From a virus: a DNA stretch of 21,138 nucleotides. The position numbers and the translations under genes are program-made. Every line of letters starts with the position of its first letter. Within the stretch, counting starts at the first letter, position 1. The notes under the pieces are model-generated. The model made no database searches and was not told the origin of the DNA. It saw nothing but the letters and a program-made list of their open reading frames with translations. Below, one piece after another: positions 1-21,138 of this stretch. The DNA is taken from the UHGV virus genome UHGV-0785298; one strand, written 5' to 3'.

Positions 1-710
1 ACAATCTTCAGGCGCGGGTTACACGCAGCCACTTCAAACGCGCGGCGATAGATCATCAGCAGGTTGTTCTGGTCAAGTCCTTTGACGCCCAGACGAGCAT
101 AGTCAGGGATCCAGGCGATGGATGTGCCAGGACTGTTCACGTTGCTGATGACTGGGTTAGATTTCTTGCTCATGTTGTCTTCAAACGTCTGAGTATAAGA
201 CTTCTTGCCGTCATTAGTCGTGACGCGGAACCATTTGGAGAACACGTTGACGAGGGACGCCCCTTCGCCATTCTGACCACCGGACTTCTGGTTGTTGTAC
301 TCTTCGTCTTCGTCGTTGAAGTTCGATCCCGCATATAGAGAGCCGAACAACATTTCAGGAAGCCACTCGTTGGTGACGCCATGCTTGACCACAGGGATAC
401 CTCCGTTGTCAGCAACGATGATTTGACCGTTCATCGGGGAAACTGTGACGGTGATTTCCGTCAGGGATTTGCCCTCAGGGGTCTTGCTGTGGTCAACACA
501 GTTGGTGATGATTTCATCAAACTGTTTGATCAGCGCGGGGGAGTACTCAAAGTTGTCACGGAAGATGACTTTGTCCTTAGTTGGGTCATACACCCACACC
601 GTCCCCACAGACGAACGAATACTGCCCAGATGACGCTCTGGGCGGAGTAGGATATGCTCAACGTGAGTGAGCTTCTTGTACTTGCGTTCAATATCAATTT
701 TGTTGGACAT
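1..710 (-). CDS. DNA topoisomerase II large (ATPase) subunit, T4 gp39-like; N-terminal ~236 aa only, gene continues past the window start
   Basis: Minus-strand frame open from ATG at 710..708 to the window edge, translated by hand: MSNKIDIERKYKKLTHVEHILLRPERHLGSI...FDEIITNCVDHS...IIVADNGGIPV...GGQNGEGASLVNVFS. These are the GHKL ATPase motifs (ExxxNxxD, DNGxGIP, G-rich lid) and match the N-terminus of T4 gp39 as recalled (LSDIEHIKKRSGMYIGS, LIDEIIDNSVDE, VEDNGRGIP, GGMNGVGSSLTNIFS). Missing from the ORF track because no stop lies inside the window. Confidence 0.85.
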   Translation of the reverse strand, partial: MSNKIDIERKYKKLTHVEHILLRPERHLGSIRSSVGTVWVYDPTKDKVIFRDNFEYSPALIKQFDEIITNCVDHSKTPEGKSLTEITVTVSPMNGQIIVADNGGIPVVKHGVTNEWLPEMLFGSLYAGSNFNDEDEEYNNQKSGGQNGEGASLVNVFSKWFRVTTNDGKKSYTQTFEDNMSKKSNPVISNVNSPGTSIAWIPDYARLGVKGLDQNNLLMIYRRAFEVAACNPRLKI

Positions 711-758
711 CGGCCTATCCCGTCAATGGTAAACACACAAGATTATGTATGGGGTCGC

Positions 759-1340
759 TTATAGACCAAATTTGCTACGCCACTTTTCAACCTTGTGTTC
801 AATAGCGTGCTCCACTTTAATGCGAGTGGCCATCAAAGAGGATCCACGGATCGCCCCTTCCCCACACCCCATGCGCGCAACATGCTTGATTAGGTCATTG
901 ACGAGTTGATCCAATCTGTCTTGACTGCGATAAGGCTGGTTGCACAACCGGATAATCCGGCCATGATAATGATGGATAAGATTCAGATGCTTTTGAGGAT
1001 CACGATCAATCAGACGGAACCAGTCTTCTTCCAACAGATTAGAAGAAATATCGTTCACTGTCGCCATGTGGTTGATGACAGAGTCGATCATTTCGGCCTT
1101 GTTCAGAGAGCCGCGCATTTGGACGTCGTCATAATCCATGACGTACAGAAGGTCAATAGCAGAGATAATGACATCAGAAACTTCGCCATTCAACGGCTCG
1201 GAAGATACTATGCCATGAAACACATCAGACAGTTCACAGATCTCTTCACCTAGTTTGTTCAGAACAAACACAGGAGAACGGTCTGGGGTATGAGCAGTAC
1301 AGTCATAAGAAGTGTCGACGATAGTGTGTAGAAATTTCAT
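759..1340 (-). CDS. MazG-like all-alpha nucleoside triphosphate pyrophosphohydrolase (putative)
   Basis: 193-aa ORF with ATG at 1340 overlapping the upstream stop (ATGA). Contains KLGEEICELSDV and NGEVSDVIISAIDLLYV, resembling the two EExxE / E[LV]xD metal-binding helices of MazG/HisE-family NTP pyrophosphatases. Assigned by motif only. Confidence 0.4.
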   Translation of the reverse strand: MKFLHTIVDTSYDCTAHTPDRSPVFVLNKLGEEICELSDVFHGIVSSEPLNGEVSDVIISAIDLLYVMDYDDVQMRGSLNKAEMIDSVINHMATVNDISSNLLEEDWFRLIDRDPQKHLNLIHHYHGRIIRLCNQPYRSQDRLDQLVNDLIKHVARMGCGEGAIRGSSLMATRIKVEHAIEHKVEKWRSKFGL

Positions 1341-1825
1341 TTCAAAGTTCCTTGTATGCGGAGACGATTAATGTGGGCAATGATATAGTCCATAGAGTTT
1401 TGAAAACTGTATTTCCCGTTCTGAACATATGCATGGATCAGGGGTAGGCGACTGTACGCCAATCTGATCTTCAGACGTTCAGGCATTGTCTGGAGTTTCA
1501 TGCTAGTTGCAAATAGGATATCGCGCTTGAATTCTTCGGTAGACGGGTCCAGGACAATGACGCGAGAAGCCGCCAATCCCTGTCCATATTGCTTGGCCTC
1601 ATAACCGTCGAGCAGGCGCAGGTTGTCATCCCTATACTTCAGCCAATACCAGTACCCCTCCATGGAGTTAAACACACCATGTTCATGGGTAGTCATTGGA
1701 TGATGGGTAAAATGCGAGAGGAAGCGCCCGAGTTCCGTCTGGCTCCGGCTGTAGATGTTGAAGTGATTCTTATCCTCTGTTGCAGGGGTCATCTTGTTCT
1801 GTGGAACGTTCATTAACAGCATCAT
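1337..1825 (-). CDS. hypothetical protein
   Basis: ORF track 1337..1840 begins at a TTG; the first ATG is at 1825 (MMLLMNV...) with a GAGAAA Shine-Dalgarno-like sequence upstream. The stop overlaps the start of the next gene. No recognisable domain. Confidence 0.55.
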   Translation of the reverse strand: MMLLMNVPQNKMTPATEDKNHFNIYSRSQTELGRFLSHFTHHPMTTHEHGVFNSMEGYWYWLKYRDDNLRLLDGYEAKQYGQGLAASRVIVLDPSTEEFKRDILFATSMKLQTMPERLKIRLAYSRLPLIHAYVQNGKYSFQNSMDYIIAHINRLRIQGTLK

Positions 1826-1867
1826 GATGTAGTTTCTCAAATCAAAGTATTGCTGTGTGCAGCCAGT

Positions 1868-2065
1868 TTATTTCTTCACACACCCCAAATAGGAGCAGAG
1901 TAAACCGACAACAGAAAATATAATGGCAAGAAGGTAACGAGTCACCTGCATTTGTGGTGTTGTAAGCAGGCCGATAACGCTTTCGAGCGCCAGGAACAAA
2001 CACACCCCAGCGATTACACCGAATTTGAACGAATTACGTTCTCTGTTAATTCTGAACTTGTACAT
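1868..2065 (-). CDS. small membrane protein (two predicted TM helices)
   Basis: 65-aa ORF with two hydrophobic stretches (FGVIAGVCLFLALESVIGLL and YLLAIIFSVVGLLCSYLG); AGGAGG Shine-Dalgarno 6-8 nt upstream of the ATG. Confidence 0.5.
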   Translation of the reverse strand: MYKFRINRERNSFKFGVIAGVCLFLALESVIGLLTTPQMQVTRYLLAIIFSVVGLLCSYLGCVKK

Positions 2066-2114
2066 TGCGCACCTCCTGTTAGGGAAATAGGGGAGGAAAC
2101 TCCCCTGTAACTAT

Positions 2115-2615
2115 CTAGCCCAGAAACACTACTAAAGTCAAATTAGTGAGGGCGCTGCGACCTTCCCGCAGCATTTCATGCGCAGATGCAAGGCGCTTGG
2201 GGTCATGCAACGTATCAGAGAACACGATGATGTTTGCTTTATCGATGTCCGTGCCCATGTAATGGGAGATGGTTGTCGTGTGCTGTTTCTTGTCTACATC
2301 GGGCAATGATACATCCGCACCTGCTCGGGAGCGGAAGAAAGAATCGCGTTCACTAACGCTATGGAAGACACCCATGATGTAGAGGTTGTTCTCTGTCTGG
2401 AAATCATAGGACAGAATCTTCTTCAGCGCGGCGGTGTGCCCAGTCTGGCGCAGCATGCGATAGTACAGTATGTTTCCAGGACAGGTGGGGTCCGTCACAC
2501 CTCCCCTCGATTGGCGATCTTTCTGGATTTCATACGCATCCAGGATAAGTTGTTGGACCATTTCAATATGGGCAGTCAGGGAGATTTCGACTTTACGTTT
2601 GACCATGGATTTCAT
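2115..2615 (-). CDS. hypothetical protein
   Basis: 166-aa ORF, ATG at 2615 preceded by a GAGGA Shine-Dalgarno; no recognisable motif. Confidence 0.55.
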   Translation of the reverse strand: MKSMVKRKVEISLTAHIEMVQQLILDAYEIQKDRQSRGGVTDPTCPGNILYYRMLRQTGHTAALKKILSYDFQTENNLYIMGVFHSVSERDSFFRSRAGADVSLPDVDKKQHTTTISHYMGTDIDKANIIVFSDTLHDPKRLASAHEMLREGRSALTNLTLVVFLG

Positions 2616-2680
2616 TTGGTGTATCCTCAGTTAGGTTCCGCTCATGGGGAACGAGTCCATTATACACCGAATACCGGAAA

Positions 2681-2706
2681 TGAAAAAGAGGCCGGAGCCT
2701 CTTTTG
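2681..2706 (-). terminator. intrinsic-terminator-like hairpin (family B)
   Basis: Stem AAAGAGGC / GCCTCTTT (8 bp) with loop CGGA at 2685..2704; on the minus strand it is followed by a T5 tract. Lies just downstream of the gene ending at 2734. Confidence 0.55.
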
Positions 2707-2733
2707 TTAACCCATGATCATCGCGTTCATGGC

Positions 2734-2967
2734 TCATTCCCCTTCGTATTTTCCTGTCCTGAAGTTCCACTTTCGCGCATTCTTCAGGTCCAGGTCTTTG
2801 AAGATGTTTCCAAAGATCTTTTGGAAGGAAGTCTGCTCTTGTTCTTCCTCAAGATCCTTGGGCTTCTTGACAGGCTCTTTCACCATACCGCCTTCGGGTT
2901 TCCCCACATCGGCGGTCGTGGTTCCAGGGGCTGCTGAGTCTTCAAGGAAGTCCTGGAAGCCTTTCAT
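2734..2967 (-). CDS. hypothetical acidic/lysine-rich small protein
   Basis: The first ATG (2967, MKGFQDFLED...) sits 2 nt after the stop of the Ig-like gene (TAATCATG); the ORF-track start at 2991 is upstream of this first ATG. 77 aa, low-complexity charged sequence. Confidence 0.45.
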   Translation of the reverse strand: MKGFQDFLEDSAAPGTTTADVGKPEGGMVKEPVKKPKDLEEEQEQTSFQKIFGNIFKDLDLKNARKWNFRTGKYEGE

Positions 2968-2969
2968 GA

Positions 2970-3779
2970 TTAGACCGCAGCCATTTCGCAACGAGTAGAG
3001 GTCACAGAGTGGCCGTCAGCGTCTTCAACAACACACCAGTACTCACCCTCGTTTTCGGCAGCAACTGCAGTGATAACCAGGCTCGCAGTTGCAGCAGTGG
3101 GGTTAGTGCCAGCATCGATCACCTCACCTTCACCACCAGGGACATCAGAGAAGTACCAAGTATGTGTGTATGGGGTAGTGCCGCCTGTAGCAGCGATGGT
3201 GAAGGTTGCGGATTCACCTGTTGTTACATCCTGAGAAGCGGCCAGATCGGTAGACAGAGACAGAGCGCCAGCCACTGTGATGACGGTAGAGTCGGTGTGG
3301 TCACCTTCGATGGTTACACCGTAAACAGTCACTGAACCCGGCGCCAGCAGCTTGAATTTACCACCACCGATGTGCACAGCTTTGGTCAGATCGCCAGAGT
3401 ACCAGTTGACACCCTGGTAGGTCGCGTTCTCCGGAGCGACGACCGCCTTCAGTTCAACAACCTGACCGACTTCACCATTAGCAGTTTCAGGGGTGATGGT
3501 CAGGCCAGTGGTCAGCACAGCGCTTGGGTCGTGGATTTCATAAGACAGCTGGAAGCCAACGGGCTTGGTTGGATCCACTTTGGTGACGCCATCGGCCTGC
3601 AAATTGCTCTTGGTCAGCAGTGCATCCAGACCTTTACACTCAGTCAGGATCTCGTCTGGGTCTTGGTTAAGACTGGTCTTTTCCCAACCACGAGCAGTAC
3701 CTGTTACATTGTGAAGACGCTCAGTTTCCGGTTTGTTGCGAACAACTTCCGGTGCTACTAATACAGTGATCGTTGGCAT
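2970..3779 (-). CDS. Ig-like domain protein (Big_2-like plus Ig/I-set-like domain)
   Basis: ATG at 3779 with GGAGG 6 nt upstream (the ORF track begins at a GTG at 3791). Big_2-like segment LTITPETANGEVGQVVELKAVVAPENATYQGVNWYSGDL...GSVTVYGVT followed by an Ig-like segment ATFTIAATGGTTPYTHTWYF...ENEGEYWCVVEDADG with the characteristic Y-x-C core. Confidence 0.65.
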   Translation of the reverse strand: MPTITVLVAPEVVRNKPETERLHNVTGTARGWEKTSLNQDPDEILTECKGLDALLTKSNLQADGVTKVDPTKPVGFQLSYEIHDPSAVLTTGLTITPETANGEVGQVVELKAVVAPENATYQGVNWYSGDLTKAVHIGGGKFKLLAPGSVTVYGVTIEGDHTDSTVITVAGALSLSTDLAASQDVTTGESATFTIAATGGTTPYTHTWYFSDVPGGEGEVIDAGTNPTAATASLVITAVAAENEGEYWCVVEDADGHSVTSTRCEMAAV

Positions 3780-4150
3780 GGTTTCCTCCACTCATCCAAA
3801 TCGTTGTTCAGAGCCATCATCAGCTCATTATCTGGTTCGTATGAACCGGAACATAAATCATCGCGCCATACGCCTAATGTCAACAAAGCAGCCTTGAGGC
3901 GTGGCAACTGGGGCTTATCCACCTTCAAAACGAGCATGCGGCAAGCGGCCTCTGTTTCGAACGTATTGAAGACAGTAATCAATTGATTGAGAATCAACCG
4001 AGGACTCTTACCAGGGACAAATCTCTTCAATGATTGATTAATTAGCGAAATCCGCTGAATGTCTACCAGCAGTTCATCCCACGAGACAGAATCTACAATA
4101 TAATGCCTCAGTGCATAATCCATCAAGTTGCTTTCGTCAACGATAGGCAT
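3758..4150 (-). CDS. hypothetical protein
   Basis: 130-aa ORF with ATG at 4150; helical-looking composition, no clear Shine-Dalgarno; its 3' end overlaps the start of the Ig-like gene by about 22 nt. Confidence 0.45.
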   Translation of the reverse strand: MPIVDESNLMDYALRHYIVDSVSWDELLVDIQRISLINQSLKRFVPGKSPRLILNQLITVFNTFETEAACRMLVLKVDKPQLPRLKAALLTLGVWRDDLCSGSYEPDNELMMALNNDLDEWRKPCQRSLY

Positions 4151-4180
4151 ATTGAATAAGTTCAGCTGTTGTATATCGGC

Positions 4181-4606
4181 TTATTTAATCTGCAATTTTT
4201 CGATCAGCTTCGCAATCAGTTGAATGCGATCTTCTTCTGTGATACCCAGCGGCGCAGCCAACAACTTGAGATCGTCAACCCCCAACAGGTTCAGAGTCTC
4301 GACTGTGATGTTGGTTTCAATCACAGCCCCGGTTTCAAACGGCTTGCCGAACTTGTCGCGACCATAACGCTTGAGGGTCGCAGCCAGCCCTGGAAGCTCC
4401 TGGAGGAGTTCCTTCGTGCCGTCTTGGTATTCACACACCCAACCGTACCCGCCAGCGTAGACGACGCCTCCGTCTCCCCCTGGAGGGATGTTATCGATGG
4501 CGCGTTGTAGGTAGGTAGGCAACACACCTTCCTCCTTCGCCTGGATGTCATCGACTGGGGCTTCAGTTTTAATTTCAACTTTCTTGACTTCAGGTTTCTT
4601 CGCCAT
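4181..4606 (-). CDS. hypothetical protein
   Basis: 141-aa ORF (MAKKPEVKK...), ATG at 4606 preceded by AGGAGAA; Gly-rich centre (PPGGDGGVVYAGGYGW); no recognisable family. Confidence 0.55.
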   Translation of the reverse strand: MAKKPEVKKVEIKTEAPVDDIQAKEEGVLPTYLQRAIDNIPPGGDGGVVYAGGYGWVCEYQDGTKELLQELPGLAATLKRYGRDKFGKPFETGAVIETNITVETLNLLGVDDLKLLAAPLGITEEDRIQLIAKLIEKLQIK

Positions 4607-4792
4607 GTTTGGTTCTCCTATAGACTGTTACGTATTTACCACAGCAATTGCAGCAGTATACGTGCATCGCGTATCCTTCGTCTGTGAAGTCGCAACCACC
4701 ACAGCGACAGAACAATTTCACGAACTGTTGGTCATGAACTTCACGGGGAGGGAATTGTTTGTGGGAGTATTCCCTAGTCTCGCCTTCGAACT

Positions 4793-4816
4793 GAAAAGGA
4801 GGCCGGAGCCTCCTTG
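4793..4816 (-). terminator. intrinsic-terminator-like hairpin (family B)
   Basis: Stem AAGGAGGC / GCCTCCTT with loop CGGA at 4796..4815, immediately downstream of the rIIB stop (4832..4834); the minus-strand U-tract is short (TTTT, partly inside the stem). Confidence 0.45.
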
Positions 4817-4831
4817 GTGGATGGGGTTTGG

Positions 4832-6397
4832 TTACTTGTACAGGCCTGTCACGTCAATGGACTTGTGCTGGCGGTTGTACTCGGCGGTGTAATCATCCAA
4901 CACCAAGTATTCACAGCAGCGGATTTTGCTTGAACCAAAATCATCGGTGACCGACACGATGTCACGCGGGTTCAGCTTACAGCGAACGACGCGCTGGCCA
5001 ACAGAACCGAAACACTCCTTCAGATAGGCCAGGGAGCAAACGTGCAAACCGTATGAACACAGTTCAGAGTTGTTGTCGTTCACGAATGAGCGAGCCATCC
5101 GCACGATAGTGCCTGGGGCGTTGCTGATCGTGTTGCTGTGCTTGTCCATGTAGTTACCGCGCACCGATTTGTAGAGGATGATGTCACCATCTTCGTCAAT
5201 TTCGATGTCAGAGTACGCCATGAACTCATAGATGCGCCCAGACTGAACCAGAGAAGCTGACGGGTTCTGGAACATTTTGTCCATAAACTTCGCCATGCGG
5301 TCCAGGTTGTGGAAGTCACCCTTCAGCATCAGCGCCAGTACACGCTTGGCGATGGATGTGCCTGTGATGTCATGACCGGACCAGCGGACACGGTTGTCAG
5401 ACACGTCTACCAGACCAGCAGCGTACTTCGCGATGGCTTCACGAGGTCGCATCAGCGAGTAGGCCAGCTTCACGTCTTTGTCTTTGATCGCCTGTACGAT
5501 GCGGTCGTAGGCCGGGTGTGAAGTGGTGATCGTTTCCGGCTTACCGTCAATCGCGATAACAACGCTGTCAGGCAGAATCAGGATCTGGTGTTCGTTCAGG
5601 AACACGTCCAGGTCTTTCGCACCGAAGTCCTGCTTGGTCTTCTTGTCATCAGCCACTTCTTCAACGTCTTTGACAGCGACGGTGAATTCTACAGAAGACA
5701 GAGCCAAGCGCAGGGTGCGACCGAGGATGCCATCAAAGTAACCAACACGGCGACGGGCATCCAAGGATCCACGGATAGGATAGGTTTCCCCGTCAACCAC
5801 AACGCTGATTTCAACGTTGCTCGGAACTTTGTCCGCACCTTCTGACAGCGCCACAGAAATTTCTGCCATCTTGCCGATATCTTCAACATCGAAATCGCGA
5901 CTATCGCCTTCCACAGGAGTCAATTCAGACTTTTCAAAGAAAGCCCCTTTGAAATTGCCGTCGTTAATGAGACACAGATACTTGTTGTGGTTCGGCAGAT
6001 ATGCCCCAACATACCATTCTGTGTCATCTTTGTCTTTGGCCGTGCCGCCCGGTTGGACCTCGAATACTTCCTGCTCTTCCGGCTTGATAGGAGAGATCAC
6101 AGTTACCTTGTTTTTCTCCTCGGTAATCCGGACCAACAGAGCGCGAGCAATGGTCTTGGCGGACACACCGTACACCTTGGCCAAGAATGCATTGCTGACA
6201 TTACCTGCCGCCGAATCCCTTTGGATATTGGCGATCTGATCTGTTGTCAGGGATTTCAGCGAAGTAGGGTCAACACCGAGTTCCGTGTCTGCAACACGTT
6301 GTACAGTCGAGCGGGGTATGCCCAACAGAGTAGCAATTGCGCTCTGGCTTTTGCCTTCCTTCAAATGCTTCAGGATCTTTTCTTCAATCTTGTTCAT
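4832..6397 (-). CDS. rIIB: rIIB protein
   Basis: The ORF track extends to a TTG at 6484, which would overlap rIIA; the first ATG is at 6397 (MNKIEEKILKH...), giving 521 aa. The C-terminal half matches T4 rIIB as recalled: DGDIILYKSVRGNYMDKHSNTISNAPGTIVRMARSFVNDNNSELCSYGLHVCSLAYL...RVVRCKLNPRDIVSVTDDF...YLVLDDY. N-terminal HTH-like segments (SQSAIATLLGIPRSTVQRVA). Sits directly downstream of rIIA. Confidence 0.85.
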   Translation of the reverse strand: MNKIEEKILKHLKEGKSQSAIATLLGIPRSTVQRVADTELGVDPTSLKSLTTDQIANIQRDSAAGNVSNAFLAKVYGVSAKTIARALLVRITEEKNKVTVISPIKPEEQEVFEVQPGGTAKDKDDTEWYVGAYLPNHNKYLCLINDGNFKGAFFEKSELTPVEGDSRDFDVEDIGKMAEISVALSEGADKVPSNVEISVVVDGETYPIRGSLDARRRVGYFDGILGRTLRLALSSVEFTVAVKDVEEVADDKKTKQDFGAKDLDVFLNEHQILILPDSVVIAIDGKPETITTSHPAYDRIVQAIKDKDVKLAYSLMRPREAIAKYAAGLVDVSDNRVRWSGHDITGTSIAKRVLALMLKGDFHNLDRMAKFMDKMFQNPSASLVQSGRIYEFMAYSDIEIDEDGDIILYKSVRGNYMDKHSNTISNAPGTIVRMARSFVNDNNSELCSYGLHVCSLAYLKECFGSVGQRVVRCKLNPRDIVSVTDDFGSSKIRCCEYLVLDDYTAEYNRQHKSIDVTGLYK

Positions 6398-6428
6398 CTT
6401 GTAGTTCCCACGTTGGTTAACAGGACTA

Positions 6429-9185
6429 TTATGCCCTGATAATGGAATTTGAAATAACGTCCAAGTAATCCGAAGAATTTTCAATCGGGTTCAGGGCGCT
6501 TGGTTTGTAATTCTCTTTCAAGAACCGGACAACACGATGACGTTCTACGGTCATGCGGTTCGCCTTTTTCGCGTTCCGTGTTGGCGTCTTCAGTAAATCA
6601 AACGGCACGAATCCATGAATCCTCAGAACTTCCGATGCGTGACTGAAGATTTGCAACATGCGTTGTTCAGCGCGGAACACCCTTTCATCCCGCTCATTGG
6701 TGTATAGATTCAGATTCAGAGTGCTGATCGTATCCTGGAAATGTTTGAAGCGGCGAACCTCATGGAGGGAAACACTACGCTTCGACATCGCCTGATAATG
6801 GCGGATAGTTTGTTCGTCCAAGATATCGTCAACATAATCCAGCATTTGGTTATACCGATTAACCAGCTGATTATAACGCCCGTCTTCCCCTTCACCGAAC
6901 GCCTGTTTTACCAGATGACACCCGTATTTCAGGCGATTAGAACCAAGGTGAAGTCTCTGATGAGATTTCAGCAACCGTATCGCGTTGTGGCGTTCCAGCA
7001 TCGGCTTGGCATTCTCCAACATAATCTTCAGGATTTCGTCGATCGGGATGAAGACCTCTGGGAACTTCTTCATCATCGGAACCGATTTGCGACGAGCCAA
7101 GAATATTCTGTCGTGAACGTTGAGCATATCTTTGATGTACACAGGCTTGCTATCTTCATCCGCGTGAACGGCATGTTTGTAGAGAGACTCGCGAATACCC
7201 CGCGCCGCAGCTGTGGTCAACGTTCTGTCCATCACCTGATGGATACACTCATAGCCAGACACCTCAATATAGACGATGCGCTCGCCCTTGTTTATGATAT
7301 CTGAGATCTGGTCGCCCGTCAGTTCTTCATACTGGTATATGTCGAAGTTGCTGCGCGTGAACGGAAACAGGCCAGGGTCTTTGGTGACCGGGGGCGTGAC
7401 ATACGCCAGTTCGTTCATGAACTTAACTTCAGCAGGCTCCAACACCGCACTCAGCCAATCGACGAACTTGTCAGCGAAGCACAGATAATCAACCGTCGTT
7501 TCTTCTTTACCAATCCAAGTTTCAAAGAAATCATAGAGAGCCTGAGAATTCTTGAACGCAGGGTTGTCCTTAGATTGGTTGCGCTTGGTGACATAGGATG
7601 TGTTCGGCTTGGCCACGATGACTATCGTCCCTGTATCTTTCAGCTGCTTGATCTTCAGGTTACGAGCACGAACACTATCTTCGATCACCACAGTAACATG
7701 CTGGCCGCGATCAATCCACTTCTGGATTTCTGAAATGGTCAGGGTACTGGACTCACCCCAGTCATAGAAGATCTCCATAGAGAACGGCGATGACAGCTCA
7801 TTGAACGGCGCGGTATGGTCATAATCGCGATCAATCTCAACAGGCAGCGGGTAACGGTAATATGAATCATGAAAGCGCTTGTCTGCCGGGTATTCCTTTT
7901 CAACCATCTTGCGGAACCCACTGCCGAACATTTCACTCAGTTTTGCCTTCTCCATATACAGGGCAAGAGGACCGCGCTTACACGCCAGCTCTAGGTCACG
8001 CATCTTTTCTGTCAAGATTGCATTGGCGGTGCCCTTAAACTCCTCAGAGAGCGTCTCACGCGTGAATTCGTCATATGAAAGGTCTTCACGCGACGGCGGT
8101 ACGTTCAGCGAGCCGAGTTCGAAGAACGTATAGGACGATGGAAACTTGCTCATGATAGAGGAAGTGTCTGGATCGAGCTGATTCAGGTCAATCGGGTACG
8201 ACACGCCACCCATTACAGCATAATGGGTGTTCCCCTGGCCTTTCGGCTGGATGTACGTGTTGTTGACCTTGAAATCATAACTGATATCTTCCCAGCTGAA
8301 GCGGTATGAAGCGTTCTCAACAATTGGGCGCTGTTCAGGGCGCATAACACGACCAAGACGGACCAGTTCATCGGAGAATGCAGAGAAACGAGCGTTCTTC
8401 ACCGGGATCTTCACCGTCATGCCGTTGAACTCATCGGTGTCTTCCGGCTTAGGATCACGGGTTTCAAGATCTTTGGTGATCAGATCAACAGTCGGGATAC
8501 GCTTGGCATTCAGGTACATCAGGAAGCGATGGAGTTTACCGTCCATGCGGCTTTCCACTGTGAACGAATCCGATACCGCAAATGGTGATTTGGAGCCAAG
8601 ACCGAATGCCCCAATCTGATCATCATCTTCTTCCTTCGTACTGTGGAAGAGAGTGGTATACAACCCAGGCGTACGAATGATTTCACCATCTTCGCGACGG
8701 AACACTAGACCACCATTATAGAACGCAGGCACGCCGATGACCTCAGCTGAGTCAGGGATCTCATCTTCCTTAACCACCATGTTGCCTTCCAGCAGCACCT
8801 CATCTTCCTGCGCTGGGATAGGCTCGCCAATGATCTTCTCAAGTGGCAGACCGATGCCGTAATCACGTATTTCCAGCCATGGTTCAAAGTCATCAGGTAG
8901 ATGCACAACAACCTGCTTACCCTTCGGTGCAAGGTATTTGCTATGGCGGGCAGGAGGCGGAGTGAGAGGCGCGTAGTGGGATGCCATCACACGGTGCATA
9001 CGATCACGCATGCCATGGGAGTCGATGGCGTTACAGACGGTTTCGCGCAGGGCTGCAGCCTCTTTGTAACGATACAATGATGAGAACAGAGTCTCAAACA
9101 TCTTATCGTTCATCTTCACGTTGAACGCCTGCCCCTGAATGGAAGACGACGAGCGGATAAAGTGCTCGGACTTGCGCATTTTCAT
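6429..9185 (-). CDS. rIIA: rIIA protein (GHKL/Bergerat-fold ATPase domain)
   Basis: 918-aa ORF immediately upstream of rIIB. N-terminal Bergerat ATPase motifs: ETVCNAIDS (ExxxNxxD), RDYGIGLP (DxGxG), GAFGLGSKS (G2 box). Size and rIIA-rIIB synteny are as in T4-type phages. Confidence 0.75.
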   Translation of the reverse strand: MKMRKSEHFIRSSSSIQGQAFNVKMNDKMFETLFSSLYRYKEAAALRETVCNAIDSHGMRDRMHRVMASHYAPLTPPPARHSKYLAPKGKQVVVHLPDDFEPWLEIRDYGIGLPLEKIIGEPIPAQEDEVLLEGNMVVKEDEIPDSAEVIGVPAFYNGGLVFRREDGEIIRTPGLYTTLFHSTKEEDDDQIGAFGLGSKSPFAVSDSFTVESRMDGKLHRFLMYLNAKRIPTVDLITKDLETRDPKPEDTDEFNGMTVKIPVKNARFSAFSDELVRLGRVMRPEQRPIVENASYRFSWEDISYDFKVNNTYIQPKGQGNTHYAVMGGVSYPIDLNQLDPDTSSIMSKFPSSYTFFELGSLNVPPSREDLSYDEFTRETLSEEFKGTANAILTEKMRDLELACKRGPLALYMEKAKLSEMFGSGFRKMVEKEYPADKRFHDSYYRYPLPVEIDRDYDHTAPFNELSSPFSMEIFYDWGESSTLTISEIQKWIDRGQHVTVVIEDSVRARNLKIKQLKDTGTIVIVAKPNTSYVTKRNQSKDNPAFKNSQALYDFFETWIGKEETTVDYLCFADKFVDWLSAVLEPAEVKFMNELAYVTPPVTKDPGLFPFTRSNFDIYQYEELTGDQISDIINKGERIVYIEVSGYECIHQVMDRTLTTAAARGIRESLYKHAVHADEDSKPVYIKDMLNVHDRIFLARRKSVPMMKKFPEVFIPIDEILKIMLENAKPMLERHNAIRLLKSHQRLHLGSNRLKYGCHLVKQAFGEGEDGRYNQLVNRYNQMLDYVDDILDEQTIRHYQAMSKRSVSLHEVRRFKHFQDTISTLNLNLYTNERDERVFRAEQRMLQIFSHASEVLRIHGFVPFDLLKTPTRNAKKANRMTVERHRVVRFLKENYKPSALNPIENSSDYLDVISNSIIRA

Positions 9186-9258
9186 AGTATAGAAATCCTA
9201 TCAATGTCAAAGGGGAACATATTGGTTGAGTGGGTATAATACGGTGGGCGTCTTCAAT

Positions 9259-9285
9259 TGAAAAAGCCCTCGACTGAGGGCTTTG
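9259..9285 (-). terminator. intrinsic-terminator-like hairpin
   Basis: Stem AAAGCCCTC / GAGGGCTTT (9 bp) with loop GACT at 9263..9284; a T5 tract follows on the minus strand. Lies between the gene ending at 9292 and the rIIA start. Confidence 0.55.
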
Positions 9286-9291
9286 TTCAGA

Positions 9292-9639
9292 TCAATCTTC
9301 GGTGGCAAATCGCGCCTGGAAGTCGAATGTTGGGCGCTGGGCACCAGGTTCCAACTTCTCTTCCAGATAGCCGATGATGGTGCGAGTGACCGACACAGGC
9401 TCTTTGCGTGGGTTGACTGGAGTAGCCAGCGCGATGATAGAGGACTGCTGCTCTTCTACACGCGTGTATTCCACATTGAAGTGATAGCGAGAACCAAAGG
9501 CCGCCACTTCGACTTCAACGATTTGTAGATCTTTCAGGTCAGTGCTGCTCAGGGTTCCCACGTTCAACTGTGAGCGCAGATGCTCAACAATGTTAGAATA
9601 CACATACTGTGGGGTGATCAGCTGTTCAATAGAACTCAT
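9292..9639 (-). CDS. hypothetical protein
   Basis: 115-aa ORF, ATG at 9639 with GAGGA 7 nt upstream. Confidence 0.55.
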   Translation of the reverse strand: MSSIEQLITPQYVYSNIVEHLRSQLNVGTLSSTDLKDLQIVEVEVAAFGSRYHFNVEYTRVEEQQSSIIALATPVNPRKEPVSVTRTIIGYLEEKLEPGAQRPTFDFQARFATED

Positions 9640-9780
9640 AACATATCCTCTACTTTTTGGGTTCGGTTTTACTTAATCGAGCGACCTCTGCTCGAAGGAA
9701 GATTATCTCGTCGGTCATCAAACATCACCCATGATCTGGCCAACTTTGGAGTGTCTGCAGAAAGATCCTTCAGGCACTCC

Positions 9781-9981
9781 TCACTTACGTTTGCGCTTGT
9801 TCTTTCCATAGGTCTTCGCCTTCTTCTTGCGGGTTACAGATGGACGACCATGTCCCGGTTCGCCGGGTGTGCCACCCTGAGTGTAACGACGCCCCCACAT
9901 GTCATCACCACGATGCGCGGCGACGATTTCCATTTCTGACAGCGCTAGCATAGCAGCAACAGCCGCAGATGATTTCTTCAT
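9781..9981 (-). CDS. small basic protein with Lys/Arg-rich C-terminal tail
   Basis: 66-aa ORF whose ATG overlaps the upstream stop (ATGA at 9978..9981); the tail is TRKKKAKTYGKNKRKRK. Confidence 0.45.
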   Translation of the reverse strand: MKKSSAAVAAMLALSEMEIVAAHRGDDMWGRRYTQGGTPGEPGHGRPSVTRKKKAKTYGKNKRKRK

Positions 9982-10433
9982 TTTGTTTCCCCCTTGGCAG
10001 CATAGGACAGTGCCTGAACAATCATTACAGCCAGATCGATCGGTGAGTAGGTGCTGTTCAAATCTTCTCGAACACTCTGCTCGATTTCTTCATCAGACTG
10101 GACCACAGGACAGTTCTTCCCCTGGCGACGGCGTTCTGTGTTGATCATATCACGCAGGAGCAGATCGGTGAAGGAGTACTCGTCAAAGTTCTCCAGGTAT
10201 TTCTGAATCCCAGTGGATACAGGGGTTTGCTCCGGCTCCTGTGCCCCAGGATCTTTCAGGGCAGCAACAGTGGCATCAATATCCCACAGAGGGTTCATCA
10301 GTAACAGAAGATTAACTGTTTCTCCTGACTCTGAAGTCGGGTTATTTCCCAGCACCTTGTAAAGATTCTTCAGGGTACTGTCAAAGGTCAGAACGGTCTG
10401 CGCCAGTTCTTCATAAGTTGGTTTGGTAGTCAT
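9978..10433 (-). CDS. hypothetical acidic protein
   Basis: 151-aa ORF, ATG at 10433; no recognisable motif. Confidence 0.5.
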   Translation of the reverse strand: MTTKPTYEELAQTVLTFDSTLKNLYKVLGNNPTSESGETVNLLLLMNPLWDIDATVAALKDPGAQEPEQTPVSTGIQKYLENFDEYSFTDLLLRDMINTERRRQGKNCPVVQSDEEIEQSVREDLNSTYSPIDLAVMIVQALSYAAKGETK

Positions 10434-10492
10434 CAGCGTTTGCTCCGGCGTTTGTTCTTCATCTTTCTTGGCTTGTCTGTCATGTCTTGTCC

Positions 10493-10533
10493 ACGAAAAA
10501 GGGGATAGAGCAATAATACCCTATCCCCTTTTA
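10493..10533 (-). terminator. intrinsic-terminator-like hairpin (family A)
   Basis: 12-bp stem AAAAGGGGATAG / CTATCCCCTTTT with loop AGCAATAATACC; a T5 tract follows on the minus strand and a TTTTATTG tract on the plus strand. Confidence 0.6.
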
Positions 10534-10544
10534 TTGAAGAACGA

Positions 10545-10958
10545 TTAGACTTCAGATTCTACTTTCCCGCCTCGTAGATCCCGAACTGGTTTACCGTCCG
10601 GTGTCATCACATAAATGGTGTTGATTGTCTCAAACCAAGACAGCTGGTCAACACCCTCGGTGTATGGAGTCACCGGAACAGAAGTCTTGACCTCTTTGCC
10701 TTTCGTGTTCGGATGTTCAACCACATCCAAGAACGCACATTTCCCGCTCGGAAGGATCACACCATCAGTAAACAGCACGATCTTCTTGCGAGGGTTGCTG
10801 GCCTCACCCAGGCACACCACCAGATGATGGATCATCTCGGGGCGGTCAATCAACAAGTCGTCTTTGATAATCCCTTGCTTGATAGCAGAGATCACTACTT
10901 CATCCAACAGAGCCTGCTGTTGTTCCAGTGTCAGGGATTCAGTGAGTTTCACGCTCAT
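10545..10958 (-). CDS. hypothetical protein
   Basis: First ATG at 10958 (MSVKLTESL...), 4 nt after the LemA stop; 137 aa. The ORF-track start at 11027 would overlap LemA. Confidence 0.5.
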   Translation of the reverse strand: MSVKLTESLTLEQQQALLDEVVISAIKQGIIKDDLLIDRPEMIHHLVVCLGEASNPRKKIVLFTDGVILPSGKCAFLDVVEHPNTKGKEVKTSVPVTPYTEGVDQLSWFETINTIYVMTPDGKPVRDLRGGKVESEV

Positions 10959-10962
10959 GACA

Positions 10963-11532
10963 TCAGCCTTTGAAGTTAATCGGTTTCTGAATACCAGCGT
11001 CGAACGCGGCCTGGGTACGGGTATCACTCACCACCTGACAGGTCTTGTCAAGGTCGATACGCGGGTAGCCGAACATGCCAGCAATCAACGAACCAGGGAA
11101 CTGAGCCAGCTTGGTTTCGTATATTGTGCAGATATCCAGCTTCTTGGTCTGGCTGATGCGGAATTCATCACGCCCAGAACTGATCACCACCTGGATCTCT
11201 TTGTACAGGCTGGAATCGAACTGAATATTCTGCTCCTGGATCCACTGCATGACGGCCTTGGAACCATCAGCGCCATAACGCCCTTCGAACGTGCCTTTGA
11301 TCACTTCCTTCAGGCCGTCTTTATACATGTCAGGAATCTGCGCCGTCTCTTGAACTTTGAGCGTGTAGTTGCTCAGGTAGTTCTCGGAGTCTTTGTTGAA
11401 CTTCTTGACCTGCTGCTCAGTGCGGTTGAAGTCGTTGAAGTAGCTGATGACTGTACCGATGCCGAGAATCACTACACCCAGCAAAGCCAAACCAATTATC
11501 CAACCTGTTGCAATACCCTTAGATTGAGACAT
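10963..11532 (-). CDS. LemA-family membrane protein
   Basis: 189 aa with an N-terminal TM helix (WIIGLALLGVVILGIGTVI) and a C-terminal RDEFRISQ...IYETKLAQFPGSLIAGMFGY that matches the LemA signature (RxDYN...YNTAIxxFPxNxVAGMFGF). Strong Shine-Dalgarno AAGAGGAAG upstream. Confidence 0.65.
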   Translation of the reverse strand: MSQSKGIATGWIIGLALLGVVILGIGTVISYFNDFNRTEQQVKKFNKDSENYLSNYTLKVQETAQIPDMYKDGLKEVIKGTFEGRYGADGSKAVMQWIQEQNIQFDSSLYKEIQVVISSGRDEFRISQTKKLDICTIYETKLAQFPGSLIAGMFGYPRIDLDKTCQVVSDTRTQAAFDAGIQKPINFKG

Positions 11533-11550
11533 TCTTACTTCCTCTTTTGA

Positions 11551-12666
11551 TTAAAAATTAAACGGATAACGACGACGGCCACCATTGTACTCCATTCGCT
11601 GTAATATGAAAATTGCGGTGAACGGTAGACAGCCCAGTAGAACAACAATCACAACTTCCCAGGTCTTGAGTTCCCGCCACTTCAGGTACTCCATTTCCTT
11701 CATCTCAACGCGGTTGTAGCCTTTGGTGATGTTAGCGACAACATCAGCCATGACACCGACACCCATGTCGTGGCCTGTGAGAGCCATGCCATTGCGAGAA
11801 TGGAGTTCACGGTTATGCATACCATCAGCGAACGAAGTGCTCTTGCCCCAGTTGATCTTCAGGTCTTTGTTGATGTCGGTCACGACGATAACGTCGTTCT
11901 TTTTACCACCATCCCAAGCATAGACCAAGCCCTGGAAGTATTCAACTGGCTGACCGGAAGTCACAACCCAGACGATGTTCACCTGCTTGGCTGCGCCCAG
12001 CTTCTTCAGGACATCGTTCAGATAGTCGTTCCAGTATGTGGTCGGTAACGCCAGACCAGACACATTCAGTACACGAGTGACGCGATAGTAGTCATAGACC
12101 TCAGGGTACTTGGGAATCTTGTCTTTGAAGCGCTCAGCAAACTGCTGGTCCGAGCGAGAGAACAAAGAGTCCTTGTTACCCAGCACATAGTTCATGTAGG
12201 AATGCTCACGAGCTGCGGGTTCGCCGATCTGAACCTGCGCCCAGCGCGGGGGCTGACCAAGACCGCGACGATCAATGCGGTCAATCGTCAGATTACCGAC
12301 AGTCGTCAACACATCCCAGTCCACGTCATATGAATGCTCATAACATGTACTGCAATGGCGAGTGCGGGTACAGGACTTGCTGCTGCCGGAGCCGGAGCAT
12401 GATGTGGTGTAGTAGCAGTTGCATTCATATGAATGCTCACAGCTCACCTTATTCCGCTCCTTTGCAGTGACGTACCCGTTCAGGATCTCAACATCCCCTG
12501 AACTGCCAAGGGAGAACGCAGCATAAGTCCCCGCCTGAATCAGACAGGATAGCACCACTACAATCGCGGTCGCTATCAGAGTCTCTTTCGGCTCATGGGT
12601 CTTGCGGTGGTAGGCCACAAACAAAATAGCCAGTACCAATGGCACACCAAACAGGAGGTAGATCAT
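11551..12666 (-). CDS. membrane protein with Cys/His-rich segment and TPM-like domain (putative LemA partner)
   Basis: 371 aa: N-terminal TM helices, a Cys-rich block (CEHSYECNCYYTTSCSGSGSSKSCTRTRHCSTCYEHSY), then IVWVVTSGQPVEYFQGLVYAWDGGKKNDVIVVTDINKDLKINWG resembling the TPM-domain core (VVVT...W.IG.KGKDNGVLLLV...RKVRIEVGYG), and a C-terminal TM helix. The ATG overlaps the upstream stop (ATGA). Confidence 0.45.
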   Translation of the reverse strand: MIYLLFGVPLVLAILFVAYHRKTHEPKETLIATAIVVVLSCLIQAGTYAAFSLGSSGDVEILNGYVTAKERNKVSCEHSYECNCYYTTSCSGSGSSKSCTRTRHCSTCYEHSYDVDWDVLTTVGNLTIDRIDRRGLGQPPRWAQVQIGEPAAREHSYMNYVLGNKDSLFSRSDQQFAERFKDKIPKYPEVYDYYRVTRVLNVSGLALPTTYWNDYLNDVLKKLGAAKQVNIVWVVTSGQPVEYFQGLVYAWDGGKKNDVIVVTDINKDLKINWGKSTSFADGMHNRELHSRNGMALTGHDMGVGVMADVVANITKGYNRVEMKEMEYLKWRELKTWEVVIVVLLGCLPFTAIFILQRMEYNGGRRRYPFNF

Positions 12667-12881
12667 TTGGATTCACCGACGAGCTGCGCCTTGGTCATCC
12701 CAAGGAGTTGATCTTTATGCTCAGGATTGGCACCGTTCTTTAACAACAAATCCCAACGCTCTTCATGGTACTGTGGGTCCAGTGCTTCATCAAATGTGAT
12801 GTGGTGGCGGAACATAATAGTTGCCACTGAATGGACACAGTGAGCGATTGCGCGCTTCATTGTTCGGGTATTCTTGATCAT
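12663..12881 (-). CDS. hypothetical small protein
   Basis: ATG at 12881 overlaps the upstream stop (ATGA); 72 aa. The ORF-track start at 12902 is a TTG. Confidence 0.45.
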   Translation of the reverse strand: MIKNTRTMKRAIAHCVHSVATIMFRHHITFDEALDPQYHEERWDLLLKNGANPEHKDQLLGMTKAQLVGESK

Positions 12882-13102
12882 CTTGTACACCCTCCGACAC
12901 AAATGATATTCAGTTCGCCACGGACAAACCCATTCTTACCGGAGGATTTGTTGCCGTTCAGCATTTTCCACAGCCCATCAGCGTCGCCCAATTCCGGCAT
13001 CTGATACTGTACCACAGGGGTCTTGCGATCTTCTTCGAGCATTACAGACACCATAGATTCGATATCCAGGGAGTCCATATCTTCAATTCGTTGCATTGCC
13101 AT
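12878..13102 (-). CDS. hypothetical small acidic protein
   Basis: 74-aa ORF, ATG at 13102 with AGAGGA upstream. Confidence 0.5.
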   Translation of the reverse strand: MAMQRIEDMDSLDIESMVSVMLEEDRKTPVVQYQMPELGDADGLWKMLNGNKSSGKNGFVRGELNIICVGGCTR

Positions 13103-13114
13103 AGTGAAATCCTC

Positions 13115-13312
13115 TTAATAGAGTTTGGTGTATGTTTGTTTGACACACATAAAAGTGCTCATATATCTTTGTGATTCCACCAAATGAGCAAACGCCTTTT
13201 CTGCCGAACTCTTGTCCTTGAACTCCAGAACGGAAGTGTCTACTGCAATAGATTGATTCTTCCCGTCGAAGCCAACGGTTGTCACTAAGATCTTATAATC
13301 TTGGGTTTCCAT
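13115..13312 (-). CDS. hypothetical small protein
   Basis: 65-aa ORF, ATG at 13312 with AAGGA upstream. Confidence 0.5.
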   Translation of the reverse strand: METQDYKILVTTVGFDGKNQSIAVDTSVLEFKDKSSAEKAFAHLVESQRYMSTFMCVKQTYTKLY

Positions 13313-13325
13313 GATGTATATCCTT

Positions 13326-13368
13326 GCAAAAGAAAGGGGAACGGGCTAATAATAACCCATTCCCCTTT
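13326..13368 (-). terminator. intrinsic-terminator-like hairpin (family A)
   Basis: 9-bp stem AAAGGGGAA / TTCCCCTTT enclosing loop CGGGCTAATAATAACCCA; on the minus strand it is followed by TTTCTTTTG, then an AAGGA Shine-Dalgarno and the ATG at 13312. Confidence 0.55.
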
Positions 13369-13393
13369 ATTGAAGGAAGCAACCCCAGTCAGA

Positions 13394-13561
13394 TTACTTT
13401 TTCTTCAGCTCGTCCAGTTTGGCTTCGATCTGGTCCAGAATCTCTTTGCCTTTCTGAACAATCACTTCACCATCTTGCGCGTGTTTACGGAAGACCAGAG
13501 CACCAGCGATGAAGCCGACAACCGCGCCAGGAAGCGCATAAACCAGCAGATCTTGTAACAT
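13394..13561 (-). CDS. small single-pass membrane protein (not in the ORF track)
   Basis: Hand translation from ATG 13561..13559 to TAA at 13396..13394: MLQDLLVYALPGAVVGFIAGALVFRKHAQDGEVIVQKGKEILDQIEAKLDELKKK (55 aa), one TM helix and a charged helical tail. A GAGGA Shine-Dalgarno lies 9 nt upstream, inside a hairpin arm. Confidence 0.5.
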   Translation of the reverse strand: MLQDLLVYALPGAVVGFIAGALVFRKHAQDGEVIVQKGKEILDQIEAKLDELKKK

Positions 13562-13597
13562 GATAATATCCTCGCTTTATAGGCGAGGATATTTATA
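13562..13597 (-). promoter_or_regulatory. TATAAATA (T4 late-promoter-like octamer) followed by an 8-bp hairpin that contains the downstream gene's Shine-Dalgarno
   Basis: The minus strand reads TATAAATA at 13597..13590, immediately followed by stem ATCCTCGC / GCGAGGAT (13567..13589) whose 3' arm contains the GAGGA used by the small ORF starting at 13561. This is the only TATAAATA in the window. Confidence 0.3.
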
Positions 13598-14833
13598 TCA
13601 GCGTTTCAAGAGTGCCATGAGGTTGACGCTGCTGGACTTCGACTTGTCCTCAACCTTGCGCACAGGCATCTTCAGGTTCGTACATACCTCGGATGGTTCC
13701 CAGCGCGTACCCTTTTGCAGGTGCCAGATATGCAGAGGAACACCAGTCTCAAAGAACACAGGCATCTTCCACTTCTGGACGCCTGGAACGTGCCCTGCAG
13801 GAGCCTTTTCGCACAACAGGGTATCTGGTAGCCAGAGCGAACGGGCTTCCCAGAGCGCTGCGCAGGAGTATTCAGGCCAGACGCGTTCCATGTAGTCTAT
13901 CTCATCCCAGGTACGCTCTGCGTCCCACCCGATGTAACGGGTATTCTTCAGTCGGAAGAATTTCTTCAGCCAACAAGCACCGGAGGTTTCAAAGTTCAGG
14001 CGGTTGATGAACGTCAGGTGCCCGAACTCAGCCACACAATCTTGGAACGCCTGCTCAAGGTCGGCCTCAAGGATGTCACACTCTTCATCCGTGATAGGAC
14101 AACCGTTGATCTTTTTCTTCCCGTGTTTAGTCACCCAATCGTCACGGTTGGACAAGAACGCCGCTCCATTACGGTTGGACTCGCTTCCATCACGATCACG
14201 CAACATGAAGCCAGGGACGTCAATGGTGTATTCGTTCCCGAAGACCATGTTCAGGGCTTCCAGGAAGTTCCAGGCGCTCAGGCGACCGAAGTATTTCCAG
14301 GACATCGCCGTGTCCCACAGCTGGGTGAATTGTTCTGTCTTATCGATACACACCAACATCCCACGGAAAGCGTCATATTGAGTACGGCCAGCCAGCCAGT
14401 CAATATAGGACTGAACACACGGAATCATCTTGGACTTGCGGTAGCGACAGTCGGTATCGAATCGCATGCGATCAAAGTTCAGATTATACCAATCAGAGAA
14501 GCGCTGCATCTCTTCCTTAGACTGAGGCGGCACAGGGAACTCACTGTAGATAGTCCACGGCCCGACAGCGTTATAGCAACAACCCCACAGGAATGCCATC
14601 CAGATCTTGCGCTCGACTTTCTGTTCGAGGCTGATACCTTCAGTGACTTCAATCGCATAGTCCATCAGACGCATCTGCTGGTTGTGCTCTTCTGTGTAGG
14701 ACAGCGCCTCCACCCAAGCCTTGAGCAAGTACATGCGATTCTCAGGCTTGCGATAATCAACAGCCAGGTCAATCGGGTACTTCCATTCAGTCGGAGGCGT
14801 ATAGCCCGTCGGCATTTTAGATAGATGCGTCAT
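13598..14833 (-). CDS. hypothetical protein, Trp/Cys-rich, enzyme-like
   Basis: 411-aa ORF, ATG at 14833 with GAGGAAG upstream; it overlaps the end of the upstream gene by 17 nt. No motif recognised by eye. Confidence 0.6.
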   Translation of the reverse strand: MTHLSKMPTGYTPPTEWKYPIDLAVDYRKPENRMYLLKAWVEALSYTEEHNQQMRLMDYAIEVTEGISLEQKVERKIWMAFLWGCCYNAVGPWTIYSEFPVPPQSKEEMQRFSDWYNLNFDRMRFDTDCRYRKSKMIPCVQSYIDWLAGRTQYDAFRGMLVCIDKTEQFTQLWDTAMSWKYFGRLSAWNFLEALNMVFGNEYTIDVPGFMLRDRDGSESNRNGAAFLSNRDDWVTKHGKKKINGCPITDEECDILEADLEQAFQDCVAEFGHLTFINRLNFETSGACWLKKFFRLKNTRYIGWDAERTWDEIDYMERVWPEYSCAALWEARSLWLPDTLLCEKAPAGHVPGVQKWKMPVFFETGVPLHIWHLQKGTRWEPSEVCTNLKMPVRKVEDKSKSSSVNLMALLKR

Positions 14834-15173
14834 CTTTCGCTTCCTCTTCAGGAGCCAGCTGAATATCTTCCGGCTTCACGAACCCCATCGGACGTTCCCA
14901 CATATCGACAAAGCGACGGTCAGCGGTCACGAACCACAGACGGGCTGCGGTGTGGGTCTTACTCGAGATGAACATCTGAGCGTTCGTCTGGGTACGGAAC
15001 GGAGCAGCCTGCAACCACTTGCCAAAGTCTTTGGACGACGGATTGGCATTCAGCTGGAACTGAGGGATGACGCAGTTCTTTTCAGGAATCAGACGCACAG
15101 CCGTAATGTGCTTGGCGTTTCCGGTGTAGTCAATTGCGACAGCCACAGCATCGCGAGGGATTTGAATTTTCAT
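14817..15173 (-). CDS. hypothetical protein
   Basis: The ORF track extends to 15308, but that would overlap the upstream small membrane gene. The ATG at 15173 (MKIQIPRD...) forms an ATGA overlap with that gene's stop and has AAGGA upstream; 118 aa. Confidence 0.5.
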   Translation of the reverse strand: MKIQIPRDAVAVAIDYTGNAKHITAVRLIPEKNCVIPQFQLNANPSSKDFGKWLQAAPFRTQTNAQMFISSKTHTAARLWFVTADRRFVDMWERPMGFVKPEDIQLAPEEEAKDDASI

Positions 15174-15367
15174 TTTGGTTCCTTGAATATTTTGTAACCA
15201 GCAGCGCCGATAGACATCACCGCGCCAATACAGTACATCACAGTCACGTTCAACTTCTCTGAGGTTGTTAAGTCCAGAGGGGTGAAATGATAGGCTAGGG
15301 CAGTACACATTGAAACGGCTGCCATAACCAGACCAATGAACAACAGATAATTAGACAACCGTTTCAT
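15170..15367 (-). CDS. small membrane protein (two predicted TM helices)
   Basis: ATG at 15367, 2 nt after the stop of the 531-aa gene (the track start at 15373 is a GTG); hydrophobic stretches LLFIGLVMAAVSMCTALAY and VMYCIGAVMSIGAAGY. Confidence 0.5.
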   Translation of the reverse strand: MKRLSNYLLFIGLVMAAVSMCTALAYHFTPLDLTTSEKLNVTVMYCIGAVMSIGAAGYKIFKEPK

Positions 15368-15369
15368 GA

Positions 15370-16965
15370 TCACCCCTTCTTCATCAGGTCAAGGAGAGAG
15401 CGCGACGCTGCCTTCGTTGCTTCTGGCTGGGCGCTCGCCTTGGTTTTAGTTTTGGATGCCTTCTGTGGCTTCTCAGGGACTCTGTGTGCCAAAGGGTTGC
15501 TACCTCTTATCTTGCGCAGCATGGGATACTGCTCGCAATATTTATGGAATTCATCTTTTGAAAGATTAAGCCCAACAAAGTCAATAACAAAGTCACCGAT
15601 AACCGCCAACGGGGCGTCAAAATATTTCAGGATGTTCCAGCCGACGGCCTTCACACCGTTTCCATTAGCAGCCTTGGCAATGAAGAGTTCATGATTGGAA
15701 TCCGGTTCCAGCTCATACCCAATAGCAGAATATTCGCCCATGATCTTGACATGATCCTTGGTGTATTGATCGTTTCGTCCCCAGCCAGTGTCCTTCGCCG
15801 CCTTACCAGAACGACCGATGATACGCTTGTCGTAATCTTCCCGTGCCTGATAGATGAATGAGATGAATGCCATGTTGTTGAACCCCAAGTCCTGGTGTAC
15901 GAACTTAGGACGCCACCGATGGCTCTGCATCATAGGTTCCCCTTCCAATATGATGGTAGAATCCTTGTATTTCCCTTTGATGTATTTCACCAATGAATTG
16001 GCCATCTCAGAAGTCTTGAGAGTGGAGTGGATGAAGTCCATGGAAGTCCAAGAAGCCAGATCTGATTTGTTGGACACTGTATACTTGCCGATGAACACCA
16101 GATTGATTTCCTTGAACCAAAACCCAACCTGGATCATCTTCTTGTCGAATTCGTATTCTATGAGTTCTGGCTCATATTTGGTTCTCAACCACTCAAGGAA
16201 TTGAACGACACGAGTCCCCTTTCCCGTTCCACTTGTCCCGCGAATAACGACAATACCCGGCGTCACGCTAGAATTTATCATAGTCATAAAACGTTTGTCC
16301 TCTTTGGGAATCCAACCATCTTTAAACATGGCGATCATATTACGAAAGACGCTCTCATCGCCCTTTAGATTACGATACTCTGTGTCCAGTAGTTTAGAAT
16401 ACCACAATCCGATAGATTTGTAACCACATCCTCGTTTTGGCATACAGGTAGGATTCACAGTACCGCCGTTGTTCACCCATCTATCATAGATCCTACGGGC
16501 GTCCTTCCAAACCCACCAATAACCATTTGAAACCATGAATGGGTAGGGAGAATTACCCCTGTTCTCCTTTATTGATTTTATTACACGTTCCCGGTATTCT
16601 GGATCATCCCAAGGATTTATACCAGATTTGTATTTCTTGCCAGTCCTAGCCAACGCCGCCTTAAATTGGTTTGGTATGATAGAATTGTCTCCTCCCAATT
16701 TCAGGTTCAGGCATAATGGGTCCAACAGTAACTCTTCCGTAACAATAATAGACTCCAGGTCGGATGCCTCCAACCTGGTTTCAAACTTTTCTATTATCGT
16801 CTTTAAGAATTCAGAAGCGGGGTGAGATTCCAACAACCTTTTGATGATAACACCAGAACCCATATAGGGGTCTTGTTCGGGGGTGCATGAACAAGACCGA
16901 ATCCCGACGTAGAATCTCCCAGTTGGGACATGAGTTATCCTATATGTGTAATGGTAGCGAGCCAT
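15370..16965 (-). CDS. GIY-YIG nuclease domain fused to a P-loop NTPase/kinase-like domain
   Basis: 531 aa. N-terminus YHYTYRITHVPTGRFYVGIRS...DPYMGSG fits the GIY-(10-11 aa)-YIG spacing and the 'YMGSG' signature of Seg-like phage GIY-YIG nucleases. Mid-protein Walker A IVVIRGTSGTGKGTRVV and a Walker-B-like DSTIILEGEP. Lys-rich C-terminal tail. The ATG overlaps the upstream stop (TAATG). Confidence 0.55.
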   Translation of the reverse strand: MARYHYTYRITHVPTGRFYVGIRSCSCTPEQDPYMGSGVIIKRLLESHPASEFLKTIIEKFETRLEASDLESIIVTEELLLDPLCLNLKLGGDNSIIPNQFKAALARTGKKYKSGINPWDDPEYRERVIKSIKENRGNSPYPFMVSNGYWWVWKDARRIYDRWVNNGGTVNPTCMPKRGCGYKSIGLWYSKLLDTEYRNLKGDESVFRNMIAMFKDGWIPKEDKRFMTMINSSVTPGIVVIRGTSGTGKGTRVVQFLEWLRTKYEPELIEYEFDKKMIQVGFWFKEINLVFIGKYTVSNKSDLASWTSMDFIHSTLKTSEMANSLVKYIKGKYKDSTIILEGEPMMQSHRWRPKFVHQDLGFNNMAFISFIYQAREDYDKRIIGRSGKAAKDTGWGRNDQYTKDHVKIMGEYSAIGYELEPDSNHELFIAKAANGNGVKAVGWNILKYFDAPLAVIGDFVIDFVGLNLSKDEFHKYCEQYPMLRKIRGSNPLAHRVPEKPQKASKTKTKASAQPEATKAASRSLLDLMKKG

Positions 16966-17270
16966 TACACAGCATCCTCAATACGCCAGCTCACGCCGCC
17001 CAGCCAAGGTGCCCAGAACACAGCAACCTGCGGACGACCGTTTTCTTCAAACTTAACTTTATACTGGTCGTCGAAGTTATAGAAGATTTCATCCGATTCA
17101 GAGCGCTGGCCGATCTTCACCAGTACATCATGAAGAGCCTTGGCTGCGCCGATAGGAGTCGGAGTCTCCTGCTGGCGAATGAAGTTGTTCACATGGTTAA
17201 TCACGCCATCCATGTCGCTATCACCGGAACGCTTGTCGGGGATTTCCCCGAACTTATTCTGATCTTGCAC
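16965..17270 (-). CDS. hypothetical protein
   Basis: 101-aa ORF starting at GTG 17270, with a strong AGGAGGA Shine-Dalgarno 4-5 nt upstream and 9 nt after the HAD gene stop. Confidence 0.45.
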   Translation of the reverse strand: MQDQNKFGEIPDKRSGDSDMDGVINHVNNFIRQQETPTPIGAAKALHDVLVKIGQRSESDEIFYNFDDQYKVKFEENGRPQVAVFWAPWLGGVSWRIEDAV

Positions 17271-17279
17271 GATGTCCTC

Positions 17280-18059
17280 CTATCGGACGTATTGATAATG
17301 ACTAATCAGGCGGTTCACCACTTCGACAATATTGCGGTTCAGGAAGTCGAAGTGATTCTGACCTTCTACTGGTTTAATATAAAGCATGTCTTCCGAATTC
17401 GAAAGATCCAGTTTTTCATAATTACCCTGAGGAACAAAGATGACAAAGATGTTGTTCAGACCACACGGCTCGACATACTTCGGATTGTCATCAATCAGGA
17501 CATCGCCAGCCAGCAGATGCTTTTCGTCGGTGCTGACAAACCCGTTGAAGATACCAGGGAACTTATCATAGACAAACTGACGCTTGCTGCGCTCGTGTTC
17601 CGGCTCGCACTTCGACACCGCGATGAATTCAACATTGTCGAAATCTTCAAGCAAGATATCCTTCAGATTTACCAGGAACTCGTAAGCACCGGGGAGCGGG
17701 TTCATCTTGGCGTACAAGTCAGGGCGACGCCACCAATCCATAGGATCGTTACCGCTTGGCACACGTTGTTTGTGCATCCCCAATTGGACTTCATGGTATA
17801 GCCACGCCGGATGCGCACGTTCACGCATCAGAATAGCCAGGTCGCCAGCATGGGACATATAACACTCTTTGGTAATCGGCTGGAACTGGTATGACTTATG
17901 TTCCCCCGTAGCGATAGCAGCGGCGGCGATGTTCTCTTCGTTGAACCACTGCACCCAAGGGGAGAGGCTGTCGACCAACGTCAGGTCAACATCCACGAGG
18001 ACGCGATACAGACCACCGACCTTTGATTTCATATCATAGATACAAACCAGGTTGTTCAT
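17280..18059 (-). CDS. HAD-superfamily phosphatase, 5'(3')-deoxyribonucleotidase-like (NT5C-like)
   Basis: 259 aa. HAD motif I VLVDVDLTLVD (DxDxT); C-terminal KFPGIF...DEKHLLAGDVLIDDNPKY matches the NT5C motif III/IV region (K...D.LIDD.P); PLPGAYEFLVNL is also NT5C-like. The ATG overlaps the upstream stop (ATGA). Confidence 0.6.
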   Translation of the reverse strand: MNNLVCIYDMKSKVGGLYRVLVDVDLTLVDSLSPWVQWFNEENIAAAAIATGEHKSYQFQPITKECYMSHAGDLAILMRERAHPAWLYHEVQLGMHKQRVPSGNDPMDWWRRPDLYAKMNPLPGAYEFLVNLKDILLEDFDNVEFIAVSKCEPEHERSKRQFVYDKFPGIFNGFVSTDEKHLLAGDVLIDDNPKYVEPCGLNNIFVIFVPQGNYEKLDLSNSEDMLYIKPVEGQNHFDFLNRNIVEVVNRLISHYQYVR

Positions 18060-18397
18060 TTGTCTTCCTCAACTTTATCGTAGCCTGTAGCAACACACTG
18101 TTCTTCGGTACAATCTGCATACAGAACGACGGAGGCCTGCTTCACGTAGGTGATGCAGTGGTAAGTTTCGTCTTCCTGGACGGAATCGTCATAGTTGCAG
18201 ACAGTTTGGAGCGGACCCGGAGTAGTGTTGTCCAGTGCTGCATGCGCCTTGATGGTGTCTTCCATCTTGGACACGGCCTGCTCATTGGTGAACGTCGGCG
18301 CGTCAAGGTCTACAGTAGATGCAACGTCCAGAAGGGTGGAACACGCAGTGGTAGAGAAAGCCAGAGCGCACACCAGAAGAATCTTATTGAGTTTCAT
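18056..18397 (-). CDS. putative lipoprotein
   Basis: ATG at 18397 with AGGTGA upstream (the track start at 18406 is a GTG). Signal peptide with lipobox-like LVCALAFSTTAC; the mature part carries four further Cys. Confidence 0.45.
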   Translation of the reverse strand: MKLNKILLVCALAFSTTACSTLLDVASTVDLDAPTFTNEQAVSKMEDTIKAHAALDNTTPGPLQTVCNYDDSVQEDETYHCITYVKQASVVLYADCTEEQCVATGYDKVEEDK

Positions 18398-18426
18398 TTC
18401 AATCACCTGTTTGTCAAAGGGTTAAC

Positions 18427-18446
18427 AGGGGGAATTATATCCCCCT
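18427..18446 (-). promoter_or_regulatory. GC hairpin with a TATAAT loop between the polymerase and lipoprotein genes
   Basis: Stem AGGGGGA / TCCCCCT (7 bp); the loop reads TATAAT on the minus strand; TTCAATAAA lies just upstream on the minus strand, as in the family A hairpins. No U-tract follows on the minus strand, so it is not a canonical terminator for the coding strand. Confidence 0.3.
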
Positions 18447-18459
18447 TTGGTTTATTGAA

Positions 18460-21078
18460 TCAACCTTTCTTCTTTTGCATCATGGCAAGAAGGTTCACAC
18501 GGCGCTTGTGTGACCAGCCGACCACGTCGAGGATAGACTGAATCGGATCAATGAAGGACTTCTCAAAGGCCGCCTGATAATCCACCCATTTGCCCAGACC
18601 AAGCTCCTCAGGGAAGAACTCAGGATATGCGAAGTAATTCTGGCCGAATGGGTTGCCTGGCTTCAACAACACCATCTGTACCTTATCACCCGACTCGATC
18701 ATCGGTAGACCCAGATCTTCGTTCTTCTCAACCAGACGGTTGTAGCCCACACACGCCTTGGCAGCAAAATGAGCACCAGAGATGAACGATCCGTCAGCAG
18801 CCACACACTTCTCTATGTCGGACACGCCGGAAGCCTTGGCGATATCGTCTACAGAGAGTTTCATGTACTCCTCTTTGTACTGGGAGATGAGCGTCTGTAC
18901 TTCCTCTTCGGTGCCGAGTAGGATCTTCTCATAACACTTGACAAGACGCTCACGACACCATTCCGGCGTGGTGGACTTGCGGGCTTCCAGACCTTTGAAC
19001 TTAATCTTCGGCTTCTCGTACTTGATACCCTCACTGTCGTACACGGCCATGGCATACATCTTCTTGGCTCGCCAGACAGCGGCTGACGCAATGACCTCAC
19101 GCTCCCATACCATGCGCTGTTCAAATCCGTTCATGGTGTTACACAGAAGCTGTGCCCACTCATTGGTCTTCGGCTGGTAGTTGTCTTTGATCCATTGGTC
19201 GATATTATCAACCATAGCATGATGGTCAGTAACATCAGGCCACAACTGCTTGACAAGACGCTCAATGCAGATGTAGTTGGAGTCGGTATCCCCTGCGATG
19301 ACGAAGTCCTGGCCTGTTGTACCACACAGCTTGTTCAGATAGTCATCAGTGTAACGCTTGTTCCACTTGTTGATCAGCTGACCGGATGTGGTGATGGCTT
19401 CGGCAATGTTGAGGTTGAAGTACTCTTTGAACCAGACGTTTGAGATCGCGCCATAACCTGCGTTCATCAAGATCTTCAGACCTTGCTGTAGGGTGTCTTG
19501 AGCAACGCCCAGATCTTCCCACTTCTTCATCACTTCGGTCAGGGCATCAAGATCAATGTTCTTGTGCTCTTCATACCACTCTGGGTCATAGTAGCGAGAC
19601 TTCATGGCAGACTCAAGATGGAAGTCGCCCTTCGACATCTCTTTACACCAGCCAGCCCACTGCTCATACTTCAGACCCTTGGCCTTCTCTACTTTACGGT
19701 CGCTGTAGATACCACGCATGATTTCAGACAGGAACGACATCTTCTCGTTGCTGAAGAATTGAACGTTCGGCGTGAACGACACGTTGTAGCGGCGCAGGGT
19801 TTCAAAGTGGAACTCACCCAGGGCAACCAACTCATCAACAACCTGCAGGCGTTCGTCAATCGCACGCAACAGCTTGTCGTGAAGGGCTTTCATCAACCGA
19901 CGTTTGTGCATCGGCGTTGCCATGTTATTCATCTGAGCAGCCAGCTCTTCACACATAGCCTCAATAATCTCGCGGCGCTGGTGTTTGTCGCCAACGATAG
20001 TCTCTGGACCGAGGTTGTACTGCTGAATGATGTGAGGATACAGGGAGTTCAAATCTTCCGAGAAGACCCAGAAGTAGATTCCTGGTGTCACATCCATGAC
20101 GTATGCACCCTCAAAGTCGGTCGGACCATCGTATACACGCTGGATCTTAGGCACTATCCCCTTCTCATACAGACGATAGTAGCACATGGCCAGCCACGGA
20201 GACACAGTGCCCAGACCGTCTTCATAGTTGGACTTGGTGCGGTACGCAAGGACGAACATCAGCTGGAGCAGGCGCAGCTTCTGTTCAAGTCGCCATACCA
20301 GCTTAACGTCTTTGATACCATATCGGGTGTGTTTGCAGTAGTCGTTGAAGTACAGATCAAAGAGCGACTTGCTCTCACTGTAGTCCATCTTCTTCTCACC
20401 CAGCTCACAATACGCAATCCAGTCAAGAGAGTAGCGTTCACGGGTGGTGTACGTGTGTTTCTTGTAGATCTGCATATAATCGAGCATAGGACAGCCCACG
20501 AACTGATACGTCGTGATATCGCCCTTCTTATCGCGAATGATACGCTTCTTAATGATACCCCAAGGACTGAGGCGCGACGTTTCAGCCTCACCCAGAACCT
20601 GATTCATGCGCTCAACAAGATAAGGGCTATCAAACGTCTCAATGTTCCAGCCTGTCCAGCCATCAAACTGACGCTGCGACCAGAAGTCTAGGAAAGATCG
20701 CAGCAGATCCTGCTCGGTGACAAACTCCTTGTACTCCACCTCAAGTCCACCGATCTCCGCGTCTTCTGGATCGTATCTGAACTTCGCACGATCCTTCGCG
20801 CACGGCATACCCCACACCATGAACTTATTGGTCGCCATGTCCTGAAGCTGGATCAGGGTAATGGGGAACGCCGCATTCATGTCTTGGGTGATCTTGCCGT
20901 TGCTGTCAATGATAGGGAACTTATCAGTGACGTTGTTGCTGATAAAGGAACTGGGAAAGTGCTCACGGATGAAGTCATGGTTGGCCAGTACCTGCTGATG
21001 GAAGCGGCGAATGCGCGCCTCATTCCCTTTGAACGTCTGCTGCTCAATGGTTGGGTGAGGGAATGGACCTTTGGTCAT
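18460..21078 (-). CDS. DNA polymerase, family B (T4 gp43-like)
   Basis: 872-aa ORF. Polymerase motifs DLNSLYPHII (A), KILMNAGYGAISN (B), AGDTDS (C). Exonuclease motifs GWNIETFDSPY (Exo II) and YGIKDVKLV (Exo III). C-terminal MVLLKPGNPFGQNYFAYP matches the T4/RB69 gp43 tail as recalled. The ATG at 21078 forms an ATGA overlap with the stop of an upstream ORF. Confidence 0.95.
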   Translation of the reverse strand: MTKGPFPHPTIEQQTFKGNEARIRRFHQQVLANHDFIREHFPSSFISNNVTDKFPIIDSNGKITQDMNAAFPITLIQLQDMATNKFMVWGMPCAKDRAKFRYDPEDAEIGGLEVEYKEFVTEQDLLRSFLDFWSQRQFDGWTGWNIETFDSPYLVERMNQVLGEAETSRLSPWGIIKKRIIRDKKGDITTYQFVGCPMLDYMQIYKKHTYTTRERYSLDWIAYCELGEKKMDYSESKSLFDLYFNDYCKHTRYGIKDVKLVWRLEQKLRLLQLMFVLAYRTKSNYEDGLGTVSPWLAMCYYRLYEKGIVPKIQRVYDGPTDFEGAYVMDVTPGIYFWVFSEDLNSLYPHIIQQYNLGPETIVGDKHQRREIIEAMCEELAAQMNNMATPMHKRRLMKALHDKLLRAIDERLQVVDELVALGEFHFETLRRYNVSFTPNVQFFSNEKMSFLSEIMRGIYSDRKVEKAKGLKYEQWAGWCKEMSKGDFHLESAMKSRYYDPEWYEEHKNIDLDALTEVMKKWEDLGVAQDTLQQGLKILMNAGYGAISNVWFKEYFNLNIAEAITTSGQLINKWNKRYTDDYLNKLCGTTGQDFVIAGDTDSNYICIERLVKQLWPDVTDHHAMVDNIDQWIKDNYQPKTNEWAQLLCNTMNGFEQRMVWEREVIASAAVWRAKKMYAMAVYDSEGIKYEKPKIKFKGLEARKSTTPEWCRERLVKCYEKILLGTEEEVQTLISQYKEEYMKLSVDDIAKASGVSDIEKCVAADGSFISGAHFAAKACVGYNRLVEKNEDLGLPMIESGDKVQMVLLKPGNPFGQNYFAYPEFFPEELGLGKWVDYQAAFEKSFIDPIQSILDVVGWSHKRRVNLLAMMQKKKG

Positions 21079-21138
21079 CTTTCCATCTTTCCACCCGGCG
21101 GAGACGTCGGGTCTGGTCGGCGTCTCTCAAGGCACACA
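21075..21138 (-). CDS. 3' end of an upstream gene (partial, unknown function)
   Basis: The frame one nucleotide offset from the polymerase frame is open from the window edge and reads ...VCLERRRPDPTSPPGGKMER-stop, with the TGA sharing nucleotides with the polymerase ATG (ATGA). Only 20 codons are visible. Confidence 0.35.
   Translation of the reverse strand, partial: VCLERRRPDPTSPPGGKMER

What the first reader, a model, noticed from the sequence alone, without database searches (positions are those of the whole stretch)
10493..10540. Family A intergenic hairpins share flanks and loop but differ in the stem by compensatory changes
The elements at 10493..10540 and 13326..13380 read, on the plus strand, AAAGGGGA-[stem]-AATAATA-[stem]-TCCCCTTT(T)ATTGAAG. 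The stems differ (GATAGAG/CTATC versus GAACGGG/CCCATTC) but stay complementary, whereas the loop core AATAATA(A)CCC and the flank TTTATTGAAG are conserved. On the minus strand each is preceded by TTCAATAAA, a 9-mer that recurs at a third hairpin (18421..18458). Conservation of loop and flank beyond what termination requires suggests a protein-binding or processing site, or a promoter-plus-stem-loop cassette like the PeSL elements described in T4-type phages.
Basis: seen in the sequence. Interest (0 to 1): 0.5.

Follow-up and report, generated by a model that had tools for sequence, protein, structure and literature searches.

The report
Terminator hairpins carrying a phage promoter
These short hairpins between genes of a ViI-like (Ackermannviridae) phage are most likely transcription stop signals with the family's published TTCAAT-N14-TATAAT promoter motif built into them, a compact stop-and-restart cassette of a kind already described in T4-type phages, so the finding is real but largely explained.

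Summary
The window is an Aglimvirinae phage, 97.6% identical to Escherichia phage A221, with all genes on the minus strand.

Read on that strand, each element is: stop codon, TTCAATAAA, a G-run/C-run hairpin, a T-tract, then the next gene.

This is a published regulatory motif of ViI-like phages.
- The spacing is exactly 14 nt in all three elements.
- The -10 box (TATTAT or TATAAT) sits at the top of the hairpin.
- The LIMEstone1 GenBank record already annotates the first element as a terminator with a "-10 signal" inside it.

The hairpin is about 9 kcal/mol more stable in the gene-sense RNA because of G·U pairs. Both boxes, the spacing and the pairing are kept across three genera, including a G-C to A-U double change.

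Outside the window, two direct copies flank a 66-aa ORF in A221, and LHE287 and SKML-39 lack that ORF and have a single copy. LHE287 joins the outer flanks precisely.

Best reading: overlapping terminator-promoter cassettes, functionally like the PeSL/PmSL elements of T4-type phages. Upstream transcripts stop; new ones would start inside the 3' arm and escape. No transcript data exist, so function is inferred. This is a new member of a known kind, of modest interest.

The parts
10530..10538 (-). E1 upstream promoter box TTCAATAAA (TTCAAT = 10538..10533). It lies 6 nt after the TAA stop (10547..10545) of the upstream 160-aa ORF.
   Evidence: Invariant in 10 distinct orthologous sequences from three genera.
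10497..10532 (-). E1 hairpin: AAAAGGGGATAGGGTA / TTAT / TGCTCTATCCCCTTTT. It has 16 pairs, including 2 G.U.
   Evidence: -27.6 kcal/mol, z -6.8; antisense only -18.1. 96.3% of cells are paired across orthologs, with a G-C to A-U double change. Annotated as a terminator in LIMEstone1 and in phage May.
10513..10518 (-). E1 -10 box TATTAT, exactly 14 nt after TTCAAT. TA closes the stem and TTAT is the loop.
   Evidence: Annotated 'minus_10_signal putative promoter' inside the terminator in HE600015.
10496..10500 (-). E1 T-tract (TTTTT) directly after the C-run.
   Evidence: T-rich in all orthologs although the sequence beyond it diverges.
13366..13374 (-). E2 upstream box TTCAATAAA, 19 nt after the stop (13396..13394) of the 55-aa gene.
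13333..13368 (-). E2 hairpin: AAAGGGGAATGGGTTA / TTAT / TAGCCCGTTCCCCTTT. It has 16 pairs, including 2 G.U.
   Evidence: -26.5 kcal/mol, z -6.0; antisense -17.9. Annotated as a terminator in LIMEstone1. Every ortholog folds at -20 to -26 kcal/mol.
13349..13354 (-). E2 -10 box TATTAT, 14 nt after TTCAAT.
   Evidence: It reads TAATAT in LIMEstone1-like phages and TATATT in Taipeivirus, still at N14.
13328..13335 (-). E2 T-tract TTTCTTTT.
18451..18459 (-). E3 upstream box TTCAATAAA. It abuts the TGA stop (18462..18460) of the DNA polymerase ORF.
18427..18446 (-). E3 hairpin AGGGGGA / TATAAT / TCCCCCT (7 pairs). The T-tract after it is weak (CTGTTAACCCTTTG).
   Evidence: It is extended to 11-12 pairs in Taipeivirus by changes on both arms.
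18434..18439 (-). E3 -10 box TATAAT, which forms the whole loop, 14 nt after TTCAAT. Also preceded by TTGATT at 18 nt, a 10/12 sigma-70 match.
9236..9284 (-). Tandem version upstream of rIIA: terminator hairpin AAAGCCCTC/agtc/GAGGGCTTT (9284..9263). Its T-tract runs into TTCAAT (9262..9257), then N15, then TATTAT (9241..9236).
   Evidence: The same layout is found in Taipeivirus.
2659..2705 (-). Second tandem version: terminator AAAAGAGGC/tccg/GCCTCTTTT (2705..2684). It runs into TTCATT (2684..2679), then N14, then TATAAT (2664..2659), upstream of the histone-like gene.

Best explanation
Each element is an overlapping terminator-promoter cassette on the gene-sense (minus) strand.

Terminator function (inferred): the G-run/C-run hairpin plus T-tract acts as an intrinsic terminator or attenuator for RNA polymerase arriving from the upstream gene.

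Promoter function (inferred): the same DNA carries a phage promoter of the Ackermannviridae type.
- The box TTCAAT(AAA) lies around -32 to -24.
- A 14-nt spacer follows, which is the 5' arm of the hairpin.
- A -10 box TATTAT/TATAAT follows, which is the stem top and loop.

How the two fit together (inferred): initiation about 7 nt downstream of the -10 box falls inside the 3' arm, near 10506, 13342 and 18426. A transcript started there lacks the 5' arm, cannot form the terminator hairpin, and reads on into the next gene. The cassette therefore insulates one transcription unit and restarts the next within about 50 nt.

Recombination (partly shown): because copies are repeated and similar, they also act as crossover points for gain and loss of small gene cassettes.

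What is shown and what is inferred:
- Shown: the motif, its spacing, the fold, its strand bias, its conservation, and the recombination footprints.
- Inferred: terminator activity, promoter activity, the start site, and which polymerase form reads a box with a 14-nt spacer.
For: 1. The flank and loop are the two boxes of TTCAAT[N14]TATAAT, quoted as a 'unique regulatory motif' of this phage group (PMC7283392).
2. Motif counts exceed chance.
   - The window has 5 TTCAAT-N13-15-TANNNT matches against 0.5 expected. Four are on the sense strand in intergenic gaps.
   - The whole A221 genome has 12 N14 matches against 1.15 expected. Eight lie in intergenic gaps co-oriented with the next gene, and a ninth lies in an unannotated stretch.
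3. The boxes occur at N14 without a hairpin (A221 99859, 148938) and with unrelated stems (E3; A221 31835, 32095, 75140). The boxes are therefore conserved independently of any one hairpin.
4. In Taipeivirus the stems change, yet the spacer stays at 14 nt. E1 shows a G-C to A-U double substitution. E2 loses a G from the G-run and gains a C before the -10 box.
5. The LIMEstone1 record annotates the E1 ortholog as a terminator with a -10 signal inside it, and E2 as a terminator. Phage May annotates E1 as a terminator.
6. G.U pairs make the sense RNA about 9 kcal/mol more stable than the antisense. T-tracts persist although downstream leaders diverge.
7. The published PeSL anatomy and logic match, and promoter and terminator activities were shown experimentally for PeSLs in RB49/phi1 (PMC2839356; PMC4122927).
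8. Recombination footprints.
   - A 66-aa ORF flanked by two copies in A221 is absent from LHE287 and SKML-39, which keep one copy. LHE287 joins the left flank of copy 1 to the right flank of copy 2.
   - Gene content varies directly downstream of E2.
   - A hairpin-free copy marks the point where homology starts.
Against: - No 5'- or 3'-end mapping exists for any Ackermannviridae phage in the searched literature.
- TTCAAT with a 14-nt spacer is not a workable sigma-70 -35 arrangement. ViI-like phages are reported to lack MotA and AsiA (PMC3184105), so the factor that would read the box is unknown.
- E3 and the A221 copies at 31835 and 32095 lack a good T-tract, so their hairpins may not terminate.
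- TTCAATAAA also precedes a plain terminator with no -10 in its loop (A221 66669).
- In L013 the E2 hairpin is flipped and the N14 -10 match is degraded to TAATAA. The promoter is therefore dispensable there, or tolerant of the change.
- Orthologs are nearly invariant, so covariation support is thin: 2 pairs with double changes, and 9 of 500 shuffles reach the covariation score.
Confidence: 0.7

Rival explanations
1. They are plain intrinsic terminators and nothing more. The shared TTCAATAAA and TATTAT are leftovers of a duplicated terminator. The A-tract merely mirrors the T-tract, as in bidirectional terminators, and no transcription starts there.
For: - E1 and E2 share about 20 nt (CGTTCTTCAATAAA(A)GGGGA) in most relatives, which suggests common descent.
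- Two independent annotation teams called them terminators.
- TTCAATAAA precedes a terminator without a loop -10 at A221 66669.
- The L013 flip degrades the -10 box without loss of the element.
Against: - The same two boxes at exactly N14 occur with no hairpin and with unrelated hairpins.
- The spacing is held at 14 nt while the stems change in Taipeivirus.
- The motif is about 10-fold over chance, and 8 of the 12 A221 matches lie in intergenic gaps co-oriented with the next gene.
- A loop sequence is not needed for termination, yet it is conserved across genera.
Confidence: 0.15
2. The conserved flank and loop are an RNA-level site, either for a phage or host protein or for an endonuclease. 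Examples are RNase III or RegB-type processing, or a stabilising 3' hairpin with a recognised loop.
For: - The hairpin is tuned to the sense RNA by G.U pairs.
- The loop and the 5' flank are more conserved than termination needs.
- The A221 record annotates a regA-type 'endoribonuclease translational repressor of early genes'.
Against: - The conserved positions coincide exactly with a DNA promoter motif that also occurs without any hairpin.
- No Rfam family matches.
- The loop changes (TATTAT, TAATAT, TATATT, TATAAT) always stay TAnnnT, which is what a -10 box requires rather than an RNA loop recognition site.
Confidence: 0.07
3. The inverted repeat works at the DNA level. It might extrude as a cruciform or hairpin that is itself the promoter signal, as at phage N4 early promoters. 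Or it might be the target of a dedicated recombinase that moves gene cassettes.
For: - The -10 box sits at the tip of a long inverted repeat in five A221 copies.
- Crossovers fall inside the element, and one copy is flipped end to end.
- The PeSL authors speculated about a protein that recognises GGGG...CCCC (PMC2839356).
Against: - The two G.U pairs per stem become C.A mismatches on the other strand, so a DNA cruciform would be imperfect and the structure is favoured on only one strand.
- Hairpin-free copies of the motif exist.
- The known family literature does not report a phage-encoded RNA polymerase for this family, and the CBA120 paper assumes host RNA polymerase is used.
- Ordinary homologous recombination between 31-nt repeats suffices for the deletion seen.
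Confidence: 0.05

Closest known systems
PeSL / PmSL elements (promoter-early or promoter-middle stem-loops) of T4-type phages RB49/phi1, T4/PST and KVP40/nt-1 (Arbiol et al. 2010, PMC2839356; Comeau et al. 2014, PMC4122927)
   Same: [quoted passage not shown] - PmSLs pair a non-sigma-70 upstream box with a TATTAT -10 box.
- Both occur in several positional subclasses. Here there are embedded copies (E1-E3) and tandem copies (rIIA and 2.7 kb).
- Both sit next to small variable ORFs, with crossovers inside the element.
   Different: - The host family is Ackermannviridae, not T4-type phages in the strict sense.
- The upstream box is TTCAAT(AAA) with a 14-nt spacer. It is neither TTGACA/TTTACW at N17 nor the TGCTT Mot box.
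- No promoter, terminator or mini-circle assays exist for these elements.
- Only a handful of embedded copies occur per genome (5 in A221), rather than dense arrays.
TTCAAT[N14]TATAAT regulatory motif of the 'Viunalikevirus' (ViI-like) phages, as quoted in the EspM4VN paper (PMC7283392). From memory, the original description is Adriaenssens et al. 2012, Arch Virol, which could not be read here.
   Same: E3 matches exactly. E1 and E2 match with one change in the -10 box (TATTAT). The sites are intergenic, co-oriented with genes, and conserved across genera.
   Different: The quoted motif is a bare sequence pattern. The source read here says nothing about the spacer being one arm of a terminator hairpin or the -10 box being its loop. 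That overlap appears only as two overlapping features in the LIMEstone1 GenBank record.
Intrinsic (Rho-independent) terminators
   Same: E1 and E2 have a G+C-rich stem, a short loop and a T-tract, and lie downstream of a co-oriented gene. Their fold energy is far below shuffled controls. Others have already annotated them as terminators.
   Different: The loop and the 5' flank are conserved as a promoter motif. E3 has a poor T-tract.
T4 late-promoter-in-hairpin control, known from my own recollection of T4 genes e, soc and I-TevI. Early read-through RNA hides the ribosome-binding site in a hairpin. Late RNA starts inside the hairpin and is translated.
   Same: The logic is the same: a transcript that begins inside a hairpin lacks one arm and so escapes the hairpin's effect. 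A textbook-looking example lies in this window at 13565-13597.
   Different: There the hairpin blocks translation. In E1-E3 it would block elongation by terminating transcription.

Membership tests
PeSL (T4-type promoter-early stem-loop) | Lies in the intergenic gap between the stop codon of one gene and the SD and ATG of the next co-oriented gene | tested here: met
   E1 follows the stop at 10545-10547. E2 follows the stop at 13394-13396 and precedes the ATG at 13312. E3 abuts the stop at 18460-18462 and precedes the ATG at 18397.
PeSL (T4-type promoter-early stem-loop) | Sigma-70-like promoter: -35 box (TTGACA / TTTACW / TTGYVH), 17-nt spacer, -10 box (TATAAT-like) | tested here: not met
   The -10 box is present (TATTAT or TATAAT). 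The upstream box is TTCAAT at 14 nt, and no -35-like hexamer lies at 16-18 nt in E1 or E2. Only E3 has TTGATT at 18 nt.
PeSL (T4-type promoter-early stem-loop) | Stable stem-loop with a G-run and a C-run, placed between the boxes or over the -10 box | tested here: met
   GGGG...CCCC stems with the -10 box at the stem top and loop. Energies are -27.6, -26.5 and -18.5 kcal/mol.
PeSL (T4-type promoter-early stem-loop) | Repeated in the genome and associated with indels or exchanges of small ORFs between close relatives, with junctions in the element | tested here: met
   A221 has 5 embedded copies. The A221 cassette between 31835 and 32095 is absent from LHE287 and SKML-39, and in LHE287 the junction lies inside the repeat. 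Gene A is present or absent directly after E2.
PeSL (T4-type promoter-early stem-loop) | Measured promoter and terminator activity; formation of mini-circles | not testable with these tools
   This needs reporter fusions and inverse PCR on infected cells. No such data were found.
Ackermannviridae TTCAAT[N14]TATAAT motif | TTCAAT, exactly 14 nt, then TATAAT | tested here: met
   E3 is exact. E1 and E2 have TATTAT at exactly N14. The motif is quoted in PMC7283392.
Ackermannviridae TTCAAT[N14]TATAAT motif | Conserved among ViI-like phages at orthologous intergenic positions | tested here: met
   Present in the 14 IMG/VR loci, LIMEstone1 and four Taipeivirus genomes. The one exception is the flipped E2 hairpin in L013, which fails the strict N14 pattern.
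Intrinsic terminator | G+C-rich hairpin followed directly by a T-tract, downstream of a gene on the same strand | tested here: met
   E1 reads CCCC+TTTTT and E2 reads CCCC+TTTCTTTT. E3 is weak. The simple scan missed E1 and E2. The likely reason (my inference) is that the A/T pairs absorb the T-tract into the maximal stem, so too few Ts remain in the scan's tail window.
Intrinsic terminator | Transcripts actually end there | not testable with these tools
   This needs Term-seq or 3' RACE.
T4 middle (MotA-dependent) promoter | Mot box (a/t)(a/t)TGCTT(t/c)A centred at -30, with phage MotA and AsiA | tested here: not met
   The box is TTCAATAAA, not TGCTT. A TGCTT upstream of the window's E2 lies about 22 nt from the -10 box and is not conserved in relatives. 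MotA and AsiA are reported absent from ViI-like phages (PMC3184105), which I did not re-test.
Any Rfam RNA family | Match at the gathering score | tested here: not met
   0 matches over the whole window on both strands.

The most novel reading that the evidence does not exclude
The TTCAAT(AAA) box at about -30 with a fixed 14-nt spacer defines a class of Ackermannviridae promoters that host sigma-70 polymerase cannot use alone. They would depend on an unidentified phage factor: a functional analogue of MotA/AsiA sigma appropriation without sequence homologues. The hairpin-embedded copies would be mobile stop-and-restart cassettes that drive gene shuffling in this family, as PeSLs do in T4-type phages.
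Probability: 0.3. Interest if true: 0.55.

Novelty: new member of a known kind. Interest (0 to 1): 0.3.

Why it matters
It gives a concrete, testable transcription map for a stretch of early and middle genes. This matters because the CBA120 genome paper (2011) stated that early and middle promoters of this phage family could not be identified.

It suggests that the compact terminator-promoter cassette described for T4-type phages also operates in Ackermannviridae, including its role as a recombination joint.

For people who engineer these phages (CBA120, LIMEstone and Kuttervirus reporter phages), the elements are natural insulated insertion points. They need to be kept intact.

The conceptual gain is small. 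The motif, the terminators and the cassette idea are all already published or annotated.

Tried and rejected
- Rfam at gathering thresholds gave no match.
The loci were not examined and were not used.
- A literature search for the bare strings TTCAAT/CTAAATA returned only noise.
- The original Viunalikevirus paper (Arch Virol 2012) and a 2026 bioRxiv paper on promoter-terminator coupling are not held, so they could not be read.
- A possible fourth member at 16541-16576 (ATCAATAAAGGAGAAC...) was dropped. It lies inside the 531-aa ORF and has no TAnnnT at N14.
- The MotA-box reading was rejected: a TGCTT lies upstream of the window's E2 but at the wrong distance, and it is not conserved.
- The MAFFT alignment of E2 orthologs (A2) puts the Taipeivirus rows out of register because of the shifted G-run. 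I did not count pairs on it and relied on per-sequence folds instead.
- The terminator at 4796-4815 is followed by TTCAGT, but there is no -10 box at N13-15, so it was not counted as a composite.
- The deletion next to E1 in the window turned out to be an ordinary microhomology deletion inside the downstream gene. It is not a junction in the element.

Full report
**What the window is.** A 6-kb stretch around the finding is 97.6% identical to Escherichia phage A221 (Ackermannviridae, Aglimvirinae) and matches 280 phage records of that family. In A221 the region runs from the DNA polymerase gene to rIIA/rIIB, and every gene is on the minus strand of the window. The elements therefore have to be read on the minus strand.

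**The observation.**
- On the minus strand E1 reads: TAA stop, TCGTTC, TTCAATAAA, AGGGGATAGGGTA-TTAT-TGCTCTATCCCC, TTTTT.
- E2 reads: TAA stop, 19 nt, TTCAATAAA, GGGGAATGGGTTA-TTAT-TAGCCCGTTCCCC, TTTCTTTT.
- E3 reads: TGA stop, TTCAATAAA, CCAA, AGGGGGA-TATAAT-TCCCCCT.
- The 9-mer occurs three times in the window, only at these places, against 0.17 expected.
- E1 and E2 fold into 16-bp stems with a TTAT loop.
- The sense RNAs fold at -27.6 and -26.5 kcal/mol (z -6.8 and -6.0). The antisense RNAs reach only -18.1 and -17.9, because two G.U pairs per stem become C.A mismatches.
The one correction is that part of the "loop" is actually stem.

**What the conserved flank and loop are.**
- In all three elements TTCAAT is followed after exactly 14 nt by TATTAT or TATAAT.
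- TTCAAT[N14]TATAAT is quoted in the EspM4VN genome paper as one of two "unique regulatory motifs" of this phage group (PMC7283392).
- In the window, TTCAAT-N13-15-TANNNT occurs 5 times against 0.5 expected. Four of these are on the sense strand in intergenic gaps.
- In the complete A221 genome the N14 form occurs 12 times against 1.15 expected.
- By the A221 annotation, eight of the 12 lie in intergenic gaps co-oriented with the next gene. A ninth lies in an unannotated stretch.
- Some copies have no hairpin (A221 99859, 148938). Others have unrelated stems (E3; 31835, 32095, 75140).
- The two boxes and their spacing are therefore the conserved entity, and the hairpin is an add-on in a subset.
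- The LIMEstone1 GenBank record annotates the E1 ortholog as a "putative factor-independent terminator". Inside that feature it annotates the TATTAT as a "minus_10_signal, putative promoter". It annotates the E2 ortholog as a terminator.
- Phage May annotates E1 as a terminator.

**Conservation.**
- All three elements are present at orthologous positions in 14 IMG/VR Ackermannviridae loci. The neighbouring 371-aa protein in those loci is 82-99% identical to the window's.
- They are also present in four Taipeivirus (Klebsiella) genomes, where that protein is 69% identical in phage May.
- In E1 orthologs 96.3% of stem cells are paired. One pair shows G-C to A-U in Taipeivirus and several switch between G-C and G.U.
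- Sliding the 3' partner by one column drops pairing to about 63%.
- Variation is small, so the covariation statistics are only suggestive (9 of 500 shuffles).
- In E2 of Taipeivirus the G-run loses one G and a C is gained before the -10 box. The spacer therefore stays at 14 nt, and the top of the stem is rebuilt.
- The T-tracts persist while the leaders beyond them diverge.
- Loop variants are TATTAT, TAATAT, TATATT and TATAAT. All are TAnnnT.

**How it most likely works.**
- The hairpin plus T-tract, stable only in the sense RNA, would terminate or attenuate transcription coming from the upstream gene.
- The promoter built into it would start a new transcript about 7 nt after the -10 box. 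That point is inside the 3' arm.
- Such a transcript lacks the 5' arm and cannot form the terminator.
- This is an inference from geometry. No transcript mapping for this family was found.
- Two further copies in the window use a tandem layout, in which the terminator's T-tract runs into the upstream box. One is before rIIA (9236-9284, N15). The other is before the histone-like gene (2659-2705, TTCATT-N14-TATAAT).
- All five TTCAAT-type promoter candidates in the window, counting the one-mismatch TTCATT copy, are therefore physically coupled to a terminator hairpin.

**Comparison with known systems.**
- The anatomy is that of PeSL elements of T4-type phages. [quoted passage not shown]
- PeSLs come in several positional subclasses, and their promoter and terminator activities were shown by lacZ fusions (PMC2839356).
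- The nt-1 stems are A3-4G3-loop-C3T3-4. PmSL variants combine a Mot box with a TATTAT -10 box (PMC4122927).
- The PeSL hallmark of mediating cassette indels is also seen here.
  - In A221 two direct copies (TTCAATAACGGGGCGAGAGGTATTATTGCCC) flank a 66-aa ORF.
  - LHE287 and SKML-39 have a single copy and lack the ORF. In LHE287 the left flank of copy 1 is joined to the right flank of copy 2.
  - In MK-13 the first copy has a different 5' half, with the junction at TATTATT.
  - Directly after E2, a 63-65-aa gene is present in some relatives and absent in others.
  - A hairpin-free copy marks the exact point where homology between lineages begins.
- Strict PeSL membership fails on the promoter type. 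TTCAAT at 14 nt is neither sigma-70-like nor a Mot box, and the phage family is different.
- ViI-like phages are reported to lack MotA and AsiA (PMC3184105). What reads the upstream box is unknown.

**Rival readings.**
- A plain duplicated terminator is contradicted by the hairpin-free and differently stemmed copies and by the maintained N14 spacing.
- An RNA protein-binding or processing site is unnecessary, because the conserved positions are exactly a DNA promoter motif. It cannot be fully excluded.
- A DNA cruciform or a dedicated recombination site is disfavoured by the strand-specific G.U pairs.

**Verdict.**
- The motif is published, the terminators are annotated, and the cassette concept is established in T4-type phages.
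- What is added here has three parts. The flank and loop are identified as the two promoter boxes. The layout is shown to be conserved across three genera. PeSL-type recombination footprints are shown in Ackermannviridae.
- This is a new member of a known kind, of modest interest.

Noticed in passing
window 13565-13597 (minus strand): The only TATAAATA (T4-type late promoter) in the window, at 13597..13590, overlaps the 5' arm of an 11-bp hairpin at 13593..13565 (-19.5 kcal/mol, z -6.2). The 3' arm of that hairpin contains the SD GAGGA just before the ATG at 13561 of a 55-aa membrane-protein gene. This looks like the T4 gene e/soc arrangement: read-through RNA hides the ribosome site, and RNA started at the late promoter exposes it. 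LIMEstone1 marks a putative late promoter here. E2 would then terminate this late unit.
   Followed up: partly
window 10433-10483 (minus strand): A 16-codon ORF (MTDKPRKMKNKRRSKR) sits between E1 and the next gene. It is the in-frame remnant of a 116-aa gene that is intact in L006 and LIMEstone1 (ORF197). The deletion lies between two GCCAAGAA microhomologies.
   Followed up: yes
L013 about 9320-9356 (IMGVR_UViG_2974516482): The E2 hairpin is flipped end to end inside unchanged flanks. It reads AAAGGGGAACGGGTTAATAATAACCCATTCCCCTTT, which is the reverse complement of the usual copy bar one base. This creates a C.A mismatch in the sense RNA and changes the N14 -10 box to TAATAA.
   Followed up: partly
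A221 31835-32125 (L002); L145, L146, L147: Two direct copies of a hairpin-embedded promoter flank a 66-aa ORF in A221. LHE287 and SKML-39 have a single copy and lack the ORF, and LHE287 joins the outer flanks precisely. MK-13 has a first copy with an unrelated 5' half joined at TATTATT. This is a PeSL-style cassette gain or loss.
   Followed up: yes
window 9206-9214 and 18413-18421 (minus strand): CCCTTTGAC occurs in the 5' leaders 13-22 nt after the -10 boxes of the E3 and rIIA promoters, followed by (A)TAGG(A/T). It is conserved at both places in Taipeivirus. These are the only two copies lying in 5' leaders in A221. It may be a leader or operator motif; its function is unknown.
   Followed up: partly
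A221 21613, 33116, 66669, 141533 (L002-L004): A second recurrent promoter-like pattern is TTTACTTCTTCAATAAC-N5-TATAAT/TATACT. It has a T4-early-like -35 box (TTTACT), with TTCAAT lying in the spacer 8 nt before the -10 box. At 66669 the -35 box is formed by the T-tract of a terminator that is itself preceded by TTCAATAAA.
   Followed up: no
window 12663-13312 versus L006-L019: The stretch between E2 and the conserved 371-aa gene varies in length between relatives, with the TTCAAT-to-gene-start distance running from 283 to 865 nt. This comes from presence or absence of three small genes: a 63-65-aa gene, a 70-79-aa gene, and a 72-aa or 128-aa gene.
   Followed up: partly
window 15370-16965 (minus strand): This 531-aa ORF has the same length and position as the LIMEstone1 homing endonuclease F-LimXI. 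A221 annotates only an 852-nt CDS followed by an unannotated gap at this place, so the gene may be disrupted there.
   Followed up: no

What the first reader, a model, noticed from the sequence alone, without database searches (positions are those of the whole stretch)
10963..12666. Bacterial-type LemA plus TPM-like membrane protein pair inside a phage accessory island
LemA-family proteins in bacteria are typically encoded next to TPM-domain membrane proteins. Here a clear LemA (FPGSLIAGMFGY signature, N-terminal TM helix) lies immediately downstream of a 371-aa membrane protein whose C-terminal region resembles a TPM domain and which also carries a Cys/His-rich block. The genes are separated by 18 nt with a strong Shine-Dalgarno. 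The function of LemA/TPM pairs is poorly understood even in bacteria; a phage copy suggests manipulation of the host envelope (superinfection exclusion, lysis timing or membrane repair).
Basis: partly seen in the sequence, partly recalled or inferred. Interest (0 to 1): 0.55.

Follow-up and report, generated by a model that had tools for sequence, protein, structure and literature searches.

The report
Phage LemA–TPM membrane gene pair
Two adjacent genes of this ViI-like (Ackermannviridae) phage encode very divergent copies of the bacterial LemA and TPM-domain membrane proteins; this strictly linked pair occurs in about 1% of sequenced phage genomes and probably acts on the host inner membrane from the periplasmic side, but its function is untested.

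Summary
Two real minus-strand genes, A (11551-12666, 371 aa) and B (10963-11532, 189 aa), are 18 nt apart with a strong Shine-Dalgarno, inside a six-gene operon bracketed by two strong hairpins.

Covarying Cys pairs, charge bias and lipobox variants place both soluble domains in the periplasm.

In bacteria LemA is followed directly by a TPM gene; in phages the order is reversed. The pair is adjacent in 78 of 80 viral loci across about 46 lineages, with no third conserved partner, and one natural A–B fusion exists.

"Accessory island" does not fit here: the pair is near-universal in Ackermannviridae and better conserved than rIIA. In ICP1, however, only 8 of 82 isolates carry it.

The "virion structural protein" label has no proteomic support that I could trace.

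Most likely function: a periplasm-facing membrane-complex chaperone or envelope-homeostasis module (about 0.4). Superinfection exclusion is the main rival. I rate it a new variant of a known kind, of moderate interest.

The parts
13327..13368 (-). Upstream terminator-like hairpin (16-bp stem, UAUU loop, then CUUUCUUUUG) marking the 5' boundary of the operon
   Evidence: RNA fold -27.8 kcal/mol, z = -5.3, 0 of 200 shuffles as stable. A terminator is annotated at the same place in LIMEstone1.
13115..13312 (-). First small ORF of the operon (65 aa, phrog_7747, unknown function)
12878..13102 (-). Second small ORF (74 aa, phrog_5099, unknown). Its stop overlaps the next gene's start (ATGA).
12663..12881 (-). 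Third small ORF (72 aa from the ATG; phrog_16350, unknown). Its stop overlaps the ATG of A (ATGA).
11551..12666 (-). Gene A: 371-aa inner-membrane protein with a TM hairpin, a Cys/His β domain, a TPM-fold domain and a C-terminal TM anchor
12505..12663 (-). A residues 2-54: two N-terminal TM helices joined by a basic loop (HRKTHEPKE)
   Evidence: Hydropathy peaks and charge bias; AF2 helices 2-20 and 26-54
12193..12498 (-). A residues 57-158: β-rich domain of long hairpins. It holds the covarying Cys pairs C84-C105 and C90-C99 and a CxH...CxxH set (C76, H78, C108, H111).
11677..12072 (-). A residues about 199-330: TPM-fold α/β domain (motifs KQVNIV.V and W.GGKKNDV)
11584..11664 (-). A residues 335-361: C-terminal TM anchor, followed by a short basic tail (GGRRRYPFNF)
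11538..11546 (-). Shine-Dalgarno AAGAGGAAG for B, inside the 18-nt spacer 11533-11550
10963..11532 (-). Gene B: 189-aa LemA-like protein, with an N-terminal TM anchor (residues about 10-31) and a helical domain ending in FPGSLIAGMFGY
   Evidence: phrog_1383 E = 7e-86; profile vs 2ETD LemA E = 5e-4; hhalign vs canonical LemA 96.6%; AF2 all-helical, pLDDT 82; Cys135/Cys165 covary 44 both/42 neither/0 single
10545..10958 (-). Last gene of the operon (137 aa, phrog_4236, unknown, no TM or signal sequence), starting 4 nt after B's stop
10493..10532 (-). Downstream terminator hairpin (16-bp stem, UUAU loop, U-run), very similar in sequence to the upstream one
   Evidence: RNA fold -27.6 kcal/mol, z = -6.8. 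A terminator is annotated at the same place in LIMEstone1.

Best explanation
**What it is (confidence about 0.85-0.9)**
A and B are the phage version of the bacterial LemA/TPM two-gene module. Both are anchored in the host inner membrane with their soluble domains in the periplasm.
- A: TM hairpin, then a disulfide-stapled β domain with a possible Cys2His2 metal site, then a TPM domain, then a TM anchor.
- B: N-in TM anchor (a lipoprotein signal in some lineages), then a LemA-like helical bundle.
- They are co-transcribed in a six-gene operon with tightly packed or overlapping start and stop codons, and most likely form a complex.

**What it most likely does (inferred, confidence about 0.4)**
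Like cellular TPM proteins, the pair would act as a chaperone-like scaffold on the outer face of the energy-transducing membrane. TPM precedents are PSII repair factors, a respiratory-supercomplex subunit and the PspA partner YdjH. MamQ is the one LemA member tied to a membrane process.
- It would stabilise or reorganise a conserved host inner-membrane complex or lipid domain.
- The membrane would then stay intact and energised through the long infection cycle of large virulent phages.

**Shown by computation here**
Gene reality, operon layout, homology, fold, strict linkage, a fusion, Cys covariation, distribution and conservation.

**Inferred**
Topology, complex formation, non-late expression and the cellular role.
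For: **Identity**
- hhalign of the B family against 24 canonical LemA proteins: 96.6%, E = 6e-10, 135 columns.
- B-family profile vs the solved LemA structure 2ETD: E = 5e-4, near full length.
- LemA and TPM_phosphatase are each the Pfam family hit by most family members.

**Same module as in bacteria**
- Thermotoga and Neobacillus LemA genes are followed, with overlapping stop and start, by a PF04536 TPM gene.
- Those TPM partners have a signal peptide, a TPM domain and a C-terminal TM helix, like the C-terminal half of A.

**Partnership**
- B lies immediately downstream of A on the same strand in 78 of 80 viral loci. In the other two the fetched DNA ends about 150 bp past A.
- About 46 A-lineages at 55% identity share no third neighbour.
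- A and B occur in 486 and 498 phage records.
- One in-frame A–B fusion exists, and its topology matches the prediction.

**Periplasmic orientation**
- B: Cys135/Cys165 are both present in 44 sequences, both absent in 42 and never single, with at least 4 state changes on the tree.
- A: C84-C105 and C90-C99 covary, exactly as the predicted hairpin register requires.
- Charge bias follows the positive-inside rule for A, B and canonical LemA.
- 7 of 125 B homologs have a lipobox in place of a plain anchor.
- The literature predicts an extracytoplasmic LemA C-terminal domain (PMC3905215).

**Role**
- TPM domains are proposed as chaperone-like assembly factors for membrane complexes and as PspA partners (PMC11237479; Lipocone preprint).
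- MamQ is the only LemA member linked to a cellular process, magnetosome membrane formation (PMC4902198).
- lemA and a TPM gene are induced in a membrane-stress mutant (PMC13236525). LemA also rises under Cu stress and gliotoxin (zinc-chelator) treatment in E. faecalis.
- Conservation at 35-45% identity across hosts from Vibrio to candidate-phyla bacteria (plus B-like genes in Prevotella Lak phages) points to a universally conserved host target.
- The pair is more conserved than rIIA within Ackermannviridae.
- It lies about 1.8 kb upstream of rIIA/rIIB, whose T4 homologs are membrane-associated (background knowledge; gene map).
- No T4-type late promoter precedes the operon.
Against: - No experiment bears on the function. 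Even the bacterial LemA/TPM function is unknown, so the mechanism is argued by analogy.
- Neither protein passes Pfam's curated thresholds.
- The A profile finds no TPM structure by sequence, and hhalign against single TPM partners is weak (24.7% and 1%).
- Foldseek did not significantly match the B model to 2ETD (rank 5, E 0.7).
- Topology is predicted, not measured.
- Only one fusion was seen, on a single metagenomic contig.
- Expression timing is unknown.
- Most ICP1 isolates lack the pair, so it is not needed for lytic growth in that phage.
- A homeostasis role gives no obvious reason for the extra Cys/His domain.
Confidence: 0.4

Rival explanations
1. Superinfection exclusion, or protection against lysis from without. 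The periplasm-facing A/B complex would block genome entry or cell-wall attack by secondary phages at the inner membrane, as T4 Imm and Sp do.
For: - Membrane-anchored with periplasmic domains.
- Located among small early-type ORFs near rIIA/rIIB rather than in a late or structural block.
- Behaves as a mobile, dispensable cassette in ICP1 (8 of 82 isolates, inside a 3.4-kb insertion). That pattern is typical of phage-phage competition genes.
Against: - Exclusion proteins are usually lineage-specific and fast-evolving. This pair keeps invariant motifs at 35-45% identity across unrelated phage families and very different hosts.
- It is more conserved than rIIA in Ackermannviridae.
- It derives from a cellular LemA/TPM module present in bacteria that have no such need.
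- A alone also occurs in apparently chromosomal bacterial contexts (L094, L095, L099).
Confidence: 0.22
2. Lysis-timing control. The pair would act as an antiholin or lysis-inhibition sensor-like component, or B as an i-spanin-like protein, regulating when the envelope is breached.
For: - The A ortholog in phage Vi01 carries "host lysis protein" in its gene field.
- B has the superficial layout of an i-spanin: an N-terminal TM helix, a helical periplasmic domain and periplasmic cysteines.
- rIIA/rIIB, classed under lysis by PHROGs, lie nearby.
Against: - No endolysin, holin or outer-membrane lipoprotein spanin gene is in the operon. The gene after B has no signal peptide.
- No conserved lysis-gene neighbour appears in any of about 46 lineages.
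- No late promoter motif precedes the operon.
- The Vi01 label comes with no stated evidence.
- Spanins and antiholins are not conserved across phage families at this level, and B is demonstrably LemA-like.
Confidence: 0.1
3. A periplasmic enzyme or metal-dependent sensor. The TPM domain would act as a phosphatase/nucleotidase, or the Cys/His site would bind a metal, to modify an envelope component, with LemA as an accessory subunit.
For: - TPM domains have been reported as phosphatases or ATPases (cited in PMC11237479).
- A has a conserved CxH...CxxH set that is degraded in the same two lineages.
- LemA responds to Cu stress and gliotoxin (zinc-chelator) treatment in E. faecalis.
- Zinc-ribbon proteins accompany TPM in the ydjFGHL operon.
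Against: - Recent comparative analyses argue that TPM domains are unlikely to be phosphatases.
- No catalytic motif was identified here.
- The metal site is inferred from sequence pattern only. Its geometry could not be inspected.
Confidence: 0.1
4. Virion structural proteins, as the PHROG and RefSeq annotation of B states.
For: - phrog_1383 is annotated "virion structural protein".
- Many RefSeq records repeat the label, and a few records even say "major capsid protein".
Against: - In the authors' own Vi01 GenBank record all three genes under the match, the B ortholog included, are "uncharacterised protein". The label is in the RefSeq copy.
- The LIMEstone1 ortholog (ORF195) is absent from that phage's virion mass-spectrometry table of 39 proteins.
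- B is a TM-anchored LemA homolog always paired with a three-TM protein.
- The operon is far from the structural module and has no late promoter motif.
- 74 of 82 ICP1 isolates lack it.
Confidence: 0.03

Closest known systems
Bacterial LemA–TPM operons (e.g. Thermotoga LemA, the protein crystallised as PDB 2ETD, with its downstream PF04536 protein; Neobacillus mesonae)
   Same: - A two-gene module of a roughly 190-aa, N-terminally anchored LemA protein and a membrane-anchored TPM-domain protein with a C-terminal TM helix.
- Adjacent, co-oriented and tightly packed genes.
- Profile-level homology for LemA and fold-level homology for TPM.
   Different: - Gene order is reversed: TPM-like then LemA-like.
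- A replaces the signal peptide with a TM hairpin plus a roughly 140-residue Cys/His β domain and conserved linker, and lacks the Gly-rich tail.
- Both proteins fall below Pfam thresholds.
- The module is carried by virulent phages.
MamQ (magnetosome membrane protein, LemA family)
   Same: - LemA-family fold with an N-terminal anchor and a lumen/periplasm-facing domain.
- The only family member tied to a process, magnetosome membrane biogenesis.
   Different: - MamQ is 273 aa with a magnetotactic-bacteria-specific stretch.
- In the sources read it works with MamB/M/L; no TPM partner is mentioned.
- No evidence that the phage pair makes vesicles.
TPM-domain assembly or repair factors (TLP18.3/Psb32/LMTP1 of photosystem II; B. 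subtilis YdjH in the PspA operon; the DUF5130 subunit of the mycobacterial CIII2CIV2 supercomplex)
   Same: - Extracytoplasmic and membrane-tethered.
- A proposed chaperone-like role for large membrane complexes and envelope stress.
   Different: - Those proteins act with cellular complexes. The phage protein's partner or target is unknown.
- The phage protein carries an extra N-terminal module.
T4 Imm/Sp and RI/RIII (early membrane and periplasmic proteins for exclusion and lysis inhibition)
   Same: Small phage-encoded envelope proteins acting at the periplasmic face. Expression from non-late regions is known for T4 and only inferred here.
   Different: No sequence or fold relationship was found. 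The T4 proteins are narrowly distributed, whereas the A/B pair spans many phage families.

Membership tests
LemA family (Pfam PF04011) | Scores above the Pfam gathering threshold (26.2 bits) | tested here: not met
   13.7 bits, E = 0.056, residues 125-158 only. Only 9 of 39 family members give any hit, best E = 1.6e-3.
LemA family (Pfam PF04011) | Profile-level homology to canonical LemA over the whole soluble domain | tested here: met
   hhalign 96.6%, E = 6e-10, 135 columns. Family profile vs 2ETD: E = 5e-4, query 32-161 vs chain 10-156.
LemA family (Pfam PF04011) | Architecture: about 190 aa, one N-terminal TM helix, an all-helical domain and a C-terminal FP..hhA.hFGF motif | tested here: met
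   189 aa against 186-195 aa for canonical LemA. AF2 model all-helical. FPGSLIAGMFGY aligns to FPgviFAkMFGF.
LemA family (Pfam PF04011) | Four-helix-bundle fold of 2ETD | tested here: inconclusive
   [not shown]
LemA family (Pfam PF04011) | Genomic pairing with a TPM-domain membrane protein | tested here: met
   Adjacent to a TPM-fold protein in 78 of 80 viral loci. The bacterial precedent was verified. Gene order is reversed.
TPM domain (Pfam PF04536, TLP18.3/Psb32/MOLO-1) | Scores above the Pfam gathering threshold | tested here: not met
   No hit for the window protein. 9 of 40 family members give weak hits, best E = 1.8e-4. No PDB hit by profile. hhalign vs single TPM partners: 24.7% and 1%.
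TPM domain (Pfam PF04536, TLP18.3/Psb32/MOLO-1) | TPM α/β fold | tested here: met
   [not shown]
TPM domain (Pfam PF04536, TLP18.3/Psb32/MOLO-1) | Extracytoplasmic domain tethered by a C-terminal TM helix | tested here: met
   This is a prediction only. A C-terminal TM helix follows the domain. Charge bias places the domain outside. Covarying Cys pairs lie in the same ectodomain.
TPM domain (Pfam PF04536, TLP18.3/Psb32/MOLO-1) | Phosphatase or nucleotide/metal-binding activity | not testable with these tools
   Biochemical. The activity is itself disputed in the literature.
Phage virion structural proteins (annotation of phrog_1383) | Detected in purified virions by proteomics | tested here: not met
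   ORF195 is absent from the LIMEstone1 virion mass-spectrometry table. For Vi01 the label is in the RefSeq copy but not the authors' GenBank record. The ViI proteome paper could not be read.
Spanin / holin-antiholin lysis cassette | Adjacent to endolysin, holin or o-spanin genes, and late expression | tested here: not met
   No lysis genes in the operon or conserved nearby. No TATAAATA motif before the operon.

The most novel reading that the evidence does not exclude
The A/B cassette is a phage-encoded counterpart of a cellular envelope-stress system. It would be a portable periplasmic LemA–TPM complex that large virulent phages deploy, alongside rIIA/rIIB in Ackermannviridae, to keep the host inner membrane sealed and energised. 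The threats would be membrane-targeting abortive-infection effectors, the phage's own holin load, or attack by other phages. Studying it would then reveal the long-unknown function of LemA/TPM modules in bacteria generally.
Probability: 0.18. Interest if true: 0.8.

Novelty: new variant of a known kind. Interest (0 to 1): 0.5.

Why it matters
**An open question**
- LemA (PF04011) and its TPM partner are widespread in bacteria, yet no mechanism is known.
- A 2016 study called MamQ the only LemA member linked to any cellular process.

**What was found here**
- A divergent, architecturally extended version of the pair is one of the more widely shared non-structural, non-replication cassettes of large virulent phages.
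- It occurs in about 1% of phage records and about 2,100 protein clusters at 50% identity.
- It spans Ackermannviridae, ICP1, T5-like and T4-like phages and Rak2-like jumbo phages; B-like genes are also seen in Lak megaphages.
- The two genes are strictly linked and under strong purifying selection.

**Why it is tractable**
- Genetics are available: Salmonella and E. coli Ackermannviridae, and a natural presence/absence polymorphism in ICP1.
- These could show what a LemA–TPM complex does at the membrane.

**Annotation**
- "Virion structural protein" and "major capsid protein" are almost certainly wrong for B.
- A can be annotated as a TPM-domain membrane protein.

Tried and rejected
- **Direct family searches.** Pfam and NCBIfam on the two proteins gave nothing above threshold.
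- **PADLOC.** It gave only a weak LeoBC hit (E = 2e-4) in B's TM/coiled-coil region, which I dismissed as noise.
- **Fold searches.** Foldseek of the all-helical B model against the PDB was uninformative. The AFDB50 library was unavailable.
- **Sequence-level TPM evidence.** The A profile found nothing against PDB sequences. hhalign against single bacterial TPM partners was weak.
- **Source of the "virion structural protein" label.**
  - It is not in the LIMEstone1 mass-spectrometry table.
  - The ViI proteome paper is not held.
  - For Vi01, the RefSeq copy has the label and the authors' GenBank record does not.
- **Experimental dispensability.**
  - The CiPGr genome-reduction paper reports spontaneous deletions of "genes 189-195" of 201 in the Ackermannviridae phage selz.
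  - Its supplement and accession are not held, and selz was not among the listed hits.
  - Whether that deletion includes the pair is unverified. The initial "LemA" hit in that paper was the author name Lemay.
- **A conserved third partner gene.** None was found.
- **Promoters.** The σ70 promoter scan was uninformative, and the terminator scan missed both hairpins. I confirmed the hairpins by folding.
- **Literature.** Searches for phage LemA/TPM descriptions returned nothing relevant.
- **Bacterial copies.**
  - Those on large contigs sit near phage-like genes and may be prophage-borne.
  - That was judged by eye from N-terminal sequences and not confirmed by a family search.
Full report
**1. 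The observation**

The window carries two minus-strand ORFs exactly where stated: A at 11551-12666 (371 aa) and B at 10963-11532 (189 aa). They are 18 nt apart, and the spacer TCAAAAGAGGAAGTAAGA holds an AAGAGGAAG Shine-Dalgarno. B has an N-terminal hydrophobic helix and the FPGSLIAGMFGY motif. A has two N-terminal TM helices, one C-terminal TM helix and a Cys/His-rich block.

Both are real genes. They match PHROG families at E = 7e-86 (phrog_1383) and 4e-163 (phrog_2087). tblastn finds them in 498 and 486 of 50,697 phage records.

**2. Source and setting**

The window comes from an Ackermannviridae phage of the Agtrevirus type, 98% identical to Escherichia phage AV101. Every gene in the 21 kb is on the minus strand, in this order:
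- DNA polymerase
- deoxyribonucleotidase-like gene
- homing endonuclease / nucleotide kinase
- aGPT-pyrophosphorylase (thymidine hypermodification)
- a 55-aa TM protein gene
- the operon containing A and B
- four small ORFs
- rIIA and rIIB
- Hoc-like, histone-like and MazG genes

GC content is flat at about 0.50.

The operon has six genes: three small ORFs, A, B and a 137-aa ORF.
- ATGA start/stop overlaps join the second small ORF to the third, and the third to A.
- The A–B spacer is 18 nt and the gap after B is 4 nt.
- Two strong and similar hairpins bracket the operon (-27.8 and -27.6 kcal/mol, z = -5.3 and -6.8). LIMEstone1 annotates terminators at the same places.
- The only T4-type late-promoter motif (TATAAATA) in the window precedes the 55-aa TM gene upstream, not this operon.

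**3. B is a remote LemA homolog**

On its own, B fails Pfam LemA: 13.7 bits against a 26.2 cut-off, E = 0.056. With profiles the relationship is clear.
- A profile of 39 family members finds the solved LemA structure 2ETD as its top PDB hit, E = 5e-4, over nearly the whole soluble domain.
- LemA is the Pfam family hit by most family members.
- hhalign against 24 canonical LemA proteins gives 96.6% probability, E = 6e-10, over 135 columns, including the C-terminal FP…MFGF motif.
- Lengths (189 vs 186-195 aa) and the N-terminal anchor agree.
- The AF2 model is all-helical (pLDDT 82). Foldseek could not discriminate: 2ETD ranks fifth and the match is not significant.

**4. A carries a TPM fold plus an extra domain**

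The AF2 model is confident (pLDDT 89.1).
- Foldseek agrees: LMTP1 (9H70) prob 0.99 and 2KPT prob 0.97.
- At sequence level the link is weak. TPM_phosphatase is the Pfam family hit by most members, but only 9 of 40 and at best E = 1.8e-4.
- The profile finds nothing among PDB sequences, and comparison with single bacterial TPM partners is marginal.
- A strongly conserved linker follows it, with IDRIDRQG, PPRW and YDYY motifs.

**5. Topology**

Several independent lines place both soluble domains in the periplasm.
- In B, Cys135 and Cys165 are both present in 44 sequences, both absent in 42 and never single. The state changes at least four times on a neighbour-joining tree.
- In A, the model's hairpin register predicts that C84 faces C105 and C90 faces C99. 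Exactly those pairs covary (78 both/21 neither/1 single; 82/14/4).
- Net charge follows the positive-inside rule for A's loop and tail, for B and for canonical LemA.
- Seven of 125 B homologs have a lipobox at the end of the N-terminal hydrophobic segment.
- Bacterial TPM partners have signal peptides, and the literature predicts an extracytoplasmic LemA domain.
- C76, H78, C108 and H111 (CxH…CxxH) are degraded in the same two lineages, though each keeps one Cys (C76 in one, C108 in the other). That suggests a metal site. I could not inspect the model's geometry.

**6. A conserved two-gene module**

- In 78 of 80 IMG/VR loci found with the A profile, a B homolog lies immediately downstream on the same strand. 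In the two exceptions the fetched DNA ends about 150 bp past A.
- These loci span about 46 A-lineages at 55% identity. No flanking gene family is shared by more than three lineages.
- One metagenomic contig encodes an in-frame A–B fusion (553 aa, no stop under the standard code). Its order, with A's cytoplasmic tail followed by B's TM helix, fits the predicted topologies.
- The A family comprises about 2,100 clusters at 50% identity, 1,702 of them at E ≤ 1e-10.

**7. Relation to the bacterial module**

In Thermotoga and Neobacillus, LemA is followed, with overlapping stop and start, by a PF04536 TPM protein. The phage order is the reverse, and A has the added TM hairpin and Cys/His domain.

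Some contigs binned as bacterial also carry the pair, often near phage-like genes (judged by eye). A few apparently chromosomal loci carry A alone (L094, L095, L099).

**8. Accessory or core?**

Within Ackermannviridae the pair is effectively universal.
- Record counts match the core gene rIIA: Salmonella 164 vs 168/166, Dickeya 19 vs 19/19.
- It is better conserved than rIIA. A and B are 80-90% identical in about 160 records each, whereas rIIA is below 60% in 311 of its 357 records.
- The flanking small ORFs vary between genera.

In ICP1 the situation is the opposite. Only 8 of 82 isolates have the pair, inside a 3.4-kb six-gene insertion. So the cassette is mobile, and most ICP1 isolates do without it.

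**9. The "virion structural protein" label**

- The label is in the RefSeq copy of Vi01 but not in the authors' GenBank record.
- LIMEstone1 ORF195 is not among the 39 proteins detected in virions.
- The Vi01 ortholog of A carries an unexplained "host lysis protein" gene name.

**10. Mechanism**

Identity as a periplasm-facing LemA-like/TPM-like membrane pair is well supported (about 0.85-0.9). Function is inferred.
- TPM domains act as extracytoplasmic, membrane-tethered helpers of large membrane complexes. Examples are PSII repair, a respiratory-supercomplex subunit, and YdjH in the PspA envelope-stress operon, where zinc-ribbon proteins are also present.
- MamQ links LemA to membrane organisation.
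- Bacterial lemA and TPM genes respond to membrane or metal stress.
- Deep conservation across very different hosts argues for a universal host target rather than a phage-specific one.

I therefore favour a chaperone-like envelope-homeostasis role (about 0.4). The rivals are:
- superinfection exclusion (about 0.22)
- lysis-timing control (about 0.1)
- an enzymatic or metal-sensing role (about 0.1)
- a virion component (about 0.03)

**11. Novelty and verdict**

- Some records already call B "LemA".
- In the records I inspected A is annotated only as hypothetical, uncharacterised or a putative membrane protein, apart from the unexplained Vi01 gene name.
- I found no paper describing a phage LemA–TPM cassette in the searchable library.
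- It is a new variant of a known kind: the same module, with reversed order, an added Cys/His ectodomain and a TM hairpin, sequence beyond Pfam's reach, and a phage-wide distribution.
- Interest is moderate (0.5). A specialist would not be shocked, but it offers a tractable handle on a long-standing unknown family and corrects widespread misannotation.

Noticed in passing
window 15370-16965 (-): A single 531-aa ORF joins a homing-endonuclease-like N-terminal part (residues 1-227) to a P-loop nucleotide (guanylate-like) kinase of the thymidine-hypermodification pathway (238-530). In phage RPN242 these are two separate genes, a SegD-like endonuclease and 'P-loop nucleotide kinase 2'. It could be a true fusion or overlapping genes.
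   Followed up: no
window 13562-13597 (-) and gene 13394-13561 (-): The only TATAAATA (T4 late-promoter motif) in the 21-kb window sits just upstream of a 55-aa TM/coiled-coil protein gene. An 11-bp-stem hairpin (-15.9 kcal/mol, z = -5.2) lies between the motif and the start codon. The gene is followed by the operon's upstream terminator.
   Followed up: partly
window 13327-13368 and 10493-10532 (-): The two hairpins bracketing the operon are near-copies of each other (CAATAAAGGGGA..GGGTTATTATT..CCCCTTT). Their loop region contains TATTAT, which LIMEstone1's annotators marked as a possible -10 element inside the downstream terminator. The consensus terminator scan missed both.
   Followed up: partly
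L105:2300-6412 vs L112:6680-7653 (Vibrio phage ICP1): Eight ICP1 records (MW794142-MW794149, including a 2017 DRC isolate) carry about 3.4 kb, holding A, B and four small ORFs, between two genes that are adjacent in the 1992 isolate. 74 of the 82 ICP1 records lack it.
   Followed up: yes
L111:1012-2673: A metagenomic contig encodes an in-frame A–B fusion protein (553 aa). An SD-like AAGGGAG is still present before the internal B start. The next gene is a CTP_transf_like cytidylyltransferase, and a Gad2-family gene lies further downstream.
   Followed up: partly
L094, L095, L099 (genome contigs): A homologs without any detectable B neighbour lie in apparently chromosomal bacterial contexts. L094, a MAG deposited as Rickettsia typhi, has A between priA-like and trmB-like genes. 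L095 and L099 are high-GC contigs binned to Myxococcota (Kofleriaceae) and Deltaproteobacteria.
   Followed up: partly
L102:5236-7402, L103:2199-4268: Candidate-phyla bacteria (Peribacteria, SR1) carry longer A variants (493 and 464 aa) with a differently patterned Cys-rich region, followed by B-like proteins. The L102 B-like protein has a canonical lipobox, FSLTAC.
   Followed up: partly
record OR844942.1 (hit H129): A record named 'Enterococcus phage Efm 3-10' (111 kb) contains the A–B pair at 90.8% nucleotide identity to Salmonella phage Vi01. This suggests contamination or mislabelling with a Kuttervirus.
   Followed up: no
window 6429-9185 (rIIA) vs 10963-12666: Across Ackermannviridae genera, rIIA diverges to below 60% amino-acid identity while A and B stay at 80-90%. 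These 'hypothetical' membrane proteins are therefore under unusually strong constraint.
   Followed up: partly
NC_015296.1 Vi01_203 / Vi01_204 (L106:13233-14927): Public annotation is inconsistent. The A ortholog has 'host lysis protein' in its gene field. B orthologs are variously called 'virion structural protein', 'major capsid protein', 'LemA' or 'Lipoprotein'.
   Followed up: partly

What the first reader, a model, noticed from the sequence alone, without database searches (positions are those of the whole stretch)
13394..13597. Unannotated 55-aa membrane protein gene preceded by TATAAATA and a hairpin that contains its Shine-Dalgarno
The 285-nt gap between the 411-aa gene and the next listed ORF is not empty. 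It holds a 55-codon ORF (single TM helix plus charged helix) below the ORF-track size cut-off. Immediately upstream are the only T4 late-promoter-like TATAAATA in the window and an 8-bp stem (ATCCTCGC/GCGAGGAT) whose 3' arm contains the GAGGA Shine-Dalgarno. This suggests a late-expressed small membrane protein (holin, antiholin or spanin-like, or an exclusion protein) under structure-dependent translational control.
Basis: partly seen in the sequence, partly recalled or inferred. Interest (0 to 1): 0.45.

Follow-up and report, generated by a model that had tools for sequence, protein, structure and literature searches.

The report
Late-only small phage membrane protein gene
A real, conserved 55-codon phage gene for a one-helix membrane protein sits behind a T4-style late promoter built into a hairpin that hides its ribosome-binding site, so it is probably translated only late in infection; the switch is a known kind, and the protein's function is still unknown.

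Summary
The window is an Ackermannviridae (ViI-like) phage, 98% identical here to Escherichia phage AV101. The minus-strand ORF 13394-13561 is a genuine gene. Its variation across relatives is almost all synonymous, it matches PHROG 3879 at E 6e-32, and it is over 90% conserved in about 220 phage genomes. It is not new to the databases: relatives list it as a hypothetical or membrane protein, and the LIMEstone1 record already marks a putative late promoter and a terminator at this locus.

What I add is the probable mechanism. TATAAATA and the next bases form the 5' arm of the hairpin. By the T4 rule (motif at -13 to -6), late transcripts start near 13584, inside that arm, and leave the Shine-Dalgarno free. 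Read-through RNA from the upstream DNA-modification gene folds into an extended stem of about 90 nt (-46 kcal/mol) that buries the Shine-Dalgarno, the AUG and the first codons. T4 lysozyme gene e has the same layout, and so do homologues in phiMAM1 and Erwinia phage FBB1, each with a different stem sequence.

The protein's function is unknown. In three enterobacterial prophages its homologues lie directly after the lysis cassette, which hints at a lysis accessory role. Nothing here has been tested experimentally.

The parts
13394..13561 (-). 55-aa ORF (stop codon included): a small bitopic membrane protein, PHROG 3879
   Evidence: E 6e-32, full length; 227 phage records; codon-position pattern 5/3/36. 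predicts a single helix over residues 2-54.
13569..13573 (-). Shine-Dalgarno GAGGA, 7 nt upstream of the ATG (13561-13559), inside the 3' arm of the hairpin
   Evidence: Mansal annotates an RBS at the same place.
13565..13593 (-). Core hairpin H1. The 5' arm AAUAUCCUCGC is 13593-13583, the loop is CUAUAAA, and the 3' arm GCGAGGAUAUU is 13575-13565.
   Evidence: -16.8 to -18.6 kcal/mol, z -4.3 to -5.4. It is conserved in 20 loci with only G-C to G-U changes.
13590..13597 (-). TATAAATA, a T4-type (gp55) late-promoter motif. Its last four bases belong to the 5' arm of H1.
   Evidence: and (unchanged in all aligned relatives). LIMEstone1 annotates a 'putative late promoter' here. The family motif CTAAATA is 78% gene-proximal, against 16% for permuted controls.
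13584..13584 (-). Predicted late transcription start (+1). It is the 6th base after the motif and lies inside the 5' arm of H1.
   Evidence: Inferred from the T4 rule that the motif occupies -13 to -6 (PMC1524935). RNA starting here has no significant structure and a free Shine-Dalgarno (z +0.9).
13543..13635 (-). Extended stem of the read-through RNA. H2 is UGAUA 13600-13596 with UAUCA 13565-13561. H3 is AACG 13605-13602 with UGUU 13560-13557. H4 is UCUUG 13611-13607 with CAAGA 13555-13551. H5 is CCAGCAG 13635-13629 with CUGCUGG 13549-13543. Together they bury the Shine-Dalgarno, the AUG and about the first 6 codons.
   Evidence: -46.3 kcal/mol, z -4.6, 0 of 200 shuffles. The same fold appears in CBA120, LIMEstone1 and Ag3. 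The consensus fold keeps H1-H4.
13598..14833 (-). Upstream co-directional 411-aa gene, an amino acid:DNA transferase involved in thymidine hypermodification. It is the source of read-through transcripts, and its last four codons plus stop codon form the 5' strands of H2-H4.
   Evidence: PF18724, E 7e-60; phrog_3271. No terminator-like site lies between it and the small ORF.
13327..13368 (-). Intrinsic-terminator-like hairpin after the small ORF: AAAGGGGAAUGGG..CCCGUUCCCCUUU followed by CUUUUG
   Evidence: 16-pair stem in the fold. It is conserved in all close relatives and annotated as a factor-independent terminator in LIMEstone1.

Best explanation
This is a genuine, conserved Ackermannviridae gene for a 55-residue inner-membrane protein. 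It has one N-terminal transmembrane helix. The charged C-terminal helix is probably cytoplasmic, judged by the positive-inside rule.

The gene lies at the 3' end of a long co-directional early/middle operon that includes DNA polymerase and the thymidine-modification genes. Transcripts that read through from the 411-aa gene carry an extended stem that buries the Shine-Dalgarno, the AUG and the first codons, so they are translated poorly.

After replication begins, the phage's gp55-type late sigma factor recognises TATAAATA, which itself forms part of the 5' arm. Transcription then starts about 6 nt downstream, near 13584, inside that arm. The late mRNA therefore lacks the inhibitory strand and has a free 23-nt leader. 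It is translated and ends at the terminator 13368-13327. T4 uses the same device for lysozyme gene e and I-TevI.

- **Shown here:** the gene is real and conserved, the motif, stem and terminator are present and conserved, and the layout matches T4 gene e.
- **Inferred:** the start site, the late timing and the translational block.

The protein's role is unknown. My best guess is an accessory or regulatory component of lysis at the inner membrane, at roughly 35%.
For: **Gene.** The coding signature is clear. The protein matches PHROG 3879 over its full length. It is found in 227 phage records, 218 of them at 90% identity or more.

**Promoter.**
- AV101, which is 98% identical in this region, encodes gp55, gp33 and the sliding clamp.
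- (C)TAAATA lies 20-45 nt upstream of gp18, gp22, gp14, gp6, gp5, gp48, gp4, gp2, gp54, VriC and the tailspike genes.
- 14 of 18 CTAAATA copies in AV101 lie just upstream of a Shine-Dalgarno, start codon and ORF. For the 104 permutations of the same letters the mean is 2.6 of 16.5.
- All 4 exact TATAAATA copies in AV101 are also gene-proximal.
- Aeromonas phage Aeh1 uses CTAAATA, and the T4 motif occupies -13 to -6 (PMC1524935).
- LIMEstone1 annotates this site as a late promoter.

**Switch.**
- Read-through RNA folds to -46.3 kcal/mol (z -4.6), whereas RNA starting at the predicted +1 folds to -12.1 (z +0.9) with the Shine-Dalgarno unpaired.
- CBA120, LIMEstone1 and Ag3 give the same fold.
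- Three lineages rebuild the same layout with different stem sequences. The window has TATAAATA|UCCUCGC..GCGAGGA. phiMAM1 has CCTAAATA-AU-AACUCACUAGCAAUAGGAGUU. Erwinia phage FBB1, a T4-like Straboviridae member, has TATAAATA-CUCUUGUU-AAUU-AACAGGAG (-13.1 kcal/mol, z -4.1).
- T4 gene e, read directly, has the same geometry: TATAAATACCUUCU...AGGAGGUAUUAUG, -14.9 kcal/mol. Its mechanism is documented in PMC3014915.
- In AV101 the endolysin gene and the tailspike genes carry the same layout.

**Function hint.** Homologues directly follow the holin-endolysin-spanin cassette in Providencia, Morganella and one other prophage. In environmental phages they sit between the tail-fibre genes and an XhlA-like protein.
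Against: - I found no transcript 5' ends, RNA-seq, ribosome profiling or proteomics for this gene in any Ackermannviridae phage. The start site is extrapolated from T4.
- Within the close relatives the stem is nearly invariant. There are no double-sided compensatory changes and the shuffles are uninformative, so support for the structure rests on between-lineage comparison and on energies.
- The phiMAM1 hairpin is weak (-8.1 kcal/mol, z -1.4). A second Miltonvirus has TAAGTA in place of TAAATA.
- The 5' strands of H2-H4 lie in the last codons of the upstream ORF. Terminating ribosomes could open the outer stem and allow some coupled early translation.
- The protein matches no family of known function.
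- In its own genome the gene is not near the endolysin or spanin genes. Other family members lie in capsid or tail modules.
Confidence: 0.6

Rival explanations
1. Translational coupling rather than a late-only gate. The stem is opened by ribosomes finishing the upstream 411-aa ORF. The small protein would then be made from the early/middle polycistronic mRNA in step with that gene, and the TATAAATA would be secondary or inactive.
For: The 5' strands of H2-H4 are the last four codons and the stop codon of the upstream gene, and H1 starts only 4 nt after the stop. No terminator separates the two genes.
Against: - The G+C-rich core of H1 (UCCUCGC/GCGAGGA) begins 8 nt beyond the stop codon, so it should survive a terminating ribosome.
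- In FBB1 the homologue follows a tRNA cluster, with no upstream ORF to couple to, yet it has the same promoter-plus-hairpin layout.
- The motif is unchanged in all 20 aligned relatives.
- The same layout precedes the endolysin and tailspike genes in AV101 and T4 gene e.
Confidence: 0.15
2. The hairpin is an RNA-end element of the upstream operon, such as a terminator, a 3' stabiliser or an RNase III-type processing site. On this view its overlap with the Shine-Dalgarno is incidental.
For: A stable stem immediately follows a stop codon, and Ackermannviridae genomes carry many intergenic hairpins. Thirty-one terminators are predicted in LIMEstone1 (PMC3296691).
Against: - No U-tract follows the stem (AUAUUAUCAUG), and the terminator scan did not call it.
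- A strong terminator with a U-tract lies after the small ORF instead.
- The stem extends into the coding region of the small gene and pairs with its AUG. A terminator has no need for that.
Confidence: 0.07
3. Coincidence: a chance TATAAATA and a chance stem in front of a small gene that is expressed constitutively from the operon.
For: One TATAAATA in 21 kb is not significant by count. Fifteen of 100 shuffles have at least one.
Against: - The position and sequence are unchanged across genera.
- The layout is rebuilt independently in phiMAM1 and FBB1.
- Hairpin z-scores are -4 to -6.
- 10 of 30 TAAATA sites in AV101 carry such hairpins (free energy -16 kcal/mol or lower), against 5% of random genome segments.
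Confidence: 0.05

Closest known systems
T4 gene e (lysozyme) late-promoter/hairpin translational switch (McPheeters et al. 1986, cited from memory; reviewed in Uzan & Miller 2010, PMC3014915)
   Same: A TATAAATA late promoter forms the 5' strand of a stem whose 3' strand is the Shine-Dalgarno and AUG region. Upstream-initiated transcripts contain the stem, and late transcripts start inside it. The T4 sequence read here (TATAAATACCUUCU...AGGAGGUAUUAUG, -14.9 kcal/mol) is nearly superimposable on the window's (TATAAATAUCCUCGC...GCGAGGAUAUUAUCAUG, -16.8 kcal/mol or lower).
   Different: - The phage family differs (Ackermannviridae, not Straboviridae).
- The regulated gene is a 55-aa membrane protein, not a lysozyme.
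- There is one promoter rather than two in tandem.
- The stem extends about 40 nt into the preceding ORF and into the first codons.
- There is no experimental mapping here.
T4 I-TevI (td intron ORF) and Aeh1 mobE hairpins that sequester the ribosome-binding site
   Same: Early and middle read-through transcripts are not translated because the ribosome-binding site is sequestered, and a late promoter next to the 5' strand relieves the block (PMC3014915).
   Different: Those genes encode homing endonucleases embedded in other genes or introns. Here the gene is a free-standing small ORF with its own terminator.
Dickeya phage LIMEstone1 ORF191 (YP_007237513), CBA120 orf249 and Ag3 orf00248, all in PHROG 3879
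   Same: These are direct orthologues, at least 91% identical. LIMEstone1 already annotates the transmembrane domain, the coiled coil, the putative late promoter and the terminator.
   Different: None of the records or papers I read mention the promoter-embedded hairpin or assign a function.
Small holins with one transmembrane domain and a charged C-terminus (for example T7 gp17.5, cited from memory)
   Same: The size, the single transmembrane helix, the charged C-terminal tail and the strictly late expression logic are all similar. No holin has yet been identified in ViI-like phages (PMC3184105 and PMC3121705).
   Different: There is no sequence match to any holin family. In the prophages that carry a homologue, canonical holins are already present next to it. 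The gene is far from the endolysin in its own genome.
YhcB/ZapG (DUF1043) membrane-anchored coiled-coil proteins
   Same: Both have an N-terminal glycine-rich transmembrane helix followed by a charged helix. JGI labels several family members this way.
   Different: The matches are far below threshold: E 0.03-0.06 and about 14 bits, against cut-offs of 33-150 bits. The protein is less than half the length. This is a resemblance only.

Membership tests
T4 gene e-type late-promoter/hairpin translational switch | A gp55-type late promoter motif lies immediately upstream of the regulated gene, in a phage that encodes gp55, gp33 and gp45 | tested here: met
   TATAAATA is at 13597-13590. AV101 encodes gp55, gp33 and the sliding clamp. 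The family motif (C)TAAATA is gene-proximal in 14 of 18 copies, against a mean of 2.6 of 16.5 for permuted controls.
T4 gene e-type late-promoter/hairpin translational switch | The promoter and the bases just after it form the 5' strand of the stem, so the late start site falls inside the stem | tested here: met
   The 5' arm is 13593-13583, and the predicted +1 is 13584 by the -13 to -6 rule. The start site itself is inferred, not mapped.
T4 gene e-type late-promoter/hairpin translational switch | The 3' strand of the stem contains the Shine-Dalgarno and/or the start codon | tested here: met
   GAGGA (13573-13569) lies in H1. The AUG and codons 2-6 lie in H2-H5.
T4 gene e-type late-promoter/hairpin translational switch | Co-directional upstream transcription reads into the gene with no terminator in between | tested here: met
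   The upstream genes are on the same strand, with a 36-nt gap and no terminator-like site. AV101 genes from 6092 to 22743 all lie on one strand. This is based on sequence only.
T4 gene e-type late-promoter/hairpin translational switch | Mapped late 5' ends inside the stem, and a measured translational block on the long transcripts | not testable with these tools
   I found no transcript or translation data for any Ackermannviridae phage.
PHROG 3879 / Ackermannviridae ORF191-like small membrane protein | A full-length profile match and conserved synteny | tested here: met
   E 6e-32, residues 2-55 against profile positions 1-54 of 54. The neighbouring genes are the same in AV101, CBA120, Ag3 and LIMEstone1.
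Holin | Sequence membership of a described holin family | tested here: not met
   There is no holin hit in PHROGs, Pfam or NCBIfam, even at permissive E-values.
Holin | A small protein with at least one transmembrane domain and a charged C-terminus, encoded next to the endolysin | tested here: inconclusive
   The architecture fits. However, the AV101 endolysin orthologue (71196-71990) is about 58 kb away. Prophage homologues sit in lysis cassettes that already contain holins.
Holin | Forms lethal membrane lesions that release endolysin | not testable with these tools
   This needs expression and lysis assays.
Spanin (o-spanin or i-spanin) | For an o-spanin, a lipoprotein signal with a lipobox cysteine. 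For an i-spanin, an N-terminal transmembrane domain plus a long periplasmic coiled-coil domain. | tested here: not met
   The protein has no cysteine. Only about 30 residues lie beyond the transmembrane helix, and the RKH flank predicts a cytoplasmic C-terminus. In locus L015 a true embedded o-spanin (lipobox LLVGC) lies just upstream of the homologue.
YhcB/ZapG (DUF1043) | A profile match above the curated threshold | tested here: not met
   PF06295 gives E 0.054 and 14 bits against a cut-off of 33.5. NF008672 gives E 0.04 and 13.8 bits against a cut-off of 150.
Intrinsic terminator (for hairpin H1) | A G+C-rich stem followed directly by a U-tract | tested here: not met
   The stem is followed by AUAUUAUCAUG, and the terminator scan does not call it.

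The most novel reading that the evidence does not exclude
The 55-aa protein belongs to a large, undescribed family of 40-60-residue phage membrane proteins with the motif VGF[IV]AGALV[FY]R[KN][HN]. More than 1000 clusters match. On the most novel reading that my evidence does not exclude, this family is a new component of phage lysis, acting as a holin or a lysis-timing regulator. In Ackermannviridae it would be the holin that has not been identified since 2010-2011. It would be kept silent until late infection by a promoter-embedded anti-Shine-Dalgarno hairpin, a device this phage family also uses on its endolysin and tailspike genes.
Probability: 0.15. Interest if true: 0.6.

Novelty: new member of a known kind. 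Interest (0 to 1): 0.35.

Why it matters
If the mechanism holds, the classic T4 gene e trick extends to a second phage family. The trick is a late promoter placed inside the hairpin that blocks translation of read-through transcripts. It would then be a reusable design rule: in AV101, about a third of the candidate late promoters carry such a hairpin, including those of the endolysin and tailspike genes. This helps annotate promoters and expression timing in ViI-like phages, which are widely used for biocontrol and diagnostics, and it matters when engineering them (for example, when inserting reporter genes behind late promoters). It also marks a very widespread small membrane protein family with no assigned function as a testable candidate for the still missing lysis-control genes of these phages.

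Tried and rejected
- **Covariation within close relatives.** The alignment of 20 loci has 7 distinct rows and shows only G-C to G-U changes, no double-sided changes, and uninformative shuffles. It therefore gives no statistical support. I relied on the independently rebuilt hairpins in phiMAM1 and FBB1 instead.\n- **Known RNA families.** Rfam gives only sub-threshold matches, on the terminator hairpin. The window has no tRNA genes.\n- **Protein family libraries.** Pfam, NCBIfam and PADLOC return nothing significant.\n- **tblastn with the FBB1 homologue.** It found only FBB1 itself.\n- **IMG/VR relatives.** Most of the 80 loci are G+C-rich environmental phages with no TAAATA motif and no hairpin, so they do not bear on the switch. 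Two TAAATA hits there (L051, L085) are simply the loop of a terminator.\n- **Promoter-to-start-region pair count.** My count of base pairs between the promoter side and the translation start region did not discriminate from random segments, so I dropped it. Only the free energies and z-scores are used.\n- **Literature.** A search for CTAAATA returned mostly irrelevant primer sequences. I found no Ackermannviridae transcriptome.\n- **Readings rejected.** These are the terminator reading of H1 (no U-tract), the o-spanin and i-spanin readings (no cysteine, too short), and a disruptin-like cationic peptide (8 K/R against 8 D/E, net charge about 0; this comparison is from memory).
Full report
**What the window is.** The region 13250-13750 is 98% identical to Escherichia phage AV101 (Ackermannviridae, Aglimvirinae). 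It is 80-97% identical to 210 other ViI-like phages of Salmonella, Escherichia, Dickeya, Shigella and Enterobacter. AV101 encodes T4-type late-transcription proteins: gp55, gp33 and the sliding clamp. The gene upstream of the finding (13598-14833, minus strand, 411 aa) is an amino acid:DNA transferase (PF18724, E 7e-60). It belongs to the thymidine-hypermodification pathway of these phages.

| Element | Coordinates or value |
|---|---|
| ORF | 13394..13561, 55 aa |
| TGA stop of the 411-aa gene | 13600-13598 |
| TATAAATA | 13597-13590 |
| Stem | ATCCTCGC/GCGAGGAT |
| GAGGA Shine-Dalgarno | 13573-13569, 7 nt before the ATG |
| Gap to the next ORF of at least 60 aa | 285 nt |

- The stem is longer than described. 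It has 10-11 bp and a free energy of -16.8 to -18.6 kcal/mol, and 0 of 200 shuffles fold as well.
- TATAAATA is the only copy in the window. That alone is not significant: 0.16 copies are expected, and 15% of shuffles have at least one.
- A strong hairpin followed by CUUUUG lies downstream of the ORF, at 13368-13327.

**The ORF is a real gene, and it is already annotated elsewhere.** Among 12 distinct orthologous sequences, variable sites fall 5/3/36 by codon position. Twenty-nine codons vary only synonymously and 7 change the residue. The other two frames give 2/35 and 1/37. The protein matches PHROG 3879 (function unknown) over its full length at E 6e-32. tblastn finds it in 227 phage records, 218 of them at 90% identity or more. 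It is 63% identical in Serratia phage phiMAM1 and 44% identical in Erwinia phage FBB1, which is a T4-like Straboviridae member.

AV101, Mansal, CBA120 (orf249), Ag3 (orf00248, 'hypothetical membrane protein') and LIMEstone1 (ORF191) all annotate it. The LIMEstone1 record also marks a 'putative late promoter' just upstream and a 'factor-independent terminator' just downstream. These are among the 33 late promoters and 31 terminators predicted in PMC3296691. 'Unannotated' therefore applies only to the first stage's ORF track.

**Is TATAAATA a plausible late promoter in this family?** In 2011 the late promoter of ViI-like phages was described as not yet identified (PMC3184105). I joined the whole AV101 genome and read the regions upstream of structural genes. 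A motif (A)CTAAATA(C/T)C recurs 20-45 nt before the ATG of gp18, gp22, gp14, gp6, gp5, gp48, gp4, gp2, gp54, VriC and the tailspike genes.

- Of 18 CTAAATA copies, 14 lie just upstream of a Shine-Dalgarno, start codon and ORF.
- The 104 permutations of the same letters average 2.6 of 16.5. The only ones that reach comparable counts are shifted versions of the motif (TAAATAC, ACTAAAT) and one abundant permutation, TCAATAA (14 of 60 copies).
- All four exact TATAAATA copies in AV101 are also gene-proximal.
- CTAAATA is the late-promoter variant described for Aeromonas phage Aeh1, and the T4 motif occupies -13 to -6 relative to the start site (PMC1524935).

The motif in the window (ATAAATATCC) fits this family consensus. 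It is unchanged in all 20 close relatives that I aligned.

**Mechanism.** With the motif at -13 to -6, the late start falls at about 13584. That is inside the 5' arm of the hairpin, which spans 13593-13583.

- RNA beginning there (GCCUAUAAAGCGAGGAUAUUAUCAUG...) has no significant structure (z +0.9), and the centroid fold leaves the Shine-Dalgarno unpaired.
- RNA that reads through from the upstream gene folds into a much larger structure, at -46.3 kcal/mol and z -4.6, with 0 of 200 shuffles as stable.

| Helix | 5' strand | 3' strand |
|---|---|---|
| H1 | 13592-13583 | 13575-13566 |
| H2 | UGAUA 13600-13596 | UAUCA 13565-13561 |
| H3 | AACG 13605-13602 | UGUU 13560-13557 |
| H4 | UCUUG 13611-13607 | CAAGA 13555-13551 |
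| H5 | CCAGCAG 13635-13629 | CUGCUGG 13549-13543 |

The Shine-Dalgarno, the AUG and about six codons are buried in this structure. CBA120, LIMEstone1 and Ag3 fold the same way, with z from -3.1 to -5.6. The consensus fold keeps H1-H4.

This is the arrangement documented for T4 lysozyme gene e. There, long early transcripts form an inhibitory structure and are translated about 100-fold less, while late promoters lie in the DNA that encodes the 5' strand (PMC3014915). I-TevI and mobE work the same way. I read T4 gene e directly, and its layout is nearly superimposable: TATAAATACCUUCU...AGGAGGUAUUAUG, -14.9 kcal/mol, z -3.4 to -4.3.

**Evidence that the structure is selected.** Within the close relatives the stem barely varies. 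There are only two G-C to G-U changes and no double-sided changes, and the shuffle control is uninformative. That alignment gives no covariation statistic. One possible compensatory event occurs in H5 (G-C in the window, AV101 and L025; A-U in Ag3, L021 and L031), but it is a single event.

The stronger argument comes from comparing lineages. The homologous gene carries the same layout built from different sequences.

- phiMAM1 has CCTAAATA-AU-AACUC-A-CUA-GCAA-UAG-GAGUU. It is weak, at -8.1 kcal/mol and z -1.4.
- FBB1 has TATAAATA-CUCUUGUU-AAUU-AACAGGAG, with an outer CUAUAA/UUAUGG helix that pairs the promoter with the AUG. It folds at -13.1 kcal/mol, z -4.1.
- In FBB1 the gene follows a tRNA cluster, so no upstream ORF is available for translational coupling.

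**Rival explanations.**

- **Translational coupling.** The 5' strands of H2-H4 are the last codons of the upstream gene, so terminating ribosomes may open the outer stem and make the block leaky. The G+C-rich core of H1 starts 8 nt beyond the stop codon, however. FBB1 and the other genes with this layout argue for a late gate rather than coupling.
- **Terminator or processing hairpin.** This is unlikely. No U-tract follows H1, the real terminator lies after the ORF, and the stem reaches into the coding sequence.
- **Pure coincidence.** This is unlikely, given the conservation and the independent rebuilding of the layout.

**The protein.** AlphaFold predicts one continuous helix over residues 2-54, with mean pLDDT 88. 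Hydropathy peaks over residues 4-22. The RKH flank predicts an N-out, C-in orientation; that is my inference from the positive-inside rule. No library gives a significant match. The weak YhcB/ZapG, glycine-zipper and DUF948 hits are resemblances only.

An exhaustive profile search found 28 representatives. A broader profile found 1038 clusters of 40-60-residue proteins that share the motif VGF[IV]AGALV[FY]R[KN][HN]. Their genomic contexts are informative.

- In a Providencia prophage, a Morganella prophage and a third prophage in a 5-Mb genome, the gene comes directly after the holin, endolysin and spanin genes. In the third case its start overlaps the end of the embedded o-spanin.
- In many environmental phages it lies between the tail fibre and chaperone genes and a 252-aa protein with a sub-threshold XhlA match.
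- Other members follow the capsid genes.

All of these are late modules. The repeated position at the end of a lysis cassette suggests an accessory lysis role. It is not a spanin, because it has no cysteine and is too short. In those prophages it is not the only holin either. In ViI-like phages no holin has been identified, so a holin or lysis-timing role remains possible but is untested.

**Seen in passing.** The promoter-in-hairpin layout is not special to this gene. Of 30 TAAATA sites upstream of ORFs in AV101, 10 have hairpins with z of -4.3 or below and a free energy of -16 to -27 kcal/mol. For nine of the ten the energy falls to between -1 and -6 kcal/mol if the RNA starts 6 nt after the motif; the tenth, at 61080, keeps -11.7. 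Only 5% of random genome segments reach -16 kcal/mol. The ten include the endolysin orthologue (TTTAAATACCUCUGC...GUGGAGGUAUUU-CUU-AUG), three tail-fibre or tailspike genes, and gp6. I found no description of this in the papers I read.

**Verdict.** This is a new example, in Ackermannviridae, of the T4 gene e-type late-translation gate. It controls an already annotated small membrane protein of unknown function. Everything beyond sequence anatomy and conservation is inference, and the decisive experiments are 5'-end mapping and leader-reporter fusions.

Noticed in passing
AV101 genome (L008-L011, record coordinates): 3501(+), 149905(-), 146319(-), 143836(-), 72025(-), 115289(-), 153791(-), 132187(-): The layout of a late promoter inside a hairpin that pairs with the Shine-Dalgarno and AUG recurs across the genome. 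Ten of 30 TAAATA sites upstream of ORFs have hairpins of -16 kcal/mol or lower (z -4.3 or below), against 5% of random segments. They include the endolysin orthologue, three tail-fibre or tailspike genes, and gp6. The pattern is cTAAATAcCCC..loop..GGGgTATTTa followed by 0-8 nt and then ATG. I did not find it described in the papers I read.
   Followed up: partly
L012 6001-6159, L013 6001-6156, L015 6001-6141 (prophages in Providencia, Morganella and a 5-Mb genome): Homologues of the 55-aa protein (46-52 aa) lie directly after the holin-endolysin-spanin cassette, before the terminase genes. In L015 the start of the homologue overlaps the end of the embedded o-spanin (5709-6029, lipobox LLVGC).
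   Followed up: partly
window 13576-13582 (-), the loop of the hairpin: The loop and the base after it read CUAUAAAG, which contains TATAAA. In T4 gene e a second complete TATAAATA lies in the loop of the equivalent hairpin (L100 380-387). The window's copy lacks the TAAATA core, so it is probably not a second promoter.
   Followed up: no
window 15370-16965 (-): This is a single 531-aa ORF with a GIY-YIG homing-endonuclease-like N-terminal part (phrog_314) and a P-loop kinase-like C-terminal part (phrog_4409, 'guanylate kinase'). AV101 annotates the same region as two overlapping genes, a SegD-like protein (10586-11272) and a hypothetical protein (11265-12182). The two genomes therefore differ by a fusion or a frameshift.
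   Followed up: no
window 13629-13635 and 13543-13549 (-); alignment A5 columns 10 and 98: There is a possible compensatory change in the outermost helix H5. The window, AV101 and L025 have CCAGCAG/CUGCUGG. Ag3, L021 and L031 have an A and a U at the corresponding positions (G-C to A-U). On the 3' side this is a synonymous Leu codon change. It is a single event, so it is only suggestive.
   Followed up: partly
protein P0012: One database representative reads MMLEDVVVYGVGGGVVGLMGGGVVLGKEGEDGEVIVEKGKEIVEEMEGKVEEVKKK. It looks like the same protein with essentially every C in the DNA read as G (L to V, A to G, P to G, R to G, H to E, Q to E). This is probably a sequencing or assembly artefact in a public run.
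   Followed up: no
window 13313-13326 (-): Only about 14 nt separate the terminator's U-tract from the ATG of the next gene (65 aa, 13115-13312), which leaves no room for a promoter. That gene must therefore depend on read-through of the terminator.
   Followed up: no

What the first reader, a model, noticed from the sequence alone, without database searches (positions are those of the whole stretch)
13598..18059. Nucleotide-chemistry gene set next to the polymerase: candidate DNA-modification or nucleic-acid repair module
Within 4.5 kb, all co-oriented and coupled, lie a HAD NT5C-like deoxyribonucleotidase (17280..18059), a P-loop kinase-like domain fused to a nuclease (15370..16965) and a 411-aa Trp/Cys-rich enzyme-like protein of unknown family (13598..14833). 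A MazG-like pyrophosphohydrolase sits elsewhere in the window (759..1340). P-loop kinase plus HAD phosphatase is the domain pair of T4 polynucleotide kinase (here split into separate genes), and kinases and pyrophosphatases also feature in phage thymidine-hypermodification pathways. Combined with the polymerase Exo I observation, this could be an uncharacterised DNA-modification or end-healing system.
Basis: inference. Interest (0 to 1): 0.5.

Follow-up and report, generated by a model that had tools for sequence, protein, structure and literature searches.

The report
Known phage thymidine-hypermodification genes, kinase fused to endonuclease
These genes are this phage's copy of the already characterised ViI-type pathway that turns part of its DNA thymidines into 5-(2-aminoethoxy)methyl-deoxyuridine, so the finding is real but ordinary; the one unusual point is that the DNA kinase is fused to a mobile homing endonuclease.

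Summary
All three ORFs exist at the stated coordinates on the minus strand, in a tightly coupled gene string downstream of a family B DNA polymerase. The window comes from an Ackermannviridae (ViI-like, Aglimvirinae) phage.

The "unknown" 411-aa protein is an amino acid:DNA transferase (Pfam PF18724, E 7e-60). It is 89% identical, without gaps, to ViI gp247, the experimentally shown serine:DNA transferase.

The C-terminal 300 aa of the 531-aa protein are a 5-hmdU DNA kinase (PF18747, 505 bits), at the position of ViI gp243. Its N-terminal 226 aa are a SegB-like GIY-YIG homing endonuclease.

Gene order from polymerase to transferase is the same as in ViI. So this is the known post-replicative thymidine-hypermodification pathway (Iyer 2013; Lee 2018, 2021), not an uncharacterised or end-healing system.

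The NT5C-like HAD phosphatase keeps its catalytic motifs and is syntenic family-wide, but its role is only inferred (nucleotide-pool control).

The endonuclease::kinase segment (15496-16962) is a discrete cassette. It has no DNA homology to endonuclease-free alleles, both halves are under purifying selection, and it has moved laterally between phages.

Interest is low for the module and modest for the cassette.

The parts
13598..14833 (-). Amino acid:DNA transferase (AADT / aGPT-Pplase clade 2), orthologue of ViI gp247 (serine:DNA transferase). Predicted to replace the phosphate of 5-PmdU in DNA with L-serine, giving O-serinyl-thymidine.
   Evidence: Pfam PF18724 ADDT, E 7.3e-60, residues 49-292. 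phrog_3271, E 2e-231. 89% identity over 411/411 aa without gaps to ViI gp247. The catalytic-type motif FETSGACW (E282, T283, C287) is identical in ViI gp247 and corresponds to E243/T244/C247 of PaMx11 gp46 (PMC11472151, PMC8989533).
14817..15173 (-). Conserved 118-aa protein of unknown function (ViI orf00245 position). The 163-aa GTG-start ORF in the raw list is probably over-extended.
   Evidence: phrog_4163, E 6e-64, matches residues 46-160 of the long ORF. Same position in ViI, LIMEstone1, AV101 and KpS110. No Pfam, NCBIfam or PADLOC hit.
15170..15373 (-). Conserved 67-aa predicted membrane protein (ViI orf00244 position), function unknown.
   Evidence: phrog_4514, E 1.5e-34. Hydrophobic sequence. 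Syntenic in ViI and relatives.
15370..16287 (-). 5-hmdU DNA kinase domain ('kinase 2', HMUD2), residues 227-531 of the 531-aa ORF. Predicted to phosphorylate the 5-hydroxymethyl group of 5-hmdU in DNA to 5-PmdU. May also be translated alone from the internal ATG at 16287.
   Evidence: Pfam PF18747 HMUD2, E 7.7e-152, 505 bits, profile positions 2-298 of 298. Walker A GTSGTGKGT at 243-251. 47% identity to ViI gp243, which phosphorylates 5-hmdU DNA in vitro (PMC8989533). dN/dS 0.04-0.12. Internal ATG preceded by GAGGA + 10 nt in all six phages compared.
16288..16965 (-). SegB-like GIY-YIG homing-endonuclease domain (residues 1-226), translationally fused to the kinase. Equivalent to LIMEstone1 F-LimXI.
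   Evidence: phrog_314 and other homing-endonuclease PHROGs. PADLOC HEase, E 9e-9. tblastn to T4 SegB, 35% identity, E 2e-8. YTYRI (6-10) and FYVG (18-21) motifs. Absent from ViI. dN/dS 0.09-0.19. No Pfam GIY-YIG hit at E<=0.1.
15496..16962 (.). Mobile cassette: endonuclease plus about 260 codons of a divergent kinase allele. Inserted exactly at the resident kinase start codon; the left boundary lies inside the conserved C-terminal tail of the kinase.
   Evidence: No blastn homology to AV101, XF4 or ViI between 15496 and 16962, while the flanks are 96-97% identical to AV101. The upstream context attGAGGAtgctg..taATG is the same as that of the ViI kinase. LIMEstone1 vs PMBT18 is 96-100% identical inside the cassette but 64-88% in the flanks.
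15489..16100 (.). Mosaic patch inside the kinase body that differs from all database phages.
   Evidence: Window vs PC3 is 96-100% identical everywhere else but 73-86% here. The best nucleotide identity in 50,697 phage records is 83.7%.
16965..17270 (-). DUF7254 protein (101 aa), conserved between the HAD gene and the kinase. Function unknown.
   Evidence: Pfam PF23912, E 2.6e-51. Syntenic in ViI orf00240. Annotated 'putative thioredoxin' in LIMEstone1 but has no cysteine. The AF2 single-sequence model was poor, pLDDT 59.7.
17280..18059 (-). NT5C-like HAD phosphatase (5'(3')-deoxyribonucleotidase family) with an insertion of about 65 aa. Inferred nucleotide-pool enzyme (for example a dTMP/dUMP nucleotidase); role not shown.
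   Evidence: Pfam PF06941, E 9.5e-9, 35.8 bits against a cut-off of 24.8, residues 109-198. PDB 3bwv, E 0.002. Motif I DVDLT (23-27) aligns with DMDGV of mdN, and motif IV LIDDNPK (188-194) aligns with LIDDRP. 76% identity to ViI orf00239. The polymerase / NT5C-like / HMUD2 order is also seen in Vibrio phage GR28A.
18056..18406 (-). DUF7292 signal-peptide/lipoprotein-like protein, first gene after the polymerase. Function unknown; probably not part of the modification chemistry.
   Evidence: Pfam PF23964, E 1.6e-53. N-terminal hydrophobic segment ending in ...TTAC. Syntenic with ViI orf00237.
18434..18463 (-). Sigma-70-like promoter candidate in the polymerase/DUF7292 intergenic gap. A consensus match only.
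   Evidence: TTGATT-18-TATAAT, 10 of 12 matches.
759..1340 (-). MazG-like all-alpha NTP pyrophosphohydrolase candidate, 12 kb from the module. Its link to the pathway is not shown.
   Evidence: phrog_1247, E 4.7e-34. EExxE at 31-36 and ExxD at 53-57. Weak PDB match to MazZ 7ody, E 0.68, across exactly these motifs. No Pfam or NCBIfam hit.

Best explanation
The region holds the polymerase-proximal half of the ViI-type thymidine-hypermodification pathway of an Ackermannviridae phage.

Mechanism established in ViI and transferred here by orthology:
1. The phage replicates with 5-hmdUTP, so 5-hmdU enters the DNA.
2. The 5-hmdU DNA kinase (15370-16287) uses ATP to phosphorylate the hydroxymethyl group in duplex DNA, giving 5-PmdU.
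3. The amino acid:DNA transferase (13598-14833) attacks C6 with its cysteine, expels phosphate, and adds the side-chain oxygen of L-serine, giving O-serinyl-thymidine.
4. A PLP decarboxylase encoded outside this window (gp226 type) removes CO2 to give 5-(2-aminoethoxy)methyl-dU (5-NeOmdU). In ViI this replaces about 40% of T and blocks most type II restriction enzymes.

Inferred steps:
- The NT5C-like HAD phosphatase trims the pyrimidine deoxynucleotide pool (for example dTMP) in favour of 5-hmdU.
- The kinase is made both as a 531-aa fusion and from the internal start at M227.

The N-terminal GIY-YIG domain is a selfish homing endonuclease. It inserted at the kinase start codon and has dragged a divergent kinase allele with it as a mobile cassette.
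For: - The window is 95-96% identical to Aglimvirinae phages and 89% identical to Dickeya LIMEstone1.
- Gene order polymerase / DUF7292 / NT5C-like / DUF7254 / kinase / 67 aa / about 118 aa / 411 aa is the same as ViI orf236 to orf247.
- The 411-aa protein matches PF18724 at E 7e-60 and is 89% identical to ViI gp247. gp247 transfers serine to 5-PmdU DNA, and its Cys and Glu are essential (PMC8989533). The E282/T283/C287 motif is present (PMC11472151).
- The kinase domain matches PF18747 over the full profile at 505 bits and has an intact Walker A motif. ViI gp243 phosphorylates 5-hmdU DNA (PMC8989533).
- The PLP decarboxylase gp226 is about 91% conserved in the nearest relatives: AV101, CAU_YEP3, LHE287 and all Dickeya and Enterobacter records.
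- Lee 2018 lists LIMEstone, AG3 and SKML-39 in the ViI-like group predicted to carry 5-NeOmdU (PMC5889632). A review states that the genes are conserved across the family (PMC11721090).
- Cassette evidence: sharp homology breaks at 15496 and 16962; three locus states among relatives; dN/dS 0.04-0.19 in both halves with the ORF continuous across dS > 1.7; lateral transfer between LIMEstone1 and PMBT18.
Against: - There are no chemical data for this phage or for any Aglimvirinae member.
- The dUMP hydroxymethylase, kinase 1 (gp67), gp160 and gp226 orthologues lie outside the window, so the pathway was not seen whole here.
- The kinase domain is only 47% identical to the assayed ViI gp243, and no one has assayed a fused form.
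- Nothing ties the NT5C-like, DUF7254, 67-aa, 118-aa or MazG-like proteins to the chemistry. The ViI reconstitution needed only gp67, gp160, gp226, gp243 and gp247 (PMC5889632).
- The serine specificity of the transferase is assumed from 89% identity; the substrate-binding residues are not mapped.
- The Pfam GIY-YIG model did not hit the endonuclease half.
Confidence: 0.9

Rival explanations
1. This is an end-healing / nucleic-acid repair module like T4 polynucleotide kinase-phosphatase, split into a P-loop kinase gene and a HAD phosphatase gene.
For: Only the generic domain pairing of a P-loop kinase and a DxDxT HAD phosphatase within 2 kb.
Against: - The kinase matches the 5-hmdU DNA kinase family over its full length (505 bits). 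No Pnk-family model was reported for it at E<=0.1; AAA_33 appeared only as a sub-threshold hit for ViI gp67, the paralogous kinase.
- The HAD protein matches NT5C mononucleotidases, not PNK 3'-phosphatases.
- No ligase is in the operon.
- The orthologous ViI kinase acts on the base, not on DNA ends (PMC8989533).
Confidence: 0.02
2. The pathway is the same, but the final base differs from ViI's. The transferase or downstream enzymes would use another nucleophile, so this phage carries a thymidine derivative other than 5-NeOmdU.
For: Family members use glycine (M6 gp51, PaMx11 gp46), putrescine (PhiW-14 gp109) or serine (ViI gp247), so specificity is plastic (PMC8989533). 11% of the residues differ from gp247. 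The kinase allele here is divergent.
Against: 89% ungapped identity to gp247, with the active-site motif and its neighbours identical. The gp226 decarboxylase is conserved at about 91% in the closest relatives. The same 301-Da nucleoside was found in ViI, CBA6, CBA120 and even the distant Vibrio phage 1.255.O (PMC5889632).
Confidence: 0.06
3. The 531-aa ORF is just a homing endonuclease, as annotated in LIMEstone1, PC3 and others. Its kinase half would be a decaying remnant, with kinase 1 (gp67 type) doing the work.
For: Database annotation as 'homing endonuclease F-LimXI' (PMC3296691). A paralogous kinase exists in the family (PMC5889632), so loss could be tolerated.
Against: The kinase half matches the whole HMUD2 profile (2-298 of 298) at 505 bits with an intact Walker A motif. 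Its dN/dS is 0.04-0.12 at dS up to more than 2. No frameshift or stop occurs in six phages.
Confidence: 0.03

Closest known systems
Salmonella phage ViI (Kuttervirus) 5-NeOmdU pathway: gp243 (5-hmdU DNA kinase 2) and gp247 (serine:DNA transferase), with gp67, gp160 and gp226 elsewhere in the genome (Lee et al. 2018 PNAS; Lee et al. 2021 NAR)
   Same: Same virus family and the same gene order from the polymerase to the transferase. The transferase is 89% identical, the NT5C-like protein 76% and the polymerase 86%. Same Pfam families.
   Different: The kinase body is only 47% identical and is preceded by a fused 226-aa GIY-YIG endonuclease that ViI lacks. No chemistry has been done on this phage.
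Dickeya phage LIMEstone1 ORF186 'F-LimXI' (Adriaenssens et al. 2012)
   Same: The same 531-aa endonuclease::kinase fusion, 91% identical, in the same position.
   Different: It was described only as a free-standing SegB-like homing endonuclease whose 'downstream gene' is ORF187; the kinase half was not recognised (PMC3296691). The window carries a 612-bp patch in the kinase that is at most 84% identical to LIMEstone1 and to every other record.
PaMx11 gp46 (PUGT, PDB 8Z2M/8Z2N) and M6 gp51, glycine:DNA transferases
   Same: Same AADT family. The E-T-x(2,3)-C catalytic motif and the 'FG' DNA-kinking helix are recognisable (PMC11472151).
   Different: About 25% identity. The window protein is 120 aa longer, is predicted to use serine O rather than glycine N, and has no sequence-level PDB hit.
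T4 Seg-type free-standing GIY-YIG homing endonucleases (SegB, SegD)
   Same: N-terminal GIY-YIG module, about 35% identity to SegB. Presence/absence polymorphism at an intergenic site, and mosaic flanks typical of co-conversion.
   Different: The reading frame runs on into the downstream host gene, giving a fusion kept across dS > 1.7. Other relatives (AV101, XF4) carry an unrelated SegD-like endonuclease as a separate gene at the same site.
T4 polynucleotide kinase/phosphatase (Pnk)
   Same: Only the generic pairing of a P-loop kinase fold and a HAD phosphatase fold.
   Different: Different families. The substrate of the orthologous kinase is a base hydroxymethyl group, not a 5'-OH end; the HAD protein is mononucleotidase-type; there is no ligase partner (PMC8989533).

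Membership tests
5-hmdU DNA kinase, clade 2 (Pfam PF18747 HMUD2; ViI gp243 type) | Full-length match to the family profile above the curated cut-off | tested here: met
   505.1 bits against a cut-off of 25; residues 236-530 cover profile positions 2-298 of 298.
5-hmdU DNA kinase, clade 2 (Pfam PF18747 HMUD2; ViI gp243 type) | P-loop (Walker A) NTP-binding motif | tested here: met
   GTSGTGKGT at residues 243-251, aligned with GTSGTGKGT of ViI gp243.
5-hmdU DNA kinase, clade 2 (Pfam PF18747 HMUD2; ViI gp243 type) | Same genomic position as the assayed enzyme and co-occurrence with an AADT | tested here: met
   Same slot between DUF7254 and the 67-aa gene as ViI gp243, with the AADT two genes downstream.
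5-hmdU DNA kinase, clade 2 (Pfam PF18747 HMUD2; ViI gp243 type) | ATP-dependent phosphorylation of 5-hmdU in DNA to 5-PmdU | not testable with these tools
   Shown for ViI gp243 (PMC8989533). The window domain is 47% identical to it.
Amino acid:DNA transferase (AADT; aGPT-Pplase clade 2; Pfam PF18724) | Match to the family profile above the curated cut-off | tested here: met
   203 bits against a cut-off of 26.2, E 7.3e-60. aGPT-Pplase3 scores only 14.4 bits, below its cut-off.
Amino acid:DNA transferase (AADT; aGPT-Pplase clade 2; Pfam PF18724) | Essential cysteine nucleophile with a neighbouring glutamate | tested here: met
   FETSGACW, with E282, T283 and C287, is identical in ViI gp247. 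It corresponds by inspection to VETILCKW (E243, T244, C247) of PaMx11 gp46. MAFFT placed this stretch imperfectly, so the correspondence is by eye (PMC11472151, PMC8989533).
Amino acid:DNA transferase (AADT; aGPT-Pplase clade 2; Pfam PF18724) | Transfer of L-serine (through its oxygen) to 5-PmdU DNA | not testable with these tools
   Shown for ViI gp247, which is 89% identical (PMC8989533).
NT5C 5'(3')-deoxyribonucleotidase (HAD superfamily) | Profile match above the cut-off | tested here: met
   35.8 bits against 24.8, but only residues 109-198 are covered. PDB 3bwv, E 0.002.
NT5C 5'(3')-deoxyribonucleotidase (HAD superfamily) | HAD motif I DxDx(T/V) and motif IV acidic pair | tested here: met
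   DVDLT at 23-27 aligns with DMDGV/DMDEV of mdN and 3bwv. LIDDNPK at 188-194 aligns with LIDDRP/LIDDNPK.
NT5C 5'(3')-deoxyribonucleotidase (HAD superfamily) | Dephosphorylation of deoxyribonucleoside monophosphates, and which ones | not testable with these tools
   No assay exists for any Ackermannviridae orthologue that I could find. The proposed role in excluding dTMP is inference from the older literature on hmdU-phage dTMPases (own knowledge).
GIY-YIG homing endonuclease (Seg type) | GIY-YIG catalytic module recognised by profile | tested here: inconclusive
   No Pfam PF01541 hit at E<=0.1. Homing-endonuclease profiles do match: phrog_314 E 2e-23, PADLOC HEase E 9e-9. T4 SegB matches by tblastn at E 2e-8. 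YTY...FYVG motifs lie at 6-21, with R23, E77/E78 and N87 candidates identified by eye only.
GIY-YIG homing endonuclease (Seg type) | Presence/absence polymorphism at a fixed site, with recombinant flanks | tested here: met
   Absent in ViI, replaced by a SegD-like gene in AV101 and XF4, and present as a fusion in about 27-29 records. Sharp homology breaks. The cassette is 96-100% identical between phages whose flanks are 64-88% identical.
GIY-YIG homing endonuclease (Seg type) | Site-specific cleavage of the endonuclease-free allele | not testable with these tools
   No assay is available.
T4 polynucleotide kinase/3'-phosphatase end-healing system | Kinase and phosphatase domains of the Pnk families, plus a partner ligase | tested here: not met
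   Pfam, PHROG and NCBIfam scans give HMUD2 and NT5C instead. No ligase is among the operon's genes.
MazG-type all-alpha NTP pyrophosphohydrolase (ORF 759..1340) | Profile match and the EExxE...ExxD metal-binding motifs | tested here: inconclusive
   phrog_1247, E 4.7e-34, and both motifs are present. No Pfam or NCBIfam hit, and the PDB match to MazZ has E 0.68.

The most novel reading that the evidence does not exclude
The GIY-YIG::5-hmdU-kinase reading frame may be more than an annotation curiosity. It could be a maintained bifunctional protein and mobile cassette: a homing endonuclease that has captured the DNA-hypermodification kinase as fused cargo. It would spread a divergent kinase allele between Ackermannviridae genera, and it may use the kinase's affinity for freshly replicated 5-hmdU DNA to reach, or to discriminate, the genomes of co-infecting relatives.

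A second, less likely reading concerns the uncharacterised co-transcribed genes (the NT5C-like HAD protein with its 65-aa insertion, DUF7254, and the 67-aa and 118-aa proteins). They could supply still-unknown steps, such as converting 5-hmdU to T or choosing which ~40% of sites are modified.
Probability: 0.15. Interest if true: 0.5.

Novelty: already known. Interest (0 to 1): 0.2.

Why it matters
The practical value is correct annotation. Most database relatives label these genes 'hypothetical protein', 'guanylate kinase', 'homing endonuclease' or 'thioredoxin'. In fact they mark a phage whose DNA is predicted to carry 5-NeOmdU. Such DNA resists most type II restriction enzymes in vitro (71% for ViI, PMC6449724), and the modification may affect restriction-based handling of the DNA, which matters for Ackermannviridae phages used in biocontrol.

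The endonuclease::kinase cassette is a small but clean example of a selfish element reshuffling a DNA-modification gene. It could be used to ask whether homing endonucleases work on hypermodified or on 5-hmdU DNA.

Tried and rejected
- **PDB sequence searches.** The 411-aa protein (whole and core) and the 531-aa protein gave no hit even at E<=10. The link to the solved PaMx11 gp46 structure therefore rests on the shared Pfam family and a motif comparison by eye.
- **MAFFT alignment with gp46.** It misplaced the catalytic stretch by a few columns.
- **NCBIfam.** No meaningful hit for any module protein; the only matches were three far-sub-threshold ones for the 67-aa ORF.
- **PADLOC.** Only homing-endonuclease models matched.
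- **Rfam and tRNA scans of the window.** Both empty.
- **Antisense ORFs of 304 and 268 aa.** No family; rejected as spurious.
- **AlphaFold2 on DUF7254 from a single sequence.** pLDDT 59.7, too poor for a fold search, so none was run.
- **EcoSal review (PMC11163837).** Not held.
- **Literature search for 5-HMUDK plus GIY-YIG.** No description of the fusion.
- **Pnk / end-healing model.** Considered and rejected.
- **Kinase half as a pseudogene.** Considered and rejected on dN/dS and profile coverage.
- **Large protein-database searches.** Not spent, because Pfam plus 89% identity to an assayed enzyme already settled the family question.

Full report
**What is in the sequence**

All sizeable genes of the 21-kb window lie on the minus strand. 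Downstream of a family B DNA polymerase ORF (18460..21078) comes a tightly packed string of genes:
- a DUF7292 signal-peptide protein (18056..18406);
- a 259-aa NT5C-like HAD protein (17280..18059);
- a 101-aa DUF7254 protein (16965..17270);
- a 531-aa ORF (15370..16965);
- a 67-aa membrane protein (15170..15373);
- a protein of about 118 aa (14817..15173);
- a 411-aa protein (13598..14833).

Start/stop overlaps are 1-17 nt, apart from one 9-nt gap. So is the Trp/Cys richness of the 411-aa protein: 20 W and 12 C. The long antisense ORFs match no protein family. The window has no Rfam or tRNA hit.

**Where the window comes from**

The 5.5-kb region is 95-96% identical to Aglimvirinae (Ackermannviridae) phages such as Salmonella phage vB_CECAV_050, Escherichia phages PC3/PH4 and Enterobacter phage fGh-Ecl02. 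It is 89% identical to Dickeya phage LIMEstone1, and it matches 279 ViI-like phage records in all. Gene order is the same as in the type phage ViI from orf00236 (polymerase) to orf00247.

**What the two key enzymes are**

*The 411-aa protein.* It matches Pfam PF18724, 'amino acid:DNA transferase', at E 7.3e-60. It is 89% identical over all 411 residues, without a gap, to ViI gp247. Purified gp247 transfers L-serine to 5-phosphomethyl-dU in DNA to give O-serinyl-thymidine, and loses activity when its conserved cysteine or the neighbouring glutamate is changed to alanine (PMC8989533). The corresponding stretch here, FETSGACW (E282, T283, C287), is identical in gp247. By inspection it matches VETILCKW (E243, T244, C247) of the crystallised glycine transferase PaMx11 gp46, where C247 is proposed to attack C6 of the base (PMC11472151).

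*The 531-aa ORF.* Its C-terminal 300 residues match PF18747, '5-hmdU DNA kinase 2', over the complete profile at 505 bits. They have a Walker A motif, GTSGTGKGT, and occupy the slot of ViI gp243. gp243 phosphorylates 5-hmdU in DNA (PMC8989533).

*The rest of the pathway.* The next enzyme, the PLP-dependent decarboxylase gp226, is not in the window. It is conserved at about 91% in the nearest relatives. ViI's dUMP hydroxymethylase (annotated thyA), dNMP kinase, pyrophosphohydrolase and kinase 1 (gp67, PF18748) cluster elsewhere in that genome.

*Literature.* Lee et al. 2018 found the 301-Da nucleoside 5-NeOmdU replacing about 40% of T in ViI, CBA6, CBA120 and a Vibrio relative. They listed LIMEstone, AG3 and SKML-39 among the phages expected to carry it (PMC5889632). 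A 2024 review says the genes are conserved throughout the family (PMC11721090).

The module is therefore a known, biochemically reconstituted DNA-hypermodification pathway. It is neither an uncharacterised system nor a Pnk-like end-healing system. No Pnk-family, PNK-phosphatase or ligase signal was found.

**The HAD and MazG-like proteins**

The 259-aa protein passes the Pfam NT5C threshold (35.8 against 24.8 bits), though only over residues 109-198. In alignments with mitochondrial deoxyribonucleotidase and PDB 3bwv it keeps HAD motif I (DVDLT, 23-27) and motif IV (LIDDNPK, 188-194), with about 65 extra residues between them. It is 76% identical to ViI orf00239. An NT5C-like gene also sits between the polymerase and the HMUD2 kinase in a distant Vibrio Campanilevirus.

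Its role is not established. ViI reconstitution in lysates needed only gp67, gp160, gp226, gp243 and gp247 (PMC5889632). My inference is a nucleotide-pool enzyme, for example a dTMP nucleotidase. This rests on older biochemistry of hmdU phages that encode dTMP nucleotidases, which is my own knowledge rather than a tool result.

The 193-aa ORF at 759..1340 is plausibly MazG-like. It matches PHROG 1247 at E 5e-34, carries EExxE and ExxD motifs, and aligns weakly with MazZ. It has no Pfam or NCBIfam hit, and it lies 12 kb away beyond rIIA/rIIB and structural genes. Its membership of the pathway is unsupported.

**The 'nuclease' half and the cassette**

Residues 1-226 of the 531-aa ORF match homing-endonuclease profiles (phrog_314, PADLOC HEase). 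They resemble T4 SegB at 35% identity and carry YTY...FYVG motifs. The Pfam GIY-YIG model itself did not hit.

ViI has no such domain: its kinase is 304 aa. AV101 and XF4 carry an unrelated SegD-like GIY-YIG gene as a separate ORF at the same site, followed by a ViI-type kinase. LIMEstone1 (as 'F-LimXI', 91% identical), CAU_YEP3, KpS110, PMBT18 and PC3 have the same fusion as the window.

At the DNA level, window 15496-16962 has no homology to AV101, XF4 or ViI, while the flanks are 96-97% identical to AV101. The right edge is exactly the kinase start codon, and the upstream GAGGA context is shared with ViI. The left edge lies in the conserved lysine-rich C-terminal tail. Across the replaced part the kinase is only 47-48% identical to the ViI/AV101 type.

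In the phage database the kinase domain is bimodal: 29 records at >=80% identity and 322 below 60%. The endonuclease domain is found at >=80% in 27 records.

Both halves are under purifying selection: dN/dS is 0.09-0.19 for the endonuclease and 0.04-0.12 for the kinase. The frame is uninterrupted in six phages, including KpS110 at dS > 1.7.

LIMEstone1 and Salmonella phage PMBT18 are 96-100% identical inside the cassette but 64-88% in the flanks. This shows recent lateral movement.

An internal ATG (M227, 16287) is preceded by GAGGA plus 10 nt. That matches the Shine-Dalgarno pattern of the neighbouring genes and is conserved in all six phages. The kinase may therefore also be made on its own; this is inference.

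The LIMEstone1 paper described ORF186 only as a free-standing endonuclease (PMC3296691), and I found no paper describing the fusion.

The window also has its own 612-bp patch in the kinase body (15489-16100). It is 73-86% identical to PC3, which is otherwise 96-100% identical, and at most 83.7% identical to any phage record. This points to an unsampled donor.

**Verdict**

The most likely mechanism runs as follows: 5-hmdU is incorporated, kinase 2 phosphorylates it to 5-PmdU, and the transferase adds serine through a cysteine-C6 adduct. Decarboxylation to 5-NeOmdU then follows by an enzyme encoded outside the window. The phosphorylation, serine-transfer and decarboxylation steps are shown in ViI and transferred here by orthology; 5-hmdU incorporation during replication is the proposed, not demonstrated, first step for ViI (PMC6449724). 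None was tested on this phage.

Novelty: already known. The endonuclease::kinase cassette is a modestly interesting, apparently undescribed detail. Overall interest is 0.2.

Noticed in passing
window 18460-21138 (- strand): The polymerase ORF starts at the equivalent of ViI residue 128. Homology continues 16 codons further upstream (..SAGWKDGKM.. against ViI ..AGWRDGEM..) and then hits a stop codon. The gene is therefore probably split by an intron or homing-endonuclease insertion, as in LIMEstone1 (I-LimII/III) and PC3. The N-terminal exon lies beyond the window end.
   Followed up: partly
window about 20920-20960 (- strand), polymerase residues ~43-55: Where the Exo I DxE motif of T4/RB69-type polymerases is expected (about 70 residues before Exo II, GWNIETFDSPY), the sequence reads SSFISNNVTDKFP with no Asp/Glu pair. 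ViI has the same stretch. HMMER aligns RB69 polymerase only from residue 113 on, so the placement is by eye. Exo II and Exo III look intact. This appears to be a family-wide trait rather than a peculiarity of this window.
   Followed up: partly
window 16965-17270 (- strand): The DUF7254 protein is annotated 'putative thioredoxin' in LIMEstone1, JA15, PP35 and CAU_YEP3, but it contains no cysteine. That annotation cannot be right in the redox sense.
   Followed up: partly
L002 (LIMEstone1) vs L007 (PMBT18), equivalent to window 15295-16885: The endonuclease::kinase cassette is 96-100% identical between a Dickeya phage and a Salmonella phage whose flanking genes are only 64-88% identical. This is a recent inter-genus transfer.
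   Followed up: yes
L003 (AV101) 4803-5489 and L008 (XF4) 1813-2499: A different, SegD-like GIY-YIG endonuclease (Pfam GIY-YIG, E 5.5e-8) occupies the same DUF7254/kinase junction as a separate gene, overlapping the kinase start by 8 nt. This junction is a hot spot for independent endonuclease insertions. XF4's kinase is mislabelled 'F-LimXI'.
   Followed up: partly
window 11551-12666 (- strand): A 371-aa membrane protein (phrog_2087; ViI orf00251, labelled 'host lysis protein') has a dense Cys/His-rich stretch (CEHSYECNCYYTTSCSGSGSSKSCTRTRHCSTCYEHSYD) and no Pfam family.
   Followed up: no
window 4832-9185 (- strand): rIIB-like (550 aa, with an N-terminal HTH) and rIIA-like (918 aa) genes lie between the MazG-like ORF and the modification module. 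Neither matches any rII-family Pfam model: rIIA has no Pfam hit at all, and rIIB matches only N-terminal HTH models.
   Followed up: no
L009 (Vibrio phage GR28A) 2450-3253: This HMUD2 kinase (237 bits) is annotated 'GIY-YIG domain-containing protein' although it shows only the kinase domain. This is another mislabel in the family.
   Followed up: no

What the first reader, a model, noticed from the sequence alone, without database searches (positions are those of the whole stretch)
15370..16965. GIY-YIG nuclease domain fused in-frame to a P-loop NTPase domain
Seg-like GIY-YIG homing endonucleases normally carry a C-terminal DNA-binding domain and are free-standing. Here the GIY-YIG module (YRITHVPTGRFYVGIRS...DPYMGSG) is followed by about 430 aa containing a Walker A (GTSGTGKGT) and a Walker-B-like hydrophobic strand, and the gene is translationally coupled to both neighbours (TAATG upstream, stop-2nt-ATG downstream). 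I do not recognise this architecture; it could be a nuclease/kinase acting on nucleic acid ends, a DNA-modification kinase, or a domesticated homing endonuclease.
Basis: partly seen in the sequence, partly recalled or inferred. Interest (0 to 1): 0.6.

Follow-up and report, generated by a model that had tools for sequence, protein, structure and literature searches.

The report
Homing endonuclease fused to DNA-base kinase
A selfish DNA-cutting gene has become joined, in one reading frame, to the phage enzyme that phosphorylates a modified DNA base, and the joined gene appears to have moved between related phages as a unit, replacing their ordinary kinase gene.

Summary
Window 15370-16965 (minus strand) is one 531-aa ORF. 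Residues ~236-530 are Pfam HMUD2, a 5-hmdU DNA kinase (E=8e-152). The gene sits where Salmonella phage ViI has gp243, a proven DNA-base kinase of thymidine hypermodification, three genes from a gp247-like serine:DNA transferase (89% identical).

The fusion is not a sequencing error. It is in frame in 29 phage genomes and in metagenomic proteins down to 37% identity. All fused kinases form one clade, and the nuclease half is under purifying selection (dN/dS 0.07-0.24).

The endonuclease plus kinase core behaves as a ~1.5-kb mobile cassette:
- Closest relatives carry the kinase alone, or an unrelated GIY-YIG gene at the same junction.
- Flanks are 88-100% identical; the cassette is 40-60%.
- In three lineages the 40-aa tail belongs to the local resident kinase.

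Best reading: a homing endonuclease joined to its host gene, using the kinase's start site. A conserved internal Met with a Shine-Dalgarno-like site may still allow kinase-only translation. Domestication is not excluded. I found no paper describing the fusion. Verdict: new variant of a known kind, moderate interest.

The parts
15370..16965 (-). Whole fused gene, 531 aa: Seg-type GIY-YIG homing endonuclease joined to a 5-hmdU DNA kinase 2
   Evidence: ORF list. PHROG 15209 matches almost the whole length, E=0. Full-length homologues P0001-P0007.
16681..16965 (-). GIY-YIG catalytic domain, aa 1-95 (Y8, Y19, G21, R23, R64, E71, N87)
16525..16680 (-). Basic, low-confidence linker of the endonuclease, aa 96-147. 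Homologues carry NUMOD3 repeats in this position.
   Evidence: pLDDT 48-66. NUMOD3 found in 15 of 51 Seg-like homologues. PHROG homing-endonuclease families match aa 98-233.
16270..16524 (-). C-terminal domain of the endonuclease, aa 148-232, presumed DNA-binding. Motif GYWWVWKD..MPKRGCGYKSIG..GDESVFRNM..FKDGWIPKED. This is the most conserved part of the N-terminal half.
   Evidence: Many invariant columns across fused proteins at 37-95% identity. The same motif ends the free-standing endonucleases P0063 and P0109. The DNA-binding role is inferred, not tested.
16279..16302 (-). Junction: GAGGA (16298-16302), Met227 (16285-16287) and the invariant Met229 (16279-16281). A possible retained internal start for a kinase-only product.
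   Evidence: Met229 is invariant in all fused homologues. GAGG lies 9-11 nt upstream of a junction Met in every lineage. Predicted SD pairing energy is -5.8 to -6.5 kcal/mol, similar to the annotated starts. Coordinates checked. Use as a start is inferred.
15508..16269 (-). 5-hmdU DNA kinase core (HMUD2), aa 233-486, with Walker A at 16213-16239
   Evidence: Pfam PF18747, 505 bits against a cut-off of 25. 47% identical to ViI gp243 over its full length. Foldseek hits are P-loop kinases. dN/dS 0.03-0.12.
15373..15507 (-). Kinase C-terminal tail, aa 487-531: PLAHRVPEK, a Lys/Pro/Ser-rich linker, then SLLDLMKKG. It lies outside the exchanged cassette and belongs to the resident (Agtrevirus-type) allele.
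   Evidence: 100% identical to tails of unfused kinases whose cores are only 42-43% identical. Nucleotide identity to EspM4VN and Ag3 returns to 93-98% from about 15490 downwards. pLDDT below 50 for aa 506-521.
15490..16965 (-). Exchanged cassette (endonuclease plus kinase core), about 1.48 kb, bounded by the DUF7254 stop codon and the conserved PLAHRV-coding region
   Evidence: Sliding identity against EspM4VN and Ag3 is 88-100% outside and about 40-60% (or gap) inside. Protein identities of flanks versus cassette.
16965..17270 (-). Upstream gene (DUF7254, 101 aa). Its stop overlaps the start of the fused gene. In endonuclease-free relatives the same TAATG starts the kinase itself.
   Evidence: Pfam. 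EspM4VN and ViI layouts.
13598..14833 (-). Amino acid:DNA transferase (ADDT / aGPT-Pplase2), counterpart of ViI gp247 serine:DNA transferase. It uses the kinase's product.
   Evidence: Pfam PF18724, E=7e-60. 89% identical to ViI gp247. Function of gp247 from PMC8989533.

Best explanation
The gene encodes one polypeptide in which a complete Seg-type GIY-YIG homing endonuclease (aa 1-~232: catalytic domain, basic linker, C-terminal DNA-binding domain) runs with almost no linker into the phage's 5-hmdU DNA kinase 2 (aa ~233-531, at the position of ViI gp243). [quoted passage not shown] The endonuclease half is a selfish element that entered the DUF7254/kinase junction. It then lost its own stop codon and now uses the translation start that the kinase uses in endonuclease-free relatives. 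The endonuclease and the linked, strongly diverged kinase core move together as a ~1.5-kb cassette. In mixed infections the nuclease presumably cuts the endonuclease-free kinase locus of a related phage. Repair from the endonuclease-bearing genome then replaces the resident kinase, with crossovers at the DUF7254 stop codon and in the conserved PLAHRV-coding region. That would explain why each recipient lineage keeps its own 40-aa tail. A conserved internal Met with an SD-like site may also allow a kinase-only product. Shown here: domain identities, conservation of the fusion, purifying selection, the cassette boundaries and at least three independent tail swaps. Inferred: nuclease activity, the cleavage target, homing as the transfer mechanism, and internal initiation.
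Against: No nuclease activity, target site or homing has been shown for this protein or for any close relative. The I-TevI Arg27 helix has no aligned counterpart, so activity rests on family-conserved H/R23 and R64. No member of the fused clade has lost or degraded its endonuclease half. That is unusual for a purely selfish endonuclease and would also fit a function useful to the phage. The cassette is only modestly more similar than its flanks in some comparisons (KpS110). ADDT is also unusually conserved, so strong constraint rather than transfer could explain part of that pattern. A ~40% identical kinase core is far more divergence than ordinary co-conversion produces. It implies that the cassette came from a distant donor lineage.
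Confidence: 0.6

Rival explanations
1. Domesticated bifunctional enzyme. The endonuclease module no longer homes and is kept because it helps the phage. For example, its DNA-binding domain might load or direct the kinase onto DNA and so set which thymidines are hypermodified. Alternatively, the nuclease might attack unmodified host or competitor DNA, as the GIY-YIG enzyme T4 EndoII does, while the kinase half marks the phage's own DNA.
For: The fusion is monophyletic and has been kept down to 37% identity, with every family-invariant nuclease residue intact and no decayed copies. dN/dS of the endonuclease half is close to that of the kinase. The most conserved stretch is the endonuclease's C-terminal domain, which abuts the kinase with no linker. 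T4 EndoII and a 5hmC-specific GIY-YIG restriction enzyme are among the top structural neighbours. Other 5-HMUDK fusions with functional partners are known (PMC8989533).
Against: About 92% of phage records with this kinase lack the module (322 of 351), and ViI gp243 is active on DNA without it. Distribution within genera is patchy, with sharp breakpoints and repeated tail swaps. That is the signature of a mobile element rather than a vertically kept adaptation. An unrelated GIY-YIG endonuclease gene sits at the same junction in Ag3, which marks the site as a homing target.
Confidence: 0.2
2. Two proteins in practice. The open frame is an incidental loss of the endonuclease's stop codon. The working kinase is made mainly from the retained internal start (Met227/Met229), and the 60-kDa fusion is a minor or non-functional by-product.
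For: Met229 is invariant, and a GAGG lies 9-11 nt upstream of a junction Met in all lineages. Its SD energy equals that of the annotated starts. In Ag3 the endonuclease and kinase are separate ORFs that overlap by only 8 nt, so a one-step frame change could create a fusion.
Against: The GAGG comes from codons of the conserved ED/DE residues that also end free-standing homologues, so it may not be selected as a ribosome-binding site. Other internal codons have equal or stronger SD matches. No lineage has regained a stop codon over a long divergence. The 5' start keeps the SD and stop-start overlap that drive kinase translation in endonuclease-free relatives.
Confidence: 0.15
3. Artefact: two adjacent genes joined by a sequencing or assembly frameshift.
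For: Ag3 has the two-gene layout at this site. Some records annotate a 497-aa product.
Against: The frame is open in 29 independent genomes and in seven metagenomic proteins with many substitutions and indels. The Ag3 endonuclease is a different gene, 22% identical. The 497-aa calls simply miss a GTG start; the frame upstream is intact.
Confidence: 0.01

Closest known systems
T4-type Seg endonucleases (SegA-G; Pfam PF19835 SegE_GIY-YIG), free-standing GIY-YIG homing endonucleases
   Same: N-terminal GIY-YIG domain with the YIGxH/RS...DxYxGSG...E...N signature, a basic linker and a C-terminal DNA-binding region. Inserted between conserved phage genes, patchy among relatives, and sitting at recombination boundaries.
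   Different: It has no stop codon of its own and is translated in one frame with the downstream host gene. The window protein itself scores below the Pfam cut-off (13.8 against 25 bits). Nuclease activity and homing are untested.
Salmonella phage ViI gp243 (5-hmdU DNA kinase, 'kinase 2', Pfam HMUD2)
   Same: Same Pfam family, same position between the DUF7254 gene and the small membrane-protein gene, and same partner gene, gp247. All conserved kinase motifs and the C-terminal tail are present.
   Different: It carries a 232-aa endonuclease at its N-terminus. The core is only 47% identical even though the neighbouring transferase is 89% identical. It belongs to a separate clade that contains only fused proteins.
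Shigella phage Ag3 gp199 (SegD-like endonuclease) plus gp200 (kinase)
   Same: A GIY-YIG homing endonuclease gene at exactly the same DUF7254/kinase junction.
   Different: The endonuclease is unrelated (22% identical). It is a separate ORF overlapping the kinase by 8 nt in another frame, and the kinase is the ordinary Agtrevirus allele.
Inteins and intron-encoded homing endonucleases
   Same: A homing endonuclease is expressed from within or along with its host gene, so that it cannot be lost without affecting an important gene.
   Different: There is no splicing domain or ribozyme. The endonuclease stays attached to the N-terminus of the host enzyme (no intein or Hint match).
Domesticated endonuclease-derived nucleases (ICP1 Odn, the HK97 HNH-terminase partner, T4 EndoII)
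   Same: Homing-endonuclease-type nuclease modules recombined with other domains, or recruited for the phage's benefit (PMC10055350). T4 EndoII is a structural neighbour.
   Different: Here the partner is a DNA-modification enzyme, and the distribution still looks like that of a mobile element.
Other 5-HMUDK fusions (SP10 gp186 kinase with aGPT-Pplase; metavirome fusions with PLP enzyme or transferase)
   Same: They show that the kinase tolerates being fused to another domain (PMC5889632, PMC8989533).
   Different: Those partners are enzymes of the same pathway fused at the C-terminus. None is a nuclease.

Membership tests
GIY-YIG nuclease superfamily | 'GIY' tyrosine in strand 1 and 'YIG' Tyr-x-Gly in strand 2 | tested here: met
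   Y8, Y19 and G21 align with I-TevI Y6, Y17 and G19. Y19 and G21 are invariant and Y8 is present in 50 of 51 Seg-like homologues.
GIY-YIG nuclease superfamily | Metal-binding Glu (I-TevI E75) and structural Asn (I-TevI N90) | tested here: met
   E71 and N87 align with E75 and N90. Both are invariant in 51 of 51 homologues.
GIY-YIG nuclease superfamily | Catalytic Arg in helix 1 (I-TevI R27) | tested here: inconclusive
   The I-TevI helix carrying R27 aligns to a gap. The Seg subfamily instead conserves H/R at position 23 (51 of 51) and R64 (44 of 51). Both are Arg here, but no structure-based assignment was possible.
GIY-YIG nuclease superfamily | GIY-YIG alpha/beta fold | tested here: met
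GIY-YIG nuclease superfamily | Pfam GIY-YIG or SegE_GIY-YIG match above the gathering score | tested here: not met
   The window protein gives only PF19835 at 13.8 bits against a cut-off of 25. Its homologue P0007 passes at 28.9 bits. Of 51 profile hits, 37 match PF19835 and 15 match PF01541 at E<=1e-3.
Free-standing homing endonuclease (functional class) | A separate ORF between host genes | tested here: not met
   There is no stop codon between the endonuclease and the kinase in any of the fused homologues.
Free-standing homing endonuclease (functional class) | Sporadic presence among close relatives, with sharp boundaries at the insertion | tested here: met
   29 of 351 records carry it. 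Empty and differently occupied sites exist in Agtrevirus. Breakpoints and tail swaps are sharp.
Free-standing homing endonuclease (functional class) | Site-specific cleavage of the endonuclease-free allele and biased inheritance | not testable with these tools
   This needs nuclease assays and phage crosses.
5-hmdU DNA kinase (Pfam PF18747 HMUD2; ViI gp243 type) | Profile match above the gathering score over the whole domain | tested here: met
   505 bits against a cut-off of 25, profile positions 2-298 of 298.
5-hmdU DNA kinase (Pfam PF18747 HMUD2; ViI gp243 type) | P-loop kinase fold with an intact Walker A | tested here: met
   GTSGTGKGT. Foldseek hits are gluconate, thymidylate and adenylate kinases. 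pLDDT is mostly 85-97.
5-hmdU DNA kinase (Pfam PF18747 HMUD2; ViI gp243 type) | Genomic association with an amino acid:DNA transferase and other hypermodification genes | tested here: met
   ADDT lies three genes downstream and is 89% identical to ViI gp247. The same association holds in distant fused loci L005-L007.
5-hmdU DNA kinase (Pfam PF18747 HMUD2; ViI gp243 type) | ATP-dependent phosphorylation of 5-hmdU in DNA | not testable with these tools
   Shown for ViI gp243, which is 47% identical (PMC8989533), but not for any fused member.

The most novel reading that the evidence does not exclude
The fusion is a working two-part machine rather than a parasite attached to its host gene. In this reading the endonuclease's DNA-binding domain directs the base kinase to particular sequence contexts, and so helps decide which ~40% of thymidines become hypermodified. 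Alternatively, the kinase domain's affinity for 5-hmdU DNA directs the nuclease to freshly replicated DNA of competing phages. That would link DNA modification and inter-phage competition in one polypeptide.
Probability: 0.15. Interest if true: 0.75.

Novelty: new variant of a known kind. Interest (0 to 1): 0.5.

Why it matters
Both halves belong to known families, so no new chemistry is implied. The arrangement is what is unusual. A free-standing homing endonuclease has lost its own stop codon and taken over the start site of the gene it invaded, and it has stayed intact in that state over deep divergence. It appears to carry a replacement allele of a DNA-hypermodification enzyme between phage genera.

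The case is naturally replicated: close relatives show empty, differently occupied and fused sites. That makes it usable for asking how selfish nucleases become fixed to host genes, and whether the fusion is addiction or domestication. It could also show how homing reshuffles anti-restriction DNA-modification pathways in Ackermannviridae, a family used in phage therapy and biocontrol.

There is a practical point too. The gene is annotated inconsistently (homing endonuclease, endonuclease, guanylate kinase, P-loop kinase 2, phosphotransferase), and the wrong label has spread to kinase-only proteins.

Tried and rejected
- **Word-indexed protein search with the N-terminal 233 aa:** it returned nothing. 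This looks like a limit of the index, because the exhaustive profile search then found 22,800 relatives.
- **Profile of the N-terminal half against PDB sequences:** no meaningful hit.
- **NCBIfam:** no match.
- **Promoter and terminator scan of 13400-18600:** counts were no higher than in shuffled sequence, so I made no claim about an internal promoter.
- **A 497-aa N-terminally truncated form** (PHROG 15209, PMBT18 annotation): rejected as a decayed nuclease. The frame upstream is intact and a GTG start overlaps the upstream stop.
- **End-healing polynucleotide kinase / nuclease reading:** rejected. The P-loop domain is HMUD2, and no PNK-type family matched.
- **Sequencing-error reading:** rejected on conservation of the frame.
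- **Finding the cleavage site by comparing fused and endonuclease-free junctions**: no obviously disrupted conserved block could be identified.
- **First submission of the N-terminal alignment to the representative search:** It was rerun without that row.
Full report
**1. The observation**

Window 15370-16965 holds a single 531-aa ORF on the minus strand. The GIY/YIG-like stretch is at aa 8-38, and the Walker A GTSGTGKGT is at aa 243-251, which is window 16213-16239.

The gene is tightly packed between its neighbours:
- The upstream DUF7254 gene ends in a TAA that overlaps the ATG (TAATG), with GAGGA nine bases before the start.
- The next gene starts 2 nt after the stop, or overlaps it if the GTG start is used.

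**2. The genome**

The region is ~94% identical in DNA to Escherichia phage vB_EcoM-ZQ1 and ~90% to Dickeya phage LIMEstone1. Both are Ackermannviridae, subfamily Aglimvirinae. Gene order matches Salmonella phage ViI: PolB, DUF7292, an NT5C-like gene, DUF7254, the kinase, a small membrane protein, one ORF, then the amino acid:DNA transferase.

**3. The C-terminal half**

- Residues 236-530 match Pfam PF18747 (HMUD2, '5-hmdU DNA kinase 2') at 505 bits against a cut-off of 25, covering the whole profile.
- This half is 47% identical to ViI gp243 over gp243's full length and occupies the same position.
- ViI gp243 was shown in vitro to transfer one phosphate from ATP to the hydroxymethyl group of 5-hmdU in DNA. 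The resulting 5-PmdU is the substrate for amino acid:DNA transferases such as ViI gp247 (PMC8989533; PMC5889632).
- The gp247 counterpart in the window (13598-14833) is 89% identical to ViI gp247. The phage very probably makes the ViI-type base 5-NeOmdU.
- The AlphaFold model of this half is confident, and its structural neighbours are P-loop kinases.

**4. The N-terminal half**

Pfam does not call a GIY-YIG domain in the window protein. The best match is PF19835 at 13.8 bits, below the 25-bit cut-off. Three other lines of evidence agree that it is one.

- **Profile search.** A profile of the N-terminal 235 aa of the fused proteins retrieves 22,800 proteins from 1.84 billion representatives. 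Of 51 top hits scanned, 37 match SegE_GIY-YIG, 15 match GIY-YIG and 15 carry NUMOD3 motifs.
- **Profile-profile alignment.** Comparison with I-TevI gives 92.5% probability (E=5e-7). It aligns Y8, Y19, G21, E71 and N87 with I-TevI Y6, Y17, G19, E75 and N90.

One hallmark could not be placed. The I-TevI helix that carries Arg27 has no counterpart. This Seg subfamily instead conserves H/R at position 23 and R64, and both are Arg here.

Residues 96-232 belong to the endonuclease, not to the kinase:
- PHROG homing-endonuclease families match aa 98-233.
- Two free-standing proteins, P0063 (288 aa) and P0109 (281 aa), align over the whole 232 aa. They end a few residues after the same KRGxGY...FKxGWIPxED motif.

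So a complete endonuclease is fused, with almost no linker, to the first strand of the kinase. Unfused kinases begin MAKIIV..GTSG at the equivalent of residue ~235.

**5. The fusion is real, old and constrained**

- Three independent searches each find exactly 29 phage records with the full-length gene.
- The protein database adds full-length relatives at 95, 81, 78, 64, 64, 37 and 39% identity. All are in frame, and many columns are invariant in both halves.
- The two most distant relatives lie in phages with a different gene order, but again directly beside an ADDT gene.
- In a neighbour-joining tree of kinase domains, all fused proteins form one clade that is sister to all unfused ones. The fusion therefore arose once.
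- dN/dS is 0.07-0.17 for the GIY-YIG domain, 0.14-0.24 for the rest of the endonuclease and 0.03-0.12 for the kinase. The nuclease half is not decaying.
- Records that annotate a 497-aa product simply miss a GTG start. In PMBT18 the frame continues to a GTG that overlaps the upstream stop.

**6. The cassette moves**

At this one locus, close relatives show three states:
- Kinase alone, starting at the very same TAATG (EspM4VN and ViI).
- An unrelated SegD-like GIY-YIG gene (22% identical) as a separate ORF overlapping the kinase by 8 nt (Ag3).
- The fusion (the window, ZQ1 and LIMEstone1).

Against EspM4VN and Ag3, flanking proteins are 91-97% identical but the kinase core is only 40-41%. At the DNA level, identity is 88-100% down to the DUF7254 stop. 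It falls to about 40-60% between 16965 and ~15490, then returns to 93-100%.

Kinase identities across the phage collection are bimodal: 29 records at 80-95%, 322 below 60% and none between.

The clearest result concerns the last ~40 residues. In three fused lineages this tail is 92-100% identical to the tail of an unfused kinase from another lineage, while the cores are only 42-46% identical. The three lineages are the window/P0001 group, the P0003 group and P0004. The endonuclease plus kinase core has therefore entered at least three different resident backgrounds, each time with a crossover near the conserved PLAHRV motif.

Fused alleles also recombine with each other. ZQ1 is 100% identical to the window in the endonuclease half but 90% in the kinase core, and one patch (15540-15780) is only 58-80% identical to LIMEstone1 and PMBT18.

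Nuclease genes sitting at boundaries of genetic exchange is the pattern described for phage homing endonucleases in general (PMC10055350).

**7. Most likely mechanism**

A Seg-type homing endonuclease invaded the DUF7254/kinase junction, lost its stop codon and captured the kinase's translation start. The endonuclease and its linked, presumably cleavage-immune, kinase core now spread together. The nuclease would cut endonuclease-free alleles during mixed infection, and recombinational repair would copy the cassette in. The kinase half continues to serve hypermodification.

Nuclease activity, the target site and homing itself are inferred.

A junction methionine is invariant (Met229). In every lineage a GAGG lies 9-11 nt upstream of it or of the adjacent Met227, with predicted SD pairing equal to that of the annotated start. 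A kinase-only product is therefore possible. The GAGG also encodes conserved Glu-Asp residues, though, so this point stays suggestive.

**8. Rival readings**

- **Domestication (about 0.2).** It is favoured by the long persistence of the fusion, the intact catalytic residues and the absence of any decayed or endonuclease-free member of the fused clade. It is disfavoured because 92% of phages with this kinase lack the module, because ViI gp243 works without it, and because the distribution looks mobile.
- **Two proteins in practice (about 0.15).** This is compatible with the main model.
- **Sequencing error.** Excluded.

**9. What is already known**

- The LIMEstone1 paper lists the gene as the free-standing GIY-YIG endonuclease F-LimXI (PMC3296691).
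- The PP35 paper lists the orthologue among the hypermodification kinases (PMC6336734).
- The hypermodification papers describe other kinase fusions but none with a nuclease.
- Full-text searches for the combination found nothing.

I therefore rate it a new variant of a known kind. The parts and their individual functions are known. The conserved, mobile, in-frame union of the two appears undescribed in the literature I could search.

Noticed in passing
window 15373-15507 (kinase tail) and 13598-13640 (ADDT C-terminus); proteins P0001-P0062: Every HMUD2 kinase, fused or not, ends with PLAHRVP, a ~20-25-aa Lys/Pro/Ala/Ser-rich low-confidence linker, and a short terminal motif (SLLDLMKKG, NVLAIMLRK, SVFDLF, SLSGFFGN). 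The transferase ends similarly (SSSVNLMALLKR). From memory, this resembles sliding-clamp-binding peptides such as the T4 gp43 C-terminus or the bacterial QLxLF motif. It could tether these post-replicative modification enzymes to the clamp. The hypermodification paper does not mention a clamp.
   Followed up: partly
L001 (Shigella phage Ag3) 2781-3467: An unrelated SegD-like GIY-YIG endonuclease gene (22% identical, Pfam GIY-YIG E=4e-8) occupies exactly the same DUF7254/kinase junction as a separate ORF overlapping the kinase by 8 nt. Two different endonucleases have therefore invaded this one site independently.
   Followed up: partly
window 15540-15780: Inside the kinase core, one patch is only 58-80% nt identical to LIMEstone1 and PMBT18, while the rest of the gene is about 85-100%. 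ZQ1 is 100% identical in the endonuclease half but 90% in the kinase core. This points to recombination among fused alleles.
   Followed up: partly
window 18460-21078 (minus strand): The family-B DNA polymerase ORF is 872 aa and is preceded by an in-frame stop, whereas the ViI gene is 2997 nt (145128-148124). The Pfam exonuclease-domain match starts at profile position 115. The polymerase is probably split near its N-terminus, as in LIMEstone1, where introns carrying endonucleases interrupt PolB. The window ends at 21138, so the rest could not be seen.
   Followed up: partly
database records for this gene family: Annotation is inconsistent. The same gene is called homing endonuclease F-LimXI, endonuclease, guanylate kinase, P-loop nucleotide kinase 2 or phosphotransferase. 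A kinase-only protein of Dickeya phage Coodle (P0027, 309 aa, HMUD2 only) is labelled 'putative homing endonuclease F-LimXI'. Several records and PHROG 15209 start the protein at Met35 because they miss a GTG start.
   Followed up: yes
L005 9462-10670 and L006 9584-10771: In the distant phages that carry the 37-39% identical fusion, the cluster also contains a PF18723 (HMUDK_hel) protein two genes beyond the transferase. No ORF scanned in the window matched that family at E<=0.01.
   Followed up: no
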